64,000 bases of DNA from Candidatus Woesearchaeota archaeon (GTDB taxonomy: Archaea > Nanobdellota > Nanobdellia > Pacearchaeales > GW2011-AR1): assembly GCA_964409005.1 (NCBI GenBank), contig CAYPBR010000001.1, positions 18,383-82,382 on the forward strand, in the 5' to 3' direction. The translations under genes and the position numbers were made by a program. Shown piece after piece: positions 1-64,000 of this stretch (the first letter of the stretch is position 1; every line of letters starts with the position of its first letter). The notes below the pieces were generated by a model. That model was given only the letters and a program-made list of their open reading frames with translations, was not told the origin of the DNA and did not search any database.

Positions 1-134
1 CTTGCACCATCGACAGGTTTATCTCGTATTGCAGTAATTCCTTCCCAGCCGTTCCTATAGGCATGAATTACTCCATCAAAATCTAATGCAATTGTTTTAT
101 CCTTTCTAAAGCCAAGTGCTACCTGATTTCCCAT
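1..134 (-). CDS. partial CDS, N-terminus only (MGNQVALGFRKDKTIALDFDGVIH...). The DxDGV motif suggests a HAD-superfamily phosphatase or 5'(3')-deoxyribonucleotidase
   Basis: Minus-strand ATG at 132-134 with an open frame to the window edge. 'ALDFDGVIH' resembles HAD motif I. Absent from the ORF track because fewer than 60 aa lie inside the window. Confidence 0.3.
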   Translation of the reverse strand, partial: MGNQVALGFRKDKTIALDFDGVIHAYRNGWEGITAIRDKPVDGA

Positions 135-402
135 AATATTCCTCTTTTAAATCTGTTCTTGAATTTATTAAAGCTCTTAAATCTTTTACACCACGAGTAG
201 AAAAGAACTTTTGATTATATCCTATAGCTTTCAAAAATGCTTTCATTTTATTATATTCTATTGTTTTTCTAAATGTAGGATAACCACTTTTCAAACGTAC
301 CCATTTTTTATCTTTTTTTTGGTATCGTCCGTATTTACCATAATCTCTGATAGTACCTTCAGGAAAAGATTTTCGACCTCTAAATGTTATTTGTGTTTTC
401 AT
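106..402 (-). CDS. hypothetical basic protein (98 aa)
   Basis: Minus-strand ORF co-oriented with its neighbours; K/R/Y-rich; no recognisable motif. Confidence 0.4.
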   Translation of the reverse strand: MKTQITFRGRKSFPEGTIRDYGKYGRYQKKDKKWVRLKSGYPTFRKTIEYNKMKAFLKAIGYNQKFFSTRGVKDLRALINSRTDLKEEYYGKSGSTWL

Positions 403-1192
403 TCATCCTCATATGATTCTTTAACCTTTTTTTCATTACTTCATAATATTTTTTATCTTTTTCTATTAGAATGAATTTGCGTTTAAGATTTAAACAAGCT
501 ATTCCTGTCGTTCCCGATCCAGCACAATTATCTAAAACCAAATCACCTTTATTAGTATATGTTTTTATTAAATACTCAAATAATTCTACAGGTTTTTGAG
601 TAGGATGAATCCGATTTATACTATTACATGCACCTTTAGTCGATTTAATGTTTATTAAATTAACTGGGAATCTTAATTTTTCATTACGTTCTTTAGAAGT
701 CTTACTTCTGCCTATTCCTTGTGTACCATTTTTATCCATAGCATGATTTTTTATATCTCTTATTCTCATATTTTCTTTTTTTACTTTAGTCATTTGTGGA
801 TTATATCGTTTACTATTAAATATTACTATATCTTCAGTTACTCTTAATGGTTGACTTTTAGCAAAAGTAAAATTTCCTGACTTAAATTTATTCCATACCC
901 AGCAATATTTAAACATTTTTATATTACTTGATATTAATACCGTTGTGAAAGGCTGACTTGCTGTAAGTACTATAGCTCCATTATTCTTTATTATTCGTTT
1001 ATAATGATCCCACATTTTATTTAAATCAATTGCTACATCCCACTTACAAGCAGTCATTCCATGTCCATAAGGCATATCACAAAGGATCATGTCAATAGAA
1101 TTGTCCTCTATTTTATACATTGCTTTTAAGCAATCACCTAAAATTATTTTATTCATCCTCGTCGTCTTTTCTACCACGTAATAATTCTTCAT
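380..1192 (-). CDS. beta-class DNA amino-methyltransferase (N6-adenine or N4-cytosine)
   Basis: N-terminal 'SIDMILCDMPYG' is a DPPY-type motif IV. C-terminal 'LVLDNCAGSGTTGIAC' is SAM motif I (FxGxGTT). Motif IV precedes motif I, which defines the beta class. Confidence 0.85.
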   Translation of the reverse strand: MKNYYVVEKTTRMNKIILGDCLKAMYKIEDNSIDMILCDMPYGHGMTACKWDVAIDLNKMWDHYKRIIKNNGAIVLTASQPFTTVLISSNIKMFKYCWVWNKFKSGNFTFAKSQPLRVTEDIVIFNSKRYNPQMTKVKKENMRIRDIKNHAMDKNGTQGIGRSKTSKERNEKLRFPVNLINIKSTKGACNSINRIHPTQKPVELFEYLIKTYTNKGDLVLDNCAGSGTTGIACLNLKRKFILIEKDKKYYEVMKKRLKNHMRMNENTNNI

Positions 1193-3044
1193 TATGAAAA
1201 AACATACTTCTCAAAAAGTTTTCAGCATTAATGACAGATAAATTTTGTATTGTAGGTGAATCTTTAATATCCATAACACCTTTATCAATAGCTTCTTTTT
1301 CATCTACAGACATTCTAGGTATTAACTCTTTTTTTGATCTCTGTTCTTGATTAATCTCTGCTCTTGTTTTCCCAACAAATTCGCTAGTTCTATCACTATA
1401 ATACTGTAATATATTAGGATCAACTAGTTCTGCAAGTTTACAATAGGCTTCTGCAAGAAAAAAATGGTCAGGGCCTGACTCACGCCATTCGAATTTACCT
1501 CTATTACGATTCGCTACCTCTACAAATATCCTTGTTGAACTTAAAAGTTGTTGATAATATTCACCGTAGTCTTCCATAGAATCATTATAAATATCACTTG
1601 TATCTAATGGATTAAGCATTATTTGTTTAACAAAATCAGACTTCACTTCATCTAATATAAATGTTCGATCTATTGTAATACGCTTTTCCTTTTTCCATTT
1701 ATCACGCATTTTTCTAAGCGTCAATATCGTTTGACCTAATTTAAAATTACAGGAATATAACTTCGATATAGATTTTTTTATTCTTTCTACTTCTCTAATC
1801 TCTGGATGTTCATCAATTACCATATATTTTGTATTCTTTATTTTCTTTAAATAGTTTACTAAGTGCTGAGTCGTTTCAATTTTTCTCGCATCAATTAATT
1901 GTCTTTTTCCATTATTTAATGCTGCTCGTACTATAACATAATAATAAGTTCCTACATCAATTCCTATATAAATTCGTTTAAATGAATTAATATATACGGT
2001 TTGACCTTTCAATGTATAATTACTATCTTCTTCTGCCTTTTTCAATAATGAATAAGTTATTTTATTTTCCGATGATGAAAATGGTAATCCTAACTTAGAA
2101 TTAACAAATAACTGCATTTCTTTTGCGTTTCCAAGTGCTTTACCATATTGGTTAACTAATGTTTTTAATTCTATATTTGCTGAAAATAACTGACTTATTC
2201 TTCGCCCTTTTTTATCTTTATTTTTATATGTATCAACCCACAACCCCTTTTTCATTCTATTAATTTTAGTACCGCACTTTGTACATGCTACCCATACATT
2301 ATTGTCATCTTCACTTAATATTCTAAATGTTAATTCACTTGTTTTTTCTATTATATTTTTAAAGAAGTCCAGTACTTGCCAATGATTACAACTAGAACAA
2401 CGAACATTCCATAATCCCTGTGATGATTCCTGCCAGTGTGAATCTATACCCCAATTCTCTACTGAAGGATTCCCTATTCTTCTTATGAATTTATAATCTG
2501 AAGCATCTAATCTATCCGGTGCCATTTTTAAATTAGCTTGATCACACTTATCAACTTCATCGATGTATAAAACGTCAGCAGGATAACTAATAAAGTCAGC
2601 AGGACTATTTGATCCTACAAAGTTAAGCAATCCCTTTCCAAAATGTTTCAATCCTATAGAATCACTATCGCCAGAAGCATTTTTAATCAACTCTATATAA
2701 TATGGTACCGATTTAAGAAGCCGATTTAATCTGTCCTTCACAAACTTCCCTCTTAAATCAATATTAGGCATAACATATAATATTCTTAATCCTATTGACG
2801 CATCATGAAGCGATGACACAATCATCCATTCACTTAATCCACATTGTACTGATTTTTCAGTACAAATATCCCTCTCATCCAGCATATTATATAATGGAAT
2901 TAAAAATCTATACTTATCACCAAACTCCATCGGTTTATTATGTACATTTTTATGATGGAATCTGGCAAGCCATAATTGAGGTTTTCTTTTCCTCATTGAC
3001 TCCCTTCGCAAATCTAACTTTTTTTCTTTCATATCTACCAACAT
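1149..3044 (-). CDS. terL: terminase large subunit, lambda GpA family
   Basis: 'KSVQCGLSEWMI' matches the gpA Walker-A variant 'KSARVGYSKMLL'. 'VLYIDEVDKCD' is Walker-B-like. The zinc-finger pair 'CSSCNHW...CTKCGTK' matches gpA 'CPHCGEE...CEHNAC'. Confidence 0.8.
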   Translation of the reverse strand: MLVDMKEKKLDLRRESMRKRKPQLWLARFHHKNVHNKPMEFGDKYRFLIPLYNMLDERDICTEKSVQCGLSEWMIVSSLHDASIGLRILYVMPNIDLRGKFVKDRLNRLLKSVPYYIELIKNASGDSDSIGLKHFGKGLLNFVGSNSPADFISYPADVLYIDEVDKCDQANLKMAPDRLDASDYKFIRRIGNPSVENWGIDSHWQESSQGLWNVRCSSCNHWQVLDFFKNIIEKTSELTFRILSEDDNNVWVACTKCGTKINRMKKGLWVDTYKNKDKKGRRISQLFSANIELKTLVNQYGKALGNAKEMQLFVNSKLGLPFSSSENKITYSLLKKAEEDSNYTLKGQTVYINSFKRIYIGIDVGTYYYVIVRAALNNGKRQLIDARKIETTQHLVNYLKKIKNTKYMVIDEHPEIREVERIKKSISKLYSCNFKLGQTILTLRKMRDKWKKEKRITIDRTFILDEVKSDFVKQIMLNPLDTSDIYNDSMEDYGEYYQQLLSSTRIFVEVANRNRGKFEWRESGPDHFFLAEAYCKLAELVDPNILQYYSDRTSEFVGKTRAEINQEQRSKKELIPRMSVDEKEAIDKGVMDIKDSPTIQNLSVINAENFLRSMFFHNEELLRGRKDDEDE

Positions 3045-3080
3045 ATATACTCCATCAAAGTAAAAGCATTTTCACCTTGG

Positions 3081-3272
3081 TTATAATAAATCAAGCTCAC
3101 TTTTAACAAACCATTTAGTATGAATAGCACTTGATTCGCTATCAACCCATTCAACATTATATTTAAGACCCGCTACATCTAACCATATTCCATTTATTTT
3201 GCCTCTCATATCATTTACTCGAATTCTTACTCTTTCGCCCATTGCATAATCCACTTTAATTACCTTATCCAT
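3081..3272 (-). CDS. hypothetical protein (63 aa)
   Basis: Minus-strand ORF immediately upstream of terL; a small terminase subunit candidate only by position. Confidence 0.35.
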   Translation of the reverse strand: MDKVIKVDYAMGERVRIRVNDMRGKINGIWLDVAGLKYNVEWVDSESSAIHTKWFVKSELDLL

Positions 3273-3311
3273 TTTTTTACTACTCCTTTGACTCTTCTAT
3301 TTTAATAAACT

Positions 3312-3563
3312 TCAAATTTCCGTACTCCAATGAAGTTCCCATTTAGTAAGTACTTCTTTTAAAATTTTATCCCATAACAAAGTAGTCTTACGTATCTTAA
3401 AACCCCATTCCTTGCTCATACTCGCTTTTACTGTACCATCGCTTCTTTCAATTACACAACATAAATAACATTTTTTATTTAAGGTTACTCTGAAAGTAGC
3501 TCGTGATATAAGTTTTTCTACTTTCGCATTATCACTTGTCATTTTTTTTATCTCTCCATCCAA
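3312..3563 (-). CDS. hypothetical protein (83 aa)
   Basis: Minus-strand ORF, co-oriented and tightly packed. Confidence 0.4.
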   Translation of the reverse strand: MDGEIKKMTSDNAKVEKLISRATFRVTLNKKCYLCCVIERSDGTVKASMSKEWGFKIRKTTLLWDKILKEVLTKWELHWSTEI

Positions 3564-3717
3564 TCATTTATTTCATCCAAATCATATCCATCAGGAAATG
3601 AACAATATTTATTACATGACTTATTCATTTTTTTAATATTACGCTTATCTTCATTTGAAATAATTATCATTACAGGTTCTTTATTGCCATCAAATATTTT
3701 ATCACCTACTTTCACTT

Positions 3718-4005
3718 TCATTTCTTTACTCCTAATTTGAATTTGCTTTCTGCATATAAAAATGGATCATCAACTGTTACCACAATATCATCTTCACTAT
3801 CTACTTCACTATCAAATGAGCATTCAATAGTTCCAATGTTCTGCCCTAAACCTTCTAAATATTGGCATCTCGTACAATTTTCCTGATAAAACTTATCGCT
3901 CCACTTTATTACTTGCTCTTTAAGATGGCAATATAATCTCCCATTCTTATCTGCTATCATAATATGATTTACTCTATTGCTACTTTCACTCTCGACTTTT
4001 AACAA
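3718..4005 (-). CDS. hypothetical Cys-rich protein (95 aa)
   Basis: Contains C-x2-C...C-x...C spacing suggestive of a zinc ribbon. Confidence 0.45.
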   Translation of the reverse strand: MLKVESESSNRVNHIMIADKNGRLYCHLKEQVIKWSDKFYQENCTRCQYLEGLGQNIGTIECSFDSEVDSEDDIVVTVDDPFLYAESKFKLGVKK

Positions 4006-4162
4006 AATAGCCTCCTGTACTTAATTCAAACTTATCTTCTTGATTTGTATCACCACATATTTGACAAATAAATCCTTCAGTATATAGTTTATGATAAGTA
4101 TGTTGTTTACAATTTTTACAACATATCCATCTATCACGAAATTCACCACGTATCCAACACAT

Positions 4163-6040
4163 TTAACTTACCTCTTCATAAGTTCCTGGCTTTGCAAGTT
4201 CAACATCTATCCAATATACAGGTAAAAACTGTTTTGGATTTTTAGATACCCACTCAATATTTCTTAATCCGCCTACACCTTTCGGAGCATAAACTGTATC
4301 ATAGTCCTGAAGAAATTCATTACCACTTTGTCTACTTATATCATAATCTTGAAATAAAGTTTTCTTTTGCCCTAATGCGTTTTTACATACAAATAATACT
4401 CCCCTCGTTCCTATTTGTCTACTAAAGCCTTTACCTACATATTGTAACGACTTTGAACTATTCGATGATCCATAAATTCCGTCACCTATCATTCTACCTA
4501 CTTCAGGTTTTGTTACTTTAAATCCGCCCCTTGCAATCTTAGCAGCGTTCTTAAACGCCGTTCCGTGATATGAGAATGTTACATTCCCTATATCTTTTTC
4601 AACTTTTTTATAATCTTTATAATAACTTGTATCATCAATTTTAAAAATGTTATGTATTTTAAATCCAAAGCTTCCATGTTCATCTTTATCAAAGGTCGAC
4701 TTCATTTTATCGTATACTTTCTTTTGCTCTTTTGACGATGCATTACTTAATGAAAATGTTTTACGCTCTTCACCTTGCTCTGATAATGCCGATAACAGTT
4801 TCTTTTTTGCCGATTCTCCTTTATATGCCTGACTTCTTTTTTCTATAAATAACTTTCTTAATTCTTCAGCATCGTCTACTCCATAAGCTTCTTTTGCATT
4901 TATCAATTTAGAATTTTTTCTCATTTTAGGAAGTAGTATCTTATTTGTATAATATGCTGTATATAGCGCTTCAAACCATTTCTTTGATTTAGGATTATCT
5001 TTTTGAGTGCTCGTAATATCTCTTTTCAATTTCTTTACTACATCTAATTTTATATTTCCAATATCACTCATTATATTTTTATTCCTTTTCATAAAATCTT
5101 TACTTTTTTTCATCGGTTCTGTCTGCACATTAAAAGCATCAATCAATTGTTTTTTTTCTACAGCCGTTATACCTTTAGCTTCTTTAATTATTTTAATATT
5201 ATCTGTATTATCATCACTCCAATAATCAAGCATATAACCTTCATCGGATATAAGCGCTGAATATCTTTTTAATACAATTGGAATCGAGTCTACTATTTCA
5301 GCTCTATCCACTTGAGGCATCATACTTACTTTAGCACTATCAAAATCTTTATAATTATCAACAGTATATCCTCTTTGTTTAGCAACCTTCTTTAAAGTCT
5401 TATTATAATATTTATCATATATTTCTTTTCTTACATTATGTATTGCATTACGTGATCTACTTACTACATTATCTAATTTCTTACTTTCTTTTCTTAACGC
5501 TCGTACATTTTCATCCTTTGCATACTGTTTCAATAATATTTTTCTATATGGTTCTATTACATCTTTCATTTCCTTCGGCATTCCTGTAAACATTTTAACG
5601 CCGTACTTCTTTTCCATTTCTATTATCTCACCTAACTTTAATCCAATTTTATTTGTTGTATACTTACTTGATGATCCCATGCTAGGATGATAAATCCACT
5701 TTATATATCCCGGCAACTTACTATAATCAATTTTAATCGTCGACGCTTTAAATATACTTGCCATTTCATCGCTTACATATTTCAGCGACCTCGTATCTTT
5801 ACATAATATTCCAGTACTATCTAATATTTGCTTCTGCTCTTTATTTATTTTCGGTACTCCCACAACTTTTTCTTTAACAGTCTTTTTTCTTTCTACTGCT
5901 GCAGCCACTCCCACATACTTCATCACTCCAGCAACTTTCTTATACTTCAGTAACCTTCCCTTTATATTATATGTTACTACTTGACCCTCAGCAATTCTTC
6001 TTCTTTTTTGTGCCTTAACAAATAACATATCCTTCCTCAA
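4163..6040 (-). CDS. lysine-rich protein with a C-terminal PARP-like ADP-ribosyltransferase catalytic domain
   Basis: C-terminus matches the PARP/tankyrase catalytic core. 'YHGTAFKNAAKIARGGF' ~ 'FHGSPFVNAIIHKGF' and 'GDGIYGSSNSSKSLQY' ~ 'GAGIYFAENSSKSNQY'. 'LFVCKNALGQ' ~ 'LLLCRVTLGK' and 'NIEWVSK' ~ 'AEYVIYR' (catalytic Glu). The H-Y-E triad is present. Confidence 0.7.
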   Translation of the reverse strand: MRKDMLFVKAQKRRRIAEGQVVTYNIKGRLLKYKKVAGVMKYVGVAAAVERKKTVKEKVVGVPKINKEQKQILDSTGILCKDTRSLKYVSDEMASIFKASTIKIDYSKLPGYIKWIYHPSMGSSSKYTTNKIGLKLGEIIEMEKKYGVKMFTGMPKEMKDVIEPYRKILLKQYAKDENVRALRKESKKLDNVVSRSRNAIHNVRKEIYDKYYNKTLKKVAKQRGYTVDNYKDFDSAKVSMMPQVDRAEIVDSIPIVLKRYSALISDEGYMLDYWSDDNTDNIKIIKEAKGITAVEKKQLIDAFNVQTEPMKKSKDFMKRNKNIMSDIGNIKLDVVKKLKRDITSTQKDNPKSKKWFEALYTAYYTNKILLPKMRKNSKLINAKEAYGVDDAEELRKLFIEKRSQAYKGESAKKKLLSALSEQGEERKTFSLSNASSKEQKKVYDKMKSTFDKDEHGSFGFKIHNIFKIDDTSYYKDYKKVEKDIGNVTFSYHGTAFKNAAKIARGGFKVTKPEVGRMIGDGIYGSSNSSKSLQYVGKGFSRQIGTRGVLFVCKNALGQKKTLFQDYDISRQSGNEFLQDYDTVYAPKGVGGLRNIEWVSKNPKQFLPVYWIDVELAKPGTYEEVS

Positions 6041-6237
6041 TTTACCTTATTAATATACTTCCGCTTCTTTAAACTATTAAGTTCACCTAAATCAATATCG
6101 ACCTTATTAAATCTTCTTGTCGTCTTATTAACCTCTGTCTCTACCATGAATGTAGTGCCTTTTATCTGAGCAATTCTTTTAAATTTCTCATCTTTTTTGT
6201 CTTTCTTTAATTTTGTTTTAAGCTTAATCCATTTCAT
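6037..6237 (-). CDS. hypothetical basic protein (66 aa)
   Basis: Minus-strand ORF whose stop overlaps the start of the downstream gene. Confidence 0.45.
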   Translation of the reverse strand: MKWIKLKTKLKKDKKDEKFKRIAQIKGTTFMVETEVNKTTRRFNKVDIDLGELNSLKKRKYINKVN

Positions 6238-6240
6238 ATT

Positions 6241-6654
6241 TTATACCCTCTTCCCTATTATTTCTATATCACTTGAATCAACTTTTCCTAAAAGTTCACC
6301 ACATGATTCATTTTCTAAACTATAAATACCTTTACCTCTTATTTCAAATATACGCACTGTAAATCCACTTAATATATTATCCTTTATACGTACTATATCA
6401 CCGTCATGTATTTCTTTTTCATTTTTATCCACAAATTTTTCTTTTTTATCTATTATCTTTCTAATGAATGCTATTTGACTATCAACAGTAAGATGACAAT
6501 TAGAAAAGCTATTCTCAATTGCATCTAATTTATCTTTCACAAATCTCATTTCTTCAGTATGATCTTTTTCTTTTATCCAAACTTCGTAATCTGTACTTTG
6601 GCCTTTATTTAATTTCTCCATAAAGATCACTGCTGTACTAATATATCTATTCAT
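6241..6654 (-). CDS. MNRY-family paralog 1 (137 aa)
   Basis: One of three tandem paralogs starting MNRY. Shared motifs 'YEVWIKE.D' and 'DGDI.RI...FEI.G...YSLE...IG(K/R)(R/T)(V/I)'. Confidence 0.55.
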   Translation of the reverse strand: MNRYISTAVIFMEKLNKGQSTDYEVWIKEKDHTEEMRFVKDKLDAIENSFSNCHLTVDSQIAFIRKIIDKKEKFVDKNEKEIHDGDIVRIKDNILSGFTVRIFEIRGKGIYSLENESCGELLGKVDSSDIEIIGKRV

Positions 6655-7061
6655 TATATTGTCCTCCCTATCACTTCCATATCAATTGAGTCAACTTTTT
6701 TTAATGATTCAACATATAAGCCGCTTTCTAAACTATAAATATTACTACCTTTTATTTCAAATACACATAAACTATACTCAAATTTTATACGTGTTATATC
6801 GCCATCTTTTATTTCTCTACCATTTTTATCTAAATGCTTTTCTTCTCTATCTATTATATTTTGAATTCTCTCTACTTGAATCTCCGCGCTTGCATTTGAG
6901 TTCAAACATATTGCAATAAAATTCAATTTACTCTTTGTAAGTCTTTTCTCTTCAACATAATCTCTTTCTTTTATCCAAATTTCTTCTTCTTCATTCATTA
7001 TTGGATTGCCGTTTGGCCTAATCATCCACATACCTTGCTTACCGTAAATATATCTATTCAT
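6654..7061 (-). CDS. MNRY-family paralog 2 (135 aa)
   Basis: Tandem paralog; its start overlaps the stop of its neighbour. Confidence 0.55.
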   Translation of the reverse strand: MNRYIYGKQGMWMIRPNGNPIMNEEEEIWIKERDYVEEKRLTKSKLNFIAICLNSNASAEIQVERIQNIIDREEKHLDKNGREIKDGDITRIKFEYSLCVFEIKGSNIYSLESGLYVESLKKVDSIDMEVIGRTI

Positions 7062-7438
7062 TATACTGTCCTCCCTATCACTTTTATAGTTTTACAATCC
7101 GAATTCTCCAAAAAAGCAAATACAGTTTCATCCCCTTTTACACTAACAATACTGTCGTTATCCCGTATTTCAAATACGCCAATATTATCTATGCAAATAA
7201 TATCACCTTCAGCTATCATTCTTCCAGCTTTATCATAATAATCCCGTGGCCTCTCTATAATTAATCTAATTATAGTTGGGCCTTCCCCTTTTACCAAACA
7301 TTCTTCAATATCTCTCAACTGTTTTTTCATAAACTTTACATCTTCTTCTTTTATCCAAACTTCGTAATCTGTGTTTTCATTTTCATCTAACTTATGCATC
7401 CATTCCATATTATTAGTATATCTAGTATATCTATTCAT
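7061..7438 (-). CDS. MNRY-family paralog 3 (125 aa)
   Basis: Tandem paralog. Confidence 0.55.
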   Translation of the reverse strand: MNRYTRYTNNMEWMHKLDENENTDYEVWIKEEDVKFMKKQLRDIEECLVKGEGPTIIRLIIERPRDYYDKAGRMIAEGDIICIDNIGVFEIRDNDSIVSVKGDETVFAFLENSDCKTIKVIGRTV

Positions 7439-7616
7439 GTAACACCCCCACTACTTTTTGACTTGGAATTAACTGTACTACCGGCCCTACTGTACTCTCT
7501 CTAAGATAAAATCCTTCCGTTAAGCACAAACCATAAACTTGTCTTTCAGTCATTACAACTATACTATACTCTGGATTAATGTCTTTCAATAATTCTATCG
7601 CATCTTTTACTTTCAT
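7431..7616 (-). CDS. hypothetical protein (61 aa)
   Basis: Minus-strand ORF. Confidence 0.4.
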   Translation of the reverse strand: MKVKDAIELLKDINPEYSIVVMTERQVYGLCLTEGFYLRESTVGPVVQLIPSQKVVGVLHE

Positions 7617-7641
7617 TTTTATTCACCTTTAAATTATAACA

Positions 7642-7791
7642 TCATTTTTTACTATAATCAATCTTATCTTCAACTCGTTTAAACAGTTCTAACGACAAAC
7701 CACATAACGGGCATTTATCAAATTTAGCACACTTCCATTGTTTTTCAGTAAGTCTATATCGACATAATACGCACTGATACCAAACATTCAT
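7642..7791 (-). CDS. small zinc-ribbon protein (49 aa; MNVWYQCVLCRYRL...CPLCGL...)
   Basis: Hand-translated minus ORF with two CxxC pairs. Below the 60-aa cutoff of the ORF track. Confidence 0.35.
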   Translation of the reverse strand: MNVWYQCVLCRYRLTEKQWKCAKFDKCPLCGLSLELFKRVEDKIDYSKK

Positions 7792-7977
7792 TTTCCCATC
7801 CTCTCTAAATGCTCGTTTACCTTACATATTAATTTTTCTTTAAATTCTTGTACTACTATTTCATTTTTAAATGCATCGTCACTTAATACTTCAATCTGAT
7901 TTCTTAGTTTTTCAACTTCATCTCCAATTTCTATTTCTTCAAAAAGTGAATCTTGATTATTATTCATTTTTCTCCCC

Positions 7978-8205
7978 TCAATATTTATGAGTTTTATAAC
8001 TACATACCTGACTGATACAACATACAGTTTTATTAAATTTTTTAGCTATTTCATTCATTGACCATCCCTTACTTCTCAAATTTCTTATCTCACATGCCTG
8101 CTTAAATGTTAAATTTTTACTTTCTTTCTTTTCTGATTTCCCTAAATGTAACTTTCCATCCGTTACTGGTAAATTTGACACTCCAATTCCAATCTCAAAC
8201 TTCAT
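7978..8205 (-). CDS. small HTH DNA-binding protein (75 aa)
   Basis: 'IRNLRSKGWSMNEIAKKFNKT' is a helix-turn-helix of the sigma region-4 / LuxR type. Confidence 0.5.
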   Translation of the reverse strand: MKFEIGIGVSNLPVTDGKLHLGKSEKKESKNLTFKQACEIRNLRSKGWSMNEIAKKFNKTVCCISQVCSYKTHKY

Positions 8206-8366
8206 TATTTTTTTACCTTTCTAATTTCATCAACTTGATAACTACATACTTTTTTAACATATTCTCTTGACATTTTAAAGTGTTTTGAAAGCCTTACTAT
8301 ATTCCATCCACATCTCCGTAAAAATCTTATCCTTGTAGCTTTATTTTGTGCAATCTTACATTTCAT
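8205..8366 (-). CDS. small HTH protein (53 aa), paralog of 7978..8205
   Basis: Hand-translated: 'MKCKIAQNKATRIRFLRRCGWNIVRLSKHFKMSREYVKKVCSY...'. Aligns with the HTH of the downstream gene. Its TAA stop overlaps the next gene's ATG. Confidence 0.35.
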   Translation of the reverse strand: MKCKIAQNKATRIRFLRRCGWNIVRLSKHFKMSREYVKKVCSYQVDEIRKVKK

Positions 8367-8382
8367 TTTTTTATCTTCTCTT

Positions 8383-8658
8383 TTACCTTTTTAACTCATC
8401 TTCAATCATTTCTATTAACTTTTTATTAGATAGCTTTTTATTGTAATTATTTACATTTGACTCAATTAACATTTTAGTACAATATATCTTTTTCCTATAG
8501 TTCGCAATCACTTCATCTTTTCTATCAAGTTCTTCTCGCTGTTGTTTTATTAATGCTTCCGCAAACATCTCATCATATAATTTACCTGCTCTAAGTGCGC
8601 CAAAAATAGCCGCTACTACAATTAAACTAAATATCCATACAGGTATTATCCACCACAT
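8383..8658 (-). CDS. membrane protein with an N-terminal TM helix (91 aa)
   Basis: 'WWIIPVWIFSLIVVAAIFGAL' is a hydrophobic helix followed by a charged coiled-coil region. Confidence 0.5.
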   Translation of the reverse strand: MWWIIPVWIFSLIVVAAIFGALRAGKLYDEMFAEALIKQQREELDRKDEVIANYRKKIYCTKMLIESNVNNYNKKLSNKKLIEMIEDELKR

Positions 8659-8682
8659 TTTATTCCTCCTTTAATCTTTCAA

Positions 8683-9216
8683 TTGGTTTTCTTGTCTTCT
8701 CTGGCTCGCTTTATCCCTCTGGTTTTCTTTTTCAGTGTGACTCGCTCTTATAGTCTGGTTTTCTTTTTATTATAGGCTCGCTTCCTCCTCTTGGTTTTCT
8801 CATTTTGACTGGCTCGCTTTACCCATCTGGTTTTCTCATCGAATCTGACCCGCTTCTTTTTTCTGGTTTTCTTATTGATCCCGGCTCGCTCTATGCCTCT
8901 GGTTTTCTTCCCCTCAGTGACTCACTCCTTTTTACTGGTTTTCTCATTGACTTCGGCTCGCTCATGCATGCTGGTTTTCTCTCAAAAAATGGCTCGCTTC
9001 TCTTTGCTGGTTTTCTCGTTGAACCCGGCTCGCTCTGTTTGCTTGGTTTTCTCATTTATTTTGACTCGCTCTTTACGCCTGGTTTTCTCATGTACCTTGA
9101 CTCACTCAAATGAATTGGTTTTCTTTCTTTCTTTGGTTCGCTTTACCCATCTGGTTTTCTTCCTTATTCAGGCTTCATTATGCTTATTCAAATATTCTTC
9201 TTTATATGGTTTTCTT
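8683..9216. repeat. tandem array of about 13 imperfect 36-bp direct repeats, iteron-like (candidate replication origin or centromere-like site)
   Basis: Each unit has invariant blocks GCTCGCT and CTGGTTTTCT separated by variable 8-nt and 10-nt spacers. Half-units lie at both ends. The array is intergenic between minus-strand genes. Confidence 0.8.
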
Positions 9217-9914
9217 ATTGATAGCCCTCTTGACAATCTCCATTCCCTTTGAAAATCAATTTCAAACATTTTTACCATATATCTCATTGAAGCATTATGT
9301 CTATGAAGTAAACTTACTCCCCAATCTGCACTTATTAATCTATTTTTATTGTTATCATAAAATCTTCTATAGGGAGAATTCGTTTTAAGAAATGAAGGAG
9401 CTAACACCCCTAAGAGTTTCGATTTTAAAAATGTATCATAAGGTGATCTAAAGCCCGGAGTGAGTTTATCAATAGGTATCAAAGTATCAGTTTTTACCCA
9501 TTCTCCATGATCCCCTTTTTTCTTATCAAACTTATAACCGAAAGTATCTCCGGTTGCTATACCGCTATAAGCCCACATCTTAGATACGGTAGAGCATTTT
9601 TCTATATCTATTCTTGAAAGCAAAACACTACCTAAGGTCGGCCCTATACCAACTTGATCTTTTAACCATTCATTCCATATATTAAACTCCGGCAATGTCG
9701 ATTCAATAAACTTACCCATATCTTTTTCTAATTTTTTAAATCCTTTAAGGTGTAAAAAAAAGATATTTTCTTCACTCTCCATATAATTGCCTGCTCTTAT
9801 TCTACTTTCTAATGAAATACGCATTTTTTGATAATCATAAAACGTATTCACAGCATCTTTCAAAATCTTTTTGTACTTGTCTTCATGCTCGTTACTTTTT
9901 CTTTTGGTTTTCAT
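9168..9914 (-). CDS. helix-hairpin-helix motif protein (248 aa) adjacent to the iteron array
   Basis: 'VGIGPTLGSVLLSRI' fits the HhH consensus (hxxhxGIGxxxAxxIh). No other domain is recognisable. Confidence 0.45.
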   Translation of the reverse strand: MKTKRKSNEHEDKYKKILKDAVNTFYDYQKMRISLESRIRAGNYMESEENIFFLHLKGFKKLEKDMGKFIESTLPEFNIWNEWLKDQVGIGPTLGSVLLSRIDIEKCSTVSKMWAYSGIATGDTFGYKFDKKKGDHGEWVKTDTLIPIDKLTPGFRSPYDTFLKSKLLGVLAPSFLKTNSPYRRFYDNNKNRLISADWGVSLLHRHNASMRYMVKMFEIDFQREWRLSRGLSIRKPYKEEYLNKHNEA

Positions 9915-9924
9915 TTTTTTTCTC

Positions 9925-10161
9925 CTATTGAGGTTTTTTTAGTTTTAACAATCCTATAATAATCAATCCAAACACAATAAAAACAAATAAGTATTTGAAT
10001 GTAACAAGCGGCATACTCATCATTCCTACGCCTACTCCCAATAACACTAACCATATAGTCCACAATGCAATATGTTGGTTAAGTGTCATTGAAGCCTGAT
10101 CGTTCTTCTTTAAGATTTTATCACACATCCGATTTATCTTTGCTCGCCTTTTCGCTATCAT
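9925..10161 (-). CDS. small membrane protein (78 aa, two TM helices)
   Basis: Two hydrophobic segments: 'ALWTIWLVLLGVGVGMMSM' and 'LFVFIVFGLIIIGLL'. Confidence 0.45.
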   Translation of the reverse strand: MIAKRRAKINRMCDKILKKNDQASMTLNQHIALWTIWLVLLGVGVGMMSMPLVTFKYLFVFIVFGLIIIGLLKLKKPQ

Positions 10162-10261
10162 TATTATTACTCACCTTTAGTACTTGTTACATCTAATTTA
10201 TTACAATCCTTCTTTTGCTACTATGTTTTTTTTACCGAATAGATAAACAGATAGTTACTTT

Positions 10262-10609
10262 CTAACTGATTCTTTCTATTGTTTTACCTTCATCATTAAG
10301 CAAATAAGCCCGACTATTAAAGGCAATGCATAACTCATTTCTACCCTTACCATTAAGATCGTAAGACGAGTGAAAACGAGTAACAATTACCTCACATTGA
10401 GTAGGATCATCTTCAGTTTCCCGTCTTATCCATTGTGCATATAAAGCATTTACATCAAGTCGAGGACTTTTAGTAGAATTAAAATCTCTCTCGAAAATTA
10501 AATTTTCTTCAGTTATAAAATATTCATTATGGTTAAATGAAATACTAGTAATATTATCATAATAATACCACTTTGATTTAATAACTGTATCTTGTATCTT
10601 TAAAATCAT
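10262..10609 (-). CDS. hypothetical protein (115 aa)
   Basis: Minus-strand ORF. Confidence 0.45.
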   Translation of the reverse strand: MILKIQDTVIKSKWYYYDNITSISFNHNEYFITEENLIFERDFNSTKSPRLDVNALYAQWIRRETEDDPTQCEVIVTRFHSSYDLNGKGRNELCIAFNSRAYLLNDEGKTIERIS

Positions 10610-10679
10610 TTTGCTACCTCTCTGTCTTTTTATTCTATCTGTCTACCTATGCGGATTTTAGACTATTTATTATTTTTAT

Positions 10680-10979
10680 TCATTTACCCTTCTTTAGTAA
10701 TTGTAACATTTCCGATACTACTCGCTGTTTAATTGACTCTCTGTTATATTTTTTTCTGAAAGTTTCATGCATATCATATAATTCATCCGCATACTGTTTT
10801 AACAACCATTCCTTTTCCGTCCTCAACCGTTCGTTTTCCTTCTTCAACCATTTTATTTCTGTTTCCAATTCTTCGCATGTTTTGTCAGCTTCGCCTTTAC
10901 GATATATGTCAATAAGATTATCACCACCAAAAATTCCTTCTTGACGCAAATCCTCTTCAAATACTTTATACACTGTCAT
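10680..10979 (-). CDS. coiled-coil protein (99 aa)
   Basis: Heptad, leucine-zipper-like segment 'IKWLKKENERLRTEKEWLLKQ'. Preceded by the conserved motif AACAAGCGCTAAAGGAGG. Confidence 0.5.
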   Translation of the reverse strand: MTVYKVFEEDLRQEGIFGGDNLIDIYRKGEADKTCEELETEIKWLKKENERLRTEKEWLLKQYADELYDMHETFRKKYNRESIKQRVVSEMLQLLKKGK

Positions 10980-11000
10980 TTAATCCTCCTTTAGCGCTTG

Positions 11001-11168
11001 TTATTCCTTGTTCATTTCTATTATACATTCATCACATAAAGCGTGTCCTTGCTTGACCGATATACTACACCGACAACAATTCCAATTGTAATAAGGATTC
11101 CTTGACCGCATCTTAGACTCTATCCTCTCCCACCGCTTGGCATTTTGTGTCATTTCTTCCGCTTTCAT
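11001..11168 (-). CDS. small zinc-ribbon protein (55 aa; ...NWNCCRCS...CDEC...)
   Basis: Hand-translated. Preceded by AACAAGCGTTAAAGGTGGGAGAATG. Below the ORF-track cutoff. Confidence 0.4.
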   Translation of the reverse strand: MKAEEMTQNAKRWERIESKMRSRNPYYNWNCCRCSISVKQGHALCDECIIEMNKE

Positions 11169-11204
11169 TCTCCCACCTTTAACGCTTGTTATCTATTAAA
11201 ATAT

Positions 11205-11402
11205 TTATCCCTGATCTTTACCCGACCACCACAATACTTCTTGCACCTTTCTAACATTCCAATCATCAGCTTTAACTTCACCCCTCTTCGTTTTATATAC
11301 ATCCATTTTTTGAGCCACTTCAAGCGCATCAGAAATATTCTCAGCATCGATAAGCCGACTAAATAAAATTGTCTCTTCATGTACTATTTCAAACTTTCTC
11401 AT
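11205..11402 (-). CDS. hypothetical protein (65 aa)
   Basis: Preceded by the conserved AACAAGCGTTAAAGGAGGG motif. The alternative frame 11189..11380 is judged spurious. Confidence 0.5.
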   Translation of the reverse strand: MRKFEIVHEETILFSRLIDAENISDALEVAQKMDVYKTKRGEVKADDWNVRKVQEVLWWSGKDQG

Positions 11403-11660
11403 TCAACCCTCCTTTAACGCTTGTTGCATTTCTTCAATTAAGTATTTCTTTTGGTCATCTTCCCCGCACCAAATAGCATTTACATTATCACTACTTCCAA
11501 TACATTTTAAAATCAACCATTCCCTTTCCTTCTCCAACCGCTCGTTTTCTTTATAAACAATATCTAATTCATCGCCCACATCATTCAATTTATTCTTACA
11601 TTGATGAAAATGTTGAAAAGCTCTCTGCTTATTTACAACTTCTATAAATGGATTACTCAT
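11403..11660 (-). CDS. hypothetical protein (85 aa)
   Basis: Coiled-coil 'ENERLEKEREWLILK', similar to the 10680..10979 product. Preceded by a variant of the conserved motif. Confidence 0.5.
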   Translation of the reverse strand: MSNPFIEVVNKQRAFQHFHQCKNKLNDVGDELDIVYKENERLEKEREWLILKCIGSSDNVNAIWCGEDDQKKYLIEEMQQALKEG

Positions 11661-11756
11661 TCAATTCCTCTCCTTCAGAGCTTGCTGCAAATTCATATAA
11701 TACCAACCATGCCATACCCATAGATATATATTAATGTAGTACCCTGATATATACAT

Positions 11757-11969
11757 TCACTTACTCTCTTTTCGTACTTGTATGGCTATTTGTTGCATTC
11801 TATCTATACAATCATTTAATTCTGGAGCTTCACTATTCTCATACGTATTAACTGCTTCTTCGTCAATATCATCCAATGCCTTTCTCAATTGCTCAATTTC
11901 CAATATCATCCATCCTATAATTTCATTAGGTACACGGTATTTTTTCTTTATGTCTATCAATCTATCCAT
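11757..11969 (-). CDS. hypothetical protein (70 aa)
   Basis: Minus-strand ORF. Confidence 0.45.
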   Translation of the reverse strand: MDRLIDIKKKYRVPNEIIGWMILEIEQLRKALDDIDEEAVNTYENSEAPELNDCIDRMQQIAIQVRKESK

Positions 11970-11995
11970 TCAACTCTCTCATAAGATATATTAAA

Positions 11996-12223
11996 CTATA
12001 GCAGATCATATATAAATCTAATCGCCGAGGCAGCAGCATGAAGTGCTTCTTTTCTAAGTTGCTGAGGATTCTGTTTTCCTTTTATCTCATCCCACAATTC
12101 ATCAACCTCTTCTTCTAATACTGCTTTTCCTTCGTGATATGAATTATAGGGAGCCCACTTTTTTCTTGCAAACATAATCTGTCTATTAACTTCATCAAGT
12201 ATTGCTATTAACTTCTTATCCAT
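11996..12223 (-). CDS. hypothetical protein (75 aa)
   Basis: Preceded by AACAAGCTTTAAAGGGAGTG. Confidence 0.5.
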   Translation of the reverse strand: MDKKLIAILDEVNRQIMFARKKWAPYNSYHEGKAVLEEEVDELWDEIKGKQNPQQLRKEALHAAASAIRFIYDLL

Positions 12224-12448
12224 TCACACTCCCTTTAAAGCTTGTTGCATTTTATCTATAATTCTACATCATTATTCATCCATTCTCCATACAACTTTTC
12301 CCAATTTCTTATAGCTATATCTTTATCAATTGCATAAACAGTCCAGTCCAAACACAATATATGCCATGCTTTAAATCCTTGATCCCACACTGGTTCAAGC
12401 GACCATCCACATAAAGGACAGTTTTTCATTTTTACTCTCCTTTAAATT

Positions 12449-12781
12449 TTATATTCTTCTTGATCTCTCTATACCTTGTCTACTCATTTTCTTTATAAAT
12501 AACATATTACTATAATCACCTTTCCATCCACATATACAAATTACTCTATTATTATCACTAAGTGGTCTTACAAAAACATATGCTGACTCACCACAACTCG
12601 GACAAACCATTTTACCACCTTTTCCTATCCTAACTATACAAAGACTTTTTCTATATTGTTTACCTCGTTTTATTCTACTTACTGTTGAAGGATGAATATT
12701 TAACCTTTCTGCAATTACCCGATTCAACTCTTTAGAATTAATAATTTCTTTTTTCTCTTCATTAGTCAAACATATAGGCAT
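12449..12781 (-). CDS. HTH plus zinc-ribbon putative transcriptional regulator (110 aa)
   Basis: 'LNIHPSTVSRIKRG' is an HTH. 'CPSCGES...CICGW' is zinc-ribbon-like. Confidence 0.5.
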   Translation of the reverse strand: MPICLTNEEKKEIINSKELNRVIAERLNIHPSTVSRIKRGKQYRKSLCIVRIGKGGKMVCPSCGESAYVFVRPLSDNNRVICICGWKGDYSNMLFIKKMSRQGIERSRRI

Positions 12782-12982
12782 ATTTTCTCCTTAATCTTTT
12801 TGCATTTCTTTTATTAAATAAAGAATTTGCGTTTCAATCATTCTCACTTAAGCACTATAATATACTGAAAGTTTCTCATCATCTTCACTATCGAAAATCT
12901 TTAATAATGCTTTTCGCGATTCTCGTAAATCTTCTATATACTTTTCTTTACCAAATATTGACATTATTTTATCCCTTAAAAT

Positions 12983-13717
12983 TTAATCTTCGTCCAAATA
13001 ATCCATTTCCCTTAGGGCTTGATCAATTTCTTTTTCAGTCATCCCACTATATTCATTATTCTGTATAGCTTGACCTTGACCTTGGTTCTGATTTAATATT
13101 GTTTTCGCCGCGTTAACATTAATTCTTCCAGCATACCCAAGTAAGTCCGAAATTGCTTTTCTTCTTACTTCTGCATTAGTCCTTCGATTCGATATTATCT
13201 GCATCAGCTCCAATATAGCTATCTCTTGATTTTGTGCAAATATCTCGGTTATTCGTTTATCAATGCTGTATTGATAGGTCTCAATCAATCCTTTTGTCCC
13301 ATCAAACGTCAGCCAATTACTGATAGTCGCTACCGACACGCCAAATTGTTTAGCCCAATCTTTATGAGTTTTATGCTTCACACAAGTTGAATAATCTAAG
13401 CAAAACTTTCGCATTTGCGGTGAAACTCTTTGTTTTGCGTTTTGCGCTTCTTCCCAGGTTCGCACAAGCTCGGGATAAGCAATAGGTTTACTGTCTTCCC
13501 ACAATAAAATATTTTCAATAAGTTGAGGTTTAGTTAACCTGCAATAAGGAAGATTTTTCCTCCTGCAAAAAACTTTCAATTTATCACGTAAAACATTTTC
13601 CAACTGTTCTTTTGTATGTTTTTTTCCCGATGGTTTTACAAAGGGTTTTGGATTTTTCACTGGAATCGGCATTTTATCCTCTAAAATAATAATTGAGTTG
13701 TGTATAAAACAAAGCAT
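12983..13717 (-). CDS. HTH DNA-binding protein (244 aa). A small-terminase-like role is possible but unproven
   Basis: 'WAKQFGVSVATISNWL' is an HTH; the C-terminal part is Q/N-rich and acidic. Confidence 0.45.
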   Translation of the reverse strand: MLCFIHNSIIILEDKMPIPVKNPKPFVKPSGKKHTKEQLENVLRDKLKVFCRRKNLPYCRLTKPQLIENILLWEDSKPIAYPELVRTWEEAQNAKQRVSPQMRKFCLDYSTCVKHKTHKDWAKQFGVSVATISNWLTFDGTKGLIETYQYSIDKRITEIFAQNQEIAILELMQIISNRRTNAEVRRKAISDLLGYAGRINVNAAKTILNQNQGQGQAIQNNEYSGMTEKEIDQALREMDYLDED

Positions 13718-13792
13718 AGCATCCCTACAACTGCTATTATAAGTAATATTATACCGACAGCACCTTTTATATTTCTCTTCGGTTTATATCTC

Positions 13793-14149
13793 TCAAATTT
13801 CATTATCTGACACTCCTAACCCAAATTCCTTATTTATTTCTTCTTCTTCCGATACACCTATAGTATCATTATTAACTTGATCAATAGCGTGTACTTTACA
13901 TCCTTTATACTTGCCTGCATTTCTAACTTTTTCAATAGCTTCTTGCATAGTTGAAGCTTCAACATCCAATATTTTCTGAATTGTTATTCTATACTTCATT
14001 TTTCTCTCCTTATTATTTATTTCTTTTAATTCTCGCATTGATTTAACTATATAACCTTTACCGTGAACTATTGTCATTGCCGAACACACATCTTCTGCCT
14101 CAATAACAATCTCATCATCTTTAATTACATCAATTAAATAGCATTTCAT
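13793..14149 (-). CDS. hypothetical protein (118 aa)
   Basis: Minus-strand ORF. Confidence 0.45.
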   Translation of the reverse strand: MKCYLIDVIKDDEIVIEAEDVCSAMTIVHGKGYIVKSMRELKEINNKERKMKYRITIQKILDVEASTMQEAIEKVRNAGKYKGCKVHAIDQVNNDTIGVSEEEEINKEFGLGVSDNEI

Positions 14150-14513
14150 TTTTATTCTCCTTACGATTTATAGAATCTTTCATACTAAAACCATTAGGGT
14201 ATCTTTCTTTAAGCTTTTCTATATTATGTTTCATTATGTCATCAAGACTAAATCCCATAATACTCGCCAACGCTGTAAGATACCATAACGCATCACCTAT
14301 CTCTTCCTTAACATTATTTCTATCCAACTTCCAATCATGATAAAGTACATGCTTAAGATGTCCTGCTAACTCACCCACTTCACTTATTATCCCTAAACAA
14401 TAATTCTTAACTTCTTCATTTTTAGTAATAAGATAATTTCGTGTTCGTTCAACAAGTTCCTGATATTCATTATTCTTCACTATTACGCTCCTTATAACTC
14501 TCAAGTGCATCAA
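14130..14513 (-). CDS. mazG: MazG-like nucleoside triphosphate pyrophosphohydrolase
   Basis: 'GIISEVGELAGHL' and 'KEEIGDALWYL' are the EExx(E/D) metal-binding helices of the MazG/HisE all-alpha NTP-PPase fold. Confidence 0.7.
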   Translation of the reverse strand: MMHLRVIRSVIVKNNEYQELVERTRNYLITKNEEVKNYCLGIISEVGELAGHLKHVLYHDWKLDRNNVKEEIGDALWYLTALASIMGFSLDDIMKHNIEKLKERYPNGFSMKDSINRKENKNEMLFN

Positions 14514-14721
14514 GTTTTTTAATCATCCAATCTTTTACATTGCCGGTCAATTGAATATAATCATAAACCCCTTCAATGCTTTCAAGAGCAAATTCATAAT
14601 AAGGATCATCCATCATATTGTTAATTCGCTCATTCAAATCATCGTCAACTTTATGTTCTTTACACTCTATTTTAAAATCACTTAATTTTGCCATTATTTC
14701 TATCCTTATGAGTTTCATCAT
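14470..14721 (-). CDS. hypothetical protein (83 aa)
   Basis: Overlaps both neighbours by about 44 nt, so its true boundaries are uncertain. Confidence 0.35.
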   Translation of the reverse strand: MMKLIRIEIMAKLSDFKIECKEHKVDDDLNERINNMMDDPYYEFALESIEGVYDYIQLTGNVKDWMIKKLDALESYKERNSEE

Positions 14722-15574
14722 ATTGTTTAACTTTTTTTATTACCTTTTCTGTTGCTTCGTTATAAATATCTTTCACATCTTTAAAATTCCAGACTCGTTC
14801 TTCTATACCTTTAAGACTATATACCTTATTTATTAATCGTTTTTGAAAATCTTTAAAATCTTTATGATAAATATGAAAACTATCTGCCTGCCAATTTAAA
14901 CGCCCCATTACAAGATTGTTATCAATACGAGACTGAACTCTCGGTATTACTACTTCCTTATTAAACATAATAAATCCAAACATATTCATAAAGCTTGCGC
15001 CCCAAGCATCATTACTTCTTATTCTTATATTGCAATTAAGAATATATTCAGTCTTTCCTTTTCTTAAATTAAATTCCTCTGATATTCTATACCAAATACT
15101 TTGTATGCAAGGTGGATCATCTATAAATAAATCAATTTCAGGCTCCCATGTAATCATCTGCGACTGCCTATTAAATGGTTGAACAACTAATTTATCTATA
15201 ACAACATTCAATTGATTTAAAAACCTACCCATCTTCGTAGGATAATTTGTAAGCCTATCATGATAAGTATACGGCCATCTTGTATCATCAGGATCGTCAA
15301 TGTCAGCTTGCCAATGATCTTTAATACCCTCCTCTAATTCCATTACATATTCCCTCAAATCCTCAATCCCACCGCGAAATGCTTTATGTATCATTGGTTC
15401 TGCAAGTGGGTCTTCAATTACAATATTCATAGTGCAATCCAATGTTTTATCTTCTTCTTTCATATCGTACTGTGATTTAATATGTTTTCCCGATGTATAA
15501 AGTTTTATCAAAGCTTTTTCATAAGCCAATGCTAAAGTCTCACCCCTCACTATTATCACTGGTATCCCTTTCAT
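14678..15574 (-). CDS. thymidylate-synthase-family enzyme (ThyA / dCMP- or dUMP-hydroxymethylase homolog)
   Basis: 'PPCIQSIWYRI' corresponds to the catalytic-Cys region (ThyA 'PCH..YQF'; T4 gp42 'FMCTNTVQYLI'). 'RIRSNDAWGASFMNMFGF' matches 'RSNDVVFGFRND' (T4 gp42) and 'RSADVFLGVPFN' (ThyA). Confidence 0.7.
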   Translation of the reverse strand: MKGIPVIIVRGETLALAYEKALIKLYTSGKHIKSQYDMKEEDKTLDCTMNIVIEDPLAEPMIHKAFRGGIEDLREYVMELEEGIKDHWQADIDDPDDTRWPYTYHDRLTNYPTKMGRFLNQLNVVIDKLVVQPFNRQSQMITWEPEIDLFIDDPPCIQSIWYRISEEFNLRKGKTEYILNCNIRIRSNDAWGASFMNMFGFIMFNKEVVIPRVQSRIDNNLVMGRLNWQADSFHIYHKDFKDFQKRLINKVYSLKGIEERVWNFKDVKDIYNEATEKVIKKVKQYDETHKDRNNGKIK

Positions 15575-15825
15575 CGCACTCCTCCTAAATATTTTTCATC
15601 TAATAGTTCGCTTTCTATTAAAATAGTTAATAATCTTTCTTCATCTTCAAAGGGATTATTAATTAATAATCCCTTTGAAAAATATTCTTTTACTTTTTTT
15701 TTAAATAAATCTTTTTGCTTATGAGTAAAATCTTTTTGACAGAGATTACGATTATTTGTTTTCTTTCTCAAGTACATTATTAAATTATATGATATTAATT
15801 CAAGTGGCCTTTCTGCTCTATTCAT
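15571..15825 (-). CDS. hypothetical protein (84 aa)
   Basis: Minus-strand ORF with an ATGA stop/start overlap with the downstream gene. Confidence 0.4.
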   Translation of the reverse strand: MNRAERPLELISYNLIMYLRKKTNNRNLCQKDFTHKQKDLFKKKVKEYFSKGLLINNPFEDEERLLTILIESELLDEKYLGGVR

Positions 15826-16640
15826 TTATTTACTCTTGAATAATTAGCTAAGACTCTATCGGAATAATCTCTATATTTTCCCGGTACATCTTCTGAAAAT
15901 ATGCCTTCTCCATTTTTAAAATATTCATCAGCTCTATAAGGCCCAGCATTATACCCAACTAAAGCCCATTCCACCCTTCCATCAAACTCTTCCAACAACA
16001 ACTTCATATATCTTATACCTAACTTTTTGCTTTCTATTGGATCATACAACATTTCAATAGAATAATTATTAGTTTGCAAATATTCCCACGGTGAAACTGA
16101 ATTTGCTAACATTTTAGCTGTAAATGTCATAAATTGTTCAGTACCTAAAGCGCCCATATCACTTTTAGCATGAATATTAAAACCGGCACTTTCTATAACA
16201 GCTATAAATAAAGAAATATACGGATCAATTCCTACCATCTCACATCCTGTATAAGTTACCTCTAAATATTTTTTTATATTTTCTTTATTCATTCTATCAT
16301 CTTTAGGTGTTTGATATTTTTCCATTTCTTCAAGAATAATTCTCGTACTATTTAACATAAATTCTTCAAACTTTTCTCCATCTTTAATATAATAACCGCC
16401 AGCATAATCTTTAATATATAAAGCAGTCTCCAATATAATTGACTTTTCTTTTTGCACAATTTCAATTCTCTCCTCATAATCTTTCATTATTTGTACTGCT
16501 TCTTTTTTAAGGTTAACATTTATAATTATAAAAATTCCTATTGCGCCCAATAAAAAAGAAAGCATAAGGGCAATTATAAAAATAATTTTCTTATATTGAT
16601 CTTTACTCTTATAACAACTTTCTTTATCATGTGTAGCCAT
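15822..16640 (-). CDS. membrane-anchored lytic transglycosylase (SLT-like)
   Basis: N-terminal TM helix 'IIFIIALMLSFLLGAIGIFIII'. 'FIAVIESAGF...GALGTEQFM' resembles the SLT catalytic E-S...GLMQ region. Confidence 0.5.
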   Translation of the reverse strand: MATHDKESCYKSKDQYKKIIFIIALMLSFLLGAIGIFIIINVNLKKEAVQIMKDYEERIEIVQKEKSIILETALYIKDYAGGYYIKDGEKFEEFMLNSTRIILEEMEKYQTPKDDRMNKENIKKYLEVTYTGCEMVGIDPYISLFIAVIESAGFNIHAKSDMGALGTEQFMTFTAKMLANSVSPWEYLQTNNYSIEMLYDPIESKKLGIRYMKLLLEEFDGRVEWALVGYNAGPYRADEYFKNGEGIFSEDVPGKYRDYSDRVLANYSRVNK

Positions 16641-16651
16641 GTTTAACTCTC

Positions 16652-16885
16652 CTATTTTCTATTTTTTAATGTTGTAGCAATTTGACTTATGCTTGCTATA
16701 GTTGCATTACCTCCTGTATAAGCAGTGCCCGAAATTACAGTCCACTTACAAATAATTTCTAATTTCTCTGCTCCAATGTTCATAAACTTAGATAGAATAA
16801 AAAATAATGCTAACATCGATGCTGTAATTATAAAGACAATAAGTTTTCTGCCTAATTTCTTTGATACAAACTTATCCTCTGCCAT
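16652..16885 (-). CDS. small TM protein (77 aa), a holin candidate by position
   Basis: Single TM helix 'LIVFIITASMLALFFIL'. Sits between the transglycosylase and the endolysin. Confidence 0.35.
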   Translation of the reverse strand: MAEDKFVSKKLGRKLIVFIITASMLALFFILSKFMNIGAEKLEIICKWTVISGTAYTGGNATIASISQIATTLKNRK

Positions 16886-16896
16886 TTATACGCTCC

Positions 16897-17658
16897 TCAA
16901 TATATAATAAAATCTTTATTTTTATAACTTCTTATCTTTAGAGCTACCTCTATTCCTTCACGCTCGCCTTTCGAGTTAGTATTCCCTTCAATCGCCATAA
17001 AGACTTTATCTCTTACTTCAATTATAATTCCAATATGAATCCAGTCGCCCCATTCTTTTCTTATTACATAAAATGATCCAGGAATTATTTTATCCTTTTT
17101 TACTTCATTTTCTTTATAAAATATTCCGTTTCGTATAGCATCATTCACTATTGCATCTACTGAAAATGATTTAATAAATGGCATTGACACAATAGGATCA
17201 TCATTACCTTTATCTTCATTCTTGTATAACTCATCATATGCTTGTTGTAACACATAACACACAAACCCTGCACACCACGGCCAAGCATTCCCTTCGTAAC
17301 CATCCATATACATTCTTACCCAAGGCCCCATATTTTGACCACCTACTTCTTTCGGTTTTTGTCTCAAATGTTGTTTTGCATATTCAACAACTAAATCATG
17401 TGATGGAATTAATTCTCCTTGAAATAATGCAGGACGAGACATATTCGCTTTTGCCATCGGTTCTATTAATTTTTCAAATGTTTTATCGCCTACAATTCCA
17501 TCAACTATTAAAATATTATGATTTTGAAACAACATTACACCGTGTTCAGTTGCGGGCCCAAAATCCCCATCTATAGCAAGTCCAAATCCATGTAAATTAA
17601 GCCATTCCTGAACTAGTTTTACATTTGCTCCCTTACTTCCCTTTTTGATTAATACCAT
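16897..17658 (-). CDS. endolysin with a peptidoglycan-binding domain plus CHAP-type peptidase/amidase
   Basis: N-terminal 'VKLVQEWLNLHGF...DGDFGPATEHGVMLFQ' is a PG_binding_1 domain. 'NAWPWCAGFV' supplies the CHAP catalytic Cys and 'WIHIGIIIE' the His. Confidence 0.65.
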   Translation of the reverse strand: MVLIKKGSKGANVKLVQEWLNLHGFGLAIDGDFGPATEHGVMLFQNHNILIVDGIVGDKTFEKLIEPMAKANMSRPALFQGELIPSHDLVVEYAKQHLRQKPKEVGGQNMGPWVRMYMDGYEGNAWPWCAGFVCYVLQQAYDELYKNEDKGNDDPIVSMPFIKSFSVDAIVNDAIRNGIFYKENEVKKDKIIPGSFYVIRKEWGDWIHIGIIIEVRDKVFMAIEGNTNSKGEREGIEVALKIRSYKNKDFIIY

Positions 17659-17953
17659 ACTTCGTCACCTCTTCAGCTAAATCGATTTTACATCCTTTTG
17701 GAAGAACTGATTTAAAATTTTTTCTACCGTAAAAATCAACTAAATCTAAAGGTATCATATATTCAAAAAAATACTTCCTTTCATTACTTTGTTTACTTAC
17801 AAATACATAAATATCAAGTTGTGTTTCATATTTTTTAATATAAGTATTCATCAAACTTGTTAGGAACTTTTCCCATAGATAATGTGTATATGCATTTGCA
17901 AAACTTTCATTTTTAACTTCTACTAAGCATGTAATACCCACAACCAAGCACAT
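17633..17953 (-). CDS. hypothetical protein (106 aa)
   Basis: Minus-strand ORF. Confidence 0.4.
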   Translation of the reverse strand: MCLVVGITCLVEVKNESFANAYTHYLWEKFLTSLMNTYIKKYETQLDIYVFVSKQSNERKYFFEYMIPLDLVDFYGRKNFKSVLPKGCKIDLAEEVTKYGINQKGK

Positions 17954-18238
17954 TTAAGCTTCCTTATTTTTTAAAGTTTCAATCATTTGCTCTTCTATTG
18001 ATCTATACAAAACAGCTCCAGCATCTAAAAGAAATGAAATTGCTCTATCCATTCTAACATCAGTAACTCTTTTTAAATCATGCAATGCATCTAAAGTACT
18101 ATCTTGAATGACTAAATTCAATTCCATAAAATGTAATTTCCTTAAAATTACATTTTCTTCACTAGACTGAATACTTTGTACAGTTGCAGATTTATCAACT
18201 GCTCCTTTAACCTTGATATGTTTTTTTTCTTCCGGCAT
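17954..18238 (-). CDS. hypothetical protein; the start may be the internal Met near 18127
   Basis: Overlaps the FEN gene's 3' end by 90 nt, so a later start is likely. Confidence 0.3.
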   Translation of the reverse strand: MPEEKKHIKVKGAVDKSATVQSIQSSEENVILRKLHFMELNLVIQDSTLDALHDLKRVTDVRMDRAISFLLDAGAVLYRSIEEQMIETLKNKEA

Positions 18239-19020
18239 GGTAAGTCCTCCACTATAACATCTGATTTTAATTTTAAAAGTTCATAATTATCAGTCAAGAG
18301 CGACTTGTTCTCTTCCAAACTAATAATCCATTTTTTATATTTTACATTAAGTGGTTTGTATTTTAATGCTTCGCTTAAATCTTTGCAATTGCTAACAATG
18401 CTTTTAGCTAACTCTTCAGGAAAATAGCGTATACCAGTAATATTATCTTTTTTATCACCACGTATCATTTTGTAAAGAAGTATTCGTTCAGGTGGGTAAC
18501 CATATAAATCTTTTAAATGTTCGTAACTTAAAACTTTATTCTTTTTAAAAACTTCACAATTCTCATTCATTATTTGTAACCAGTCACTATCCTCCGATAC
18601 TAGCATTATTTTATATTTATCTTTATATTTTTCACAATAATAAGCTGCAACATCATCCGCTTCATATCCAGGTACAAATTTCTGTTCAATTCCTAAAAGC
18701 GATAGCAACTCTTTTAAGTACACTATAGCTTTTGTTAAATCGTCAGGTCTTGCTGATCTATTAGCTTTATATGTTTCATTGATTTTCTTTCTAACTAAAG
18801 AATTCCCTTCCCATGCTACAATTAATTTCATTTCTTCATGATCTCTTTTCAATCTTAAAACTAAAGAAAGAAAACCATGATATAAACCTGTTTTAGTACC
18901 GTCTTTACTTCTAAGTTTAGAAAGTCCATAATAGTAATTATAAACTTGATTCATCGCGTCTACAATAATATAACCCTGTACTACACCTTTCTTTTTAACT
19001 TCTTTAGTTAGCGATGTCAT
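18148..19020 (-). CDS. flap endonuclease / 5'-3' exonuclease (FEN, RNase H-like)
   Basis: 'YIIVDAMNQVY' and 'FVPGYEADDVAAYY' are the conserved acidic metal-binding motifs of 5'-3' exonucleases (Pol I N-terminal domain / T4 RNase H / T5 D15). Confidence 0.75.
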   Translation of the reverse strand: MTSLTKEVKKKGVVQGYIIVDAMNQVYNYYYGLSKLRSKDGTKTGLYHGFLSLVLRLKRDHEEMKLIVAWEGNSLVRKKINETYKANRSARPDDLTKAIVYLKELLSLLGIEQKFVPGYEADDVAAYYCEKYKDKYKIMLVSEDSDWLQIMNENCEVFKKNKVLSYEHLKDLYGYPPERILLYKMIRGDKKDNITGIRYFPEELAKSIVSNCKDLSEALKYKPLNVKYKKWIISLEENKSLLTDNYELLKLKSDVIVEDLPCRKKKNISRLKEQLINLQLYKVFSLVKKM

Positions 19021-19040
19021 ATTAACTATCCATTAATTTT

Positions 19041-19466
19041 TTATATACTCTCATTATTCTTAACTCCGTAGTCCACCATCCCTTTAAAATCCGACCACTC
19101 TAATGATACCACTATATTCTCGAATTGTAAATCCCTTTTACCATTTTTTATCCAACGATAAAGTTTCTTGAAATATTTTAATCTCATCAGTACCTTAGTC
19201 TTATTACTATATGTCTTTCTATAACAAATTAGTAATATATCACTTTCGTTTTCCCGGTACTTCTCAATTTCTTTTATTTCCTTTTCAATAATCAAATTAT
19301 TCCTATTTTTACATTCAATAAGTAATCGATTTCCAGGATCAAGACACTTTACAACATCAGGTACACTTTCTCCAAGATGAGACTTAGAGTATCTTTCAAC
19401 TCCCAAAGCTCTCGCTATATCAAGTTCGAATTTCTTCCATCCAGTTTTACTCATTATTTTTTCCAA
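19041..19466 (-). CDS. PD-(D/E)xK nuclease, possibly a Holliday-junction resolvase (Hjc-like)
   Basis: 'VPDVVKCLDPGNRLLIECKNR' gives a PD...(E)xK core. Confidence 0.45.
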   Translation of the reverse strand: MEKIMSKTGWKKFELDIARALGVERYSKSHLGESVPDVVKCLDPGNRLLIECKNRNNLIIEKEIKEIEKYRENESDILLICYRKTYSNKTKVLMRLKYFKKLYRWIKNGKRDLQFENIVVSLEWSDFKGMVDYGVKNNESI

Positions 19467-19768
19467 CCATTAGTCACATAGTAATCCATACGTTCATCCA
19501 TCATATCTTTTTCTACCCTTTGATATAAATTACTTATTGAATGATCTTCTGTAACTTTAGCAACTAATAAATTGTCTGGTAAAGAATACTTAACGAGCTG
19601 AACTACTTCTTTAAGTTGCCAAACTCCAAATAATTCAAGACCTTCAAATGGTAAAAAAGGTAATTGAATTTCTCTCGTAACAATATAATGCAGTTCCCAG
19701 TCTTCTCGATTAAATATACAACTCGGTATTACTATTTCTTTTTCTAAAGTAACATCATAATAATACAT
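19454..19768 (-). CDS. hypothetical protein (104 aa)
   Basis: Minus-strand ORF. Confidence 0.4.
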   Translation of the reverse strand: MYYYDVTLEKEIVIPSCIFNREDWELHYIVTREIQLPFLPFEGLELFGVWQLKEVVQLVKYSLPDNLLVAKVTEDHSISNLYQRVEKDMMDERMDYYVTNGWKK

Positions 19769-19790
19769 TTTTTTCTCCTTTTTAAAAATT

Positions 19791-20183
19791 TTAATAACTA
19801 CAATACTGTACTACATACAAACTAAACTTCTTTTCATCCCACATTCCCAAAGGACTTAATATATTTTTTATATCTTCTTTCATTTGTAGAGTGTTTGAAA
19901 TATCCATAAATCTTGATGGAGTACCGTCATCAGCTTTTACAAAATATCCTATAAAAGCTTCTCGTTGATCTGTAGACCATATTAATTCCAGAACCCCTAA
20001 TTTATCTTCTAAGTCAATTTCCACAACTTCTTTTTTTCTAACAACTTCACCACATATAGGACAAAAATTGGTATCAGGAAGTGTAGTATGTCTATGTACA
20101 AATTCAACAACCTCCTCCTTAAATAGTTTCCCAAGTGGTATTTGACAACCAATCACAGCATAAGAATAATAAGATACACTCAT
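19791..20183 (-). CDS. hypothetical protein (130 aa) with a CxxC motif
   Basis: 'CPICGEVV'. Confidence 0.4.
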   Translation of the reverse strand: MSVSYYSYAVIGCQIPLGKLFKEEVVEFVHRHTTLPDTNFCPICGEVVRKKEVVEIDLEDKLGVLELIWSTDQREAFIGYFVKADDGTPSRFMDISNTLQMKEDIKNILSPLGMWDEKKFSLYVVQYCSY

Positions 20184-20196
20184 TTTTTTCTCCTTT

Positions 20197-20517
20197 CTAA
20201 AGGTCTATAACATTTATAGTTGATTTTATTTTAGGTACTATTGCTTCACCTTCAATTAATATTTTACCTTGAAATGCCTTCAAATCCATATTATGGCAGC
20301 GAAAACTTTTAACAAACTGTTTTAAATATTTTACACTATCCTTTTCTAAAGGTGTACCCCCGATCTCATCTTTTTCAACATCCAACCATTCATCCCTGTC
20401 ATCATAAATATTTAACTGAATAAACCCCTCATCACAAACTATTTCAAATATCATTTTTTTCTCCTCTTTATAAAAGTGCGTTCCAGTATCGCCATTACAG
20501 CATACCTCAATTACCAT
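20197..20517 (-). CDS. hypothetical protein (106 aa)
   Basis: Minus-strand ORF. Confidence 0.4.
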   Translation of the reverse strand: MVIEVCCNGDTGTHFYKEEKKMIFEIVCDEGFIQLNIYDDRDEWLDVEKDEIGGTPLEKDSVKYLKQFVKSFRCHNMDLKAFQGKILIEGEAIVPKIKSTINVIDL

Positions 20518-20732
20518 TCTTCTACTCCTTTAACACCGGCTTTTTCCAATGCCGTTTTAGAACAATCTTTTAACAAAGTTCTTTTCTTTTTAGTTTTTCT
20601 TATTGACCTCGGAGCTAACAACTCTCCAGTGATAAAATCCCTACGTCGCACTCCATCGTGATATTCTATTGATTTAGATTTCCCTGAATTCCTACCTACT
20701 GCTTTTTCTTTTTTCCTACTTTTTACTTTCAT
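20511..20732 (-). CDS. hypothetical highly basic protein (73 aa)
   Basis: K/R-rich. Confidence 0.4.
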   Translation of the reverse strand: MKVKSRKKEKAVGRNSGKSKSIEYHDGVRRRDFITGELLAPRSIRKTKKKRTLLKDCSKTALEKAGVKGVEEW

Positions 20733-21225
20733 GTTTTATTACCTCCTTAGATAATTCGTCTGCTCCTTCAAATAAGTTTACTAACATAATAATAACTTCA
20801 CGTGAGTCTAAACACTCCAACCCTTTAAAATCTCTCATCAAATCCCTATGATTAATATAATTAATTAAATCGGTTATCTCGCTTTTAATATGTTCATTAA
20901 TATCACATGTTACACTATTCTCAAAGCTTATTTGAAAAGAATAGTTTCCATATTTTTTCAAACCAAATCTTCTTTTATCAGCGGTAAAATCTTGTATTCT
21001 TTTAGGTATTACATACTGGTTTTCTCTTTTTATTATAGCTTCTTCATAGATTGTTTCATAATCATGTAATTTCTTTTTTTCATCCATTTCGATTTCATGA
21101 TCTTCTTTAGTAAATTCAAATCCTATAATACTTTTTTTATCCTGCAAATCACTACGTAATGGATCAACCAAAAAAGCGCCATTACTAGTTCCTACACTTT
21201 TATTATCTACTTTATCTACTCCCAT
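20716..21225 (-). CDS. hypothetical protein (169 aa)
   Basis: Minus-strand ORF. Confidence 0.4.
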   Translation of the reverse strand: MGVDKVDNKSVGTSNGAFLVDPLRSDLQDKKSIIGFEFTKEDHEIEMDEKKKLHDYETIYEEAIIKRENQYVIPKRIQDFTADKRRFGLKKYGNYSFQISFENSVTCDINEHIKSEITDLINYINHRDLMRDFKGLECLDSREVIIMLVNLFEGADELSKEVIKHESKK

Positions 21226-22784
21226 ACTATTGCCTCCTTAAACCATTTTGGTAACATCTTTTTATTCATTCCATAAAACATTCTAAAGTTTTTATCAATA
21301 CAATATGTTTCACAATAATCTTCATCAGTTCTTACACTACGTCCATAAGACTGTACCAATTTTAATGCAGTTAACCAACCATAATAAGATTTATCAATAT
21401 CCATCCTTGCTTTTATTTGTTTATCACTAAGATCAGGATAAGGTACCTTCATAATAATCTGGAATCTACTTAAATCATCTTTTAAATCAAGTCCTTCATG
21501 AAACCCACTCGCAACTATGACGCTATTTTTTCTCGCACTATGTTTTTTTAAAAGATCACTTGTACTACTAAAGTCACCTTTAAATAACATTCGTTTAAGA
21601 GTCTTTGCATTACAATGATTTTTAATATAAAACACTATCTTATTAGTGTGAGTATGTATTATACCTCGATCATCAGAATGCATATCCAAATATTGTTCTA
21701 TAATTTTCGGTATCTTTTTTATCTCTTCTTTATATGTTTTCCATGTTAAATTAATTTGATCTGTGATATAAAATAATCTATTTTCTACAGGAAATAGAGA
21801 AGGCATCTCCATAAAACAGTACTCATCTTTTTTTATTCCAATATTTTTAGCAAAATTATCAGCATCTAAAATAGTCGCACTCATCATAAGAACATTATCA
21901 GCAAAATTAAATATTTGTGAGGTAAATGACCATACAAAAATTGGTTTGAATTTAATTTTTTGATATTCTCTTTCTTGAGTATATTCAAATACAAATTGTA
22001 TTCCCTGTTTTTTAACACGTTGAAAAATTGAAATTTTTTGAGCAAGTCTGTCAACCTTATCTTTAAATATTACTTGATCTATTGTCAATGATGCTCGACT
22101 ATCCAAGTCATTATATTTAGATAAAAGTTCTGTCTTATAACTTTCAACAAAAGTGTCATAATAGGTTATATCCGTAAAATCATTAGGTTTCGGAATTTCA
22201 CTATTAGTCAATAACCTATTATCAATAGTAAATGAAACAAAGTCCATAAACTTACTCTCTAAGTTATGAACCTCATCTATTATCATCAAAGGTCTTTTAG
22301 TAAAAAATATACCTTTCTGATAGTAAAATGAATCAAAGTTATGCACTGTTATGTCGGCTTTTTCTGCTTTATGCGCTTCTATTTTGTACGGACATTTACA
22401 TTCAGATTTCAATTCTTTATTATTAGTTTTCTCACATTCCCCAAGTGTGCATTTATCCCCATTTATTTTACAAATAAAATTACTCTTCCCTTTCATTACG
22501 AATAATTGACCTTCAAAATCTCTTGCATACTGATCTTGTAATAATTTTTGTATTGTAAGAATATGGGTTTTCTTACTCAATCGTTTATTCAAATCTGCTA
22601 AAGTCATAGCTATAGCTGATTTTCCACTTCCAGTTGGAGCTTCAAGAATTACATACTTATATTTTTTAAAGGCTTTAAGTATATCTTCTATCACTTCCTT
22701 TTGATTTTCCCTATATTCATTAAACGGAAAGGAATCATCAATTAACTTCTTCAAATCCACACTCACTACAGGTTTTATAGCCAT
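21216..22784 (-). CDS. SF2 helicase of the Rad3/XPD/DinG family, with an Fe-S-like Cys cluster
   Basis: Walker A 'EAPTGSGKSAIAM'. DEAH-like 'MIIDEVHNL'. Four-Cys insert 'CKINGDKCTLGEC...CKCPY' between the helicase motifs. Confidence 0.7.
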   Translation of the reverse strand: MAIKPVVSVDLKKLIDDSFPFNEYRENQKEVIEDILKAFKKYKYVILEAPTGSGKSAIAMTLADLNKRLSKKTHILTIQKLLQDQYARDFEGQLFVMKGKSNFICKINGDKCTLGECEKTNNKELKSECKCPYKIEAHKAEKADITVHNFDSFYYQKGIFFTKRPLMIIDEVHNLESKFMDFVSFTIDNRLLTNSEIPKPNDFTDITYYDTFVESYKTELLSKYNDLDSRASLTIDQVIFKDKVDRLAQKISIFQRVKKQGIQFVFEYTQEREYQKIKFKPIFVWSFTSQIFNFADNVLMMSATILDADNFAKNIGIKKDEYCFMEMPSLFPVENRLFYITDQINLTWKTYKEEIKKIPKIIEQYLDMHSDDRGIIHTHTNKIVFYIKNHCNAKTLKRMLFKGDFSSTSDLLKKHSARKNSVIVASGFHEGLDLKDDLSRFQIIMKVPYPDLSDKQIKARMDIDKSYYGWLTALKLVQSYGRSVRTDEDYCETYCIDKNFRMFYGMNKKMLPKWFKEAIVWE

Positions 22785-23166
22785 TAGCCACCTCTCTAAG
22801 ATATTTATATGTATTACGACCTATTAAAATATTTATAACTCTTTCCCTAAATATTTTAGTATTATCAAATTTTTTATGACATAGATTGCAAGCACACCAA
22901 CCATTCTGTAAAATATATCTTGTTGCTATTATTTTGCGTGGTATAATATGAGCAACTCCATGCCCTTCCTTACCACACCATTCACATTTACAACCATTTT
23001 TAAGTCTTATCGCCATCGACCACCTGCGGGCTCGACGGTCTAATGCCAGTCTTTGCATTTTTTTGTACTTCTTTTGTAAGTGATGTTTCGGTTTCATGTA
23101 TAACTCCCTCATCGTCAAATACTCCTTCAAAATCTTCTCCAAGAAGTTCATCATCGCCACTTTCAA
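22738..23166 (-). CDS. Cys/His-rich HNH-like protein; the true start is probably an internal Met near 23016-23058
   Basis: 'CKCEWCGKEGHGVAHIIPRK...CACNLCHKKFDN'. The 5' end overlaps the upstream acidic-protein ORF. Confidence 0.4.
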   Translation of the reverse strand: MKVAMMNFLEKILKEYLTMRELYMKPKHHLQKKYKKMQRLALDRRARRWSMAIRLKNGCKCEWCGKEGHGVAHIIPRKIIATRYILQNGWCACNLCHKKFDNTKIFRERVINILIGRNTYKYLREVANGYKTCSECGFEEVN

Positions 23167-23467
23167 CCATTACTATTCCAGTCTCTTCTATTTTTTCATC
23201 TAAAGTACTATCAATAAATGCATCTTCCGTATCAATCGGTTCTTCATCTTTTTCAATTCTCTGTTCATTCAAAGTAGGAACGCTTTTACCTTGATCTATA
23301 GCTTCAATAACAAGGCCCATTGTCTCTACCATTATCTTATTTAAATCTATATTTCTCCAAGATAAATCTTTAGCATTATAATGTATCCTATTTTTTTTCA
23401 TATCATCTAAAATGATTTTTGCATTTTTTACTGCTTCATAAGCATTATTCAACTTTTCATTTTCCAT
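23000..23467 (-). CDS. acidic protein (155 aa)
   Basis: C-terminal D/E-rich tract. Confidence 0.45.
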   Translation of the reverse strand: MENEKLNNAYEAVKNAKIILDDMKKNRIHYNAKDLSWRNIDLNKIMVETMGLVIEAIDQGKSVPTLNEQRIEKDEEPIDTEDAFIDSTLDEKIEETGIVMVESGDDELLGEDFEGVFDDEGVIHETETSLTKEVQKNAKTGIRPSSPQVVDGDKT

Positions 23468-23479
23468 CTTTTTCGCTCC

Positions 23480-24034
23480 TTAGGCTATTTTATTACTTTT
23501 CTTTAAATTATCTTCCCACCATAAAGGTTGTAAATTACTATAATGAAAACATTTTCTTTGCTCTTTTAATTTAGTCAAATCAAATTCAGAGCATGGTATT
23601 ATATGATCAATATGCCATTCTCCATAATTTTCAAAAGTCATTCCCACTTGAAATTGAGATTCCAAATGAGATAAAAATTCCTCAATACTGCATCCTAATA
23701 GTTTTATTGTAAAAGCTGATTTATTTGTTCCCTTTAATGCTTGCCGTATTCTACTTCTCAAATTATTAATAATACGTCCCTGTAATGTCTGACTATATTG
23801 CTTATTGTTCCGCTTTTTATATTTCTTATATTTTTCAGATTGATAATATCGCTTTCTTATTTTTTTAAATTTTTCAGTTTGAGAATATTCCTTATAATAT
23901 TCATTCATACATTCTTTACACCAATTACAATATCCATCTCTTTGAAATTTATTTTTACTAAACTCTATTAAAGATTTTTCTTTACCGCATCCACTACATC
24001 TTTTTTCTTCTTTTACTATCAGTTTTATTCTCAT
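23480..24034 (-). CDS. HNH endonuclease (paralog of 38550..39074)
   Basis: Zinc-finger 'CSGCGKEK...CNWCKEC'. HNH core 'EWHIDHIIPCSEF' and 'NLQPLWWEDNLKKSNK'. Confidence 0.65.
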   Translation of the reverse strand: MRIKLIVKEEKRCSGCGKEKSLIEFSKNKFQRDGYCNWCKECMNEYYKEYSQTEKFKKIRKRYYQSEKYKKYKKRNNKQYSQTLQGRIINNLRSRIRQALKGTNKSAFTIKLLGCSIEEFLSHLESQFQVGMTFENYGEWHIDHIIPCSEFDLTKLKEQRKCFHYSNLQPLWWEDNLKKSNKIA

Positions 24035-26145
24035 ACTATTGCCTCTGTTTTTAGTTCTGTAAATCCCTCTTCGTTCATTTCAACTTCAATTATATATTCA
24101 AACGTACTTTGTAATTCTGTATGAGTTATAACAAATATTTGTGCAAATTCTTCTTTCATTAATTTTATCATATTAGCAAGTTCAACTCTTGAGTTATCAT
24201 CAAGAGCACCAAATATTTCATCAAGTATTACAAAATCAATTATCGAATTCATTCTCAATAATTTATATCTTGCTAACGATGTTCTTAAAGCAAAAGAAGT
24301 CAAATCCCACTCACCACCAGACAATCCATTAACCATTCTTTTGCCTTTATCATCTATTAAATAAATATCAATTACATCTGATATATTACCTTTTTGACCT
24401 TCCTTAGTTTTTTCAAATATAATTTCCTTATGAACTGCTCCCACTTCACTCATTACATTATTGGCGTGTTCTTCAAGTTCTTCTATACCAATTGAAATTA
24501 TTTCCATTTTACATTTTTCAAATATATCTTCAAGAACAGCTCTATCGGAAACTTTTCTACGTAATTCATTTTGAATTCTTTTAACTTCAGCAATTTTTTT
24601 CTTTAATTTTTTAACTCGTTCCAGCAATGTTTGTTTTTTTGATAACTCACTTATCTTTTCTTCTATTGATAAGTTATATAAACTAACTTTATTATTAATC
24701 ACTTTTTTTTCTTTATTTAGTTTTTCTAAAATAACTTTATCAACTCTTAATTCTCCTATTTTTGTCTTACTTATATTTACTAAATCAAGTTTATGTTTCC
24801 ACTCTTCTATTTGAGTTAAATAAGCATCCAAAAAATCTTGCTTACCCTTTAATGATATTGATAAAGTTTTAATTTTAATTTCTATTCTTTGCTGATCATT
24901 CCATTTTTTTATTTGAAGTTGCTTTACTCTTTTAATTTCAGCAATTTTACGCTGTTCTATTGTAATTGAATTACTTAAATCAATATTGCTTTCCTGCAAA
25001 TCCTTTATGATATTTTTAGCGAATTTAGTTTTAGCTTTCTTTATTTCACTTGACATTTTAGCTCCGCAAGTGGGACAAATATCAAAATTAAGATTTTCTA
25101 AAGCCGAAACAGCAAGTTGTATCTTAGCATTATTTACTTGTACATCAACTGTCTTTTTATCAACTACATCCTTTTTATTGTCTAATTTCTCCTGATTTTT
25201 TTCAGACCATTCTTTAACAGATGTCTTGATTAATAATTTCTTTGAATTTATATCTTTATTAATAAACATTATTTCTCTCAAATACTTATTTTTACTAACA
25301 ACTCCTTTTTCAATTTCATATTCAATATCTTGAATCTTATCTTTTACTACCTGAAGTTTTCTTTTATTTTCAATCGCTTTAGCGTTTTTATTAACTTCTT
25401 CTTTTATTTTTGTTTCTATTAAAATATTCTTTTTATTTAAGCTTTGTATACTTCTTTTTAACTCCTCAACTGAAACCTTTAGTTTTACAACAGTAGATTT
25501 AAGATCACTCTCGGTTGACATATCCTTTTGCTCTTCTAAAAGAGTATATAATCTGCCTTCATGTTGTATTAATTCAGTAGAGAATATATTTCTTTCTTTA
25601 GCTGATTTCTTTTTAGCATCATCAAAAATATATGACTTAAAAAACTTCTGCAAAAATTTAATTCTTTCCGATGATCCTGATTTTAATAATGTATCATGTT
25701 CTTTTTGTCTAAAGAAATAAGATGCTTTAAAATCTTCAGGAGTAATAGAAAAATATTTATTTATATATTGCTGTCCTTCACGTGTACCTGATGCAACTAT
25801 CTCTTTATTTAATTTTACTTCAACAGTACTGGAAGTAGCTTTGCTGTTTACTTTCTTTTTTAATATCCTAGTTATTTCTAATTTATTCTTTTTGTTGATA
25901 TGAATCATACTAACCTTAGTAAAATCTTGTCCTATTCGTATTACTTCAAAATCTGTTTTATATCTATGATTTCCAGTTACTGCAAAATGAATAGTTTCAC
26001 TTAATGAACTTTTACCTGTACCATTTGAATAACCTTTTTTATCTTTATAACTTCCAAGTATACATACAATATCAATCTTACTAAGATTATTAAGTTCAAT
26101 TTTCTTTATAGATAAAAAGTTTTCGATACATAGAGACTCAATCAT
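24031..26145 (-). CDS. sbcC: SbcC/Rad50-like ATPase (T4 gp46-like)
   Basis: Walker A 'GSYKDKKGYSNGTGKSSL'. Long coiled coil with a CxxC zinc hook 'CPTCGAKM'. ABC signature 'LSGGEW'. Walker B/D-loop 'FVILDEIFGALD'. Confidence 0.8.
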   Translation of the reverse strand: MIESLCIENFLSIKKIELNNLSKIDIVCILGSYKDKKGYSNGTGKSSLSETIHFAVTGNHRYKTDFEVIRIGQDFTKVSMIHINKKNKLEITRILKKKVNSKATSSTVEVKLNKEIVASGTREGQQYINKYFSITPEDFKASYFFRQKEHDTLLKSGSSERIKFLQKFFKSYIFDDAKKKSAKERNIFSTELIQHEGRLYTLLEEQKDMSTESDLKSTVVKLKVSVEELKRSIQSLNKKNILIETKIKEEVNKNAKAIENKRKLQVVKDKIQDIEYEIEKGVVSKNKYLREIMFINKDINSKKLLIKTSVKEWSEKNQEKLDNKKDVVDKKTVDVQVNNAKIQLAVSALENLNFDICPTCGAKMSSEIKKAKTKFAKNIIKDLQESNIDLSNSITIEQRKIAEIKRVKQLQIKKWNDQQRIEIKIKTLSISLKGKQDFLDAYLTQIEEWKHKLDLVNISKTKIGELRVDKVILEKLNKEKKVINNKVSLYNLSIEEKISELSKKQTLLERVKKLKKKIAEVKRIQNELRRKVSDRAVLEDIFEKCKMEIISIGIEELEEHANNVMSEVGAVHKEIIFEKTKEGQKGNISDVIDIYLIDDKGKRMVNGLSGGEWDLTSFALRTSLARYKLLRMNSIIDFVILDEIFGALDDNSRVELANMIKLMKEEFAQIFVITHTELQSTFEYIIEVEMNEEGFTELKTEAIV

Positions 26146-27244
26146 TTACGTCCTCCAAAATTGTTTTTCCTAAGCTCATAATTCTTTTTCTACTTTCAAC
26201 TTTTTTAACCATTTTATTTATATTTCGTATAAATATTTTATTAGGTGTCATTGATAAAGTTTTACTATCGGAATTTTCCAGCTCTTCTATATTTTCCTTT
26301 ACCGTACGTACTTCATAATCCATAACCCTCGCGTTAACTTGTTCAAATTTATCCGATATATCCCTTGCACTAATTTTATATCTATTTTTCTTATTAGCTG
26401 TTACTCTTATATATACTAAAAAGTTTTTATACTTTTTTAACTTTGCAATTGGTAGTGAAAATGTATCTTTACTATGTAAATCAATATTTATAAGTGCCAT
26501 TTGTTGACAATGTAAAGGTATGCTTTCAAGATTCTGAGTTTCAGTATCATATATCACAAATCTTTTTATCTCTTTTCTTTCAGCTAATGAATGTCTAACA
26601 GGACTCCCAGGAATAATAACTCTTCCAATGTCCTGCGCTTTGTGTACATGACCGCATATTACAAGTGAATTCTTAAATATAGAACAGTCAATATATCTTG
26701 TACTTCCAGCAAACATTTCCTGCTCTGCTCCAGGCACAGAAGTTGTAGGTTGAAAATGTCCTATAATAATAGGCTTACTTATTTTATATTTAGATATTTC
26801 ACTTTTTACATATTCAGTATAGTTTTTAAAATCTTTATATATTTCTTTTTTAATATGCGGAACAAAAATTATACCTGCTTCTTCAAACAATTGTATTCTA
26901 TCAGTTACATAAATGCTTTTATCATGTAGCTTTCCTAATATATTAGTTAAGGCCGTACCTGATTCTTTTGTTTCGTGATTGCCGGAAATAACAGCTACTT
27001 TAATATTTTTTAAATGGAACCGCCTAAATGCATTAACTACTTTAATAAAGTAATAAGCCGACACAACGCTTTTATCAAATAAATCTCCGGCAACTACAAA
27101 CCATTCAACTTTACGTTTACAACATTCATCAAGCATCGTTGTTATCTGCTTATCTAAATCGAGTTCTCTATTAGGAATTCCGTCAATCAAGTATGTTTTA
27201 TTCATATAATCCAAATGCCAATCTGCACTTATGGCTATTTTCAT
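26138..27244 (-). CDS. sbcD: SbcD/Mre11-like nuclease (T4 gp47-like)
   Basis: Calcineurin-like phosphoesterase motifs 'IAISADWHLD', 'VVAGDLFD', 'GNHE' and 'GHVH'. Confidence 0.8.
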   Translation of the reverse strand: MKIAISADWHLDYMNKTYLIDGIPNRELDLDKQITTMLDECCKRKVEWFVVAGDLFDKSVVSAYYFIKVVNAFRRFHLKNIKVAVISGNHETKESGTALTNILGKLHDKSIYVTDRIQLFEEAGIIFVPHIKKEIYKDFKNYTEYVKSEISKYKISKPIIIGHFQPTTSVPGAEQEMFAGSTRYIDCSIFKNSLVICGHVHKAQDIGRVIIPGSPVRHSLAERKEIKRFVIYDTETQNLESIPLHCQQMALINIDLHSKDTFSLPIAKLKKYKNFLVYIRVTANKKNRYKISARDISDKFEQVNARVMDYEVRTVKENIEELENSDSKTLSMTPNKIFIRNINKMVKKVESRKRIMSLGKTILEDVND

Positions 27245-27421
27245 TCTTTTATCCCTCCTACAAAATATATATAGAGTTCCCTCTAATTACTATCTCTTGC
27301 CATTCCAACTTTTTACCGGTTCCCTTACATTGTTCACATTTATTAGAATAACTATAAGGTATTACTCTAATACCTTTACCTTTGCAAAATTCACATTCAT
27401 CATCAGTTTGCAATAGTATTT

Positions 27422-28378
27422 TCATTGTTTTAACAATTCCTTTATTTTTTTTACAAATACTTTATCAGTATCTAATCTCTTTGAAAAGGTAGAAAAATTA
27501 ATTTGTTTCATTCCCTTAATAGTTACTGTTTTGCTTGTTTTTATAGCTAATTCTTTTTCAACTAATACTTGAATCACATCTCGCTTTTTGTCAACTCCAA
27601 CACTATAAATTATAGGGATTGTAGTTTTTTGATAAGGTGGGAAAATTCTATTCTTAATGGTTTTGGCTGTAATATGTTTACCACGCTCAATTTTATTTTC
27701 AACCATTTTTCCTTTTCTCGGATCGCGAATTTCTATTCGTACATCAGCCCAAAACTTAAGCGCCTTCCCTCCCGGTTGAACTTCAGGATTGCCAAAAACT
27801 ACACCTATTTTATATCTTATTTGATTTGTAAATATTACTGCAGTAGGTGTCTTCATTTTTATTTTTGATGTTAGTTTCCGCAACCCTTTACCCATAAGCC
27901 TTGCATGTACACCCATTAAATCTTGATCCATTTCAGCCTCAATTTCAGCTAAAGGAGTCATACTTGCAACTGAATCAATAACAACTAAATCAACATTATG
28001 ATCAACTGCCCAAAATATCATTTCAAATGCTTCTTCACCAGTCCCCGGTTGACTAAATAATAAATCTTCAAAATTAACTCCTATATTTTTTGCATATTCA
28101 ATATTTAATGCATGTTCAGCATCTACAAACATCACTTTACCTTTTTGCCTTTGACACGAAGCTATCGCTTCCAATCCTAAAGTAGTTTTTCCGGAACCTT
28201 CCATCCCATATATTTCATATATTCTACCACGCACCACTCCAATTTCAGTATTGCCTGTAACTATTCTATTTAAAGCCCTTGAGCCTAAAGAAATATTACT
28301 GTTCTTTAGGCTATAAGCTTTAACTTGATTCCAATCAATAACTGATTCCCCAAAAGATGCTTTAAATTGATCTATCAT
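27422..28378 (-). CDS. RecA/UvsX-family recombinase
   Basis: Walker A 'GMEGSGKTTLGL'. 'VMFVDAEHALN' and 'LVVIDSVASM' are the RecA core motifs. Confidence 0.75.
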   Translation of the reverse strand: MIDQFKASFGESVIDWNQVKAYSLKNSNISLGSRALNRIVTGNTEIGVVRGRIYEIYGMEGSGKTTLGLEAIASCQRQKGKVMFVDAEHALNIEYAKNIGVNFEDLLFSQPGTGEEAFEMIFWAVDHNVDLVVIDSVASMTPLAEIEAEMDQDLMGVHARLMGKGLRKLTSKIKMKTPTAVIFTNQIRYKIGVVFGNPEVQPGGKALKFWADVRIEIRDPRKGKMVENKIERGKHITAKTIKNRIFPPYQKTTIPIIYSVGVDKKRDVIQVLVEKELAIKTSKTVTIKGMKQINFSTFSKRLDTDKVFVKKIKELLKQ

Positions 28379-29290
28379 TTAAAATGGTATCTCATCATCA
28401 TCCAAGATTTCAGCATCTTTAGTGCTGATTGTATTTTTCTTCTTTACTGTTGTTGTTTTCTTCCCAGTTTTCTTTTTAGATGCGGAGCTTTGTTTTGGTT
28501 CCAACTCTTGCTCTTCATATTCACCTTCACTTTCAGTTTCATCTTCACCGTTATAAAGAGCAACTACCTTTTCCAAATCATCTGTAAAATCAAATTCCTT
28601 TGAAGTTTCAGGTATGTCATCTTCGGCAATTTCAAATTCAATAACTTTCTTCATTGGTGTTATTGATTTAAGTTCAGAATACAACTTTTCACCTTCTTTC
28701 CCTTTAAGAAAATCAAGAGGCCTATTAACTAAATCCTCTCCACTGGAAATAAAATCATAAGGATAATCACCAGTTTCCTCATCGATTTCAATTAGTTTAA
28801 AAACTTTTTTCAATTGTGAATGTGTTAGTGAAAGTTTTCCAACTTGAATCGATTCAAGATCAGGTACATACCTTTTCATCGGTTTGCCAGTTTTCTTGTT
28901 TTTTCCTTGTTTTAACTTATTACCTAACTTTATAGCTTTAAAGACAGCGCCATAATTTGCTCTCAATTTATTGCCTCTTTCATTATATTCCTTTACAACT
29001 GCTTTATCGCCATCTGTTTTTGCTTCTTTTTTAATATCATATTGATCTTTAGCAAGAGAACAAAGATCACATTCTTCAACAGCCCACCCCTTCCCTTCAA
29101 GTCCGCCTGCACAAACTCTACGAAGTGTTTTTTCGCCAATAGGAACCCAGTGAATAAATCCTTGCTCAAAATCTTCTTCAAGAAAAATGATCCAATTATG
29201 ACCATCTTCAATCTTAATAATATCTCCTCTTGAACTATCTACTGCTGATTCCGCTTCTTGTCTATCTTCTTCTTTTGACAACTTTGCCAT
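28379..29290 (-). CDS. single-stranded DNA-binding protein, T4 gp32-like
   Basis: C-terminal acidic tail ending 'DDDEIPF', the SSB-type tip. His plus three Cys 'HWVPIGEKTLRRVCAGG...CDLC' spaced like the gp32 zinc site. Length similar to gp32. Confidence 0.55.
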   Translation of the reverse strand: MAKLSKEEDRQEAESAVDSSRGDIIKIEDGHNWIIFLEEDFEQGFIHWVPIGEKTLRRVCAGGLEGKGWAVEECDLCSLAKDQYDIKKEAKTDGDKAVVKEYNERGNKLRANYGAVFKAIKLGNKLKQGKNKKTGKPMKRYVPDLESIQVGKLSLTHSQLKKVFKLIEIDEETGDYPYDFISSGEDLVNRPLDFLKGKEGEKLYSELKSITPMKKVIEFEIAEDDIPETSKEFDFTDDLEKVVALYNGEDETESEGEYEEQELEPKQSSASKKKTGKKTTTVKKKNTISTKDAEILDDDEIPF

Positions 29291-29304
29291 TTTTTTTCTC
29301 CTTG

Positions 29305-29844
29305 TTATTTTTTAGCACTTAAAGAAGTACTTTGTTTTTTTTCTGTTATAATAGGGTTTTCTTCTTCAAACATTTTTTCTTCTCTATTAATTTTTGCTTT
29401 AATCGACCGCATTAATTCAGATTGTATTTCAAAGGCTTTCATTACTCTTTTTACTTTTTCAAGCGCACTACTAACCTGTCGCATTTTTTTTCTTTTTATA
29501 TTATATTCTTCAACATTATCTAAAATTGCTTTTTCTTCAACTTTACCTTCAGTAGCTTTTGCATCCAACCCTTTTCTTGATACACTTTTTATTCGTCTGA
29601 TGAACATAGAATATTCATCATTTAATAACTCTGAATAGGTTAACAAGTCACCCCTCACAACTCCCCATCTCGCATACTTAGATGCACATTGAGCCATTTT
29701 AGACATTAAATCTGCTGGTAGTGCTTGATTAACTAAAAGCTGTTCGCTTATTCTAACCTTTAGTCCACCGCCATCCGGCATAACAATTTTTATCAAATCA
29801 AAATCAACATCAAAATCTTTTAACTTTATTTTTTTAACTGGCAT
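29305..29844 (-). CDS. hypothetical protein (179 aa)
   Basis: Adjacent to the SSB and recombinase; no recognisable motif. Confidence 0.45.
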   Translation of the reverse strand: MPVKKIKLKDFDVDFDLIKIVMPDGGGLKVRISEQLLVNQALPADLMSKMAQCASKYARWGVVRGDLLTYSELLNDEYSMFIRRIKSVSRKGLDAKATEGKVEEKAILDNVEEYNIKRKKMRQVSSALEKVKRVMKAFEIQSELMRSIKAKINREEKMFEEENPIITEKKQSTSLSAKK

Positions 29845-30151
29845 ATACTGTCTCCGGTTTTAGTGTCCATAAAGGCAGTAAATCTTGTTTAACTATTTGT
29901 TTCATTTCCTTATCAAAGGATTTTAAGTTTGTTAATACAGAATGTTTTCCACCACTGTAGCCTGAAATAACAACTCCTTTTCTAATACGCATTCCAAGTT
30001 TTTTAATACAGTCTTCAGGATGACAATAAACAAACAATAAATTATTCAATGTTTCACTCTTTCCATTAAACAATAATATAATTGTCAAGTCACCACCATA
30101 ATCTTTATAAATCTTTCCATGCGGTGACTTGACATATCCTTTGCAACACAT
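29834..30151 (-). CDS. hypothetical protein (105 aa)
   Basis: Minus-strand ORF. Confidence 0.4.
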   Translation of the reverse strand: MCCKGYVKSPHGKIYKDYGGDLTIILLFNGKSETLNNLLFVYCHPEDCIKKLGMRIRKGVVISGYSGGKHSVLTNLKSFDKEMKQIVKQDLLPLWTLKPETVYAS

Positions 30152-30180
30152 AACTCTATATGCAGATTCACTCTTGCACT

Positions 30181-30762
30181 TTAGAAGTCTTCGTCCAATA
30201 GTTCCTCGTCCGACTTCTCTTGGTAATCCTCGTCCTGTTGCTCCTCTTCTTCCACGAACTCCTCGTCGAGCTCCTCGTCCGCAAACTCTTCTTTGCCCGG
30301 CTTTACTTTCGGCTTTGCTTTCGGCTTTGCTTTTGGCTTTACTACTGCTGTCTTTTTTTTTACGACCGGCTTTGCTTTCGGCTTTGTTTTTGACTTTACT
30401 ACTGCTGTCTTTTTTTTTACGACCGGCTTCTTTACAACAGACTTCTTTGTAGTAGAACCGCGAACAGTACCATATCCCTCTTTGACAGCCATTTTTGCAA
30501 CAACCTGAGCTGCTGAACTACAACCAAGTTCCTTTAATTTAGCAGTAGCCTTCTTCCGGTTACCATCTGTCTTTGTAAGTACCTCTCTTGCAACCTGTGA
30601 ATAGCTTTTACCACCGGCAACATTAGCAGAAGGTCTATATCCAGGATTCTTCTTGGTTACAGACTTCTTTTTTGCAACAGGATTTTTTGCCGTTGTTTTC
30701 TTTGCAACGGGCTTTTTTGTCGCTGTTTTCTTTTTCTTTACAACCATTTTCTTCTTCGCCAT
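30181..30762 (-). CDS. histone H1-like lysine-rich DNA-binding protein with an acidic C-terminal tail
   Basis: AKKKxVVKKK(T/P) repeats; internal tandem DNA repeat near 30290-30430; C-terminus 'DEELDEEFVEEEEQQDEDYQEKSDEELLDEDF'. Confidence 0.55.
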   Translation of the reverse strand: MAKKKMVVKKKKTATKKPVAKKTTAKNPVAKKKSVTKKNPGYRPSANVAGGKSYSQVAREVLTKTDGNRKKATAKLKELGCSSAAQVVAKMAVKEGYGTVRGSTTKKSVVKKPVVKKKTAVVKSKTKPKAKPVVKKKTAVVKPKAKPKAKPKVKPGKEEFADEELDEEFVEEEEQQDEDYQEKSDEELLDEDF

Positions 30763-30806
30763 CTGCTTTCTCCTTCATAAATTTTTATTTATATACTATA
30801 TACTAT

Positions 30807-30838
30807 ATATAAACCCATGAAAATGTAAATCGTCCACT
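30807..30838 (-). promoter_or_regulatory. conserved intergenic motif M1 (GTGGACGATTTACATTTTCATGGGTTTATATA) with an embedded sigma-70-like -35 and -10
   Basis: TTTACA, then 16 nt, then TATAGT, when read on the minus strand. Sits between dnaE and the H1-like gene. Confidence 0.4.
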
Positions 30839-30845
30839 CTTTTTT

Positions 30846-33800
30846 TTACAAATTAATATTATTTAGCAAATCTCTCAATTTTCTAAATGGCTTTTTTACC
30901 TTTTCAAAGCCAATTCCAACAAGAATTTTGCCATTACTTAATTTCCCCTGTGCAACATAATAATCATCATTACTAGCTTCATCCAAAACTTTAGCACACA
31001 TCTTATATATATTATGAAATACAACTATTTCAGTTTGATTATTTTCCCAGTCTTTTCCAACAAGAAATATCATTTTCTTATTATTCTTATCAACTATATT
31101 TTTTTTACTTAATATTTTAAAACAATAATATTGATCTCCACTATCTAAATGCTGATTTAATAAAGCTGTTTTTTTATTTTTAATTATATAACTAAGTTTT
31201 TTTATCGTTTCGACAGATTCACTACAAAAAATATTAAACTTACAAACTTCTTTCTCCAATTTCCTTTTCTCTTCCATTGTAAAATCACCTCTATCTTTAT
31301 ATTTATTCCAATGTTTCCATAATTCCTTTCTTACAACCTTCTCATCTTTATTCTTATACTTAGTTTTAACTACCGACCAATTAACCCAAAAATCATGTAG
31401 TGCTTTTCTATTGCCGTTTAAATTATCAAAGGCACCTATATCTATAAGATTTAAAATAGCAGTCTTATTGGATTTCATTTTCAATTCTTTTATACAAAAA
31501 TCAGAAAAAGAAATAAACGGTTTTGCCTTAGATATTTCAAACGGTAACGCACTTCCAACTCCATGTACAATTGACAAAGGTACTCTTATATTTTCACCTT
31601 CCATATAAAATTTATCAGTAGATTTACCTATATCAATTTTATTAAAAACATTAGCATTAGTTTTACGTTTCATAAAATTCATATAAACTTCCAGCTCATT
31701 TCTCTTTTTAAAATCTTGAACTGATTCTTTATTTTCAACAGTATTAAGTAAAGCAGTAAAATAATATTTTGTATAATATTCTCTCATGTATAGTGTCTGC
31801 ATTGCTATGATAGAATACGATACAGAATGACTCCTATTAAAACTATACTCAGCAAAATAAGCTAATTTATCAATCAACTTATCAATTGCTTTATCTTCCA
31901 TTTGAGCATTTTCTCTTGCTCCCTTTCTAAGTTTAGTCATTGTAACAACTAATCTTTTATCCAATTTTTTATTTTCAGTACTTGTTTCCATTAAATATAA
32001 ATCTTTAAAAATCTTTCTTGATTTATCGGCTTCTTCAAGCGTGAAACCACCAAGTTTATGAAGTATCTCTATAAATTGTTCTTGATACGCAATAGTTCCA
32101 TAAGTACTATTAAGAATCTCACCGAAAATTGGCACTTTATAATGTTCGCTAAATTTCTTTCCTAACTGTTTAAGTTTTCTTCTTCTATGTACATATTTCA
32201 TATGCTCATTTGCCTTTACCACTGCAGGTCTATATAGTGCATTTATAACCGCCACATCTTCAAAATTTTCAGGCTGTACTTCTTTTAAAAAACTATTTAT
32301 TCCATAAGCCTCAAATTGAAAAATACCAATACAATCTTCATTGCATAGTACTTCATATAAATGTTTATCATATATATAAGCCGATACATCATTAAGATCA
32401 ATTTGTATACCAAGATCATCTTCAACCATCTGTACAGCATTTTTCAATATACTTACATTTTCAAGTCCTAATATATCAATCTTCAATACTCCAAGTTGTG
32501 TTAATTCTCTAAAATCTTTTCCCTCTTTAAATGCTGTTACTATATCTCCTTTAATTTTAGACACTGGTATATAATCATAAATAGGACTTGGAGTAATAAC
32601 TGTACCTCCAGCATGTCTACTAAATTGTCTTATTCTACCTATTAATCTATCTGCCATTAAAAACATTTCTTTATTCTTTTTAAAATAAGTCTTTTCTTTA
32701 TTTGTCCATTCTTTGTCTTTTATTTGATCTTTAAGATAATAAATAGCACCAACATTATCATTATCTATCTTTTTAATTATAGTTCTAAACTCATCATCTT
32801 TATCTTTTTCTTTTACACGGGCCATATCCCACAATGCACCCTTTGTCCTAAATGTACTAAATGTAATTATATGTGCAACTCGATCTTCGCCATATTTCTG
32901 TTTTAAGTACTCTTCAATTTCAGATTTACGACTACTTTCAAAATCTAAGTCAATATCAGGAGCATCATTTCTATCCTTATTTAAAAATCTTTCAAACAAT
33001 AAATTAAATTTTATAGGATCAACTTTTGTTATTTCCAATAAATAAGAAATAAGCGAGCCAGCCGCACTCCCTCTTCCCGGCCCAACTGCTATATCTTTCT
33101 TATTACAAAAATTAATAATATCATGTACAATCAAAAAATAATCAGCATAATTTTTATCTATAATTACCTTTAATTCTTTTTTAGTTCTTTCAATATAATT
33201 TTCAGGTATTTTCAATCCGTTAAATATTCTTTTTAATCCTTTTTTACACTCTACTTTAAGCATAACATTTGAATTTACTTCATATCCATCTTTATCAATA
33301 AAAGCAGGAAACTTATTTTCTTCATCAGATAAACTAAAATTACATTTGTCAGCAACATCTTTAGTAGTTTTAATTGCATTATCCATTACATGCTTTGCAA
33401 ATCCATATCTTAACTTTTTGTTTACCTCATAATAATATTCAGGTGTATGAAAATATAATTGTCTAGCATCAAATCTAAAAATGCTTTTATCACTTTCTTT
33501 TTTTCTTTGATTAATCATTAATAAATAATCTTGTAATTCAACATCATTCTTTTTTATATAATGACAATCACCAGTAGCTACATAGTCAATTCCATGCTGT
33601 TGACATAAATATTGAATACCTCTTGTTACATCTACTTGATCTTTTATTTCATTAAAATGTAATTCTCCATAAAAATCATCTTTAAATACTTTTTTCCATC
33701 TTAAAAATATTTTTTCTGCTTTTTGCATATTTCCATTTATTAAAGGTTCTGCAATTATACCTCCCATACACGCTGTAAGGCATATTAACCCTTTTGAATG

Positions 33801-34175
33801 TTTTAATACAAAATCTGTTGTAGTTCTTCCCTTATAGTAAAATCCATTCTTAAATGAATCATAATTTATTTTAAGTAAATTTTTATACCCTGTTTTATTC
33901 TTTGCTAAAAGGACTACATGCTTATTAGTTCTTTTTTCCTTCCCTTTTCCATTATCTCTATTGTCATTCAAATAAAATTCACATCCAATAATAGGTTTAA
34001 TTCCATTCTTCTTACAGCTATTTGAAAATCTCAATACACCTGACATGCTACCATGATCTGCTATTGCAATTGCTTTCATCCCGACTTCTTTAGCTTTTTC
34101 CACGTATTCTTCAGGACTCGGAATTCCGTCAAGCAACGAATAATAAGTATGAATATGTAATTGACAAAAATTCAT
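30846..34175 (-). CDS. dnaE: DNA polymerase III alpha subunit (DnaE-type, with N-terminal PHP domain)
   Basis: 'QLHIHTYYSLLDGIPSPEEYVEKAKEVGMKAIAIADHGSMSGV' is the PHP domain. 'GPGRGSAAGSLISYLLEITKVDP' is the Pol III alpha palm. Length 1109 aa. Confidence 0.9.
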   Translation of the reverse strand: MNFCQLHIHTYYSLLDGIPSPEEYVEKAKEVGMKAIAIADHGSMSGVLRFSNSCKKNGIKPIIGCEFYLNDNRDNGKGKEKRTNKHVVLLAKNKTGYKNLLKINYDSFKNGFYYKGRTTTDFVLKHSKGLICLTACMGGIIAEPLINGNMQKAEKIFLRWKKVFKDDFYGELHFNEIKDQVDVTRGIQYLCQQHGIDYVATGDCHYIKKNDVELQDYLLMINQRKKESDKSIFRFDARQLYFHTPEYYYEVNKKLRYGFAKHVMDNAIKTTKDVADKCNFSLSDEENKFPAFIDKDGYEVNSNVMLKVECKKGLKRIFNGLKIPENYIERTKKELKVIIDKNYADYFLIVHDIINFCNKKDIAVGPGRGSAAGSLISYLLEITKVDPIKFNLLFERFLNKDRNDAPDIDLDFESSRKSEIEEYLKQKYGEDRVAHIITFSTFRTKGALWDMARVKEKDKDDEFRTIIKKIDNDNVGAIYYLKDQIKDKEWTNKEKTYFKKNKEMFLMADRLIGRIRQFSRHAGGTVITPSPIYDYIPVSKIKGDIVTAFKEGKDFRELTQLGVLKIDILGLENVSILKNAVQMVEDDLGIQIDLNDVSAYIYDKHLYEVLCNEDCIGIFQFEAYGINSFLKEVQPENFEDVAVINALYRPAVVKANEHMKYVHRRRKLKQLGKKFSEHYKVPIFGEILNSTYGTIAYQEQFIEILHKLGGFTLEEADKSRKIFKDLYLMETSTENKKLDKRLVVTMTKLRKGARENAQMEDKAIDKLIDKLAYFAEYSFNRSHSVSYSIIAMQTLYMREYYTKYYFTALLNTVENKESVQDFKKRNELEVYMNFMKRKTNANVFNKIDIGKSTDKFYMEGENIRVPLSIVHGVGSALPFEISKAKPFISFSDFCIKELKMKSNKTAILNLIDIGAFDNLNGNRKALHDFWVNWSVVKTKYKNKDEKVVRKELWKHWNKYKDRGDFTMEEKRKLEKEVCKFNIFCSESVETIKKLSYIIKNKKTALLNQHLDSGDQYYCFKILSKKNIVDKNNKKMIFLVGKDWENNQTEIVVFHNIYKMCAKVLDEASNDDYYVAQGKLSNGKILVGIGFEKVKKPFRKLRDLLNNINL

Positions 34176-34475
34176 TTACGCTCCCTTCCTTTTTTTTATC
34201 CTGTCCTTTATCTTTTGTGATAACTGTTATATTATTTCTAATATAACCTCATCTGAAAAGTTGTCTGTATACTTCAAGACATCACGCACTATAACTTTTT
34301 GTTTCATATTTATATCTCTTTTATTTAATTTCTCCATAAAACCATGAAAAAACTATACATGGTAATAGATTAAAATAAATCATTTCTTTCTTTTTGTCCA
34401 CAAACACACCCACCCAAAAATCATATAAAGCAAAAAATAATTTAAACCTTTTACTTTTTTTCATTTAGTAATCCT

Positions 34476-35102
34476 TTAAGGTCTTTTTCTTCTATAAAAA
34501 TATTCAGATGGAAGCCAGTAATGAGCCTTCAATCCCTTAACATTCCAAATCAATATCTCCGAATGAAATTCAACATTTACAAATACATCCAAAGGCATAC
34601 TAATTATTGATGTTATTTCAGCTTTACAATCGTCTCTAAAATATTCTGATCGTTTACTAAATACCCTTTGATTTAAGCGAAAACCCATAGGAGCAAATAA
34701 CACTACTGAAACTTTCTCTCCAAACAATTCAAATATCTTTTTAAGAAAAACTTCAGGCATTAATTGCCGACCTTTAATATTATTAAAAGGTGGATTGCAC
34801 ATTACTAATGATGGTTTTTCAACATGGTCATAATCCGGTAAACCAAGAAAATCTTCATGAAGAAATGTATTCAAATTATTTTTTATTTTCTTATCATCAA
34901 TTCCTATAGTATAACAATTCTTAAATGCTTCTGCCAATCTTCCATCGCCGCATCCCACATCAACTATTCTTGGACGTTTACCACTAATATTGTTATACAA
35001 TAATTCAGCTAAAAAGTCACATATTCCGTAAGGAGTTTTAATATCGCATTTCTTCTTGTTTTCATGATAGTTATTTCTCGTTACTGTAAGTGGTGATGCC
35101 AT
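34476..35102 (-). CDS. SAM-dependent methyltransferase with an NPPF motif (gamma-class amino-MTase; DNA N6-adenine MTase candidate)
   Basis: Motif I 'IVDVGCGDGRLAEAF'; motif IV 'LVMCNPPFNN'. Confidence 0.55.
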   Translation of the reverse strand: MASPLTVTRNNYHENKKKCDIKTPYGICDFLAELLYNNISGKRPRIVDVGCGDGRLAEAFKNCYTIGIDDKKIKNNLNTFLHEDFLGLPDYDHVEKPSLVMCNPPFNNIKGRQLMPEVFLKKIFELFGEKVSVVLFAPMGFRLNQRVFSKRSEYFRDDCKAEITSIISMPLDVFVNVEFHSEILIWNVKGLKAHYWLPSEYFYRRKRP

Positions 35103-35103
35103 T

Positions 35104-35358
35104 TTATTTTACCTCACTTTTTTCAAATAATATATAGCCTATATCTTTCAACCATTCTTTTCTGTACTTATAACCATCAGCGTCAATATAATCATAAAAT
35201 TTTTTATCGTTACCAGTTGTAAATTTTACATCTATTGTTTTGCCCATTTTTCTCTGCATACTAATAACAAATCCATAATCCCCTCTTTCATCATGGCCTA
35301 TAAATGATAATTTTAAATAATCCGGCATTTTTTTAAAACATTTTACTGTAGCTTTCAT
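35104..35358 (-). CDS. hypothetical protein (84 aa)
   Basis: Minus-strand ORF. Confidence 0.45.
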   Translation of the reverse strand: MKATVKCFKKMPDYLKLSFIGHDERGDYGFVISMQRKMGKTIDVKFTTGNDKKFYDYIDADGYKYRKEWLKDIGYILFEKSEVK

Positions 35359-35370
35359 TTTTTTATTCCT

Positions 35371-36522
35371 TTATTTTTTTATCTCCTTCCAAGTATCATT
35401 TAATCTTCCCTTTATAATATTAATACTACTTTTATCCTTCTCAATCAATATGCACTTTCTATTGTTTTTCATACAAGCAACTCCAACAGTTCCAGCACCA
35501 GCAAATGGTTCTAATATAGTTTGTTTAGGTATAGTAAACTTTTCCAACAGTATTTCAAATCCTGCTACTGCCTGTTGCCAAGGATGAAGTTCTTTTTCTT
35601 CCTTTAAATCACTTTCAAAAAAATCAACAGTCATAAATCTTTGTTTTTTTATTGGCAATTTTTGAAATATTATAATAGACCTATAAAGTTGATATATATT
35701 TCTCGGAAAAACCCTAGCGTGTTTACCACGTAATTTCATACACATCTGCCAATAATACTCAAGATGTTCTTCCATCCTATTTAACACTTCAGGTAAATAA
35801 TAAACTCCTGTATATGTAATACAAAACCCACTCGGTTTAAGCACTCTATTAGCTACTTCACCTAACTGACTCCATAATGGTAAAAATTTCTTTGGATAAG
35901 GAGGATCAGTTATTATATGATCTATAGAATTAGGCTTTATATTTTCCATACAATAAGAATAAAAGTCACCGTGTATTACAGAAAACAATTCTTCTCCTTT
36001 ATACAAACTACCTTTCCTTTTCATTGCTTTCCTATCTTTTTCAGTCTTTTTCTCTCTTACTTTTTTAATAACTTTTTCTCTTGTAGGTAAATTTCCTTTT
36101 TTTGTTTCCTCATTGATTACTTCCTCTATAGCATCTTCATTATCAGCTAAAGTTTGAGCACGCATTATATCTGTTCTGTTAATACCAGTTTTTTGTAATG
36201 GAGTTAAGATCGTTACACCGGTGGAACGATCTGACTTCTTTTTTCTATATTTACCACTAATCGTTCCTCCGGACGTTCTAGGAACTTCCTTTAATAAATT
36301 TCCCATCTTCGCTTCTGCATACAATACTACTCCACCCATGAATTGAGTCTCTTCTAATTTTTGATCATAGACGCTCTTTGAAAGTCCTAATCTTTTAATT
36401 GCGTCTATTTGAACTTTATGAGATTCAATTCGTCTTTTCGTTATAATTATAAATTGTTTTAACTCATCAATCGTCGCCGGCAAATTCTCTTTTCTCAATA
36501 CTAACGCTTTTGATTTATCCAT
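35371..36522 (-). CDS. beta-class DNA amino-methyltransferase with an N-terminal extension
   Basis: 'DHIITDPPYPKKF' is motif IV; 'ILEPFAGAGTVGVAC' is motif I. Confidence 0.8.
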   Translation of the reverse strand: MDKSKALVLRKENLPATIDELKQFIIITKRRIESHKVQIDAIKRLGLSKSVYDQKLEETQFMGGVVLYAEAKMGNLLKEVPRTSGGTISGKYRKKKSDRSTGVTILTPLQKTGINRTDIMRAQTLADNEDAIEEVINEETKKGNLPTREKVIKKVREKKTEKDRKAMKRKGSLYKGEELFSVIHGDFYSYCMENIKPNSIDHIITDPPYPKKFLPLWSQLGEVANRVLKPSGFCITYTGVYYLPEVLNRMEEHLEYYWQMCMKLRGKHARVFPRNIYQLYRSIIIFQKLPIKKQRFMTVDFFESDLKEEKELHPWQQAVAGFEILLEKFTIPKQTILEPFAGAGTVGVACMKNNRKCILIEKDKSSINIIKGRLNDTWKEIKK

Positions 36523-37075
36523 TTGATTTCCTTTTAACTAATTTTATATCACTCTTTACTTCGTTTCCCCACACATCCCAACCTTTAATTTTCTCTCTTG
36601 CAAATAATTCTATTCTTAATAAATCACCAAACAGTTTTACAATTTTATCTCTAATAATATCTGGTTTGCGACTATGTTCACGAACAGGTGATACTATAAC
36701 TGAACGCACACTATGGGACAATCTTTTTAATGGTTTGCCCTTTGTTGCTAATAAACATATTTCAGCATTACTACGAGTATAATAACCCATTCCTAAAAAA
36801 ACACCCTTACCTGATTTATTCTTTTTAATCCAAGTAAATGCATTTGTTTTATATTCAAATCCCCAACTTTCTATTATTGGAATAGCCCAACTTAATTTAG
36901 GAAATGTAACCCACATAAGCAATACTGAATTCTCATCAGATATATTATTAACAGGTAATTTTTTTAATTCGTCTAATGTCATCGTACTATACTTGTTAAC
37001 AACATATCTACTACTTGATTGACCAAATTTATAATGCCATGGTGGATCAGCATATATTATTTTATATTTCTTCAC
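36515..37075 (-). CDS. MT-A70 / Dam-like N6-adenine DNA methyltransferase
   Basis: 'IIYADPPWHY' is the DPPW catalytic motif of the MT-A70 family. Confidence 0.8.
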   Translation of the reverse strand: MKKYKIIYADPPWHYKFGQSSSRYVVNKYSTMTLDELKKLPVNNISDENSVLLMWVTFPKLSWAIPIIESWGFEYKTNAFTWIKKNKSGKGVFLGMGYYTRSNAEICLLATKGKPLKRLSHSVRSVIVSPVREHSRKPDIIRDKIVKLFGDLLRIELFAREKIKGWDVWGNEVKSDIKLVKRKSNG

Positions 37076-37959
37076 AGGCGTACTTCTTTATTTTCCAACA
37101 TTTCAATAAGTTTATCAACCGTAAAATCTTGCTGTAATGTCGCGCATCGCCCTATGTGCGTAACATTTTTAATACTTGATACTTTAAGTCCCTTTATCAT
37201 TCTTCCAAAAGGAATCTGAATTGTCTTTAACACCTTACAGGAGTAATCTAAATCAACTTTTGGAATGAATACACGTTCGGACTCTACGCAAAACTGTTTT
37301 TCAGCGATCTTTGTAATTCGATAATAAGGTACACTTTTATCACAGTATACAAAATCAACATCTTTCATTTTTTTCGCAAGTGCATTACTCTCGATTATAC
37401 AAATATACATCTGTGCATTTACAACTTTAATAAATTCACCTTCTATTAATGAATCAAATAAAGGCACTGGTAATGTATTTATTAACTGATTGTAAAAATA
37501 CGCTATTTGAATCTGTTTGTGAACAGGATTAATTCCACTTAGCATTCTACTTTTTACATTAATCTTTTTTATATTTAAAAACATTTTTCTTGTTCTAATA
37601 TTAAATCTATTCATTAATTCCCGATATAATTTTACCATATCATATCCCTCAATATCAGTAAAATCATTATCAACGTTCCAATTGTTATCCATATAATCCT
37701 GCTTTAATGCATCACTAACTTTTGTTGTTACTTTATTATCAACAAAAAATCCAATTTTATAAACTCGAGGTTTAAAAAGTTTATAAGATTTTTCATTAAT
37801 AAACTTACTAATAAACTCATCCACTGCTTTTGTTCTTCTTAATATTTTCAAACCAGAATATTCAGCATCTTGTCCTTTACCTCTTGTAATAATACTGAAA
37901 GTTTTAAAATAAAAAGAAATTATTAAACCTGTTATGCCCCCACCTAATATTAAATTCAT
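37072..37959 (-). CDS. Rossmann-fold (GxGxxG) nucleotide-binding protein, possibly FAD/NAD-dependent
   Basis: N-terminal 'LILGGGITGLIISFY' is a dinucleotide-binding motif. Immediately upstream of the tandem methyltransferases. Confidence 0.4.
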   Translation of the reverse strand: MNLILGGGITGLIISFYFKTFSIITRGKGQDAEYSGLKILRRTKAVDEFISKFINEKSYKLFKPRVYKIGFFVDNKVTTKVSDALKQDYMDNNWNVDNDFTDIEGYDMVKLYRELMNRFNIRTRKMFLNIKKINVKSRMLSGINPVHKQIQIAYFYNQLINTLPVPLFDSLIEGEFIKVVNAQMYICIIESNALAKKMKDVDFVYCDKSVPYYRITKIAEKQFCVESERVFIPKVDLDYSCKVLKTIQIPFGRMIKGLKVSSIKNVTHIGRCATLQQDFTVDKLIEMLENKEVRL

Positions 37960-37971
37960 TTAAAGCTCCTT

Positions 37972-38514
37972 TTATAGTTTATTCATTATTGATTGTAATG
38001 TTTTTTTTATTTTTTCTTGCTTGATTTTACTAACATTCGACCTTTTCATCCCTAGTTCTCCAGCAATATCACGTACACTCATACTTTGCATAATCAACTT
38101 CGCAATTTTATTTGCTCTTGATCCTTCTCCTCCTAATTTATATACCAATTTATCTAATATATTATTTGTTTCAATTTTATTCAATACAGCATTATCATCG
38201 TATTTATCATCAAGCAATTCATATTGACAAGTATTGTCCTCCTCTGTTTGTAATACTTCAATATAAAGAAGGTTTAAATTAGCTTGATTACTTATATAAT
38301 ATTTTCTTAATATTCTTATATTGGCATAATAAAGACGCTTTTGAACAAAAAACTTAGTTAATTTTTCTTTTTTACTCCACATTTTAAATACAGCAATAAG
38401 CAATTCCTGATAAGCATCATCTCGGTCTACCCCAAAATTAGTATTAATCTGAATACTATTAGCCCAGTACGAAATATTCTTTTTTACCATTTCATAAATT
38501 TGAAAAAATTCCAT
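37972..38514 (-). CDS. small sigma-factor-like protein (region 2 and region 4 HTH)
   Basis: 'DDAYQELLIAVFKMW' is region-2-like. 'SVRDIAGELGMKRSNVSKIKQEKIKK' is a region-4-type HTH. Confidence 0.45.
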   Translation of the reverse strand: MEFFQIYEMVKKNISYWANSIQINTNFGVDRDDAYQELLIAVFKMWSKKEKLTKFFVQKRLYYANIRILRKYYISNQANLNLLYIEVLQTEEDNTCQYELLDDKYDDNAVLNKIETNNILDKLVYKLGGEGSRANKIAKLIMQSMSVRDIAGELGMKRSNVSKIKQEKIKKTLQSIMNKL

Positions 38515-38549
38515 TTTTAAATCCTCCTATAGGTTTTTTACATACACTA

Positions 38550-39074
38550 TTATTTTGGATTATTATGTATCGTTGTAACTTTTAATATTTTTCCTCTTTC
38601 TTTCAAATTATCTTCCCACCATAAAGGCCAAAGATTATCTAAAGCCCAGCACTTTTTAAATTCAGGATCGTTAACGCTTTTATATGAAAAGCTTGAAATA
38701 GGTTTTCTATGATGAACTTCCCATAATCCATAATTCTCTATTATCATTCCCGGAAGAAATCTTGAAGTTAAAGTTTCTACAAATTCTTCAAACGTATATC
38801 CTAATATTTCACAGTAATGTTGACTAAATTCCTTTTTATCCTTAAGAGATTGAGACATAGCAGTTATCATATTTTTACTCAATTTAAACATAGGATCATT
38901 TTTTCTTCTTTTCCTCATATATCGCTTATAATATTCTTTACCTTTTCCAAATTGATAATATTCATGCATACAATCCCTACACCAAGTACCATATCCATCT
39001 CTTTGAAATTTATTTTTATTAAATTTGTTTATCGGTCTTATCTTACCGCATTTACTACATTTTTTCTTTACCAT
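38550..39074 (-). CDS. HNH endonuclease (paralog of 23480..24034)
   Basis: 'CSKCGK...KNKFQRDGYGTWCRDCMHEYY' and 'EVHHRKPISSF' and 'LWPLWWEDNLKERGK' are shared with the paralog. Confidence 0.65.
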   Translation of the reverse strand: MVKKKCSKCGKIRPINKFNKNKFQRDGYGTWCRDCMHEYYQFGKGKEYYKRYMRKRRKNDPMFKLSKNMITAMSQSLKDKKEFSQHYCEILGYTFEEFVETLTSRFLPGMIIENYGLWEVHHRKPISSFSYKSVNDPEFKKCWALDNLWPLWWEDNLKERGKILKVTTIHNNPK

Positions 39075-39114
39075 AATTTACGCTCTCTTTTTTTACAAAT
39101 TAATATTGTAGCTT

Positions 39115-39399
39115 CTAACGAATTTTACGGTTTTTTCTTCCTTTTAACTTAATAGTATCATCTTCACTATAAGATTTTTGAGGCGTTACATCAACAACCT
39201 GTTTTGCTTCAGGTTCTTGAATTTCTTTAACAACATAATCAGAAGTAATTATTACTTTCTTCTGTTTTTGAAAATCTCTTTTCTTTTTTCTAACAACAGC
39301 TTTAACAACATCAAATTCTGACTTGCGCTCATTTAAAACTTCTTCAATCAAACCGTCGACCATCTTTACTACTTTGTCCCTTAATTTTGATCTATCCAT
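39115..39399 (-). CDS. hypothetical basic protein (94 aa)
   Basis: Minus-strand ORF. Confidence 0.4.
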   Translation of the reverse strand: MDRSKLRDKVVKMVDGLIEEVLNERKSEFDVVKAVVRKKKRDFQKQKKVIITSDYVVKEIQEPEAKQVVDVTPQKSYSEDDTIKLKGRKNRKIR

Positions 39400-39409
39400 T
39401 TTCTTTCTC

Positions 39410-39634
39410 CTATTTAATTTTTATAATTATCTTTAAAAAGCACTTAATAAATATAGCAACACCAACAAGAAAAATAAAATCTACGAAGCAAATAATAATA
39501 AATCCAACAAACGGGTATACAACTATAAACCATGAAACATAAATATAACCAAATAATTTTAAAATGCATAACACTAAACTAAGTTGAAAAGCTATTGCAA
39601 GTATAATTATATCTTTTTTTACATTTGCATCCAT
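39410..39634 (-). CDS. small membrane protein (74 aa, two TM helices)
   Basis: Two long hydrophobic segments. Confidence 0.4.
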   Translation of the reverse strand: MDANVKKDIIILAIAFQLSLVLCILKLFGYIYVSWFIVVYPFVGFIIICFVDFIFLVGVAIFIKCFLKIIIKIK

Positions 39635-39645
39635 AATCTTTACCT

Positions 39646-39912
39646 CTACTTAATTTTTTTTACATCTTTAATAATATGTTCTTTCCCAACTTTACTTATT
39701 GTAAAAGTGTATTCAGGTGGTATACAACCCATTCCAATCGCTTCAAAGTATTTGCTTATAGCTGTATATTCCAGTTCTTGAGTAGCATAAAAAAACTCAC
39801 ATCTAACAACTATAAAATCTTTTAATATATTAACTAAAGATTCATAATTTACAGATTCTATTACAACCTGTGAGATTTTTAATCTTCCAATTCGATTTTT
39901 ATTTTCATTCAT
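39646..39912 (-). CDS. hypothetical protein (88 aa)
   Basis: Minus-strand ORF. Confidence 0.4.
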   Translation of the reverse strand: MNENKNRIGRLKISQVVIESVNYESLVNILKDFIVVRCEFFYATQELEYTAISKYFEAIGMGCIPPEYTFTISKVGKEHIIKDVKKIK

Positions 39913-39924
39913 TTTTTTATCCTC

Positions 39925-40134
39925 TTATCTTTCTGTAATATTGACTTGCAACAACTTTTCGCTATTTTTAGATGTAGCGTGACTTGCAGCTAAAGCTCTA
40001 TTTATCCCATTTACTACTTCATTTAAAACAACACCCTCTAAAACAATATCAACACCTACATTTGAACTTTTTATAACACCTACTCTCTGAACTCGTCTTA
40101 TTTTAAAACTAATTATTTCCATTTTATTCCTCAT
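39925..40134 (-). CDS. hypothetical protein (69 aa)
   Basis: Minus-strand ORF. Confidence 0.4.
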   Translation of the reverse strand: MRNKMEIISFKIRRVQRVGVIKSSNVGVDIVLEGVVLNEVVNGINRALAASHATSKNSEKLLQVNITER

Positions 40135-41081
40135 TTTATAAACTCCCTAAATAATGTTTTAACTTCATTAATACTTAATTCATTTGGGTCTTTATCAATA
40201 GGCAATCTAATAACTTTAACAGGTATAACTTCCCTAATAAATTTGGTTATATCATTAATACCCAAAATTAATTTACTTCTTTTTCTTATGGTTTTTTCAG
40301 GTACATCACCGTCTAATGTAAGAATGACTTTAGAACAATACTTTACCATTTTCATTAATTGAATTTCTGTAGGCTTTTTTGTACCTATTGAAACAGCCGG
40401 GACTCCATATTGCTGTAAATATATTGCATCAAATTCACCTTCAACTAATACAATAGTTCTTCTTTTTTTCAAGTGCTCAAGCCCAAATAAAATCATTCCA
40501 GTATCAGCATCTTTGCTCTTTCGTATTCGTATAGTTTTATCATCAGTAATTGATCTGCCATATATTGCAATCAATCTTTTATGCTCATCTCTCATCGGTA
40601 CTAAAACTCTCTCAACTCCTTTCCAATAACCACAACGTATATCAAATTTTTTAACTGAAGTATAATTAATATTTCTACTACGTAAATAATTATAATATTG
40701 AATATGACCTTTATTAACAAGTGGATAATTATTAAAAAAATTAGGATGAATCAATACCTTAATCTTTAGTTTAGAAGTGGTTCCCAAATTATCTAATCTT
40801 TTTCTTAATCTATCTGTTGATTTTAATACCTGAACAGCTTCGCTTTCATTAAAATCTTCTTCAATAATTTCTGTATCATCTTCAAACAATGCTTTTTTAA
40901 GACGATCAATATTGCCAACCACTCCACAAGAAAAACAATGAAATTTATCTTTCTTAAAGGAAACTCCCAAAGAAGGATTTTTCTCTCCATGAAAAATACA
41001 ATTCATCATTATAGTATGACTTGATTTAAAGTATCGAATATCTCTTTTTTCCAACTCTTTAATAAGTTGCCTTTCAGTCAA
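40131..41081 (-). CDS. DnaG-like DNA primase (CHC2 zinc finger plus TOPRIM)
   Basis: 'CIFHGEKNPSLGVSFKKDKFHCFSCG' is the CHC2 finger. 'IVLVEGEFDAIYL' is the TOPRIM motif. Confidence 0.75.
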   Translation of the reverse strand: MTERQLIKELEKRDIRYFKSSHTIMMNCIFHGEKNPSLGVSFKKDKFHCFSCGVVGNIDRLKKALFEDDTEIIEEDFNESEAVQVLKSTDRLRKRLDNLGTTSKLKIKVLIHPNFFNNYPLVNKGHIQYYNYLRSRNINYTSVKKFDIRCGYWKGVERVLVPMRDEHKRLIAIYGRSITDDKTIRIRKSKDADTGMILFGLEHLKKRRTIVLVEGEFDAIYLQQYGVPAVSIGTKKPTEIQLMKMVKYCSKVILTLDGDVPEKTIRKRSKLILGINDITKFIREVIPVKVIRLPIDKDPNELSINEVKTLFREFIK

Positions 41082-41093
41082 TTTTATTTTCTC

Positions 41094-41309
41094 CTAATCA
41101 ACATAGGTTATAGAATTGCCAGTTGCAATATTGACTTTATCACCACTTCGTGTGTAAAATGGCTTCAATATTTTGCCTTTATATTTGTGTGATAATCCAA
41201 GAAAAAACTTTTTGAATAGTCTCCATGTATATTTTGAAGCCTTTGCATTTCGCTTTTTTACTGCGTTTAGATATGCTCTCTTTAATGCTTTCGTTGTTTG
41301 CCCGTTCAT
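41094..41309 (-). CDS. hypothetical basic protein (71 aa)
   Basis: Minus-strand ORF. Confidence 0.4.
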   Translation of the reverse strand: MNGQTTKALKRAYLNAVKKRNAKASKYTWRLFKKFFLGLSHKYKGKILKPFYTRSGDKVNIATGNSITYVD

Positions 41310-41366
41310 TTTATTTTTCTCCTACCTTTTTAATTTTTCTCTTTAGAATTTAAAGTAACTGAATAC

Positions 41367-41633
41367 TCATTTTATCTCATTCATTCTTTTCTCAAAAAGA
41401 CCTTCATCCTTTTTTGCCCGATTTAAAAGCATATCAAAAATCTTTTTATCTTTTGCACATATAACTAAATAAGCCTCTCTATCAGCAAGTAGTTCTTTCA
41501 TACCTCTTATTAAGATAGGAGATTCTTCTGTACCTATCATATAAATTCTTGTTTTATTATTCTTATCGTTCCGAGTTAATTCTATCTTACTAACCAAATC
41601 TTTTATCTCTTTAATCCTTTTCGAACTAATCAT
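41367..41633 (-). CDS. hypothetical protein (88 aa)
   Basis: Minus-strand ORF. Confidence 0.4.
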   Translation of the reverse strand: MISSKRIKEIKDLVSKIELTRNDKNNKTRIYMIGTEESPILIRGMKELLADREAYLVICAKDKKIFDMLLNRAKKDEGLFEKRMNEIK

Positions 41634-43018
41634 TTTTTTCTCCTCACTTTTATTTTTTGTTTCTCTGAAAGACTTTTAGGCTTTCTTTGCAAACTGCCTT
41701 CCGATTCCTGTCTATACTCATCATCAAGACACATTATATCAAAATTAGGTCGTAATATAACTGGATCAATTACTTCTAAATCTCTCATTTTAATTGACTG
41801 TAATCTCATAATATTTTCAAACTCATCATCTTTATCTTGTACTAACCCAACTACCATATTAGCTACTTCAACTATACCTCGTCCATATTTTACATGCTTC
41901 TTTTTTAATATACTTAATCCTTCAGCTTCATCAGTTAATTGGTTGCCTGTCCATACTGCTATTCCTTCATCTTGAAAATCTGTTGCAACTTCTTTTAAAT
42001 TCCATGCAATTTCAACTTGAGATTCCCAACTACGAGCACTTCCTAAATTAGAATTGTTAGGTCTCATAATATTAAGATAATCTGCAACGATCAAATCAAT
42101 TTTTTGACCATGTTGATCTTGTATTCGATCTGCTTCATTCTCCATTTCCGCTACTGTACTACTTCTTGGCAATGATACTATTTCAAAAAAGTTTTTTTTA
42201 GTTTTTCTATATTTTTGTATACCTTTTTCCCACACTAATAATTGTTTATCTGTAAACTTACCTAATCTAAAATTTGTATATTTTAATCTCATCAATCTTG
42301 AATCTGCTCTAAAGCCTACTTGTTCTTTTGACATTTCATAAGAAAAATAAGCTACATTAAACCCGTTATCCCATGCATATAATCCAAAATTCTCAAGTCC
42401 GATTGACTTTCCCATTCCAGATTCACCTATAAGAATTCCTATTTCACCTTTCATTAATCCACCGGAAGAATCATCAAATTTTTTAATTCCAGTTGGTATA
42501 CCTACGCTTGGTTGCTCCATTCTCGTTTTTATAATTGCTTTCCGTTCTTCATAATCTTTTAAATACTCACCTGTATAAATTCTTTTTCTTGTTATATCCA
42601 TTGACGATATTTGTCTAGCAATTTTTTTAACGCCTTCAATATCTTCTTTATCGACACACTCAAGCATATCCTCAGTTCTTTCAACTGAAAATCTAAGATA
42701 AAATAACTTATTTATTTTTTTAGTCATTGTAACAATATTTTTTGAAGAGATATTATCAATTCGACATTTAAACAATTTAATTATATATGGATTTACTAAC
42801 TCAATCTTTTTTACTCTTTCTTGTATTAATTCTCGAAACATATCTTTTGGAAATGTTGTTCGGTGTGTTTGTACTATATCAAAAAACAGTTTATAAGCCT
42901 TAATGGAAAATAAATCACGTCTTAAATTATCACACAACTTATAATCTTTTCTAACCAAATAAGAAATTATTCTTAATTCAAGTACAGTATCTCTAAATTG
43001 ATCATTTGTATCTGTCAA
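41630..43018 (-). CDS. DnaB-family replicative helicase
   Basis: RecA-like C-terminal domain with Walker A 'IGESGMGKSIGL' and Walker B 'DLIVADYLNIM'. The N-terminal region is DnaB-like. Confidence 0.7.
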   Translation of the reverse strand: MTDTNDQFRDTVLELRIISYLVRKDYKLCDNLRRDLFSIKAYKLFFDIVQTHRTTFPKDMFRELIQERVKKIELVNPYIIKLFKCRIDNISSKNIVTMTKKINKLFYLRFSVERTEDMLECVDKEDIEGVKKIARQISSMDITRKRIYTGEYLKDYEERKAIIKTRMEQPSVGIPTGIKKFDDSSGGLMKGEIGILIGESGMGKSIGLENFGLYAWDNGFNVAYFSYEMSKEQVGFRADSRLMRLKYTNFRLGKFTDKQLLVWEKGIQKYRKTKKNFFEIVSLPRSSTVAEMENEADRIQDQHGQKIDLIVADYLNIMRPNNSNLGSARSWESQVEIAWNLKEVATDFQDEGIAVWTGNQLTDEAEGLSILKKKHVKYGRGIVEVANMVVGLVQDKDDEFENIMRLQSIKMRDLEVIDPVILRPNFDIMCLDDEYRQESEGSLQRKPKSLSEKQKIKVRRKK

Positions 43019-43805
43019 ATTTCATCCTCTCAATTTTCTTTAAAAAATATTCATCAAGATAATCTACTGTCTTATGTATTAAATTATTTTCCCATTCCAT
43101 ATTAATTTCTCTGCTTTTATCTTTTCCTAAAATATGTAACAGTTTCATTTTTCTTAACATTATTGAATATATACTTCTTCCTAGTTCTCTTTTTATATCT
43201 TCTTCTTTCCAATTAGTAGCAATATTAACTACTTTATTTTTCGGCAGTGTATTTCTAAAAAAATTTTCTAAACTTGATAATACATAATCCGATCCTTTTT
43301 TTCTATATGGTTTATCAAGTTCATCTAATAAAATTATATCTGCTGATTGTACTCTATTAACATTATATAAATCATCAACCATTTTATAGCTAATATAATC
43401 TTGAGTTGTTACATAAATTACCTTATAGCCTTTAATAATTGCTTCTTCACCTAATTTACATAATAAAAAAGTTTTTCCAATACCATTATTACCAATAAAT
43501 CCTAAAGCCAATCCTTTGTCTATTGCTGTTTCATAATTTTTAAGATATTTTAAAAAAAGTGTTTTTACATGAGGTGGTGATAATTGTAAGTCTTTAAATT
43601 TTAAGTGCCAATATTCTTTTGGTATCCTTGCATAAACTAATTCTTTAAGATATACAAAAATTTTCCTACAACTACATGCTTGTGTTTCATCATTTTTTAT
43701 AATCCATCCATCTTCACATTTTTCTTTACAACTATAAATTGTTTGATCTCTAAGTTTATATATTAATTTTGATTCAACATCAGTATATATTCGTTCGCTA
43801 ATCAT
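43002..43805 (-). CDS. DnaC/IstB-like AAA+ helicase loader
   Basis: Walker A 'FIGNNGIGKTFLL'; Walker B 'IILLDELDKPY'. Confidence 0.65.
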   Translation of the reverse strand: MISERIYTDVESKLIYKLRDQTIYSCKEKCEDGWIIKNDETQACSCRKIFVYLKELVYARIPKEYWHLKFKDLQLSPPHVKTLFLKYLKNYETAIDKGLALGFIGNNGIGKTFLLCKLGEEAIIKGYKVIYVTTQDYISYKMVDDLYNVNRVQSADIILLDELDKPYRKKGSDYVLSSLENFFRNTLPKNKVVNIATNWKEEDIKRELGRSIYSIMLRKMKLLHILGKDKSREINMEWENNLIHKTVDYLDEYFLKKIERMKFDRYK

Positions 43806-44517
43806 TTACCCATCCCTCTTCTTTATAATAGTCCAGTAGCTCCTCATCATATTCATCTAAGGTTCCTGCATCTCTGCGCTTAATGAGACTTTCAAATATT
43901 TTTCTCTCTTCAATTTTTGATTCTTCTTCATATCCTTTATCATAATCAACTTGTTTCAATTTAATAGACTTATTTTCTAAGTTAAAATCACTTATTATAT
44001 TCTTATGACAAAATACTGCGGAATTAAAATAAGAAATACGTGGTGCTTTTACTCTAAAATACCAATTAATATAATTCTCTAAATTCTCATCTCCTATTTT
44101 ATCCAGAAGATTTTTTAATTGTACCGATATTCTCCAATAAAATTTAGAGTATACTGTAATACTAGTATAGTAATCTTTAGCTCTCTTTACTATAGTTTCC
44201 CATACCTTCTCCATAATATCAGTCTTATTAGTTGTAACATTCCTATAGTTCTCAGCTATCTTAATAGTAGTAGGTAGTAAAAATAAAAACCTCTTATATA
44301 GTATATTGTGAGCGTCGGCGTCGTTTAAAAATTCTGAAATTTGAGTATAAGATTTCCTTATAGTATGATAACCAATTTTAATTTCATTAGAAATATGTTT
44401 CATAGAAGGTACTTTATTATATTTTTGATAGTAAGCTGTACAATAAAGAAGAATAGTAATTGAATGATGATCTAGCTCTTGAAACATACTCTTGTTTACT
44501 TCAATAGTTAATTCCAT
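43798..44517 (-). CDS. hypothetical protein (239 aa); a replication-initiation accessory role is suggested only by position
   Basis: Immediately upstream of the helicase loader. Confidence 0.4.
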   Translation of the reverse strand: MELTIEVNKSMFQELDHHSITILLYCTAYYQKYNKVPSMKHISNEIKIGYHTIRKSYTQISEFLNDADAHNILYKRFLFLLPTTIKIAENYRNVTTNKTDIMEKVWETIVKRAKDYYTSITVYSKFYWRISVQLKNLLDKIGDENLENYINWYFRVKAPRISYFNSAVFCHKNIISDFNLENKSIKLKQVDYDKGYEEESKIEERKIFESLIKRRDAGTLDEYDEELLDYYKEEGWVND

Positions 44518-44555
44518 AGTTGGATAACCTAATATTAATTTTTTAAATAGTCAAA

Positions 44556-44903
44556 TTATTTTTGTTCTTCTATAGAAAGAAGTGATTTATCATATTTATT
44601 TAAAAAACTCGTATCCATTAATCTAAAAAAAGATATTTCTTTAGCGAGAATAAAAGCAACGTATTTTTCTTCAATATCCCTATAATCAAAATCTGAATCC
44701 TTATCATCATCTAAAAACTTTCTTAAAAGCAAAGCCATCCCAGGAAACGGAGTTGCTTCAATTTTAACTAAATTAAAATCAAATAAAATTTCATTCACAT
44801 TGGTTTGTTGCTCTTGAGGATAATTTTTAAGAATATTGCTTTTAAGAATTACATCGTTTTTTAAATGAATTTCTATTATAATATTATTATCTAAAAATGA
44901 CAT
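44556..44903 (-). CDS. hypothetical protein (115 aa)
   Basis: Minus-strand ORF. Confidence 0.4.
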   Translation of the reverse strand: MSFLDNNIIIEIHLKNDVILKSNILKNYPQEQQTNVNEILFDFNLVKIEATPFPGMALLLRKFLDDDKDSDFDYRDIEEKYVAFILAKEISFFRLMDTSFLNKYDKSLLSIEEQK

Positions 44904-44921
44904 TTATAAACCTCCTATACC

Positions 44922-44954
44922 ATATATAAACCCACGAAAACGCAAATCGTCCAC
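44922..44954 (-). promoter_or_regulatory. conserved intergenic motif M2 (GTGGACGATTTGCGTTTTCGTGGGTTTATATAT)
   Basis: Second copy of the motif, upstream of 44556..44903. Confidence 0.4.
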
Positions 44955-44993
44955 AAAAAAATAAACCCGACCATATTTCAGGTCGGGTTAAAA

Positions 44994-45230
44994 TCATTTA
45001 ATATCATTAAGTATTATATTTGTTCTCTCTTGTCTTGGTGGATAAATATTCATAGGTGTATGAGCAATATCTTCACCACTATAGATAAAAAAATCTTTAA
45101 AAAATGCTTTTCCATCATTTAAAAATTTTGCACGTTCCCATATATTAGGAAAGTCTTTATACCACCAAGGCCCACCTTCTCTACTTATAGGTGCCCCTTT
45201 AAACCAATAATAAAGTCTTATAACTTTCAT
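44994..45230 (-). CDS. hypothetical protein (78 aa)
   Basis: Minus-strand ORF. Confidence 0.4.
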   Translation of the reverse strand: MKVIRLYYWFKGAPISREGGPWWYKDFPNIWERAKFLNDGKAFFKDFFIYSGEDIAHTPMNIYPPRQERTNIILNDIK

Positions 45231-45280
45231 TTTTCTACCTCCTTATTAAAATTGCAAACCCTCAATTGAGGGCTATTTGT

Positions 45281-45472
45281 TTAACACCTCTTTTTCTTTT
45301 TTTTCTTTAATCGCTCAATTAGATTTTCTAATTGCTCAATTTTTTTATTCTTTTCCTCTATGATTTTATTACAATACTCTTTATGATCTTGATACATTAC
45401 TACATAACCATCAGATTCTTCACTATATTCAATTAATCCTCCCAAAGCCTCTACTGCATCGTATCTTTTCAT
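45281..45472 (-). CDS. hypothetical protein (63 aa)
   Basis: Flanked by conserved hairpins. Confidence 0.4.
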   Translation of the reverse strand: MKRYDAVEALGGLIEYSEESDGYVVMYQDHKEYCNKIIEEKNKKIEQLENLIERLKKKKKKRC

Positions 45473-46007
45473 TTTGTTACCTCCGTTATTAAAATTGCAA
45501 GGGAGTCAATCGACTCCCATTTACCTATAGTCTAATTTTTAATTGATCTTTCTGTGCTCTTGCAGGATCACCGTTTAACAATCTCACAACATAATCGAAA
45601 GAACCAAGTTTCAATTCAACTATAGCTTGAGTTAAAAATAGTATAGAAATTTTGCTTCGATACCAAACTTTATCACCTACTTCATAATTCATATTGCCCT
45701 CCATTTTTAAAATTGCAAGCCAGTCAATTGACTGGCTATTATAACTAATTTGCTACTCTTTCTCCGTCTATATCACAAAGCCACCTACATCACGAAGAGT
45801 GTAATCAGTTATTTCTAATTCAACACTATCAACCAAACTACGTTCTTGATTGATATTCAAAGAATTAAGTATATAATCAAAATACTCAATTTTTTCCGAA
45901 TCTCTATTGCCGTTAAAATCGTCTCTGTGAATTGTTATAATCATCTTACTACCTCCTTAATTAGTTTATTCAACAGGAAGCTCTTTTGGAGCTTCCCATT
46001 TAACAAA

Positions 46008-46433
46008 CTACCATTCTATTCCTACCGCAAATCTTGTTCTAATGCCACTCGCAAACTTGTCATAAAATTGGCCTTCATGACTATAGGCCGGGCGGATATA
46101 GTGACGATACAAATCCACATACAAATCCTTTGTTATGTTGATTTTTGTACCGACAATATAGATATCGCGATAAGGAGAAAAGCTGAGCTTTTCACTACGC
46201 TCCACCACACTACGCTCCACCAATACACTGATGCCACCATAAAGTGTCATCCAGTGCCAAGGCACAAATTGTACATTAATCTCTGTTTCAAATAACTCTA
46301 CTTCTTCTACATATCCAAATTGTGCGTTACCATGTATCTCAGCTCCCTCTGCTTTAAAGGCTATCATCATCTCAAGAGTAAAAATGACGAGAAAGATGAG
46401 TACTACCAAGCAAATCTTTTCAAATCTTTTCAT
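46008..46433 (-). CDS. outer-membrane beta-barrel protein (Lom/Ail/OmpX-like) with a signal peptide
   Basis: N-terminal signal 'MKRFEKICLVVLIFLVIFTL'. Alternating amphipathic strands. C-terminal 'RFAVGIEW' ends on an aromatic residue, typical of OMP beta-barrels. Confidence 0.55.
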   Translation of the reverse strand: MKRFEKICLVVLIFLVIFTLEMMIAFKAEGAEIHGNAQFGYVEEVELFETEINVQFVPWHWMTLYGGISVLVERSVVERSEKLSFSPYRDIYIVGTKINITKDLYVDLYRHYIRPAYSHEGQFYDKFASGIRTRFAVGIEW

Positions 46434-46483
46434 AATGTTACCTCCTTAATAAGATTGCAAGGCCCCCAATTGGGGGCCTGTTC

Positions 46484-47386
46484 TTAAAGTCCGAATCGCT
46501 CACTGATCTGCCGGGAAAGGTCATTACGTCTTTCTTCACTAATGACATTATTGTGACTTAATGTATTAGTGAATGTATTCAGTAAATCCCATGAAGTCAT
46601 TTTCCTGGTCATCTCAAGTTCAACAGCACCTTCATTATCATTAAACTTTACAAACTTGTGATGTTCAAGATAATCCAATGCCTCATCCTGCATAAATCCC
46701 GGCACATCGTTCAAGTGCTCCTGTAATACAACAGGATTAACTTGTTGTTTTGAAAGAGCCACGATTTGCGGAAGAACCTTTCTATCAAAGTTAGCAAACT
46801 TTTCCATAAAACGTTCAACCATCTGTTGAATGTCAAGATTCTTTGAATGACGCTTTCTTTCAGAATAGAGCATTTCATTTACAGTTGCTCCATTTGTACA
46901 GATCAGTCTCAATATGTATGCACTGATCTCATATTTGATTGACCTGTCATAAGAATTCGTAATCTTAAATCCCGGTGCAATAACATCACCGACTTTAGGA
47001 TTTTCAACAGCGCATATACCAAGTTCCATTTCTTGTTTAAATCTGAACTCAGCATACATTCTCGCACCACCTCCTGACATTCTCATATTCACAGGTTCAA
47101 CTTCCGGCAATCCGTTTTTCTTGAAGGTGTCAATAACATTATAAACTGCTTCTTTGTGAGAAACAAGCTTATATTCTCTTGACACTACTCCAAGATTAAT
47201 ACCAGTCTTAGCATTATAAACGTTGTCAAAACCAGTATCATTCCCCTGTGAGTTAAACGACTCTTCCCTTTCAACTGGAAAGTTAAAAGCTTTAAGCTGT
47301 TCGGGTTTAAAAATTGTTTTAGTACTCATAGAGTACCTCCTTAAAAAGATTTTTGAATTGATATAACTTAATTCAACAGGAAACAC
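46484..47386 (-). CDS. phage/plasmid-associated protein (280-300 aa). The likely real start is 'MSTKTIFK'. It may belong to a DUF932-type family, but that is uncertain
   Basis: Noticeably higher GC than the flanking genes; no catalytic motif recognised. Confidence 0.45.
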   Translation of the reverse strand: MFPVELSYINSKIFLRRYSMSTKTIFKPEQLKAFNFPVEREESFNSQGNDTGFDNVYNAKTGINLGVVSREYKLVSHKEAVYNVIDTFKKNGLPEVEPVNMRMSGGGARMYAEFRFKQEMELGICAVENPKVGDVIAPGFKITNSYDRSIKYEISAYILRLICTNGATVNEMLYSERKRHSKNLDIQQMVERFMEKFANFDRKVLPQIVALSKQQVNPVVLQEHLNDVPGFMQDEALDYLEHHKFVKFNDNEGAVELEMTRKMTSWDLLNTFTNTLSHNNVISEERRNDLSRQISERFGL

Positions 47387-47427
47387 TCTTTCAAATGTTT
47401 CCCATTTAATTAAGTTTATAAAAGATT

Positions 47428-47787
47428 TTACTCTTCTACAAGATACTCAATTAAAACATTGTAATAAATATTGTACCATACTTCTTTTTGATTCTCGTCA
47501 ATAAAACAATCATTAATGATTTTCATTAAAGGTTCATAATCACCAAACGTTGTAAAAGTTTTCATAAGTCTATAAATCGCAACAGAATCAATTTGCGTAT
47601 CTATATACTCTTTGTAAGTTGCTTCCATATAAACGCTAGCTAAACCTCCGAAATAACCCCGAAGATATATTTCTTTCTCACGATTAGTAAATGAAAGCCA
47701 ATCTTCTTTAATAAGCTCATACGCCATTGACTGGGAAACAATTAAAGCAAATAGCACAACTAAAACTAAAATCTTTTTAATGTTCAT
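47428..47787 (-). CDS. secreted / periplasmic protein with a signal peptide (119 aa)
   Basis: 'MNIKKILVLVVLFALIVSQSMA' is a signal peptide. Confidence 0.5.
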   Translation of the reverse strand: MNIKKILVLVVLFALIVSQSMAYELIKEDWLSFTNREKEIYLRGYFGGLASVYMEATYKEYIDTQIDSVAIYRLMKTFTTFGDYEPLMKIINDCFIDENQKEVWYNIYYNVLIEYLVEE

Positions 47788-47834
47788 AATAAACCTCCTT
47801 AAAGATTTTTAATAGAGTTTTACATTTAATTAAG

Positions 47835-48056
47835 CTAAATACTATTTGTATTACGATAATTAATATAATCTCTATATCTTTCTTTTCTTCTATCACCAAC
47901 ACCAACCCACGCAACATTACTAAAACATTCTTTGATATACCATCTTAGTTCAACTCCATCCCAATTATCAGGCATCTTGCTGATTTTCTCTAAAATCTCT
48001 TTCTTCACAATTTCAATCATTCCTTCGAGAAAATTTTTTCTTTCTTTTTCATTCAT
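47835..48056 (-). CDS. hypothetical protein (73 aa)
   Basis: Minus-strand ORF. Confidence 0.4.
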   Translation of the reverse strand: MNEKERKNFLEGMIEIVKKEILEKISKMPDNWDGVELRWYIKECFSNVAWVGVGDRRKERYRDYINYRNTNSI

Positions 48057-48114
48057 TTTACTACCTCCTTATAAGATTACGAAGGGAGTGTAAATTAAAT
48101 ACTCCCTTACTGAA

Positions 48115-48294
48115 TTAATTTTCTTTCCGTACAATTTGAAAGCCTGCGCTTTTAAGAGCAACTCTGATTGAAGTAGCTATATCATATGGTTTATCTAATT
48201 TCATATTCTTAGCTGATACGACTCCTAAAATCATCGCATTTTCAATCATTGCATTCTTAACTACTTTATCTGTTTTTTTATCTGAAGCTGTCAT
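48115..48294 (-). CDS. small hypothetical protein (59 aa; MTASDKKTDKVVKNAMIENAMILGVVSAKNMKLDKPYDIATSIRVALKSAGFQIVRKEN)
   Basis: Hand-translated; sits between two hairpin elements with an RBS 'GGAGGTAGCAAAATG'. Confidence 0.35.
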   Translation of the reverse strand: MTASDKKTDKVVKNAMIENAMILGVVSAKNMKLDKPYDIATSIRVALKSAGFQIVRKEN

Positions 48295-48354
48295 TTTGCT
48301 ACCTCCTTAAATTTAATTCAGCAAGGGAGTCTTTTTCAAAACTCCTATGCTCAA

Positions 48355-48660
48355 TCAAATAGTCTGTGGTTTCATAGCTTCTATATCAGTCAAACACAAT
48401 AATTTTACTTCTTTTTCAGTAAGGTAACTACAATTCCACAAACCATTTTTAATAGGTAATTTAAATTCATCAGGTCTTGTTTTCCATGTCTTTAAATTAC
48501 CATTCACCCTCCATCTTTGAGGAGTTCCATCTGCATTACGATTTATAACATGGTATAATATATCGCCATGTTTTAAGTTGTTTACTTCTTTTCTTGTTAT
48601 CATTTTAATACCTCCTTGTAAAATTACAAGGGAGTCGATTGACTCCCTGTTAAAGATCAT
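48355..48660 (-). CDS. hypothetical protein (101 aa)
   Basis: Minus-strand ORF. Confidence 0.4.
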   Translation of the reverse strand: MIFNRESIDSLVILQGGIKMITRKEVNNLKHGDILYHVINRNADGTPQRWRVNGNLKTWKTRPDEFKLPIKNGLWNCSYLTEKEVKLLCLTDIEAMKPQTI

Positions 48661-48809
48661 TTAATAAATATCGCAACATGATCTTTATTTTCTCTAATAA
48701 TTATCTTTTCCAAATGCGAGCAACAGTTACCTGTCCACGTATCAACTTTAATATTACATACAGGACAAATAATATTTCTTGATTCAATTACTACTTTAAT
48801 CTTTTTCAT
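48657..48809 (-). CDS. small zinc-ribbon protein (50 aa; ...CPVCNIKVDTWTGNCCSH...)
   Basis: Hand-translated; below the ORF-track cutoff. Confidence 0.35.
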   Translation of the reverse strand: MKKIKVVIESRNIICPVCNIKVDTWTGNCCSHLEKIIIRENKDHVAIFIK

Positions 48810-48860
48810 TTTGTTACTCCCTTATAAGATTGCAAGGGAGTCGATTGACTCCCTGTGTAA

Positions 48861-49073
48861 TTAATGTTTTTGAACTGTTATATAAAATTGTTCATCTGCT
48901 TTTGTTGTAATTACAATTCCTACATCATTAGTTAAAACACCTTGTTCTTCAAAACTGTTAAAAGTTCTAATCTCATCGACAATACTATCGTACATATCAT
49001 TGTCGCCTACTAATGTAATTCCTTCACAAAGTAAATCAATCACATCATTTACATCCATTTTTTTCTCCTTCAC
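48861..49073 (-). CDS. hypothetical protein (70 aa)
   Basis: Minus-strand ORF. Confidence 0.4.
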   Translation of the reverse strand: MKEKKMDVNDVIDLLCEGITLVGDNDMYDSIVDEIRTFNSFEEQGVLTNDVGIVITTKADEQFYITVQKH

Positions 49074-49110
49074 TTCTAAGATTACAAGGGAGCCGATTGA
49101 CTCCCTGTTA

Positions 49111-49353
49111 TTATATCGCTAAAGCCTTTGCAAGATATTTAAAGAAGTGTAAACAATTACCATTTTTAAAATCAATCTTAACTAAAATATTTTTGATTTG
49201 TTTTTTTCTTTCTATGCAAGTATTTTTAATAGTATCTAAAACTACTTGCAATGGTATCATGTTTTCACCGCTCTCACCTTCTACAAAAAAGAAATCTTCA
49301 ACGTCATAACCTTTTTCTTCAACTAATGTATCTAACCATTCAGCAAATTTCAT
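49111..49353 (-). CDS. hypothetical protein (80 aa)
   Basis: Minus-strand ORF. Confidence 0.4.
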   Translation of the reverse strand: MKFAEWLDTLVEEKGYDVEDFFFVEGESGENMIPLQVVLDTIKNTCIERKKQIKNILVKIDFKNGNCLHFFKYLAKALAI

Positions 49354-49433
49354 TTTATTTCTCCTTCATTTAATTTACTGCTTTGGCACTTCCAGAGCAT
49401 GATCTCTGATAAAGACTTCAAAGTGCCATAAAT

Positions 49434-49661
49434 CTAATTCTTGCGGTAAATATTTATGCCGACATTGAAGTCAGCAACCTTTACGTTACCGCGAGTTGAA
49501 GCAAGAACCATTGATTTTCCTGATCCACTCAACGTTCCCTTTCCGCCCAAGTTAATTTCCATTTTGAGCTTCTTTGTTTTTGTATCATACTCGTACTTAA
49601 TCTCATCTGTTAATTTCTCCATCTTACTACCTCCGCATTTAATTTTACTTTTTTCTCTCAT
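49434..49661 (-). CDS. hypothetical protein (75 aa)
   Basis: Preceded by promoter-like motif copy P1. Confidence 0.45.
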   Translation of the reverse strand: MREKSKIKCGGSKMEKLTDEIKYEYDTKTKKLKMEINLGGKGTLSGSGKSMVLASTRGNVKVADFNVGINIYRKN

Positions 49662-49692
49662 TAAGTATATTACGTAGTTACGTAACTTATGA
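49655..49692 (-). promoter_or_regulatory. phage-specific promoter-like motif, copy P1
   Basis: Minus-strand TCATAAGTTACGTAACTACGTAATATACTTAATGAGAG. Confidence 0.45.
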
Positions 49693-49734
49693 TTAATTCA
49701 GCAAGGGAGCCTCTTACGAAGCTCCTATGCTCAA

Positions 49735-49980
49735 TTAAAGATGCTCAAGGTATCTTGTTTTTCCACAATACTCACATGACAATCCTTTATCTGATATTCC
49801 ACTACACCAATGACATTTCATTTTCTGCGGTCTTATATCATCAATAACTTTTTCAACCATGTTCTGCATTATTCGCATACCACTTTTAGATATGCTTTTA
49901 ATTGGAGTAGTATTGAATTGATCTTTAAAAAGATAATCAGTTTCAACTTCAACTGTCATATTCTCAATTGCCTTGATCAT
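49735..49980 (-). CDS. hypothetical protein with a CxxC...CxxC motif (81 aa)
   Basis: 'CHWCSG...CEYCGK'. Confidence 0.4.
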   Translation of the reverse strand: MIKAIENMTVEVETDYLFKDQFNTTPIKSISKSGMRIMQNMVEKVIDDIRPQKMKCHWCSGISDKGLSCEYCGKTRYLEHL

Positions 49981-50135
49981 GTCAGCCTACTGCCAATTAA
50001 CATGTCCAAATTTTGATATGTTGTGGATGTAAATACTTGATGCATTTGCTTTGATTTTAATCTTCATTTTGTTACCTCCGTCTTAGGATTGCGTCGGATC
50101 AAAGGAAAAGCGTTTTCACCTTGATCCGGTTAAAA

Positions 50136-50468
50136 TTAAATAGTTGGTAGTCCAAGATAGTTATCGTCGCTCTCAAACCACTTTTTGAGTTTGGCGCACA
50201 TCTTTACAGATGCTTCATTTCTTAAATCGTACCAACCATCTTTGTCCAGTTCAGCATACTTCTTTGCAACTTCAACTATTGTTCTCCAAAAGCTCTGTTG
50301 TAAAGTTCTATGCTGATGAGTGATTGCATCGAAGAAATATTTAACGTGTTTTTCATAAGAAAAGTTATTAATCTCATTAAATAGCTGATCGACAATTTTT
50401 CTCATTGATTCACGTTCAGTTCTTTCTCTCATTGCATCTTCCATTTTTTCTTCTTCTGCTGGACTCAT
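50136..50468 (-). CDS. hypothetical protein (110 aa)
   Basis: Minus-strand ORF. Confidence 0.4.
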   Translation of the reverse strand: MSPAEEEKMEDAMRERTERESMRKIVDQLFNEINNFSYEKHVKYFFDAITHQHRTLQQSFWRTIVEVAKKYAELDKDGWYDLRNEASVKMCAKLKKWFESDDNYLGLPTI

Positions 50469-50534
50469 TTTACTACCTCCTTAAAGGATTTTTTATTTCT
50501 AAGATTGCAAGGGAGTCAATTGACTCCCTTTTGT

Positions 50535-50738
50535 TTAGCAAGATGTATTCAACTGTTCTTTAGTAGCGTAAAAAATTGCACAACTAACTTCAACTTCAGC
50601 TTTTGTCAATGAGCTAATAGTTGACAAGTTTGCTCTTGAGTTGGGTATACTTTCTTTTACTTTAATAAGGTCTTCCCTTGCTCTAAGTAATCTATCTTGA
50701 ACTGTCATTATGCTACCTCCTAAAGTTTTATATTTCAT
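50535..50738 (-). CDS. hypothetical protein (67 aa)
   Basis: Preceded by the terminator plus promoter-like motif copy P2. Confidence 0.45.
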   Translation of the reverse strand: MKYKTLGGSIMTVQDRLLRAREDLIKVKESIPNSRANLSTISSLTKAEVEVSCAIFYATKEQLNTSC

Positions 50739-50741
50739 TCT

Positions 50742-50779
50742 CCCTCACTAAATATATTACGTAACGCCGTAACTTATGA
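50742..50779 (-). promoter_or_regulatory. phage-specific promoter-like motif, copy P2
   Basis: Minus-strand TCATAAGTTACGGCGTTACGTAATATATTTAGTGAGGG. Confidence 0.45.
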
Positions 50780-50817
50780 TAAAGTACATTTCTATATATA
50801 TATGCCTTAACTTTTAG

Positions 50818-50850
50818 TTAAAAAAAACAGGGATCGTTAAATCCCTGTTT
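50818..50850 (-). terminator. rho-independent terminator (CAGGGATTTAACGATCCCTG followed by T8 on the minus strand)
   Basis: GC-rich stem followed by a U-run, read on the minus strand. Confidence 0.6.
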
Positions 50851-50855
50851 CGTGT

Positions 50856-51110
50856 TTAATATGTAAATTTTGCATCTTTTGTCATTGACCACAACAAGGC
50901 ATCAGCATTAATTATTCCAACTCTGTTGTCATTAAGATATATACTAATCTCTTTTCCTACCAAGGACTTTGGTGTCCTATCGTTTATAAGATTAATAACA
51001 TCTTTTGTGATCTTTAACTCGCTCCTTTCCCTTATCTTATAGGTAAAGTTAAGTGCGTTTAAAGCTATACCTGTTTTTTCGGCATCGCCTTCACTCATTG
51101 TTCTCACCAC
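50856..51110 (-). CDS. hypothetical protein (84 aa)
   Basis: Minus-strand ORF. Confidence 0.4.
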   Translation of the reverse strand: MVRTMSEGDAEKTGIALNALNFTYKIRERSELKITKDVINLINDRTPKSLVGKEISIYLNDNRVGIINADALLWSMTKDAKFTY

Positions 51111-51134
51111 CTTTCATTATAAGATTGCTTTTAA

Positions 51135-51180
51135 AAAAGAAGGAAGGGAAGGCCTTTTCCGGAAAAGGCCTTTTATCTTT
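51135..51180 (-). terminator. bidirectional intrinsic terminator (GGCCTTTTCCGGAAAAGGCC with T-runs on both sides)
   Basis: Perfect 8-bp GC-rich stem. TTTTATCTTT follows on the plus strand; TTCCCTTCCTTCTTTTTT follows on the minus strand. Confidence 0.6.
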
Positions 51181-51440
51181 ATAGTGGGTTTCAGTTAGTT
51201 GATATTTTCAATCCACTAGGGATTAATTATAAACCTCCAAACCTATCGGAAGTACTCTCATAAGAGCCTCGGTCTACGGATAAAACCGCTTCCTTCCCGA
51301 GCTGTCACCCGGACTAACCTACATCAGTCTTTCCTGATAGCCAGATTATCTCGAAAACTTAGTGTCAAGTCCCTTCCTTCAGTCGTACGACTTCTTATGT
51401 TACTGCTCCGATACCTTAGCGGATTCAGAATAACGAAGCA
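51181..51440 (-). ncRNA. candidate structured non-coding RNA, about 260 nt, GC-enriched, bounded by two terminators
   Basis: No ORF on either strand. Markedly higher GC than the surroundings. Multiple nested inverted repeats (TACTGCT...AGCAGTA; AGTCGTACGACT; CTTCC...GGAAG). Confidence 0.3.
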
Positions 51441-51443
51441 GTA

Positions 51444-51477
51444 GCATAAAAAGCGGAATATATTTCAACTCCGCTTC
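51444..51477 (-). terminator. rho-independent terminator (GCGGAGTTGAAATATATTCCGC followed by TTTTTAT on the minus strand)
   Basis: Stem-loop plus U-run directly after the stop of the 51487..51912 gene. Confidence 0.6.
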
Positions 51478-51486
51478 TCACGACAG

Positions 51487-51912
51487 TCATTTTACCAGGC
51501 TTATTTTCTTCTTTCCAGTTTTCTTTTTGGCAGTAACCGTGATCGTTTTCTTCCGTGTACCATTGGTTGCGCCAGAAGGAATGTCTCTCATGTCCAATTT
51601 ACCGAGTTCAACTGAAACAAGACCGGCATTCGTTTTGCGGGGAATATCAGGATTCATACTCTCAAGCTTGTCAAGAATCTGTTTTCTTGTCTTCCCAGCA
51701 CTTGCCATCTTGCGAATGACTCCAGTCTTTCCGCCTTTTCCATACTGATTATCAACAGTATGGACAGCAACTTTCTTTTCCGACGTTGTCTTCTTTACAA
51801 CGGGTTTTTTTGAAGTTGCTTTCTTTGTTGCTACTTTCTTTTTTACTACTGTCTTTGCTTTTGCCATTACTGGCCTCCTTAGAGTTTTTTTTATGAGGCT
51901 TTTTTTCCTCAC
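51487..51912 (-). CDS. histone H1-like lysine-rich DNA-binding protein (paralogous core with 30181..30762)
   Basis: 'AKAKTVVKKKVATKKATSKKPVVKK...'. Central 'GGKTGVIRKMASAGKTRKQILDKLESM' aligns with 'GGKSYSQVAREVLTKTDGNRKKATAKLKEL'. Confidence 0.55.
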   Translation of the reverse strand: MRKKSLIKKTLRRPVMAKAKTVVKKKVATKKATSKKPVVKKTTSEKKVAVHTVDNQYGKGGKTGVIRKMASAGKTRKQILDKLESMNPDIPRKTNAGLVSVELGKLDMRDIPSGATNGTRKKTITVTAKKKTGKKKISLVK

Positions 51913-51943
51913 TTATTTTATTATGTAGTGACGTAACTTATGA
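51907..51943 (-). promoter_or_regulatory. phage-specific promoter-like motif, copy P3
   Basis: Minus-strand TCATAAGTTACGTCACTACATAATAAAATAAGTGAGG. Lies 30-45 nt upstream of the ATG of 51487..51912. Confidence 0.45.
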
Positions 51944-51964
51944 CTTTTCACTACATAATAAAAT

Positions 51965-52060
51965 AGTCGCTGCTTTTTAAGAGCAAGGCTTTAAATTATT
52001 TTGTGTTTCAACGGTAATGTCTACTGACCGTTATCTTCTAAAGTAGCTAAAGCAGCGACT
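51965..52060 (-). other. extended stem-loop of about 95 nt (AGTCGCTGCTTT...AAAGCAGCGACT with inner AACGGT...ACCGTT); candidate terminator or small structured RNA
   Basis: Long outer stem with a nested inner hairpin; TTTTATTATG follows on the minus strand. Confidence 0.4.
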
Positions 52061-52067
52061 ACTTAAT

Positions 52068-52307
52068 TTACGCTTCCACAAAAGGTACTTTGAATAAATT
52101 GAGAAATATTTTATTCAACGAAACACGACCAATTACTTCGCTGTTCAATACTACTGCTACACTAGTCTTTGTTAGAGACTTTTCTTCTTCTTTCATCATA
52201 GACATGAGTTCTTTAGCAGTAAAATGATTCATCAATTCACTTAGCGAAGTAAAATGATAAAACTTACCATTTTGTGAGAACTGTACTCGGTATCTAATAT
52301 CTTCCAT
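52068..52307 (-). CDS. hypothetical protein (79 aa)
   Basis: Preceded by the terminator plus promoter-like motif copy P4. Confidence 0.45.
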   Translation of the reverse strand: MEDIRYRVQFSQNGKFYHFTSLSELMNHFTAKELMSMMKEEEKSLTKTSVAVVLNSEVIGRVSLNKIFLNLFKVPFVEA

Positions 52308-52332
52308 AATACACTCCCTAAATAGTTTATTC

Positions 52333-52370
52333 CCCTCACTTATATTATTGTGTAACGCCGTAACTTATGA
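52333..52370 (-). promoter_or_regulatory. phage-specific promoter-like motif, copy P4
   Basis: Minus-strand TCATAAGTTACGGCGTTACACAATAATATAAGTGAGGG, directly after the terminator and before the RBS. Confidence 0.45.
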
Positions 52371-52377
52371 CTTTAAT

Positions 52378-52410
52378 AAAAAAAAGAGGCTAGTTTAAAC
52401 CTAGCCTCTT
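52378..52410 (-). terminator. rho-independent terminator (GAGGCTAGGTTTAAACTAGCCTC followed by T8)
   Basis: Read on the minus strand, downstream of the 52613..54430 gene. Confidence 0.6.
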
Positions 52411-52579
52411 AAAGCTCCCTAGAATATTCTATTTATATTTTTTCGCGCTCTTCACGCCAATATTTAGAACATTAGAACCACCCCCTAGTTTACTCACGGG
52501 TACTCATCCAATTACGTTCTGAAAGGGTTATCCCTTCCCCACACAATATAAAATTATTTAAAAACATTAAACTATACAC

Positions 52580-52612
52580 CTATAATAAACCCATCAAATC
52601 TTTATTTGTCCA
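52580..52612 (-). promoter_or_regulatory. conserved intergenic motif M3 (GTGGACAAATAAAGATTTGATGGGTTTATTATA)
   Basis: Third, more divergent copy, just after the stop of the sigma-like gene. Confidence 0.3.
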
Positions 52613-54430
52613 CTATTTTTTTTTAAAACCTAATAATGGTTGTTGCATTTCACTGGTATCGATTATTTGATCTATTTTTGATTTAGGTTTATAGTTACCA
52701 ATCAAACTTGAAAGATTTAACATTGTTTGTTCTATTATTTTATAAATTGAAATCCAGTATATCAACAAACCTACATCAGACCATTCTTTTTCCTGTTTTC
52801 CAGATTTTACAAAATCTTCCATTTCTCTTTTAAATTTTTCATCTTCACCAAGTTTGATTAATAATTTTATTTCTCTTCTATTAACATCGCCAGCGCTCCA
52901 CTTCTTCTGTGATCCTTTTCTTTTTTCATATTGTGTTAAGAAATTTGCTACTTCACCGGGGGCCCATCCTTGAGCATACCTTCTAAGTGAAGCGGGAGAA
53001 TCTTCATCTATAAATAAACCAAATCTTCTCGTCAAAATTTCTCTATCAATAGGATTTTTAAAGACTCTATTTAAAGATTGTTTGACTCCACTTTTCACTA
53101 CTGCTTTTTGAGCTTCAACCCACGGATCAATTCTATAATGACCAAATGTTTCTATCTCCTCATCATTAAGTATACTTTGCATAGTTGTTGCCGTATTGCT
53201 CTTCGGATCAGCAATTATTTTCTGAAGTGATTCCATTTTTTTACTTTGACTTTTTGCATTTCTTACTTTTTCAAGTGTCCACGGATAAGCAATGAAAGTT
53301 TTGTTACCTTTAATATTCGCAAGACTTTTACGTTTAGATTCTAATGTTTCGAGAATTTCAGCATCGGAAGGTATTGCTTTATCATGTGCTTCTTTATATT
53401 CATCAAGCGTATCTTTAAAGAACCACAAGTACATTTGATTTTTAGCGGAAGCCTTTAAATGACCACCAGCACCACTTCCCACAGCAAGAGCCGCCGCCAA
53501 ATCAGCTTTAAGAAATGAAAGCACATAAGTTTTAAAAGTCGCTCTTTTATCTTTCGGTTTATTTATTAAAAATGATTGAGCCGCTTTCATCACTACAACA
53601 GCGGCTTCCATTTTTAAATCTTCTTGTTCAAATCCAAATTTTCTTGCATCCCATCCACCTTTAAGACGAGTGTTATAATACTTACCTGCAATTTTTTCAA
53701 ACATATCCCAGTTTGCTCTTACTAATTGCTGAGCTTGATCTTTGATGCCTTCACTAATAAGCCTTGTGTTCATTGCTCTAACTTCTATTTCTGTTTGATC
53801 AGCTTTTTTCTTTTGAGTTAATTGCTTTTTTGTCCAACTTGACTTTGCTTTTCTTTTTACATTTTCTCTTGGTACGCCTTTTTTAATATAAGTTTTACTA
53901 TTAGATATAAATTCAATATCAAGTTGTGTAGGCGCTTGAGTAGTAGTCCCATTTGTTGCAATAACTTTACCAGTATAACTTTCTCCACCAAAATTAAATG
54001 ATACAGAAGTTCCAATCTTTATTCTTTCGGCAGTAAAAATTTTTTGACCTTTACCTCCTGCCATTCCTAATTTTTGTTTTTCAAGAAATTTCTTCTTTTG
54101 CTTTCGAGTTTCAAAATATTTATGTTTTCCTTCTTGATAAAAGTCTTCAATTTTTACTTTTTTCTTAGTTATGACAGGTTTTTTCTTAACTGTGAGCTTA
54201 GGCGTCGTTTTCTTTACAACAGGCTTCTTTTCAATAACAAGTTTTTTAGTAACAGGTTTTTTTACAACTAACTCTTTTTTAGCAATAGACTTTTTCTTTA
54301 TAGGTTTTTTTACAACTAATTTCTTCTTCGGTTCGTCATAAGTATAATACCACTTACCTTTTATCTTTTTCTTGCTTTTATATTTTGATCCTGCTACTGA
54401 ACTTCCTTTAACTGGCATGATTACCTCCAT
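52613..54430 (-). CDS. lysine-rich N-terminal domain protein with a sigma-70 region-4-like motif; candidate phage sigma or transcription factor
   Basis: N-terminal KKP(V/I)KKK repeats. 'RATFKTYVLSFLKADL' is region-2.3/2.4-like. 'DREILTRRFGLFIDEDSPASLRRYAQ' resembles region 4.2 ('ERE.L.LRFGL'). Confidence 0.4.
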   Translation of the reverse strand: MEVIMPVKGSSVAGSKYKSKKKIKGKWYYTYDEPKKKLVVKKPIKKKSIAKKELVVKKPVTKKLVIEKKPVVKKTTPKLTVKKKPVITKKKVKIEDFYQEGKHKYFETRKQKKKFLEKQKLGMAGGKGQKIFTAERIKIGTSVSFNFGGESYTGKVIATNGTTTQAPTQLDIEFISNSKTYIKKGVPRENVKRKAKSSWTKKQLTQKKKADQTEIEVRAMNTRLISEGIKDQAQQLVRANWDMFEKIAGKYYNTRLKGGWDARKFGFEQEDLKMEAAVVVMKAAQSFLINKPKDKRATFKTYVLSFLKADLAAALAVGSGAGGHLKASAKNQMYLWFFKDTLDEYKEAHDKAIPSDAEILETLESKRKSLANIKGNKTFIAYPWTLEKVRNAKSQSKKMESLQKIIADPKSNTATTMQSILNDEEIETFGHYRIDPWVEAQKAVVKSGVKQSLNRVFKNPIDREILTRRFGLFIDEDSPASLRRYAQGWAPGEVANFLTQYEKRKGSQKKWSAGDVNRREIKLLIKLGEDEKFKREMEDFVKSGKQEKEWSDVGLLIYWISIYKIIEQTMLNLSSLIGNYKPKSKIDQIIDTSEMQQPLLGFKKK

Positions 54431-54489
54431 TATAAATCCACCCCTCCCGTCAGGGATGGGACGAAAGGGGTGGTGAGAAAGAAAAAAAT

Positions 54490-54933
54490 TTATTTAGATA
54501 TTAATGCTACAGTTAATCCCCCACCAAGAAAAGACACCACTCCTATAATAACTCCTGTTAATATATTTTTACGTCGATTTTCTTTTTTATCATCTACTTG
54601 AAAATTTTCAATTACTGTATCTTCAAGTTCAAATTCATAACGAAGATGAGCAATTTCTATACGAACAGGTTCTTCATATGATATATAAAGATCACTATCT
54701 GCAAGAATATAAGTTGCAGGCGGCAATATTATTTCAGCAGAAGCTTTCTCAATATAATCATACATTTGAATGAAAACTATTAACTGCTCCAAACTTACAG
54801 ACCTTAACCATATTTCTACTTCTTCATCCGTTAACGGTTTGTAATCATTTGGATAAATTGAGACTATCGAGAGCATTATCATCAATAGGCTTAACATTAC
54901 GACGATCAGTGACTTCATGTTTTCCCTCCGCAA
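54490..54933 (-). CDS. membrane protein with N- and C-terminal TM segments (147 aa)
   Basis: 'LIVVMLSLLMIMLSIVSI' and 'ILTGVIIGVVSFLGGGLTVALI'. Overlaps the upstream gene by 89 nt. Confidence 0.4.
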   Translation of the reverse strand: MRRENMKSLIVVMLSLLMIMLSIVSIYPNDYKPLTDEEVEIWLRSVSLEQLIVFIQMYDYIEKASAEIILPPATYILADSDLYISYEEPVRIEIAHLRYEFELEDTVIENFQVDDKKENRRKNILTGVIIGVVSFLGGGLTVALISK

Positions 54934-55216
54934 TTATAATTTTTCCTTCTACTATTCCAGCCGATTTGACGTCTTTTGCTTTTATTTGTTTTCCCTTCTT
55001 ATTAATTGGCAATTTAACCGGAATATACCTTGTACCATTCTTTACATGAATAATTGTATCATCATTAACATCCGCTATAAAAGCTATTGGCTTTTCTACT
55101 TTCCCTATAATGACTTTTCTTATCTTTAAAGTTGCTATAGTCCCAGCAATAGCAACTGCAATAAATCCTATAACTTTTATTACGACCTTCCAATTCTTTT
55201 TTATCCATTTCCACAT
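54845..55216 (-). CDS. N-terminally anchored membrane protein (123 aa)
   Basis: 'VVIKVIGFIAVAIAGTIATL' TM helix. Confidence 0.4.
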   Translation of the reverse strand: MWKWIKKNWKVVIKVIGFIAVAIAGTIATLKIRKVIIGKVEKPIAFIADVNDDTIIHVKNGTRYIPVKLPINKKGKQIKAKDVKSAGIVEGKIIIAEGKHEVTDRRNVKPIDDNALDSLNLSK

Positions 55217-55221
55217 TTTTT

Positions 55222-55959
55222 TTATCCCTTTTCAATTAATTTTATTTCTTTTCTACAATTAGCTAAAAAATCTTCAACTTCCTTAATAACAAATTTACTA
55301 CCTATTTCAACTTGATACTCATTATTTATAACAGGATTTTCTTCTATATGATCTATAGCTTCCCATATTCCCTCTGTTATACCAGTTTCTCTTTGTTTAA
55401 ACTGTTGAAGAGCTTTTTTCATAACAAACCATTTCCAGTATAATGGTTCTTCTTTTTGATATTGTTCATTAGTAGGTGCATTGCCATTATTTTGTTTTAT
55501 AAGAAATTGTCTACACTTCTCAAAATGTTCAACCATACAAGCTTGATTTGTCATATTAATATCTTCTGAATCGATTGCATTTTGTAAACGTTTTATCTCA
55601 ATATCCAAATATCTTTTTTCTTCTATTGCACTTTTACGTTCTGGCATTGAAACTGTAACAGTTATGGTATCAACATTTTTATTTTCTTTCATATCGATAT
55701 ATTCATTTAATCTACGTGTTTTTTCTTCTTTATCCAATAACATTCTACGAAGTTCAAATAAAGCAAATTGATACTGTCTCATAAGAAAATGAAAATTATG
55801 AGCTATAAAATTACCCTCTTTTCTAATTGTAAATTTTTCAATGTCGAATTCTGATTTTAATTGCCCCATTTCAATAAATTGATTTTTAAGATTGTTAAAT
55901 TTCTCATCAACACCCTTTAATGAGATTGACTTAATAAAATCTATCATACTTTCTTTCAT
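55222..55959 (-). CDS. hypothetical protein (245 aa)
   Basis: Lies between the tail module and the membrane proteins. Confidence 0.45.
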   Translation of the reverse strand: MKESMIDFIKSISLKGVDEKFNNLKNQFIEMGQLKSEFDIEKFTIRKEGNFIAHNFHFLMRQYQFALFELRRMLLDKEEKTRRLNEYIDMKENKNVDTITVTVSMPERKSAIEEKRYLDIEIKRLQNAIDSEDINMTNQACMVEHFEKCRQFLIKQNNGNAPTNEQYQKEEPLYWKWFVMKKALQQFKQRETGITEGIWEAIDHIEENPVINNEYQVEIGSKFVIKEVEDFLANCRKEIKLIEKG

Positions 55960-55984
55960 TTTTTTTCTCCCTATTATTTTTAAA

Positions 55985-57052
55985 TTATGCTCCAGAAGTA
56001 TTCTCTATAGCATAAGGTAAATCGCCTTTATCGACTGCATTACCTATTGTTAAACTAGTATCCATATACTGAATAACGTTAATTCCTCCCTCTAATGTAC
56101 TTCCCCCGCTTAAAAAGCCTAAATTATTTGAGTTATAAGAACTACTATTACCTGCTCTCCAAAGCGATACAGTTAAATTACCTCTATCAATTGCATTACC
56201 AGTAGTAGTTAACATATTTATATAATCTATTACATTATATCTTTCTCCACCTCCACACATAAAGCCATAAGTAGAGCCTGATACTCCTACGACAGACCAA
56301 CCAGCAATAGTTAAATTCCCTTTATCTAATGCGTTACCAGTTGTTGTTGTAACATTTATATAATCAATATAATTTCTTCTATTGCCGCTATAATATCCAC
56401 CACATATGAATCCATAAGTAGAACTATTCACTCCACCACATAAATAAGTTATAGCTCGTGATAAATTTCCTTTATCAACTGCATTTCCTGAAAGAATCGA
56501 TGTATCAATATAATCTATTACATTATAATAAACACTACCAGGATCGTTTTCTCCTCCTGCCCAAAAACCATATTGAGGCCCATGAACAGAACTAAGTGAA
56601 TGTCTTGCTACAGTTAAGTTACCTCTATCAATTGCATTACCAGTAGTAAGCGTATTATCTATATAATCTATTACATTATAAAGTTGATTAGGCAAAACTC
56701 CTAAGGGGTCTATATAATGACCACCACCAAAAAAATCATATAATCCTCCAGCAAGACCAGCTAACAAATAAACTAATCTTGTTAAGTTACCTCTATCAAC
56801 TCCATTACCTGTAGTAGTATTTACATTAAAATAATTAATTTCACTAACACATGTAAGAGCACCACCAATAACACGTTTTCCACCAGCATTATAAGCGTAA
56901 CGATTTGTAGTTACTGCCATTGGCTCCCAAATACCGGAAACTTTAACCCAAATATTTTTTAACTCTTCCCAGTTTCCTGATACTCGTGTAAATGATCTTA
57001 TCATTCTTTCCCATACACCACTTTTACGAGACCAAATATTAAAACCAAACAT
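55985..57052 (-). CDS. tail fibre / receptor-binding protein built from six tandem repeats of about 45 aa
   Basis: Repeats of 'YNVIDYID..(T/L)TTGNA(I/V)D(R/K)GNLT' are visible in the translation. Confidence 0.5.
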   Translation of the reverse strand: MFGFNIWSRKSGVWERMIRSFTRVSGNWEELKNIWVKVSGIWEPMAVTTNRYAYNAGGKRVIGGALTCVSEINYFNVNTTTGNGVDRGNLTRLVYLLAGLAGGLYDFFGGGHYIDPLGVLPNQLYNVIDYIDNTLTTGNAIDRGNLTVARHSLSSVHGPQYGFWAGGENDPGSVYYNVIDYIDTSILSGNAVDKGNLSRAITYLCGGVNSSTYGFICGGYYSGNRRNYIDYINVTTTTGNALDKGNLTIAGWSVVGVSGSTYGFMCGGGERYNVIDYINMLTTTGNAIDRGNLTVSLWRAGNSSSYNSNNLGFLSGGSTLEGGINVIQYMDTSLTIGNAVDKGDLPYAIENTSGA

Positions 57053-57061
57053 ATAAGCTCC

Positions 57062-58168
57062 TTAATATTTAAACCACATATCTCCGTCCGCACCACCGGA
57101 GGGATCATTGATAGAAACAGTTTTTTTACTACTACCCCACATTTCAGAATTTAAATTAACACAAAGTGATCCATTTGCCAACCCTACATTTCCCGAAGCA
57201 TTACCGGCATCCGCTCCATCAACTTTATCTGCATTAAAAGAATTTCCGGTTCCTTGACGAGCTCCATGCACAACAGCCGAATTAGTATCTATTGCTTTGT
57301 GAGTATTTATATTATCAGCATTGCCTTTAATATTCTCAACTGTCCTTCCAGCTCCTGCTATTTCTTGCAACGCATTTTCAACCTCTGTCGCTGTAATTCT
57401 CCCACCTGCGTCAGCAATTGCCATATCTATAGCTTTAACTTGACTTGCTCCAAGTCCCCAGTCTATATCTTCCGTTTTTATTGTATCGTTAGAATGACTA
57501 CCATCTTCATTATGACTTATTCTAAATAAGGTTTTAAAATCTGAAACACTTCCCATTCTAAATGTTGCTGCTGTTTCTGTTGTCCAGTTAGCAGTTACTT
57601 CAGTATCATATCCACTTGTACAATTTTCTATATCAGCATCCAAAATAGAAGTAGATTCTCCGGTATCAACTGTTATTTCTGCTATTTTTACCCACCCGGC
57701 TGTATGAGTAGGTGCAACTCCAGCCCCCACTATACCATTAATAACCTGCGCTTCTAACTCATATCTTTTTTTTGTATATATATTCTGGTAAGAAATATCC
57801 TTAGTAACAGGATTTTTAAAAGCTCTTTGTTGCGAATCATAATCTGTTTCAAGCACTCTCACTTCCAGTGTATCAATTCTCGCTGAAGCTCCTCCGTTAG
57901 TTATTGAAATCGGCCCAAATAAACTTCCTGTATGAGCAACTTTACCTGTACTCCGACAATAACCCAACCCTATAGTAAAGTCTACATTCATTGAAGGCGT
58001 ACCACGTTGTTGAACATTTAATCCTGCAACTATAATATCGTTTGTAGCGTGACTAAAAAGCTCTTCAAAAATTGTAACTAAATTACTATATTCCTGTGTT
58101 TCAATAAAATTATAATCTTCGCTTTTAGCTATCTCATTACCTTCAAATCTAGCTGTTAAAATATCCAC
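57062..58168 (-). CDS. tail-fibre-like structural protein (368 aa)
   Basis: G/S/T/N-rich beta-rich composition; position within the fibre cluster. Confidence 0.4.
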   Translation of the reverse strand: MDILTARFEGNEIAKSEDYNFIETQEYSNLVTIFEELFSHATNDIIVAGLNVQQRGTPSMNVDFTIGLGYCRSTGKVAHTGSLFGPISITNGGASARIDTLEVRVLETDYDSQQRAFKNPVTKDISYQNIYTKKRYELEAQVINGIVGAGVAPTHTAGWVKIAEITVDTGESTSILDADIENCTSGYDTEVTANWTTETAATFRMGSVSDFKTLFRISHNEDGSHSNDTIKTEDIDWGLGASQVKAIDMAIADAGGRITATEVENALQEIAGAGRTVENIKGNADNINTHKAIDTNSAVVHGARQGTGNSFNADKVDGADAGNASGNVGLANGSLCVNLNSEMWGSSKKTVSINDPSGGADGDMWFKY

Positions 58169-58177
58169 TTTATTCTC

Positions 58178-60697
58178 CTATCCAGAAATTATTTCTACTA
58201 TACCCTTAACACCTGCTGTTTTTACTAACTCTAAAAGGTCTGAATAAACTGTTGAAACATATCCACCACCCGGCCCGGCAATATAATCACTACTATAAAA
58301 AGAAGCTTGTTCTATATCTTGATCAGCACTAGCTTCAACTATTCTTATATTGTCTATCTGTATTTCTGAATTTAAAACAGCGGCCGATTCTATAAATACA
58401 GAAATAGCAAATCCAGTAGTAGCGGCATTCATAGTCCACACAATTTTTAGTCTTTCATAAGCGGAAGCGGCTTGTACTAAAATTTCTGTTGTATTCCACG
58501 CACTACTATAATATTCGTGTATTATAATTTTGTGTTCATTTGTAACTTCGTCAGCTTTTGCCCGACATTCAAAAACATAATCCGTACCTGCTACCAGTCC
58601 ATGCATATTAGATGTAGCTTTATCATCTGTTAAAAAAGTTTCAGCATCACCACCAGCGGCGGCTGTATCTTTATTAAGTTTCCAACTATACGTACCCATA
58701 TAAGGATCAGTATCTCTAGCCCATGTTTGACTTCCTGGAATAGGTTCGTAAGGAGTTGTTTCGTTAAATAACATGGGTGAAGTTGTACTTTCACATTCAC
58801 TATTATCCATCAAACTATCTTCATCACCAGGCCATGTACTTAAATAACCACCGCCAAAACTCCCTACAACTTTTATTAAAACCTTAATAGAAGGATATAA
58901 CTGCCAAATACCAAATTTAAGTAAATCAATACGAAATTTATAAGCTGTACCTGACGCTCCAGCATTAGACAAAGTAAAGGTAAGGTCTCTTGTATCTGCA
59001 TTACTCAAATAAACGCCTGCATATACATATCCAAGACCAACAGTTTCAAAATATTTTCCAGTTGAGCCTGATTGCCAAGTGTTATCAGAAAAATTATAAT
59101 AATAACTATCACCTGATCTTTGCACCTGAAAATAAATAAGGTTATCATCTGGGCACAATTCATTATCTTCATAAAAAAATGATATTTTATAATCACCTGC
59201 AACTACGGAACTTATTGTTTGATCTAAAGAGGCATTACTATTTGAACTGTCTATTTGATATTCAGGTGCCCTTAATCCAGAAAATCCTAACATCCTTCTA
59301 GCATCTCCTATCTTTCCAGTTTGTGAAACAGCCTTAACTCGTTCAATACCACTTGAAATACCGTATATATCTGAAGTGCCAAATGGACTTTCAAGCTGTG
59401 TCCATCCTGTCATACCATCTGTTGAAGTAGCTATTTGACCATCTTTTCCAACATCTATCCATTTCCCATCTATACTGTCATAAACTATATCACTTATAAT
59501 ATCGGTACCAAAAGTACTCGTTCTTTGTGTCCACGTACTACCATCCGGCGAAGTTATAAGAATACCATTATAACCTACAACTACCCATAAAGCAGAACCG
59601 CCTGTCAATTGATTATGGGCTACAGCATAAAGATCATCCTCAGTTGGAGTAGTTTTTAAAGAACTCCACACTTTACCATCTACTGAAGTAATCAATTTAC
59701 CCCTACTTCCAACAGCCACCCACAAATCAGTACCGTTATACCCAACGCTATAAATACCAGAAATGCCAAACACAGTACTTACTTGTGTCCAATTTATACT
59801 ATCGGAAGAATAATTAATTTTTCCGGATGACGAACCCATAACCCACAATCCTTCTGTACCTATTTTTTTATTATGATCAATACTAAAATGATTAAGAAAT
59901 CCTGGTATTGATCTAGCAGTCCAAGTTTCACCATCTGTTGATGTAATACAAGTATTAATCATTCCAACTGCTACCCACATACTATGTCCATTATAACCTA
60001 TAGCTTTTAGTTGTTGAGTAGTACCACTTATTTGAAGTATCCACTCTACTCCATCCGTTGAAGTAGCTATTTTACCTAAATCTGCTACTGCTATCCAAAA
60101 AGAAGAATTATCATTTTCTATACCATTAATAGATGAATAATTAAAAGGATTTGATACTTGAAGCCACCAGGCATCAACTACATTAACTATAATAGATGAG
60201 CCTGTTTCTGTCTTATTCCAATTAGTAAAAACATCACCTGATCCAATTTCAAAATCACTATTTAATAAAAGATTAGTTTCAATATAATTTTCTATTATAT
60301 AAATATCATCCTTATCAAAATAATAACCAAAAACATCTTTAAGGCACCATTTTGTCATCCAACTCTTATTGCCATTCCTTAATATAAGAGCATCAAATCT
60401 ATTCTTTAAGTCATCGTCTTCTTCGTCAAATATTCTTTGCAGTCCTAAAAAAAAGTATGCAAGTTTCTCTAAAAATTCGTCAGCAGCGAAATTAATATTT
60501 AAAGAATCGATTACAAAGTTAATATAACCTCTTAAAAACTCTAGTTCGTTAGCAATAGCACCCGAATTATAGTCCGAACTCTGCACTATAGGAATATTTG
60601 AAGCATAAATATCTTTACCAAAAATTGCCTCATATTCCTCACTAGTTTTATTTATAGGTATAAGAGCATTAATTTGATCAATTATTCTTGTACTCAT
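58178..60697 (-). CDS. large tail fibre / receptor-binding protein with an Asp-box (BNR) beta-propeller domain
   Basis: At least five 'S-x-D-G-x-(T)-W' Asp-box repeats (ATSTDGVEW, ITSTDGETW, ITSVDGKVW, ITSPDGSTW, ATSTDGMTGW). 839 aa. Confidence 0.55.
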   Translation of the reverse strand: MSTRIIDQINALIPINKTSEEYEAIFGKDIYASNIPIVQSSDYNSGAIANELEFLRGYINFVIDSLNINFAADEFLEKLAYFFLGLQRIFDEEDDDLKNRFDALILRNGNKSWMTKWCLKDVFGYYFDKDDIYIIENYIETNLLLNSDFEIGSGDVFTNWNKTETGSSIIVNVVDAWWLQVSNPFNYSSINGIENDNSSFWIAVADLGKIATSTDGVEWILQISGTTQQLKAIGYNGHSMWVAVGMINTCITSTDGETWTARSIPGFLNHFSIDHNKKIGTEGLWVMGSSSGKINYSSDSINWTQVSTVFGISGIYSVGYNGTDLWVAVGSRGKLITSVDGKVWSSLKTTPTEDDLYAVAHNQLTGGSALWVVVGYNGILITSPDGSTWTQRTSTFGTDIISDIVYDSIDGKWIDVGKDGQIATSTDGMTGWTQLESPFGTSDIYGISSGIERVKAVSQTGKIGDARRMLGFSGLRAPEYQIDSSNSNASLDQTISSVVAGDYKISFFYEDNELCPDDNLIYFQVQRSGDSYYYNFSDNTWQSGSTGKYFETVGLGYVYAGVYLSNADTRDLTFTLSNAGASGTAYKFRIDLLKFGIWQLYPSIKVLIKVVGSFGGGYLSTWPGDEDSLMDNSECESTTSPMLFNETTPYEPIPGSQTWARDTDPYMGTYSWKLNKDTAAAGGDAETFLTDDKATSNMHGLVAGTDYVFECRAKADEVTNEHKIIIHEYYSSAWNTTEILVQAASAYERLKIVWTMNAATTGFAISVFIESAAVLNSEIQIDNIRIVEASADQDIEQASFYSSDYIAGPGGGYVSTVYSDLLELVKTAGVKGIVEIISG

Positions 60698-60706
60698 TAT
60701 GTTATC

Positions 60707-61780
60707 CTACGTAAATGTTATTAAAATAGTACCTGTACGAGCAATTTGACTATCGCTTATTGTCGTATTGCCTGAAGGCACTGTTAAGTTTATATCTAAA
60801 ACTCCATCAACCGCCATTAATACTTGTCTTATTTTATTTTGTATTACGTCGTCGCCTATAGAAAGATTATTTATATAATTTTCTATAGTAACTTGAGCGT
60901 TATATTCAATAGTAGTTTGAGAAATTGTACCGTCATCTGTTATTTCAACTGTAACGGCGATTGTAACTTTTGTAGGCGCTAAAACTCTTATATTTACGCC
61001 ACCAGCCTTATAACCTGGATTTGAAGCAGTACCATCACCCTCAATAACACTTAAAACAGAAGCTACTAAATCCGCCGAAGCTTCCCCAGCTCCATCATCA
61101 ATATATACAGTAGCATTATAGCTTGATACCGGCGGAAAATGTTCTATTACAGAAGCCGATCTCACACCCGTAACTAACTTAGCGCCTGTTATAAGACCAT
61201 TTATATTTGATCTCCCAAGTCCTAAAATATATTGTTGAAATCTTAATGCATACTCGCTATTAGTTTCTTCATTTTGACCACCTGTTGTGCCTGAAGCGTT
61301 GTCCACTGTTTCAACTCCTACTACTGGAGTCGTTATAGTTGTAATAGTATTTGCTGGTACATTTCCATCTGTACCTGTATCTTCGGCTAAAATTGCTATA
61401 GCGGCTGAATCTGTATTTCCATTTATTATTGACCCAAGTGCTGTTGTTTCAAAACGTGTACCATCCGAAGTACTTACAACAGTTCCTATTGCTATACTAA
61501 CAGTACCAATAGTTCCGGTTCTGGAAAATATAACACTGCCTGAAGCTGCCTGACCTGCTTCTCGATCAAAATTAAAAGCTTGAAATGGCGTTAAAAGAAG
61601 ACCTTTATCAAATCCAATTCGTGTTTTTATATAAAGTCTTTCCGCCACTATAGAAACTGCTTCACAATAAGTTCTTATAATTGATCCTTCATTAAAATCT
61701 GTTATTTTATCTTGATTAGCTATAATCCAAGAAGTCATATCATCTAACAAAGCCGAAAAAAGTTTAACTGCAAAAGCCAT
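60707..61780 (-). CDS. baseplate / tail structural protein (357 aa)
   Basis: Position and composition only. Confidence 0.4.
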   Translation of the reverse strand: MAFAVKLFSALLDDMTSWIIANQDKITDFNEGSIIRTYCEAVSIVAERLYIKTRIGFDKGLLLTPFQAFNFDREAGQAASGSVIFSRTGTIGTVSIAIGTVVSTSDGTRFETTALGSIINGNTDSAAIAILAEDTGTDGNVPANTITTITTPVVGVETVDNASGTTGGQNEETNSEYALRFQQYILGLGRSNINGLITGAKLVTGVRSASVIEHFPPVSSYNATVYIDDGAGEASADLVASVLSVIEGDGTASNPGYKAGGVNIRVLAPTKVTIAVTVEITDDGTISQTTIEYNAQVTIENYINNLSIGDDVIQNKIRQVLMAVDGVLDINLTVPSGNTTISDSQIARTGTILITFT

Positions 61781-61781
61781 T

Positions 61782-63467
61782 TTAGACCTCTCCTGTAAAT
61801 GGAATCACATCACCTATTTTAATTGCTTTAGTATTGAAATTTAATAGTAACTGATCACCGATTGATCCTATTTTTATATCATTAATTTCTGAAATCCTCG
61901 GATCTTGTAAAAGTGTATCTTTCAAATTAGAAACTGCATAAGATAAAGGAGCTGAATTTGACATAGCAAATCCTACACTGTCGTTTATACCATATATTGT
62001 AAGCCTTAATCTTGCACCTAGTTTCTCATTAAGTCTTAAATTCATAGCTTGAATTAAATTATTTGTACCTTCTATTTGAGATAAGTCTCCAGCGGCTGCA
62101 ACTACCATTTTATCATCAATATCTAATTTTATATCAATGCCATAAACATCTTTGCTTGTTAAACTATATACAAAGTTGTCCTCAGGTGAAGCTCCTCGTG
62201 TAAGAATTGGTATGCGAACCTGATCGCCTGGATTTATATCATCGTCTGAAAGAAAACTATTAAATGATGCTATTAAATACGATTGTGATGGATTGCCAAA
62301 ATATTCAAGTGCCAATTTCTCCATAGTAGTTGATCCAGTAGCTATTACGGTAAAATACCCATATATAATATAAGCATCTATATTTTCTGTCTCTTGATCT
62401 AAAACATCAGATACTATTTCAGCTTCTAAAGCAGTCATACCTTCATATTTTATTATTCCTACTTTTGTTGTAGAAATTTCCGTAGTTAATCTCCTTGCTT
62501 CACTTCCAACTGATTGAGGTGTCTTTGAAAAAACAATAAGATAATTTGCTGAATACGTTACTTCTCTTGAACTTATTAATACATCGTAAAATTCATCTGC
62601 ATCTTTATCAGCTAAAGTTACCATATTATAAAAAGAATCTTCTATATCCAAACCTAAAGTTTTTACTAAAGTTAAAACTCTTTGAGATAGCTCAACTGGA
62701 TACATAATAAGATCGCCTGTTTGATATATAAAAGAAGTCATCTTAGTTTCTAAATCGTCTATAATTTCTAAAACAGCATCTACTTGATCAAATATATTCC
62801 TCAAAGAAGTAAAATAGCTTTGAATCATTCTTAATCCTCTTCTCAAAGTATTTAAAAGTGAAAATGGATTTGAAGATGAAACAGGAGCTTTATATATTTT
62901 AGCTGCCGAACCAAGTTTTCTCAATGCAATCATTTCTATACTATAATTATAAAATAAAGGTTTATCTTTATTTCTAGTCATTTTAAATTTTTCAAGTGAT
63001 ACAACATAACCTTCAGCAATACTTTCAAGATTTTTAGTAGCTAAGCCTATATTCTGAGGTACTACGCTCAAATCATAAAGATGTATATCGTAATTATGAT
63101 ATGTATTTTTTCTTGACTTATCATCCTTATATCGCATTATTGTATCTCTAAACTGAAAAAATGATTCTCTACCACTAAGCTTTCTATGCGATGTAGTAAC
63201 TCCAACAGTTGAAGTAGGCTTAAAAGTCTTACGAACCATCGAACCACCTGTATGTCCAGATATTCTTATAGGCATTATGTCGGGCCCCATATCATCAACA
63301 AATACACCTCCGAATGTTTTAGTCCTTGTTATCCTTTGCGGTTCTTCTATCTCTACGTTCTCCGGTGGTATAGTGAGAGTAAATGCTTCTATAAAAATAC
63401 CTGGATTATTCCTATCTACTATTTCAAAAAGATAAGATTTTTTATATAATTCTTTTACACCTGCCAT
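61782..63467 (-). CDS. baseplate / tail structural protein (561 aa)
   Basis: Position and composition only. Confidence 0.4.
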   Translation of the reverse strand: MAGVKELYKKSYLFEIVDRNNPGIFIEAFTLTIPPENVEIEEPQRITRTKTFGGVFVDDMGPDIMPIRISGHTGGSMVRKTFKPTSTVGVTTSHRKLSGRESFFQFRDTIMRYKDDKSRKNTYHNYDIHLYDLSVVPQNIGLATKNLESIAEGYVVSLEKFKMTRNKDKPLFYNYSIEMIALRKLGSAAKIYKAPVSSSNPFSLLNTLRRGLRMIQSYFTSLRNIFDQVDAVLEIIDDLETKMTSFIYQTGDLIMYPVELSQRVLTLVKTLGLDIEDSFYNMVTLADKDADEFYDVLISSREVTYSANYLIVFSKTPQSVGSEARRLTTEISTTKVGIIKYEGMTALEAEIVSDVLDQETENIDAYIIYGYFTVIATGSTTMEKLALEYFGNPSQSYLIASFNSFLSDDDINPGDQVRIPILTRGASPEDNFVYSLTSKDVYGIDIKLDIDDKMVVAAAGDLSQIEGTNNLIQAMNLRLNEKLGARLRLTIYGINDSVGFAMSNSAPLSYAVSNLKDTLLQDPRISEINDIKIGSIGDQLLLNFNTKAIKIGDVIPFTGEV

Positions 63468-63478
63468 TTATATTACTC

Positions 63479-63667
63479 CTAACTAGTTTCCAACCGAGCT
63501 GCTTCTGCTGTACTTATATCCAACGATAACGGTGTAACAGGTATTGCTGAACTTCCACCACCTGTCGTTACTCCTGAATGAACATGGCTATTAAGAGCTG
63601 TTATAAAATTTTGTAAAGCCGTATCCAATTCAGCGTGTGTAACTAAATTTTTTGTATTACCAGCCAA
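63479..63667 (-). CDS. small hypothetical protein with a TTG start (62 aa)
   Basis: Same frame as the upstream partial gene but separated from it by in-frame TAA and TGA stops (63812-63823). Weak start context. Confidence 0.3.
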   Translation of the reverse strand: MAGNTKNLVTHAELDTALQNFITALNSHVHSGVTTGGGSSAIPVTPLSLDISTAEAARLETS

Positions 63668-63820
63668 TTCTATATTTTCGCCTGCATTTGGAGTAATAAT
63701 AACTCCGCCATTTGCATCAATTTGAATAGTCGCTCCGTTTATTTCTAATGTATAAACACCTGTTATTTTATCGTAAGTCTCTTTTAATCCACCTTCCCTT
63801 ATTTTTAATGATTCATCTTC

Positions 63821-64000
63821 TTTATCTGAAACTAAAAATTCAATTTTATTTTGTTTTCCAACCGTTCCTATTGTTTCTAAAACTGAACATAATACAAAAG
63901 CATTTTCTATTATTCCATCAGGAAATATAATTACTACTCTACAATCCTTTGGTGGTAAGTCCCTTTCTCCAAAAGGATTACTTCCATCAGTTCCTGCCCA
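63821..64000 (-). CDS. partial CDS, C-terminal end of a structural gene that extends beyond the window
   Basis: The frame is open from the window edge to the TAA at 63821-63823. Confidence 0.3.

What the first reader, a model, noticed from the sequence alone, without database searches (positions are those of the whole stretch)
4163..6040. Phage protein with a C-terminal PARP-like ADP-ribosyltransferase domain
The last ~240 aa of this 625-aa lysine-rich protein align motif-for-motif with the PARP/tankyrase catalytic core. 'YHGT...GGF' matches the HGS motif. 'GDGIYGSSNSSKSLQY' matches 'GAGIYFAENSSKSNQY'. 'LFVCKNALGQ' and 'NIEWV' match 'LLLCRVTLGK' and 'EYVIY' (catalytic Glu). Known phage ARTs (T4 Alt, ModA, ModB) are not of the PARP-like H-Y-E type seen here. 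The lysine-rich N-terminus and the position next to the terminase would fit a host- or DNA-targeting effector, possibly one that is packaged; that role is inferred, not shown. This could be a new anti-defence or host-takeover ADP-ribosylation system.
Basis: partly seen in the sequence, partly recalled or inferred. Interest (0 to 1): 0.8.

Follow-up and report, generated by a model that had tools for sequence, protein, structure and literature searches.

The report
Phage PARP-like enzyme with small partner
An uncultured contractile-tailed phage encodes, between its two DNA-packaging genes, a PARP-type ADP-ribosyltransferase fused to a helical region found nowhere else and always paired with a small four-cysteine protein; phage PARP enzymes were already known from genome surveys, but I found no report of one being tested or of the paired small protein.

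Summary
ORF 4163-6040 (-), more likely starting at the ATG at 6028 (621 aa), ends in a PARP catalytic domain: Pfam PF00644 at 61 bits (cut-off 26.7), PARP1 at E=2e-10 by profile, and a predicted structure that superposes on ART-only PARP1/2 (Foldseek E=3e-14, TM 0.63-0.66). His488, Tyr519 and Glu592 are invariant.

The novelty claim is overstated. Phage PARP homologues with an H-Y-E triad were reported in 2014. A 2022 survey ranks PARP-type enzymes among the commonest viral ARTs and already infers head packaging from terminase or portal neighbourhoods.

Three things are new here.
- The basic, helical N-terminal 425 aa are private to a tiny family: 6 hits among 1.84 billion representative proteins.
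- A ~95-aa four-cysteine acidic protein (3718-4005) lies next to the ART gene in 10 of 10 loci. These include Bacillus and Lysinibacillus Herelleviridae, whose N-terminal regions are unrelated (partner homology: hhalign 98%, E=2e-13).
- The pair is an accessory cassette between the small and large terminase genes, absent from two related contigs.

Best reading: an active NAD+-dependent ADP-ribosylating effector made with the packaging genes and possibly delivered by the virion, with the small protein as regulator or adaptor. Activity, target, mono versus poly, and packaging are all untested.

The parts
4163..6028 (-). ART-fusion gene, 621 aa plus stop. The probable start is the ATG at 6028; the mechanical ORF extends to a TTG at 6040.
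   Evidence: ORF list. GAGGAAGG site 5 nt upstream of the ATG. The product is identical to P0001, 621 aa.
4754..6028 (-). N-terminal module, residues 1-425. It is basic (pI 9.8, 17% Lys). It has a short N-terminal three-stranded beta element (about aa 17-41) followed by long helices, including one of about 68 aa (152-219). It is specific to this family.
   Evidence: AF2 model, pLDDT mostly 70-90 in this part. Profile search of 1.84 billion representatives: 6 hits, all from this family. No Pfam, PHROG, NCBIfam or PADLOC match. No PDB or BFVD fold match beyond coiled-coil noise.
4166..4753 (-). PARP-type ADP-ribosyltransferase catalytic domain, residues 426-621.
   Evidence: PF00644 at 61.2 bits, E=1.3e-16. 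PARP1 at E=2.3e-10 by profile. Model pLDDT 81-98 over the domain. Foldseek against PDB: E=2.9e-14, TM 0.63-0.66 and rmsd 3.7-4.8 A against ART-only PARP1/2.
4565..4567 (-). His488 codon (motif Y-H-G-T), the His of the H-Y-E triad. Gly489 follows it.
   Evidence: Aligned to PARP1 H862/G863 and the tankyrase HG motif. Invariant in 8, 15 and 60-sequence alignments. Coordinates.
4472..4474 (-). Tyr519 codon (G-I-Y-G), the Tyr of the triad. The S-S-K-S-x-Q-Y motif follows, with Lys526 and Tyr530.
   Evidence: Aligned to PARP1 Y896, K903 and Y907. Invariant. Coordinates.
4253..4255 (-). Glu592 codon (N-x-E-W), the catalytic Glu of the triad.
   Evidence: Aligned to the tankyrase-2 catalytic Glu. N590 and E592 are invariant across 60 diverse PARP-domain sequences. 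Coordinates.
3718..4005 (-). p95, a conserved ~95-aa acidic partner protein (pI ~5). Signature: N-H, 11 residues, C, 17 residues, C-x-x-C, then G...G..E-C (four invariant Cys; presumed zinc binding). It has a TTG start behind an AGGAGG site.
   Evidence: Adjacent to the ART gene in 10 of 10 loci. Homologous to the small gene immediately upstream of the Herelleviridae PARP fusions: hhalign 98%, E=1.8e-13. No Pfam, PHROG or PDB match. Absent together with the ART gene from L016 and L017.
3986..4162 (-). 58-aa Cys-rich ORF (CC-x2-C ... C-x2-C) whose ATG directly follows the ART stop codon. It overlaps the start of p95. It is not conserved in the relatives, so its status is uncertain.
   Evidence: Read from the sequence. 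BLASTP/tblastn found no counterpart in the lineage loci searched (L001, L010-L012, L024, L025).
3081..3721 (-). Three small conserved ORFs between p95 and TerL: 57 aa (3548-3721), 83 aa (3312-3563) and 63 aa (3081-3272). Function unknown.
   Evidence: Homologues occupy the same position in L011 and L012. No family matches for the 83-aa and 63-aa ORFs; the 57-aa ORF was not scanned.
1149..3044 (-). Large terminase subunit (GpA type), the downstream boundary of the cassette.
   Evidence: PF05876 at E=1e-22 and phrog_675 at E=1e-86. Follows the cassette in every related locus.
12983..13717 (-). Small-terminase-like gene, the upstream boundary of the variable block that holds the cassette.
   Evidence: Weak phrog_2538 'terminase small subunit' match, E=4e-5. 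Homologous to the HTH protein about 0.5-0.7 kb upstream of TerL in the ART-less relatives L016 and L017, and to L001_8769-9449, which sits about 0.5 kb upstream of the ART gene there.

Best explanation
The gene encodes an active NAD+-dependent ADP-ribosyltransferase of the PARP (H-Y-E) clade. It works as a phage effector and forms a two-gene module with a small four-cysteine protein, p95.

Shown:
- The C-terminal domain has the PARP nicotinamide-pocket residues: His488-Gly489, Tyr519, the Ser-Lys-Ser motif, Tyr530 and Glu592.
- It has the ART fold, without the WGR or helical regulatory domains of PARP1-3.
- The N-terminal 425 aa are a basic helical module private to this family.
- p95 is genetically linked to the ART gene in two unrelated phage groups.
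- The pair is an accessory cassette between TerS and TerL, at the head of the packaging module of a contractile-tailed phage.

Inferred:
- The enzyme is made together with the packaging proteins.
- The N-terminal module directs it to its site of action. Most likely this is the capsid interior, from which it would be ejected into the next host, as T4 Alt is. Less likely, it targets nucleic acid.
- There the enzyme transfers ADP-ribose, either single units or chains, onto host macromolecules to take over the cell or blunt a defence.
- The acidic p95 binds the basic enzyme, either as an inhibitor or chaperone that keeps it quiet in the producing cell, or as a specificity factor.

Approximate confidence by step: active PARP-clade ART 0.85; functional ART-p95 pair 0.7; effector acting on host targets 0.55; virion delivery 0.35.
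For: Catalytic domain:
- PF00644 at E=1.3e-16; tankyrase-2 and PARP1 matches.
- H488, G489, Y519, K526, Y530, N590 and E592 are invariant in the 8 family members and in 60 diverse PARP domains. The distant members P0012 and P0013 also keep H, Y and E.
- Model pLDDT 81-98 over the domain. Foldseek E=2.9e-14, TM 0.63-0.66 against ART-only PARP1/2.
- The ART domain is better conserved than the N-module (56-71% against 32-60% identity), as expected for a working enzyme.

Partner:
- p95 is adjacent in 10 of 10 ART-fusion loci.
- It is homologous to the Herelleviridae neighbours (hhalign 98%, E=1.8e-13) although the N-modules are unrelated.
- A search that started from p95 recovered a new contig, L020, in which p95 is again followed by an ART fusion.
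- ART and p95 are both absent from L016 and L017.

Packaging context:
- The cassette lies between TerS and TerL in the window and L001, and directly before TerL in L010, L011, L012 and L025.
- In the Herelleviridae the pair sits immediately before portal, prohead protease and major capsid protein.
- The phage has contractile-tail baseplate genes.
- Iyer et al. 2022 report that phage ARTs are enriched in myoviruses and beside terminase and portal genes, and they infer head packaging.
Against: - No experiment shows activity, a target, or packaging for this or any phage PARP-clade enzyme that I could find.
- There is no MuF or other known head-targeting domain.
- PHROGs has no structural family for the protein.
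- The cassette is dispensable for virion assembly, because two related contigs lack it.
- Synteny within one phage lineage may partly reflect shared ancestry rather than function.
- The promoter and terminator scans were uninformative, so the timing of expression is unknown.
- The role of p95 is a guess. It has no recognisable fold or family.
- Only 64 kb of the ~96-kb genome was visible.
Confidence: 0.5

Rival explanations
1. The enzyme is not packaged. It acts late inside the producing cell on the packaging machinery or on host factors that sense it. For example, it could ADP-ribosylate a defence protein that is triggered by terminase or portal, or modify TerL, TerS or portal themselves. p95 would be its adaptor.
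For: - The cassette sits exactly between TerS and TerL.
- Iyer et al. 2022 raise this alternative explicitly for terminase- and portal-linked ARTs.
- No head-targeting domain was detected.
- The cassette is accessory, as expected for a counter-defence gene.
Against: - No defence-related or anti-defence family match (PADLOC: none).
- In the Herelleviridae the pair is embedded among head-morphogenesis genes rather than next to TerL.
- The large private N-terminal module is left unexplained.
Confidence: 0.2
2. The enzyme targets nucleic acid. The lysine-rich N-terminal module would bind DNA or RNA, and the PARP-type domain would ADP-ribosylate DNA ends or RNA phosphates. The substrate could be the phage's own genome ends made by terminase (as protection) or host nucleic acid (as shut-off).
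For: - The N-module is basic, with 17% Lys and pI 9.8.
- The closest solved relatives by profile are PARP1 and PARP2. From general knowledge, not tested here, these can ADP-ribosylate DNA-break termini in vitro.
- The gene lies between the two terminase genes.
Against: - No recognisable nucleic-acid-binding domain (no WGR, zinc finger or HTH) is detected, whereas the XacN1 and RAS14 PARPs do carry WGR.
- High lysine content is common in proteins from AT-rich genomes (window GC about 30%).
- The domain is not close to the known DNA- or RNA-targeting clades: DarT, pierisin and Tpt1 do not appear among the matches.
Confidence: 0.15
3. The cassette is a toxin-immunity-like or exclusion module. The ART would be toxic and p95 its cognate inhibitor. 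The pair would be kept as a selfish or superinfection-exclusion element inserted in a TerS-TerL hotspot, not as part of the infection programme.
For: - Tight two-gene linkage, with an acidic small protein beside a basic enzyme.
- The two genes are present together and absent together in related phages.
- The cassette sits in a variable block that also holds a transposase-like ORF.
Against: - ART identity tracks TerL identity (62/81, 57/72, 53/70 and 39/45%), which points to vertical inheritance with loss rather than mobility.
- None of 185,579 bacterial and archaeal species genomes carries it, so it is not a prophage-borne exclusion gene.
- The known ART antitoxin types (Macro, NADAR, ARH) are absent.
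- The 425-aa N-module is unnecessary for a simple toxin.
Confidence: 0.1
4. The domain is catalytically dead, or acts only as an NAD+ hydrolase or NAD+/ADP-ribose binding module, with a structural role for the whole protein.
For: Some eukaryotic PARP-family members are inactive (general knowledge, not tested here). The Ser equivalent to PARP1 S904 is Ala in P0006 and P0013.
Against: H, Y and E plus the Gly, Lys and second Tyr of the pocket are invariant across all members down to 39% identity. The ART domain is the best-conserved part of the protein.
Confidence: 0.05

Closest known systems
PARP-domain fusion proteins of Bacillus and Lysinibacillus Herelleviridae (YungSlug QKE56383.1 'PARP polymerase', Nachito UXR28848.1, LysYB1 WAB25175.1)
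   Same: - The ART domain is C-terminal, 37-41% identical and carries the same motifs (YHGT, G-x-Y, SSKS-x-QY, N-x-EW, WIDVE).
- The N-terminal region is long and has no family match.
- A p95 homologue is encoded right next to the gene.
- The pair is embedded in the packaging and head gene module of a myovirus.
   Different: - The N-terminal regions are not detectably homologous (hhalign 5%), and the proteins are about 870 aa rather than 621 aa.
- p95 lies upstream of the ART gene there and downstream here.
- Their pair sits directly before portal, protease and capsid genes. Ours sits between TerS and TerL.
- The TerL proteins are only about 23% identical.
Phage and bacterial PARPs with the classical WGR + regulatory helical + ART architecture (Xanthomonas phage XacN1 BBA65562.1, Stenotrophomonas phage RAS14 WAX21566.1)
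   Same: A PARP-clade ART domain with the H-Y-E triad, 27% identical. These are the phage PARPs cited by Iyer et al. 2021.
   Different: - Ours has no WGR domain and no PARP_reg helical domain.
- Those loci have no p95 within about 3.5 kb.
- They are ~420-aa proteins of jumbo phages, in unrelated gene neighbourhoods.
Human PARP1/PARP2 and tankyrase catalytic (ART) domains
   Same: The fold and the NAD+-pocket residues. Foldseek E about 1e-13 and TM 0.63-0.66 against ART-only constructs; 18-21% identity. Sequence matches at E=2e-10 to 1e-6.
   Different: - It lacks the DNA-break-sensing and regulatory domains of PARP1/2 and the ankyrin and SAM domains of tankyrase.
- TM falls to about 0.45 against constructs that include the helical regulatory domain, so that domain has no counterpart here.
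- Whether it makes polymer is unknown.
Phage T4 Alt (head-packaged ADP-ribosyltransferase) and MuF-fused or polyvalent-protein ARTs
   Same: The proposed logic is the same: an ART made with the head and packaging genes of a myovirus and delivered with the DNA to modify host proteins (PMC9503650).
   Different: - Alt, ModA and ModB belong to the R-S-E clade; this enzyme is H-Y-E.
- It has no MuF domain.
- Packaging is demonstrated for Alt and only inferred here.
PARP1/2-HPF1 (an enzyme plus a small accessory factor that completes the active site)
   Same: Only the idea that a PARP-type ART works with a dedicated small partner protein. 6tx3 (PARP2-HPF1) and 9mja (PARP1-HPF1) are among the best structural matches for the ART domain.
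   Different: p95 has no detectable similarity to HPF1 or to any solved protein. No interaction has been shown. This analogy is speculative.

Membership tests
PARP catalytic domain family (Pfam PF00644; diphtheria-toxin-like H-Y-E clade of ARTs) | Profile match above the curated gathering threshold | tested here: met
   61.2 bits against a 26.7-bit cut-off, E=1.3e-16. All 8 full-length homologues plus P0012 and P0013 also match.
PARP catalytic domain family (Pfam PF00644; diphtheria-toxin-like H-Y-E clade of ARTs) | His-Tyr-Glu catalytic triad at the aligned positions | tested here: met
   H488, Y519 and E592 align to the tankyrase-2 and PARP1 triad residues. They are invariant in 8, 15 and 60-sequence alignments.
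PARP catalytic domain family (Pfam PF00644; diphtheria-toxin-like H-Y-E clade of ARTs) | ART fold with the NAD+-binding split beta-sheet core | tested here: met
   AF2 model with pLDDT 81-98 over the domain. Foldseek against PDB: E=2.9e-14, TM 0.63-0.66, rmsd 3.7-4.8 A against ART-only PARP1/2. This is a prediction, not a solved structure.
PARP catalytic domain family (Pfam PF00644; diphtheria-toxin-like H-Y-E clade of ARTs) | NAD+-dependent ADP-ribosyl transfer (mono or poly) | not testable with these tools
   This needs biochemistry. H-Y-E is necessary but not sufficient for polymer formation (general knowledge).
PARP1-3-type PARPs (WGR + helical regulatory domain + ART), including the bacterial and jumbo-phage versions | WGR domain (PF05406) N-terminal to the catalytic region | tested here: not met
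   No WGR match at E<=1. The same search finds WGR in XacN1 and RAS14.
PARP1-3-type PARPs (WGR + helical regulatory domain + ART), including the bacterial and jumbo-phage versions | Helical regulatory domain (PF02877) packed on the ART domain | tested here: not met
   No PF02877 match. The profile alignment to PARP1 starts only at the ART domain. The helices upstream of the ART domain are modelled with low confidence. TM drops from ~0.65 to ~0.45 when the target includes the helical domain.
Head-packaged phage ART effectors (T4 Alt type, MuF fusions, polyvalent proteins) | A known head-targeting or carrier domain (MuF PF04233, portal fusion, polyvalent-protein LPD domains) | tested here: not met
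   Pfam finds only PARP at E<=1. PHROGs, NCBIfam and PADLOC find nothing relevant.
Head-packaged phage ART effectors (T4 Alt type, MuF fusions, polyvalent proteins) | Gene located within the packaging or head-morphogenesis module | tested here: met
   Between TerS and TerL here and in L001. Directly before TerL in L010, L011, L012 and L025. Before portal, protease and capsid genes in the Herelleviridae.
Head-packaged phage ART effectors (T4 Alt type, MuF fusions, polyvalent proteins) | Physical presence in the virion and ejection into the host | not testable with these tools
   I found no virion proteomics for any phage carrying a homologue.
ART toxin-antitoxin modules (DarT-DarG type and relatives) | Adjacent ADP-ribose-removing antitoxin (Macro, NADAR or ARH) | tested here: not met
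   The neighbour is p95, which has no family or PDB match. No Macro, PARG, ARH, NADAR or Nudix domain was found among the window ORFs scanned.

The most novel reading that the evidence does not exclude
The PARP-type ART and the four-cysteine protein p95 form a previously unrecognised two-component phage ADP-ribosylation system. In it, p95 is an obligatory partner of the enzyme. It would be either an HPF1-like factor that sets what is modified, or a zinc-dependent latch that keeps the enzyme silent until it is delivered. The system would modify an unexpected substrate, such as terminase-generated genome ends or a host defence sensor. That would make it the first functional poly- or mono-ADP-ribosylation system of PARP type shown in a bacterial virus.
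Probability: 0.2. Interest if true: 0.75.

Novelty: new variant of a known kind. Interest (0 to 1): 0.5.

Why it matters
PARP-type enzymes are central to eukaryotic DNA repair and antiviral signalling. Their phage relatives have been proposed as evolutionary precursors, yet I found no report that any has been characterised. This family offers a compact case for experiments. It has an ART domain of minimal size with an intact H-Y-E triad and no known regulatory domain. It has a private N-terminal module, and a dedicated small partner that is conserved in cultivable Bacillus phages (Nachito, YungSlug, LysYB1).

If the partner controls or directs the enzyme, that would show how phages deploy a potentially self-harmful NAD+-consuming enzyme safely. 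It might also reveal a new host target or a counter-defence route. If the enzyme proves to be an ordinary packaged mono-ART, the result would only extend the known Alt-like strategy to another ART clade.

Tried and rejected
1. **Helices upstream of the ART domain as a PARP regulatory (HD) domain.** The long Foldseek alignments suggested this. I rejected it: no PF02877 match, the profile alignment starts at the ART domain, confidence is low in that region, and the TM-scores fit superposition of the ART part only.
2. **N-terminal module related to the Herelleviridae N-terminal regions.** hhalign gives 5% probability. A weak 'TGI[LM]' segment match (E=0.007) is unproven.
3. **N-terminal beta-hairpin motif shared with the small protein encoded after TerL.** This would have been a possible targeting signal. 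A local HMM search gives E>1, so I rejected it.
4. **The 293-aa protein upstream of p95 in the Herelleviridae as a MuF homologue.** It ends in an 'HPNCSC'-like motif, but Pfam finds nothing. 'Minor capsid protein' is only the depositor's label in the Nachito record.
5. **Partner 'eraser' or NAD-salvage genes.** None was found in the window. Only Aeromonas phage Aeh1 has an ADP-ribosylglycohydrolase next to its PARP protein.
6. **Operon boundaries.** The promoter count (62 against 53 +/- 8 expected) and terminator count (3 against 1.8 expected) are indistinguishable from chance.
7. **Searches that gave little.** The word-index search with the ART domain alone returned one fragment. Exact look-ups of P0001, TerL and the methylase found no contig, so the other ~32 kb of the genome and the sample source stayed out of reach. 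The scan of 185,579 species genomes found no relative. Megablast of 20 kb against cultured phages found nothing. The combined p95 alignment was too divergent to scan with.
Full report
**1. The observation**

The ORF is real: 4163..6040 on the minus strand, 625 aa from a TTG. An ATG at 6028, 5 nt after a GAGGAAGG site, is the more credible start. It yields 621 aa, identical to a protein already in the public collection (P0001, from a 96-kb contig). I use the 621-aa numbering throughout.

The C-terminal ~195 aa match the PARP catalytic domain:
- Pfam PF00644 scores 61.2 bits against a 26.7-bit cut-off (E=1.3e-16).
- Tankyrase-2 matches across the whole domain at E=9e-7.
- A profile of the family puts PARP1 first at E=2.3e-10.

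His488, Gly489, Tyr519, Lys526, Tyr530, Asn590 and Glu592 are invariant in the family and in an alignment with 52 other diverse PARP domains.

With a shallow alignment AlphaFold modelled the domain poorly. With 60 sequences it reached pLDDT 81-98 over the domain. That model hits PARP1/2 catalytic structures at Foldseek E=2.9e-14, with TM 0.63-0.66 and rmsd 3.7-4.8 A against ART-only constructs.

**2. What the rest of the protein is**

The N-terminal 425 aa are basic (pI 9.8, 17% Lys). The model shows a short three-stranded beta element followed by long helices, with pLDDT mostly 70-90.

This part has no match in Pfam, PHROGs, NCBIfam or PADLOC. It has no meaningful fold match in PDB or BFVD. 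An exhaustive HMMER profile search of 1.84 billion representative proteins found only six hits, all from the same family. Both full-length new ones (P0012, P0013) again end in a PARP domain with H, Y and E. The fusion is therefore a fixed architecture of a very rare family.

I tested whether the helices just before the ART domain are the PARP regulatory helical domain. They are not detectably so.

**3. Genomic setting**

The window is about 30% GC, and every gene identified in it lies on the minus strand. It encodes a replication module: a PolC-like polymerase, DnaB, primase, RecA, SbcCD and helicases. It also encodes several DNA methyltransferases, endolysins and contractile-tail baseplate proteins. 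It is therefore a myovirus-type phage. It is only distantly related to cultured phages: TerL is about 23% identical to Herelleviridae TerL, and there is no nucleotide match.

In five further independent contigs of the lineage, the ART gene is followed by a conserved ~95-aa gene and then, after 0-3 small ORFs, by a GpA-type TerL. In three of those contigs (L001, L010, L011) a portal gene follows TerL. ART identity ranges from 39% to 74%.

Mapping related contigs onto the window showed three things:
- The gene at 12983-13717 is the small-terminase-like gene.
- In two contigs whose TerL is 61% identical (L016, L017), this gene lies about 0.5-0.7 kb upstream of TerL, with no ART gene and no 95-aa gene.
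- In L001 the ART gene and the 95-aa gene lie directly between TerS and TerL.

The ART gene plus its small neighbour is thus an accessory cassette in a TerS-TerL variable region. In the window this region has grown to about 10 kb. ART identity falls in step with TerL identity (62/81, 57/72, 53/70 and 39/45%), which suggests vertical descent with loss rather than recent transfer. None of 185,579 bacterial and archaeal species genomes carries a relative.

**4. The partner protein**

The 95-aa protein (p95, 3718-4005; TTG start behind an AGGAGG site) is acidic and has exactly four cysteines. Its signature is N-H, 11 residues, C, 17 residues, C-x-x-C, then G...G..E-C.

Its only match among 50,697 phage records fell on the small gene immediately upstream of the PARP-fusion gene of Bacillus phage Nachito. 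The equivalent small genes of YungSlug and LysYB1 share every invariant position. A profile-profile comparison gives 98% probability at E=1.8e-13. A scan that started from p95 recovered a new contig (L020) in which p95 is again followed directly by an 864-aa ART fusion and a long (560-aa) ORF in the position that the portal gene holds in the three cultured Herelleviridae phages.

In total, 10 of 10 ART-fusion loci with enough flanking sequence have p95 next door. The other phage PARP architectures lack it within the fetched flanks, and so do the ART-less relatives. These other architectures are the >1,200-aa Aeh1, AsFcp_2 and X1 proteins and the WGR-containing XacN1 and RAS14 proteins.

The N-terminal regions of the two p95-linked groups are unrelated. 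The conserved unit is therefore the ART domain plus p95. p95 has no Pfam, PHROG or PDB relative. The main survey of viral NAD/ADP-ribose systems has no 'zinc ribbon' mention, and none of its PART/PARP passages that I read describes a partner.

**5. How it probably works**

Shown: a PARP-clade ART domain with a complete nicotinamide pocket, under stronger conservation than its N-terminal module; genetic coupling to p95; and a position at the head of the packaging module of a myovirus.

Inferred:
- The enzyme is produced with the packaging proteins and uses NAD+ to ADP-ribosylate host macromolecules.
- The N-module localises it. Most plausibly this is into the capsid, for ejection with the DNA, following the T4 Alt precedent and the generalisation of Iyer et al. 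2022.
- The acidic p95 binds the basic enzyme as an inhibitor, chaperone or specificity factor.

Mono versus poly activity cannot be read from sequence. No ADP-ribose-removing enzyme was found in the 64 kb available.

The rivals are a non-packaged late enzyme acting on packaging or defence components, a nucleic-acid-directed ART, a toxin-immunity-like selfish cassette, and an inactive domain. None is excluded; the Rival explanations section gives the weights.

**6. Comparison with what is known, and novelty**

Phage PARP homologues with an intact H-Y-E triad were listed in 2014 (PMC4245714). Jumbo-phage PARPs were discussed in 2021 (PMC7824862). The 2022 survey ranks PART/PARP among the most frequent viral ART families and links phage ARTs to terminase and portal neighbourhoods and to head packaging (PMC9503650). 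GenBank annotators have already labelled homologues as PARPs.

T4 Alt, ModA and ModB are indeed of another clade, but PARP-type phage ARTs are a known kind.

What I did not find in the literature I searched:
- any experimental work on a phage PARP-type enzyme;
- this N-terminal module;
- the ART-p95 pairing.

I therefore class the finding as a new variant of a known kind, of moderate interest. Its main value is the conserved partner, which can be tested in cultivable Bacillus phages.

Noticed in passing
window 8683-9107 (intergenic gap between ORFs 8383-8658 and 9168-9914): An array of about 12 imperfect copies with a 36-bp period. On the + strand each unit has a conserved core CTGGTTTTCTC, a variable stretch, then GGCTCGCT. 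It produces the periodic 'GFL' pseudo-ORFs on the + strand. It looks like an iteron or protein-binding-site array (an origin or a packaging-related site?) inside the variable TerS-TerL block.
   Followed up: partly
window 6241-7438 (-): Three tandem paralogous genes of 137, 135 and 125 aa lie just upstream of the ART gene; one of them (6241-6654) was scanned and has weak YopX-like matches (PF09643 at E=1e-3; phrog_98).
   Followed up: partly
window 3986-4162 (-): A 58-aa Cys-rich ORF (possible zinc ribbon) whose ATG immediately follows the ART stop codon. It overlaps the p95 start and is not conserved in the related loci. L011 and L001 instead carry a different small 'KC[YF]IC' segment at this position; in L001 it is fused to p95.
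   Followed up: partly
window 3044-13717 compared with L016, L017 and L001: The TerS-like and TerL genes are about 10 kb apart here. They are about 0.5-0.7 kb apart in L016 and L017, and about 2.9 kb apart in L001. The extra block holds many small ORFs, the YopX paralogues, a phrog_4285 'transposase'-like gene (9168-9914) and the repeat array. It is a hotspot for accessory genes inside the packaging module.
   Followed up: partly
window 380-1192, 34476-35102, 35371-36522, 36515-37075 (-): At least three, possibly four, DNA methyltransferase genes: two N6_N4 type, one MT-A70 and one weak MTS-like. One of them sits between TerL and the portal region. This suggests heavy anti-restriction methylation of the phage genome.
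   Followed up: no
window 22738-23166 (-): A 142-aa ORF that overlaps its neighbours has a weak match to part (chain residues 309-401) of an IscB protein (9k2z, E=0.0017). It may be a nuclease-like insertion next to the helicase gene.
   Followed up: no
L006 (Aeromonas phage Aeh1, NC_005260.1 86277-90968): The 1,211-aa PARP-domain protein of Aeh1 is encoded next to an annotated ADP-ribosylglycohydrolase. This is a writer-eraser pair that the window phage does not show.
   Followed up: no
whole window: Every gene identified lies on the minus strand. GC skew is negative in every 2-kb bin (-0.15 to -0.52), with no switch point across 64 kb. No tRNA genes were found. The stretch 44.5-52.6 kb has few ORFs of 120 aa or more.
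   Followed up: no
L011 (GCA_004196315.1 SDBT01033000.1) 356-2251: The database protein P0003 (574 aa) appears to have a mis-called start. The open frame extends upstream and encodes the conserved N-terminal hairpin segment, which is consistent with the 608-aa cluster member P0009.
   Followed up: partly

What the first reader, a model, noticed from the sequence alone, without database searches (positions are those of the whole stretch)
8683..9216. Array of ~13 36-bp iteron-like direct repeats with invariant GCTCGCT and CTGGTTTTCT cores
The array is a perfectly phased 36-bp tandem in an intergenic gap. Two short blocks are absolutely conserved while the 8-nt and 10-nt spacers vary freely. That is the signature of a protein-binding iteron array (replication origin, partition centromere or packaging site). 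It is not a coding repeat or a CRISPR array. Next to it lies a 248-aa helix-hairpin-helix protein (9168..9914), a candidate binding partner. Conservation at the DNA level with free spacers argues against the plus-strand 'GSL...GFL' ORFs being real.
Basis: seen in the sequence. Interest (0 to 1): 0.7.

Follow-up and report, generated by a model that had tools for sequence, protein, structure and literature searches.

The report
Phage TIGR guide-RNA array with TasA
The 36-bp repeat block is a TIGR array, a recently described (2025) CRISPR-like string of short guide RNAs, and the small gene next to it encodes its RNA-binding partner TasA; it is a clear but ordinary new example in a phage, not a set of replication or partition iterons.

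Summary
Fourteen perfectly phased 36-bp units lie at 8675-9174, and none is expected by chance. The iteron reading is not supported. Read on the minus strand, the strand of every gene here, each unit is edge repeat AGCGAGCCA, 9-nt spacer A, loop repeat AGAAAACCA, 9-nt spacer B. That is the published dual-repeat TIGR architecture. The edge repeat is identical to that of the characterised Salicola phage CGphi29 TIGR-TasH array. The adjacent 248-aa ORF (9168-9914, minus) is a Tas protein: it scores 111 bits against NCBIfam TIGR_Tas_endo (cut-off 100), it matches TasR and TasH in the PDB by sequence, and its AlphaFold model (pLDDT 93.7) best matches TasR, then TasH, IS621 and Nop5. It has no nuclease domain, so it is TasA. 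At least 25 of 28 related loci carry period-36 AG...CCA arrays beside tas on the tas strand, and the closest relative has the same repeats with different spacers. The likely mechanism is inferred: the array is co-transcribed with tasA, cut into 36-nt tigRNAs, and TasA dimers then bind 18-bp DNA targets without cutting them and repress them. No target was found. This locus departs from the typical layout in having no terminator and no 3' half-edge. It is a new member of a known kind, of low to moderate interest.

The parts
9168..9914 (-). tasA: a 248-aa TIGR-associated protein made of a coiled-coil hairpin plus a Nop domain, with no nuclease domain
   Evidence: ORF. NCBIfam NF052498.1 TIGR_Tas_endo, 111.1 bits against a cut-off of 100, E 7e-32. 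PDB phmmer hits: TaTasR 9mty E 3.9e-14 and SpTasH E 4e-6; the alignment starts at TasR residue 117, after the RuvC domain. AF2 model pLDDT 93.7. Foldseek best hits are 9mty TasR, 9w04/9vzx TasH, then IS621 and Nop5. 30% identity to FpTasA, E 4e-21.
8675..9174 (-). Dual-repeat TIGR array: a 5' half edge repeat followed by 14 units of [spacer A 9 nt][loop AGAAAACCA][spacer B 9 nt][edge AGCGAGCCA]. Thirteen units are bounded by edge repeats on both sides.
   Evidence: Unit table; phasing; period from TRF.
9170..9174 (-). 5'-truncated edge repeat AGCCT, overlapping the tasA stop codon TGA (9170..9168)
   Evidence: Relatives show the same layout: AGTCT+TGA in L007 and TAGCCA in L004. [quoted passage not shown]
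8684..9160 (-). 14 loop repeats AGAAAACCA (plus-strand TGGTTTTCT) at 8684+36k to 8692+36k, k=0..13, invariant. AG is box D, CCA is box C, and AAAA is the A-rich loop.
   Evidence: Compare the TaTIGR loop UGAAACCCA and the SpTIGR loop AGACAACCA, and the box C/D description.
8702..9142 (-). 13 edge repeats at 8702+36k to 8710+36k, k=0..12, with consensus AGCGAGCCA. Variants: AGCGAGCCG x3, AGCGAGTCA x2, AGTGAGTCA x2, AGCGAACCA, AGCGGGTCA, AGCGAGCCT. The expected processing site is AGCG|AGCCA.
   Evidence: The consensus is identical to the SpTIGR edge repeat AGCGAGCCA. The synthetic TaTasR tigRNA runs from AGCCA to UGCG.
8675..8683 (-). Last spacer B (ATTGAAAGA). It is not followed by an edge repeat. 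The RBS AAAGGAGG and the ATG (8658) of the next gene follow directly, with no terminator.
9180..9206 (-). Codons for the C-terminal loop Y237-KEEYLNK-H245, the candidate Tyr/His dyad for pre-tigRNA processing
   Evidence: Y237 is invariant in 26 homologs. It aligns with SpTasH Y289, which is catalytic together with H296. The His is at +8 here, against +7 in SpTasH and most homologs.
9207..9215 (-). Out-of-phase copy of the loop-repeat 9-mer AGAAAACCA inside tasA, encoding R234-K235-P236. It is not part of a TIGR unit.

Best explanation
This is a TIGR-Tas locus of the TasA (nuclease-free), dual-repeat type, carried by a tailed phage.

Shown here:
- The 248-aa protein is a Tas-family Nop-domain protein.
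- The array has the TIGR dual-repeat anatomy on the tasA strand.
- The gene-array pairing recurs in relatives.

Inferred from published work on homologous systems:
- The array is transcribed from the minus strand, probably as part of the tasA operon.
- The precursor is cut within each edge repeat (AGCG|AGCCA), probably by the C-terminal Tyr237/His245 loop of TasA.
- This gives about 13 tigRNAs of 36 nt, of the form 5'-AGCCA-spacerA-AGAAAACCA-spacerB-AGCG-3'.
- Each RNP recognises an 18-bp DNA site that reads spacerA followed by the reverse complement of spacerB. Spacer A pairs with one strand and spacer B with the other.
- TasA has no nuclease, so binding would block transcription or another DNA transaction at the target rather than cut it.

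The natural targets (host, rival element or the phage itself) are unknown.
For: Protein:
- NCBIfam equivalog TIGR_Tas_endo scores above its curated cut-off.
- There are sequence hits to TaTasR (9mty, 331 aa; identity of this entry confirmed) and to SpTasH.
- The confident AF2 model best matches TasR and TasH, then the IS621 bridge-RNA recombinase and Nop5.
- It aligns with FpTasA at E 4e-21.

Array:
- The period is 36 nt, with two alternating 9-nt repeats and 9-nt spacers, in 14 units. The published definition is 8-12-nt repeats, 9-nt spacers and 5-15 units.
- Both repeats start with AG and end with CCA. This matches the 'AG box D' and N8A spacers of SpTIGR.
- The edge repeat is identical to SpTIGR and the loop differs by one base.
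- The loop is A-rich and the edge has a potential extra C3-G6 pair, as described for TasR arrays.
- The array begins with a 5' half edge.

Family and other tests:
- At least 25 of 28 loci encoding relatives have period-36 AG..CCA arrays next to tas on the same strand.
- L007, at 78% amino-acid identity, has the same repeats and different spacers.
- The transcript is unstructured, z = +1.55, as reported for dual-repeat arrays.
- The candidate catalytic Tyr is invariant.
- TasA proteins have been shown to bind 36-nt tigRNAs and to act as RNA-guided repressors.
Against: - There are no expression or processing data for this locus.
- The array lacks the typical 3' half edge and terminator and runs straight into the next gene's RBS. 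The 14th unit is therefore probably not matured.
- The His of the proposed dyad is one residue further from the Tyr than in SpTasH.
- Pfam gives no hit for the protein, and PHROGs labels the family 'transposase'.
- No target was found. In the window there is no spacerA+rc(spacerB) match with 2 or fewer mismatches, and matches with 3 mismatches are at the control level, 9 against 7.1.
- Two target patterns scanned in IMG/VR hit only unrelated contigs at about chance frequency.
Confidence: 0.93

Rival explanations
1. Iteron array: the repeats are DNA binding sites for a replication initiator, a partition protein or a terminase (origin, centromere or pac site).
For: The repeats are phased and intergenic, with conserved cores and variable linkers. 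TIGR-TasA loci are occasionally operonic with ParB-like genes in the literature.
Against: - The adjacent protein is a Tas/Nop RNA-binding protein, not a Rep, ParB or TerS.
- None of the four neighbouring ORFs scanned matched a ParB or Rep family in Pfam or PHROGs.
- GC and AT skew run monotonically through the site.
- The unit is two different 9-mers with the box C/D pattern of guide RNAs, identical to an experimentally processed TIGR array.
- Co-orientation with tas holds in the arrays read in full and in nearly every consensus derived. That is a property of a transcript, not of a symmetric DNA site.
- The terminase gene lies 6 kb away.
Confidence: 0.02
2. Coding repeat: the array encodes, or is the decayed remnant of, a protein with a 12-residue repeat. 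Candidates are 'RKPxxxSEPxxx' on the minus strand, as a C-terminal extension of the 248-aa protein, or the plus-strand 'GSL..GFL' ORFs.
For: The period is 36 = 12 codons. There are mechanical ORFs of 54-125 aa. The loop 9-mer also occurs in frame in tasA as RKP. Some homolog gene calls run on into arrays (P0012, P0026).
Against: - Every frame has at least 2 stops within the array here, and at least 1 in each of 12 related arrays.
- The RKP frame has stops in 6 of 13 units (by reading).
- The 9-mers are invariant at all three codon positions, while the spacers change without any synonymous pattern.
- The array is frame-shifted relative to tasA: 55 nt separate the in-gene copy from the first array copy.
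- Every ORF of 250 aa or more in the window is on the minus strand, which argues against the plus-strand ORFs.
Confidence: 0.02
3. A CRISPR or mini-CRISPR array, or an anti-CRISPR decoy repeat RNA.
For: It is an interspaced repeat array in a phage. There is a weak Rfam CRISPR-DR60 hit at 22.3 bits, E 0.45.
Against: - The hit is far below the gathering score of 45.
- There are two alternating 9-nt repeats with 9-nt spacers, instead of one 25-36-nt repeat with spacers of about 30 nt.
- No cas genes are present. PADLOC finds nothing for the neighbours scanned except a Cas8a hit at E 0.006 and 14 bits, which is noise.
Confidence: 0.01

Closest known systems
SpTIGR-TasH of Salicola phage CGphi29 (Faure et al. 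2025, PMC12045711; structures 9w03, 9w04, 21kl)
   Same: - It is phage-borne, with a dual-repeat array of 36-nt units.
- The edge repeat AGCGAGCCA is identical, and the loop is AGACAACCA against AGAAAACCA here.
- It has an AG box D and a CCA box C, and its spacers end in a conserved purine (N8A there, N8R here).
- The Nop domain is homologous.
- The catalytic Tyr aligns.
   Different: TasH carries an N-terminal HNH nuclease and cuts DNA. The protein here has no nuclease domain (TasA). The His of the processing dyad is shifted by one residue. The array here has no terminator.
TIGR-TasA systems: FpTasA (Flavonifractor plautii), MbTasA, PlTasA (PMC12045711; bioRxiv 10.64898/2026.09.09.750476 and 10.64898/2026.08.11.744272)
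   Same: These are solo coiled-coil plus Nop proteins. The protein here has 30% identity to FpTasA. FpTasA binds 36-nt tigRNAs from a downstream dual-repeat array. TasA binds DNA under RNA guidance and represses transcription.
   Different: The sequence is divergent. The FpTIGR box C is CCN. MbTasA and PlTasA, whose DNA binding, repression and structure were studied, come from other branches, at least one of which may use stem-loop guides. Nothing has been tested for this locus.
TaTIGR-TasR (Thermoproteota archaeon; PDB 9mty)
   Same: It is the best sequence and fold match in the PDB. Its edge repeat UGCGAGCCA and loop UGAAACCCA differ from the repeats here mainly in the first base. It supplied the target geometry spacerA+rc(spacerB).
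   Different: It has an N-terminal RuvC nuclease (residues 1 to about 116) that is absent here, and its box D is UG rather than AG.
IS110/IS621 bridge-RNA recombinases and archaeal box C/D sRNP protein Nop5
   Same: They share the Nop-type RNA-binding fold (Foldseek E 2e-4 for IS621; E 0.36 for Nop5 1nt2). Homologs of the protein here hit Pfam Transposase_20. [quoted passage not shown]
   Different: There is no DEDD/RuvC transposase domain, no fibrillarin partner and no single structured bridge RNA. The guides come in a tandem array.
Plasmid and phage iterons (lambda ori, P1 incA/incC, RepA-type origins); comparison rests on my general knowledge
   Same: Both are tandem, phased direct repeats in non-coding DNA.
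   Different: Iterons are single motifs of about 17-22 bp, bound as DNA by an adjacent initiator, and are usually accompanied by an AT-rich unwinding element. Here two different 9-mers alternate with spacers, the neighbour is an RNA-binding Nop protein, and there is no skew signal.

Membership tests
TIGR-Tas system (dual-repeat type) | A Tas protein with a Nop domain and a coiled-coil dimerisation hairpin | tested here: met
   NCBIfam NF052498.1, 111.1 bits against cut-off 100. PDB hits to TasR and TasH. AF2 model with two long N-terminal helices plus a Nop fold, with best Foldseek hits TasR and TasH.
TIGR-Tas system (dual-repeat type) | An array of two distinct alternating 8-12-nt repeats separated by spacers of about 9 nt, with a 36-nt unit and typically 5-15 units | tested here: met
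   9+9+9+9 nt in 14 units. Definition.
TIGR-Tas system (dual-repeat type) | Both repeats carry box D at the 5' end and box C (CCA) at the 3' end, matching between edge and loop. The loop repeat is A-rich and the edge repeat has an extra base pair. | tested here: met
   AG....CCA in both repeats. The loop is AG-AAAA-CCA. The edge AGCGAGCCA has a possible C3-G6 pair, with wobble variants (U3-G6, G2-U7) in 5 units and a C-A mismatch in 1. The edge is identical to that of SpTIGR.
TIGR-Tas system (dual-repeat type) | The array lies next to tas and is co-oriented with it, and the association recurs in homologs | tested here: met
   The array starts inside the tasA stop codon on the same strand. At least 25 of 28 related loci carry such arrays.
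TIGR-Tas system (dual-repeat type) | [quoted passage not shown] | tested here: inconclusive
   The 5' half edge AGCCT is present. There is no 3' AGCG half edge and no terminator, and the RBS of the next gene follows. Relatives L008 and L009 do end with AGCG plus a T-rich stretch or terminator.
TIGR-Tas system (dual-repeat type) | A Tyr/His processing dyad in the C-terminal loop of dual-repeat Tas proteins | tested here: inconclusive
   Y237 is invariant and aligns with SpTasH Y289. The His is present but at +8 (H245) rather than +7; the same shift is seen in the nearest relatives P0002-P0004.
TIGR-Tas system (dual-repeat type) | The array is transcribed and processed into 36-nt tigRNAs that are bound by Tas | not testable with these tools
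   This needs small-RNA sequencing or a pull-down. The only indirect support is the unstructured transcript, z +1.55.
TIGR-Tas system (dual-repeat type) | Tandem-spacer recognition of DNA targets (spacer A on one strand, spacer B on the other) | tested here: inconclusive
   The geometry was taken from the TaTasR target. No match above control was found in the window or in two IMG/VR scans. The host and the remaining roughly 32 kb of the 96-kb source contig were not available.
TasA subtype (nuclease-free) | No HNH or RuvC domain N-terminal to the coiled coil | tested here: met
   Only 20 residues precede the region that aligns with TasR residue 117. The model is coiled coil plus Nop only.
Iteron-type origin or centromere | Adjacent initiator or partition protein, an AT-rich unwinding element, and a skew inflection or strand switch | tested here: not met
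   The neighbour is Tas. The other neighbours scanned have no Rep or ParB match. The skew is monotonic, and every ORF of 250 aa or more is on one strand.
CRISPR array | A single repeat of 25-36 nt or more, spacers of about 30 nt, cas genes, and an Rfam CRISPR-DR model at or above its gathering score | tested here: not met

The most novel reading that the evidence does not exclude
This phage may use a nuclease-free TIGR-TasA system with about 13 guides as an RNA-guided silencer of host or rival-phage genes during infection. Because the array sits inside a polycistronic early-gene operon with no terminator, TasA-dependent cutting of the array would also sever tasA from the downstream genes on the transcript. 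Guide maturation would then be coupled to operon expression. The purine-rich N8R spacers would point to targets with purine-then-pyrimidine strand asymmetry. None of this is shown. The evidence does not exclude it, and the natural role of TasA is an open question in the literature.
Probability: 0.15. Interest if true: 0.55.

Novelty: new member of a known kind. Interest (0 to 1): 0.25.

Why it matters
TIGR-Tas systems were described only in 2025, and their natural targets and biological roles are unknown. A complete TasA locus in a 96-kb phage contig, with 13 intact guides and a repeat set almost identical to the biochemically characterised SpTIGR, would be a convenient natural case for asking what a phage TasA targets, once the host is known. 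For the scan itself, the case shows that a 36-bp 'iteron-like' array with two short conserved cores next to a small protein labelled 'HhH' or 'transposase' should be read first as a TIGR array. Standard Pfam and PHROG labels (no hit, or 'transposase') hide this.

Tried and rejected
- DNA similarity of 8000-10500 to INPHARED phages gave no match.
- Pfam gave no hit for the protein. PADLOC gave none. PHROGs gave only 'transposase'.
- Rfam at E <= 1 gave only a sub-threshold CRISPR-DR60 hit.
- The promoter and terminator scan found nothing above shuffle level and no terminator after the array.
- Self-target search in the window used four spacer arrangements, gaps of 0-2 and up to 3 mismatches, with mismatched A/B pairs as control. 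The correct A+rc(B) geometry showed no enrichment. The rc(A)+B arrangement showed 16 against 7.9 at 3 mismatches, but that is the wrong geometry according to the TaTasR target. An offset-free search for paired spacer hits also showed no peak.
- IMG/VR scans for the tigRNA5 and tigRNA3 targets returned 8 hits and 1 hit. The 8 hits fall into 4 unrelated sequence families with GC 0.35-0.59, which I judge to be chance.
- Attempts to recover the rest of the source contig or close phage relatives failed. The exact protein is not on record for context look-up. The GTDB scan returned only distant relatives. The DNA polymerase has no close relative in IMG/VR, and in GenBank phages the nearest are about 32% identical. 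The host therefore remains unknown.
- The peptide KMWAYSGIATG from this protein was not found in the held parts of the supplementary tables of Faure et al. Table S1 was cut when stored, so absence is not proven.
- No tRNAs were found in the window.

Full report

Yes. On the plus strand, TGGTTTTCT occurs 14 times at an exact 36-bp spacing (8684 ... 9152). One further copy at 9207 is out of phase. The only other exact copy in the 64 kb is at 21017. A composite pattern of both cores, AGAAAACCA-N9-AGCGAGCCA on the minus strand with up to 2 mismatches, gives 13 hits, all in the array. One hundred dinucleotide-preserving shuffles gave none. Tandem Repeats Finder reports periods of 36, 72 and 108.

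- Only the TGGTTTTCT core is invariant.
- The second core varies at several positions.
- The 'free' spacers have a purine at their last position in 14/14 units on the minus strand. They are purine-enriched (71% against 60% for the strand, p about 0.001), and one spacer is duplicated.

**2. Context**

Every ORF of 250 aa or more in the window is on the minus strand, and GC skew is negative throughout with no inflection. The window is a roughly 30% GC tailed phage. It encodes a large terminase (1149-3044), a PolIII-alpha-like DNA polymerase (30846-34175) and helicases. The source contig is 96 kb.

The array fills the gap between the 248-aa ORF 9168-9914 (minus) and the next minus-strand gene, 8383-8658.

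**3. Anatomy on the gene strand**

Read on the minus strand, the array is:
- a half repeat AGCCT (9174..9170), overlapping the TGA stop of the 248-aa ORF;
- then 14 units of [9-nt spacer A][AGAAAACCA][9-nt spacer B][AGCGAGCCA].

Both repeats start with AG and end with CCA. One has an A-rich centre. The other can form an extra C3-G6 pair.

The 14th unit is not followed by a second-type repeat. The Shine-Dalgarno sequence and ATG of the next gene follow directly, and there is no terminator.

**4. The neighbouring protein**

Pfam finds nothing and PHROGs calls the family 'transposase'. Other evidence is clear:
- NCBIfam's equivalog model NF052498.1 'TIGR-Tas system RNA-guided endonuclease' scores 111.1 bits, above its cut-off of 100.
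- A sequence search of the PDB hits 9mty (E 3.9e-14) and TasH entries (E 4e-6). Entry 9mty is the 331-residue TaTasR of Faure et al..
- An AlphaFold2 model built on 26 homologs is confident (pLDDT 93.7, pTM 0.86). It shows two long N-terminal helices followed by a helical domain.
- Foldseek ranks TIGR-TasR first, then eight or so TasH chains, then the IS621/ISCro4 bridge-RNA recombinases, then Nop5.
- The alignment to TasR begins at TasR residue 117, after its RuvC domain, and at residue 21 here. There is no room for a nuclease domain, so this is the TasA architecture.
- It is 30% identical (E 4e-21) to FpTasA, the TasA shown to bind 36-nt tigRNAs.
- Tyr237 is invariant in the 26 homologs. It aligns with SpTasH Tyr289, one half of the Tyr/His dyad that processes pre-tigRNA. 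The His lies at +8 here (H245) instead of +7.

**5. Comparison with the published definition**

Faure et al. 2025 (PMC12045711) define TIGR arrays as follows:
- two distinct alternating 8-12-nt repeats (edge and loop), interspaced by 9-nt spacers A and B;
- usually 5-15 units, upstream or downstream of a Nop-domain tas gene;
- a 5'-truncated edge repeat at the start;
- processing into 36-nt tigRNAs whose ends lie in the middle of the edge repeats;
- both repeats start with box D and end with box C (CCA), the loop repeat is A-rich, and the edge repeat has an extra base pair.

Their supplementary tables add detail:
- The TaTasR tigRNA1 is AGCCA-N9-UGAAACCCA-N9-UGCG.
- The Salicola phage CGphi29 array is AGCGAGCCA-N9-AGACAACCA-N9, with an 'AG box D' and spacers that end in a conserved A.

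The window's edge repeat is identical to the SpTIGR edge repeat. Its loop repeat differs by one base, and its spacers are N8R. The match is therefore feature for feature. The one exception is the missing 3' half edge and terminator.

**6. Relatives**

Homologs at 25-78% identity were collected from IMG/VR, Logan, JGI and GTDB contigs. At least 25 of 28 loci carry period-36 arrays of two AG...CCA repeats immediately upstream and/or downstream of tas, on the tas strand.

- The nearest relative, L007 (78% amino-acid identity), has the same half edge over its stop codon and the same repeats, but different spacers.
- L008 and L009 end their arrays with AGCG plus a T-rich stretch or terminator.

Cores are conserved and spacers are not, which fits guide arrays as well as it would fit iterons.

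**7. Rivals**

- Coding repeat: every reading frame has stops in the array, here and in 12 related arrays. The 9-mers are invariant at all codon positions.
- CRISPR: the only Rfam hit is a sub-threshold CRISPR-DR60 match, and there are no cas genes.
- Iterons, origin or centromere: there is no initiator or ParB neighbour among the ORFs scanned, no skew inflection, and the strand-specific association with an RNA-binding protein argues for a transcript.

The array RNA is less structured than shuffled controls (z +1.55). This fits the dual-repeat rather than the stem-loop TIGR type.

**8. Mechanism**

Steps 4-6 above are shown. The following steps are inferred from homologous systems:
- The array is co-transcribed with tasA.
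- A TasA dimer binds box C/D of the loop and edge repeats.
- The precursor is cut at AGCG|AGCCA, plausibly by the Tyr237/His245 loop, giving 13 tigRNAs of 36 nt.
- Each RNP binds an 18-bp site that reads spacerA+rc(spacerB). This geometry comes from the TaTasR target oligonucleotide.
- Without a nuclease, the outcome is expected to be occupancy and repression, as shown for MbTasA.

**9. Targets**

I searched the window for A+rc(B) sites with gaps of 0-2 nt. There was none with 2 or fewer mismatches. There were 9 with 3 mismatches, against 7.1 for mismatched A/B pairings. An offset-free search showed no peak.

Two guides scanned against IMG/VR hit a few unrelated contigs, at about the number an 18-mer should hit by chance. 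The host is unknown, and no close phage relatives were retrievable. The literature states the same difficulty.

**10. Verdict**

The repeat array is real and functional-looking, but it is a textbook dual-repeat TIGR array with a TasA gene. This kind of system was described in 2025 and has since been catalogued in thousands of loci. It is a new member of a known kind.

The locus-specific details of some interest are:
- the absence of a terminator and 3' half edge, which places the array inside an operon;
- the overlap of the first half edge with the tasA stop codon;
- the shifted His of the proposed dyad;
- the purine-rich N8R spacers.

Noticed in passing
window 9207-9215 (minus strand), inside tasA: An exact copy of the loop-repeat 9-mer AGAAAACCA lies in frame in tasA. 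It encodes R234-K-P, immediately before the invariant Tyr237. The same 9-mer sits at the same codons in L008 (53% amino-acid identity), and AGAAAATCA in L007. It could simply reflect preferred codons for RKP, or it could be a trace of how the array arose from, or recombines with, the 3' end of the gene.
   Followed up: partly
window 8675-9169, spacers of the array: On the transcribed strand the spacers are 71% purine, against 60% for the strand as a whole (p about 0.001). Both spacers end in a purine in 14/14 units. Spacer B starts with a purine in 14/14. B1 = B10 = GATGGGTAA, and B13 differs from it by 2 bases. This is unexplained. It may reflect target bias or RNA-level constraints.
   Followed up: partly
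window 8658-8683: The array runs directly into the RBS (AAAGGAGG) and ATG of a 91-aa ORF whose N-terminus is hydrophobic by eye (8383-8658, minus). There is no terminator, so tigRNA processing would cut a polycistronic transcript.
   Followed up: no
window 4163-6040 (minus): A 625-aa protein with a C-terminal PARP-type ADP-ribosyltransferase catalytic domain (Pfam PF00644, E 1.3e-16) lies 3 kb downstream of the TIGR locus.
   Followed up: no
window 6241-7438 and 7978-8366 (minus): Three tandem paralogous genes of 125-137 aa all begin MNRY. Two tandem small genes of 53 and 75 aa look similar by eye and share a C-terminal 'CSY' motif. These are local gene duplications of unknown function.
   Followed up: no
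window 30181-30762 (minus), tandem repeat 30310-30429: A 193-aa lysine-rich protein (repeats of the type KKPVAKK and KPKAKPK) has an acidic C-terminal tail. It contains a 57-bp tandem repeat with 96% matches and 12-bp sub-repeats, just downstream of the DNA polymerase gene. It may be a histone-like DNA-binding protein.
   Followed up: no
whole window: All ORFs of 250 aa or more are on the minus strand, and GC skew is strongly negative (-0.15 to -0.52) in every 2-kb bin. No tRNAs were found. The nearest DNA polymerase relatives are about 32% identical human faecal phage contigs, so the phage lineage and host are unknown.
   Followed up: partly
homologs P0012 and P0026; loci L006 1417-1790 and L013 11559-13587: Some database gene calls for Tas homologs carry C-terminal 'SEP...' tails, which are ORF calls running into TIGR arrays. 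L006 shows a period-36 segment inside the region matched by tas, and L013 has six separate arrays over about 2 kb downstream.
   Followed up: no
GenBank phages H23/H24 (Ralstonia phage phiRSL1 13564-14169) and H25 (Microcystis phage Mvi-JY20 21457-22029): Cultured phages encode Tas homologs at 27-30% identity. They are annotated 'hypothetical protein' or 'transposase'. I did not check them for arrays.
   Followed up: no

Follow-up and report, generated by a model that had tools for sequence, protein, structure and literature searches.

A phage ThyA-superfamily protein of an archaeal-type clade, most likely a thymidylate synthase acquired from bacteria

The 64-kb stretch of phage DNA that we analyzed (the window) encodes a 298-aa protein of the ThyA superfamily that belongs to a clade of bacterial and phage enzymes separate from canonical ThyA. 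A first-pass annotation had proposed that this gene and its neighbor mazG serve the synthesis of hydroxymethyl-pyrimidine (5hmC or 5hmU) DNA. At somewhat better than even confidence, we favor the reading that the protein is a dUMP-specific, folate-dependent C5 one-carbon transferase, most likely a thymidylate synthase (TS), that was acquired from bacteria. The gene probably only supplies dTMP for an AT-rich genome.

The thyA-like locus and its surroundings

The thyA-like gene is flanked by mazG and two small open reading frames (ORFs):

14678..15574, minus strand: thyA-like gene (ORF call), a 298-aa ThyA-superfamily enzyme of an archaeal-type (methanogen-TS-like) bacterial and phage clade
14470..14694, minus strand: small intervening ORF of 74 aa in the ORF call, or 83 aa if read from its first ATG (14721)
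14130..14480, minus strand: mazG, an all-alpha NTP pyrophosphohydrolase (PF03819, phrog_229)
15571..15825, minus strand: 84-aa ORF upstream of the thyA-like gene (ORF call)

The ATG of the thyA-like gene overlaps the stop codon of the 84-aa ORF as ATGA and is preceded, at 5-6 nt, by a strong AGGAGG ribosome-binding site that lies inside the 3′ end of that ORF; the two form one transcription unit. The small ORF overlaps both of its neighbors, the thyA-like gene and mazG. It had no family match in profile searches and is kept only in a near-identical variant of the phage (L106).

The MazG protein that the first-pass annotation placed next to the ThyA-family gene is real, and the genes are tightly packed in one operon. 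MazG matched PF03819 (E=3e-13, 50.1 bits versus a cut-off of 22) and phrog_229 (E=4e-35), and its translation contains an intact EXXE...EEXXD metal motif ("SEVGELAG...KEEIGDALWY"). Its length is 116 aa from a GTG at 14480 or 127 aa from a TTG at 14513. The further suggestion that MazG is a meaningful partner fared less well. The adjacency occurs only in near-identical variants of the same phage (L106), and mazG was absent beside the family gene at 8 other viral loci and at 158 cellular or metagenomic loci. We therefore rejected MazG as a conserved partner of the family. The co-transcribed MazG may be a general dNTP/NTP pyrophosphohydrolase and not a dedicated partner.

We searched the window, together with the adjoining 4.6 kb that we could reach of the 96-kb contig, for other genes of nucleotide metabolism and DNA modification. 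The 64-kb window, which has about 30% G+C, contains no other ThyA, ThyX, or DHFR. No dNMP kinase, dCMP deaminase, dUTPase, glycosyltransferase, or DNA kinase was detected in the 64 kb and the adjoining 4.6 kb, which belongs to the head module, and the window and this flanking module likewise yielded no hypermodification enzymes. Four DNA methyltransferases had been counted in the window; three are solid matches and one is weak and sub-threshold:

380-1192: N6_N4_Mtase, solid match
35371-36522: N6_N4_Mtase, solid match
36515-37075: MT-A70, solid match
34476-35102: weak methyltransferase candidate, sub-threshold match

All are amino-methyltransferase (N6/N4) types, unrelated to pyrimidine C5 chemistry, and we discarded them as relevant to a base-modification locus for this reason. 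The partial HAD-like ORF described earlier does exist at the start of the window ("ALDFDGVIH"), but it has no connection to the thyA-like locus. The full 131-aa protein gave only sub-threshold HAD matches, and its gene sits in the packaging module, 14 kb away.

Active-site residues and substrate

The 298-aa protein matched PF00303 (Thymidylat_synt; E=2e-9; 37.4 bits versus a gathering score of 24.3), a domain present in 120 of the 120 homologues listed, and structural comparison revealed a ThyA fold. With the alignment of the catalytic residues, these results bear out the earlier assignment to the ThyA/dCMP-hydroxymethylase superfamily. As had been proposed, "PPCIQSIWYRI" holds the catalytic cysteine, with C156 aligning to E. 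coli C146. The catalytic Cys of the clade is also an intein insertion site.

The key residues are Cys156, Arg136, Arg186, Ser187, Asp189, Asn197, His234, and Tyr236. C156, R136, R186, S187, H234, and Y236 are invariant in our family alignment (A1) and correspond to E. coli C146, R126, R166, S167, H207, and Y209, while Asp189 and Asn197 correspond to D169 and N177. In E. coli numbering, C146, R126, R166, S167, D169, N177, H207, Y209, and Y94 are invariant across the family and the same as in ThyA. Other residues differ from canonical ThyA: Asp takes the place of Leu143, Gln that of Arg127, and Ile that of both His147 and Gln165. The first two replacements, Asp153, which lies three residues before the catalytic Cys (the -3 position), and Gln137, are invariant in the family.

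Asn at position 177 specifies dUMP and Asp at this position dCMP (PMC8670742, PMC13326640), whereas the folate-type state has Asp at 169 and D169N marks flavin hydroxylases (PMC13326640). From Cys156, Asp189, and Asn197, we infer a folate-dependent enzyme that would act on dUMP. Asn197 does not vary within the family, and nearly all of the 150 representatives compared have it. Signatures in the broader family have diversified and include a D169N sub-branch.

The first-pass annotation had also judged RIRSNDAWGASFMN a better match to T4 gp42 than to canonical ThyA. This is indeed the R166-S167-x-D169...N177 motif, but it is not gp42-specific, since RSND also occurs in B. subtilis ThyA (1BKO) and in all archaeal TS. 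Arg186 and Asn197 are 11 residues apart, as are R166 and N177 in E. coli and R168 and D179 in gp42. We set the gp42 argument aside because the discriminating residue, at this distance, agrees with ThyA (Asn) and differs from gp42 (Asp).

The same positions bear on whether the protein modifies a cytosine nucleotide, as a dCMP hydroxymethylase, a dCMP methylase, or a flavin-dependent dCMP 5-hydroxylase. This idea was suggested by the top structural match, AfhB (HY126; PDB 9IQU/9IQC), although identity is only 14%. T4 gp42, AfhB, and RB69 gp48 have the same compact ThyA fold and an Asp at the L143 position, but they are only 14-16% identical to our protein and carry Asp at the N177 position (D179 in gp42), where the family has the invariant Asn197. 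The flavin hydroxylases AfhB and RB69 gp48 combine D169N with N177D, whereas Asp189 is not the Asn diagnostic of 5-hydroxy-dCMP synthases (PMC13326640). We therefore rejected the flavin hydroxylase reading of the AfhB match. The failure to find a glycosyltransferase in the 64 kb and the adjoining 4.6 kb also argues against cytosine modification, which we consider extremely improbable. Judged from these residues, 5hmC, 5mC, and flavin-dependent 5-hydroxy-C chemistry are all excluded, and with Asn197 the 5hmC part of the earlier proposal falls away.

Relatives, distribution, and gene neighborhoods

The protein is not an ordinary ThyA. In a distance tree, in which deep distances are saturated, the family was monophyletic and apart from canonical ThyA in 197 of 200 bootstraps. 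Canonical NCBIfam models (TIGR03284, NF002495/7) scored only 16.3-28.5 bits, versus equivalog cut-offs of 108-327. The N-terminal half, which the first-pass annotation called divergent, does differ from canonical ThyA (E. coli, B. subtilis, and T4 td), to which the N-terminal 100 residues could not be aligned; the protein instead matches the methanogen-type TS model TIGR03283 over the model's full length. The C-terminal tail, which in canonical ThyA shields the methylene intermediate, is absent, and a 55-aa helical extension takes its place. Searching the PDB by sequence gave only weak ThyA matches for the whole protein and none for its N-terminal 111 aa, and global hhalign comparisons to single E. 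coli ThyA and T4 gp42 sequences were weak outside the core. In BFVD, there was no close viral structure (≤19% identity).

Profile and pairwise matches point to methanogen-type TS as the nearest curated relative. TIGR03283 matched our protein with E=2e-24 and a cellular homologue (P0072) with E=9e-29, colinear over the whole model (residues 8-242 versus model positions 2-200 of 201) and including the non-canonical N-terminal domain. The scores, 86 and 100.5 bits, are both below the equivalog cut-off of 174.55. In the TIGR03283 description, the reaction of the archaeal-type TS is reported never to have been fully reconstituted. By BLASTP, the best pairwise match was Methanobrevibacter oralis TS (P0144; 50 bits, E=6e-12, ~24% identity), followed by the dUMP hydroxymethylase SPO1 gp29 (35 bits, E=1e-6) and canonical ThyA (25 bits). 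Archaeal TS and our protein have the motifs D-x-P-C, (F)RSND, and (S/M)N-M in common (alignment A2 plus 15 archaeal sequences). The archaeal enzymes are ~230 aa long, whereas ours has 298 aa, with the C-terminal extension and internal insertions, and the family occurs in folate-using bacteria and phages, whereas methanogens use methanopterin. Family and archaeal sequences grouped with 64% bootstrap support at saturated distances.

At E≤1e-30, the clade comprises at least 574 bacterial species, 9 viral contigs, and 119 clusters at 50% identity. In bacteria, it is a stand-alone chromosomal gene, on contigs of up to 2.8 Mb, and one of the carriers is the isolate Pontiella sulfatireligans. The viral members are interspersed among the cellular ones, with viral monophyly in 0 of 200 bootstraps; repeated capture of a metabolic gene would give such a pattern.

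Recurrent cellular neighbors are enzymes of deoxypyrimidine and folate metabolism, namely a YfbR-like HD 5′-deoxynucleotidase, a YjjG-like HAD protein, formate-THF ligase, and members of the nucleoside deoxyribosyltransferase family. The HD, HAD, and PF05014 neighbors occur at only ~15-20% of loci, with unrelated housekeeping genes elsewhere. DHFR was near the family gene at 0 of 158 cellular and metagenomic loci; since thyA and folA can lie apart, this is uninformative about reductive chemistry. In one jumbo-phage lineage (L087/L091), the family gene lies beside a canonical thyA, with Leu at -3, and folA. This double-ThyA state arose in one event that mobile elements mediated.

These neighborhoods raise the question of a different C5 reaction on uracil nucleotides in cells, with another one-carbon carrier or as part of nucleoside or base salvage or cleansing in which the neighboring phosphatases and N-glycosidase-family proteins would take part. 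In the phage, the copy would then serve the nucleotide pool. The recurrent YfbR-like HD, YjjG-like HAD, and PF05014 neighbors, the missing DHFR linkage, and the diversified signatures of the broader family are consistent with such a role, and our literature searches (archaeal-type TS, MJ0757, flavin TS-like) found no characterization or biochemical data for the clade. On the other hand, the neighbors are present at a minority of loci, and every ThyA residue that contacts dUMP and folate is kept. Both YfbR and YjjG have roles in the standard metabolism of dUMP and thymidylate in E. coli, so these neighbors also fit a plain TS. We consider a different uracil C5 reaction quite unlikely.

Methylation or hydroxymethylation, and what depends on it

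If the protein is a TS, Cys156 would add to C6 of dUMP and Asp189 would assist the opening of 5,10-methylene-tetrahydrofolate. The methylene would then pass to C5, where hydride from the folate would reduce it, with dTMP and dihydrofolate as the products. With a genome of 70% A+T, the phage may have acquired this auxiliary metabolic gene from bacteria to increase its supply of dTTP. The TS reading is supported by the closeness to TIGR03283, the retained ThyA ligand residues, the occurrence in at least 574 bacterial species, and the deoxypyrimidine and folate neighbors, as well as by the lack of modification-pathway genes and of another ThyA, ThyX, or DHFR in the window and by the low G+C content. 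It is weakened by a gp29-like signature with an acidic L143 position, by the missing canonical tail, and by the canonical thyA and folA beside the family gene in L087/L091, which argue against simple redundancy. The absence of DHFR near the gene at 158 loci also weakens it, as does the fact that the archaeal-type TS reaction itself was never fully reconstituted (PMC9931769).

These weaknesses bear on the main competing reading, in which the protein is a dUMP hydroxymethylase. Water, and not hydride, would attack the exocyclic methylene to yield 5-hydroxymethyl-dUMP, MazG would deplete dTTP or dUTP, and the phage DNA would carry 5hmU, partly or throughout. SPO1 gp29, a proven dUMP hydroxymethylase that is likewise phage-encoded and has a ThyA fold, shows an identical active-site signature: Asp at the -3 (L143) position, Asp169, Asn177, and, at R126/R127, TRQ instead of SRR. 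An acidic residue at L143 correlates with hydroxymethylation and a hydrophobic one with methyl products (PMC13326640). The lack of the canonical lid, the MazG gene in the same operon, the coexistence with canonical thyA and folA in L087/L091, which resembles that of td, frd, and gene 42 in T4, and cellular neighbors that include nucleotide phosphatases and MilB/DNPH1-type PF05014 proteins fit this reading as well. However, cellular Methanobrevibacter TS carry the same signature and invariably have Asp at the L143 position, so this residue is a trait of the clade and not a marker of hydroxymethylases, and it does not separate the two reactions. The active-site comparison that the first-pass annotation had proposed as a check separated off cytosine chemistry through Asn197; Asp153 proved common to gp29 and archaeal TS.

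The tie to gp29 is also weak in overall sequence. Our protein fell short of the phrog_5131 (gp29 family) profile (E=5e-10, 40 bits, versus 2.5e-136 for gp29), the N termini differ, and it lacks the 130-aa C-terminal domain of gp29. Companion functions in hmU phages are dTTPase/dUTPase, dTMPase, dCMP deaminase, dNMP kinase, and 5-HMUDK (PMC8989533). Of these, the dTMPase, dCMP deaminase, dNMP kinase, and 5-HMUDK were not found in the 64 kb plus 4.6 kb, where the only candidates for SPO1-type pathway partners were MazG and the weak HAD-motif protein. In addition, the MazG adjacency is not kept across loci, a single insertion accounts for the double-ThyA state, and the nearest relatives are chromosomal in bacteria that have no known role for hmdUMP. 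On this evidence, we regard dUMP hydroxymethylation as possible but doubtful. The broader version, in which the whole clade (at least 8 other viral contigs and hundreds of bacterial species) consists of folate-dependent dUMP hydroxymethylases or other non-reductive C5 transferases, draws on the same Asp at the L143 position, missing C-terminal lid, and thyA-folA coexistence in jumbo phages; we consider it slightly more doubtful still.

If the protein is a plain TS, it would be an ordinary auxiliary nucleotide-metabolism gene, but one from an uncharacterized clade. As cellular archaeal TS carry the acidic residue, the published L143 rule (PMC13326640) is not applicable across the superfamily, a caution that also applies to annotation pipelines inferring phage DNA modifications from ThyA signatures. 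This large and highly conserved clade has been exchanged repeatedly between bacteria and phages. If it is a clade of hydroxymethylases, the phage DNA would carry 5-hydroxymethyluracil, with MazG clearing dTTP or dUTP, and bacteria would hold a previously unrecognized hmdUMP-forming enzyme. At stake is the product formed in hundreds of bacteria and a set of phages: dTMP, from an archaeal-type enzyme, or hmdUMP.

The ThyA-like gene and its phage setting

The first-pass annotation placed a ThyA-superfamily gene next to mazG, and this arrangement is real: PF00303 matches the 298-aa protein above threshold, although over residues 98-258 only, and a small ORF separates the two genes. AGGAGG, a Shine-Dalgarno sequence, precedes the 298-aa ORF, whose ATG overlaps the stop codon of the upstream ORF. 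As neighbors among the following three genes overlap by 11-17 nt, they form a single translationally coupled unit.

14678-15574, minus strand: ThyA-superfamily ORF, 298 aa (the query)
Between this ORF and the MazG gene, minus strand: small ORF, 74-83 aa
14130-14480/14513, minus strand: MazG gene

A protein identical to the query is also encoded on a 96-kb contig and a 20-kb Logan contig.

The window represents the part of a tailed phage genome that covers replication, lysis, packaging, and the baseplate. Its G+C content is ~30%, all 2-kb bins (1-64000) show negative GC skew, and the minus strand carries essentially all genes, with no strand switch or origin-like inflection inside 1-64000.

Window: TerL, gpA type
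Window: SLT transglycosylase
Window: endolysin, PG-binding
Window: FEN, helicase, SbcCD, RecA
Window: DnaG, DnaB, DnaC-like loader
Window: Baseplate_J, with tail-tube and sheath initiators
1-~140, minus strand: HAD motif I ORF (DxDGV; ALDFDGVIH), cut by the window edge
380-1192: N6_N4_Mtase methyltransferase, overlapping the TerL 3′ end
4163-6040, minus strand: 625-aa protein with a PARP catalytic domain (PF00644, E=1e-16, residues 436-568)
30846-34175, minus strand: full-length DnaE-type DNA polymerase III alpha (PHP, NTPase, finger, and HHH domains)
34476-37075, minus strand: three methyltransferase-like genes in series (weak MTS-like, N6_N4_Mtase, MT-A70)

The PARP-domain protein has a large N-terminal region without annotation.

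The methyltransferases, three of them just downstream of the polymerase gene, had been taken to support pyrimidine modification. The genes are present, one as a weak MTS-like match, but they are N6/N4-amino types. Similarly, the partial HAD-like nucleotidase is a genuine DxDGV-motif ORF, but the complete 131-aa protein, encoded on contig L185 (10269-10664) and flanked there by a methyltransferase gene and the portal gene, with the head module further out, has only sub-threshold HAD/PNKP-phosphatase matches. The 64-kb window contains no second ThyA, ThyX, or DHFR, and no dNMP kinase, dCMP deaminase, dUTPase, glycosyltransferase, or DNA kinase.

Active-site residues and predicted substrate

In E. 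coli ThyA numbering, Asn at position 177 specifies dUMP and Asp dCMP; Asp169 occurs in folate enzymes, while D169N marks flavin 5-hydroxy-dCMP synthases; and a hydrophobic residue at position 143 correlates with methyl products, an acidic one with hydroxymethyl products (PMC8670742; PMC13326640). We aligned the query with E. coli ThyA and T4 gp42 (reference sequences identical to PDB entries), SPO1 gp29, a Methanobacteriales virus thymidylate synthase (TS), and cellular Methanobrevibacter TS. Query C156, D189, and N197 correspond to C146, D169, and N177, D153 occupies the L143 position, and the Arg-to-Asn spacing of 11 residues is that of E. coli ThyA and gp42. Judged by these residues, the pocket is of the uracil type, which excludes 5hmC, 5mC, and 5hoC. 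The 5hmC DNA proposed initially is thus contradicted by N197, which makes any cytosine chemistry extremely improbable. The argument that the RSND motif (R166-S167-x-D169) fits gp42 better than canonical ThyA fails: the motif also occurs in B. subtilis ThyA and archaeal TS. We consider some other function on a uracil nucleotide quite unlikely.

The top Foldseek structural match was 9IQU/9IQC, the dCMP hydroxylase AfhB of phage HY126, which has a ThyA fold and depends on flavin. AfhB-like flavin chemistry is ruled out by the retained folate-activating D189. In the broader family, one sub-branch (P0266, P0284, P0300, P0303, P0322, P0343, and P0351) carries RSRN...N; it shares D169N with the flavin-dependent 5-hydroxy-dCMP synthases but keeps the uracil-type Asn177, making its members candidate dUMP 5-hydroxylases.

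Asp at position 143 is common to the query, T4 gp42, and SPO1 gp29. However, it is also found in all archaeal cellular TS examined (EDIPC), so within this clade the signature does not tell a TS from a dUMP hydroxymethylase.

Relationships and neighbors of the family

Canonical ThyA NCBIfam models scored the query at 16-28 bits, far under their cut-offs. The top model was TIGR03283, methanogen-type TS (E=2e-24, under that model's cut-off), with a match colinear along the whole model, including an N-terminal domain absent from canonical ThyA. In a distance tree, saturated distances to outgroups increased from archaeal TS (2.27) through SPO1 gp29 (2.60) and canonical ThyA (2.89) to T4 gp42 (2.93); pairwise BLASTP gave the same ranking (archaeal TS 50, SPO1 gp29 35, canonical ThyA 25 bits).

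We found more than 2,700 relatives (~295 aa, ~53% identity), many on long cellular contigs. Scanning one genome per GTDB species placed the gene in at least 574 species, among Verrucomicrobiota, Kiritimatiellia (including the isolate Pontiella sulfatireligans F21), Bacteroidales, Prolixibacteraceae, Ignavibacteria, Spirochaetia, Lentisphaerae, and Armatimonadetes. An exhaustive HMMER search covered 1.84 billion representatives; 119 clusters matched at E<=1e-30, rising to only 774 at E<=1e-3, so the family is diverse and stands well apart from the numerous canonical ThyA clusters. In the distance tree, cellular and viral members together formed one clade in 197/200 bootstraps; the query paired with its homologue P0002 in 200/200. 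Eight IMG/VR viral contigs carry members. Viral sequences in the tree were interspersed with cellular ones (viral monophyly, 0/200), which implies repeated transfers.

LAGLIDADG-type inteins interrupt the family genes of two IMG/VR contigs (L091:8001-10124, 707 aa; L092:7458-9611, 717 aa) directly before the catalytic Cys, which is the +1 extein residue (...YDPA/CFARGSLV...VHN/CLQSLW...; slashes, junctions). Split HMMER matches to at least eight representatives of 649-736 aa suggest that inteins recur in the clade.

MazG had been viewed as a partner in dNTP remodeling. Outside the query phage, the adjacency recurs only in a near-identical variant of it (L106); MazG homologues were absent from the surroundings of the family gene at all eight viral loci and all 158 cellular and metagenomic loci. 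In cells, the gene mostly stands alone amid unrelated genes, with nucleotide or folate neighbors at ~15-20% of loci. These include formate-THF ligase, PF05014 nucleoside-deoxyribosyltransferase-family proteins, and, upstream at some loci, a YjjG-like HAD hydrolase; we found no DHFR neighbor at cellular loci. Immediately downstream at six loci (L035, L038, L045, L060, L069, and L082) is a fusion of phosphopantothenate-cysteine ligase (CoaB/DFP) to an HD_3/YfbR-like 5′-deoxynucleotidase; four others carry an HD domain without CoaB (~215 aa).

Viral contigs with a second ThyA gene

Two viral contigs, L087 (IMGVR_UViG_3300037851_000141, 332 kb) and L091, carry a canonical thyA (KLPPCH, Leu three residues before the Cys) within 3 kb of the family gene, which in L087 lies between thyA and folA (L087:6007-9908). 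This set resembles td, frd, and gene 42 of T4, and such coexistence argues against redundancy and for a dUMP hydroxymethylase. However, the contigs are sister lineages, and their double-ThyA state is one mobile-element-mediated event. Ten related viral contigs have thyA immediately beside folA; the L087 pair is instead interrupted by 2.5 kb of inserted DNA that brings the family gene plus three ORFs without assigned function, and an HNH-like ORF follows folA. In L091, transposase-like ORFs and the intein accompany the family gene. We regard a dUMP hydroxymethylase as doubtful.

Thymidylate synthase of archaeal type is the most economical reading. On balance, the query is probably a dUMP-specific, folate-dependent enzyme of that lineage that an AT-rich phage acquired from bacteria, with MazG an unrelated, co-transcribed nucleotide-pool gene. 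The clade is large, and the query exposes limits of the signature rule now used for predicting phage DNA modifications.
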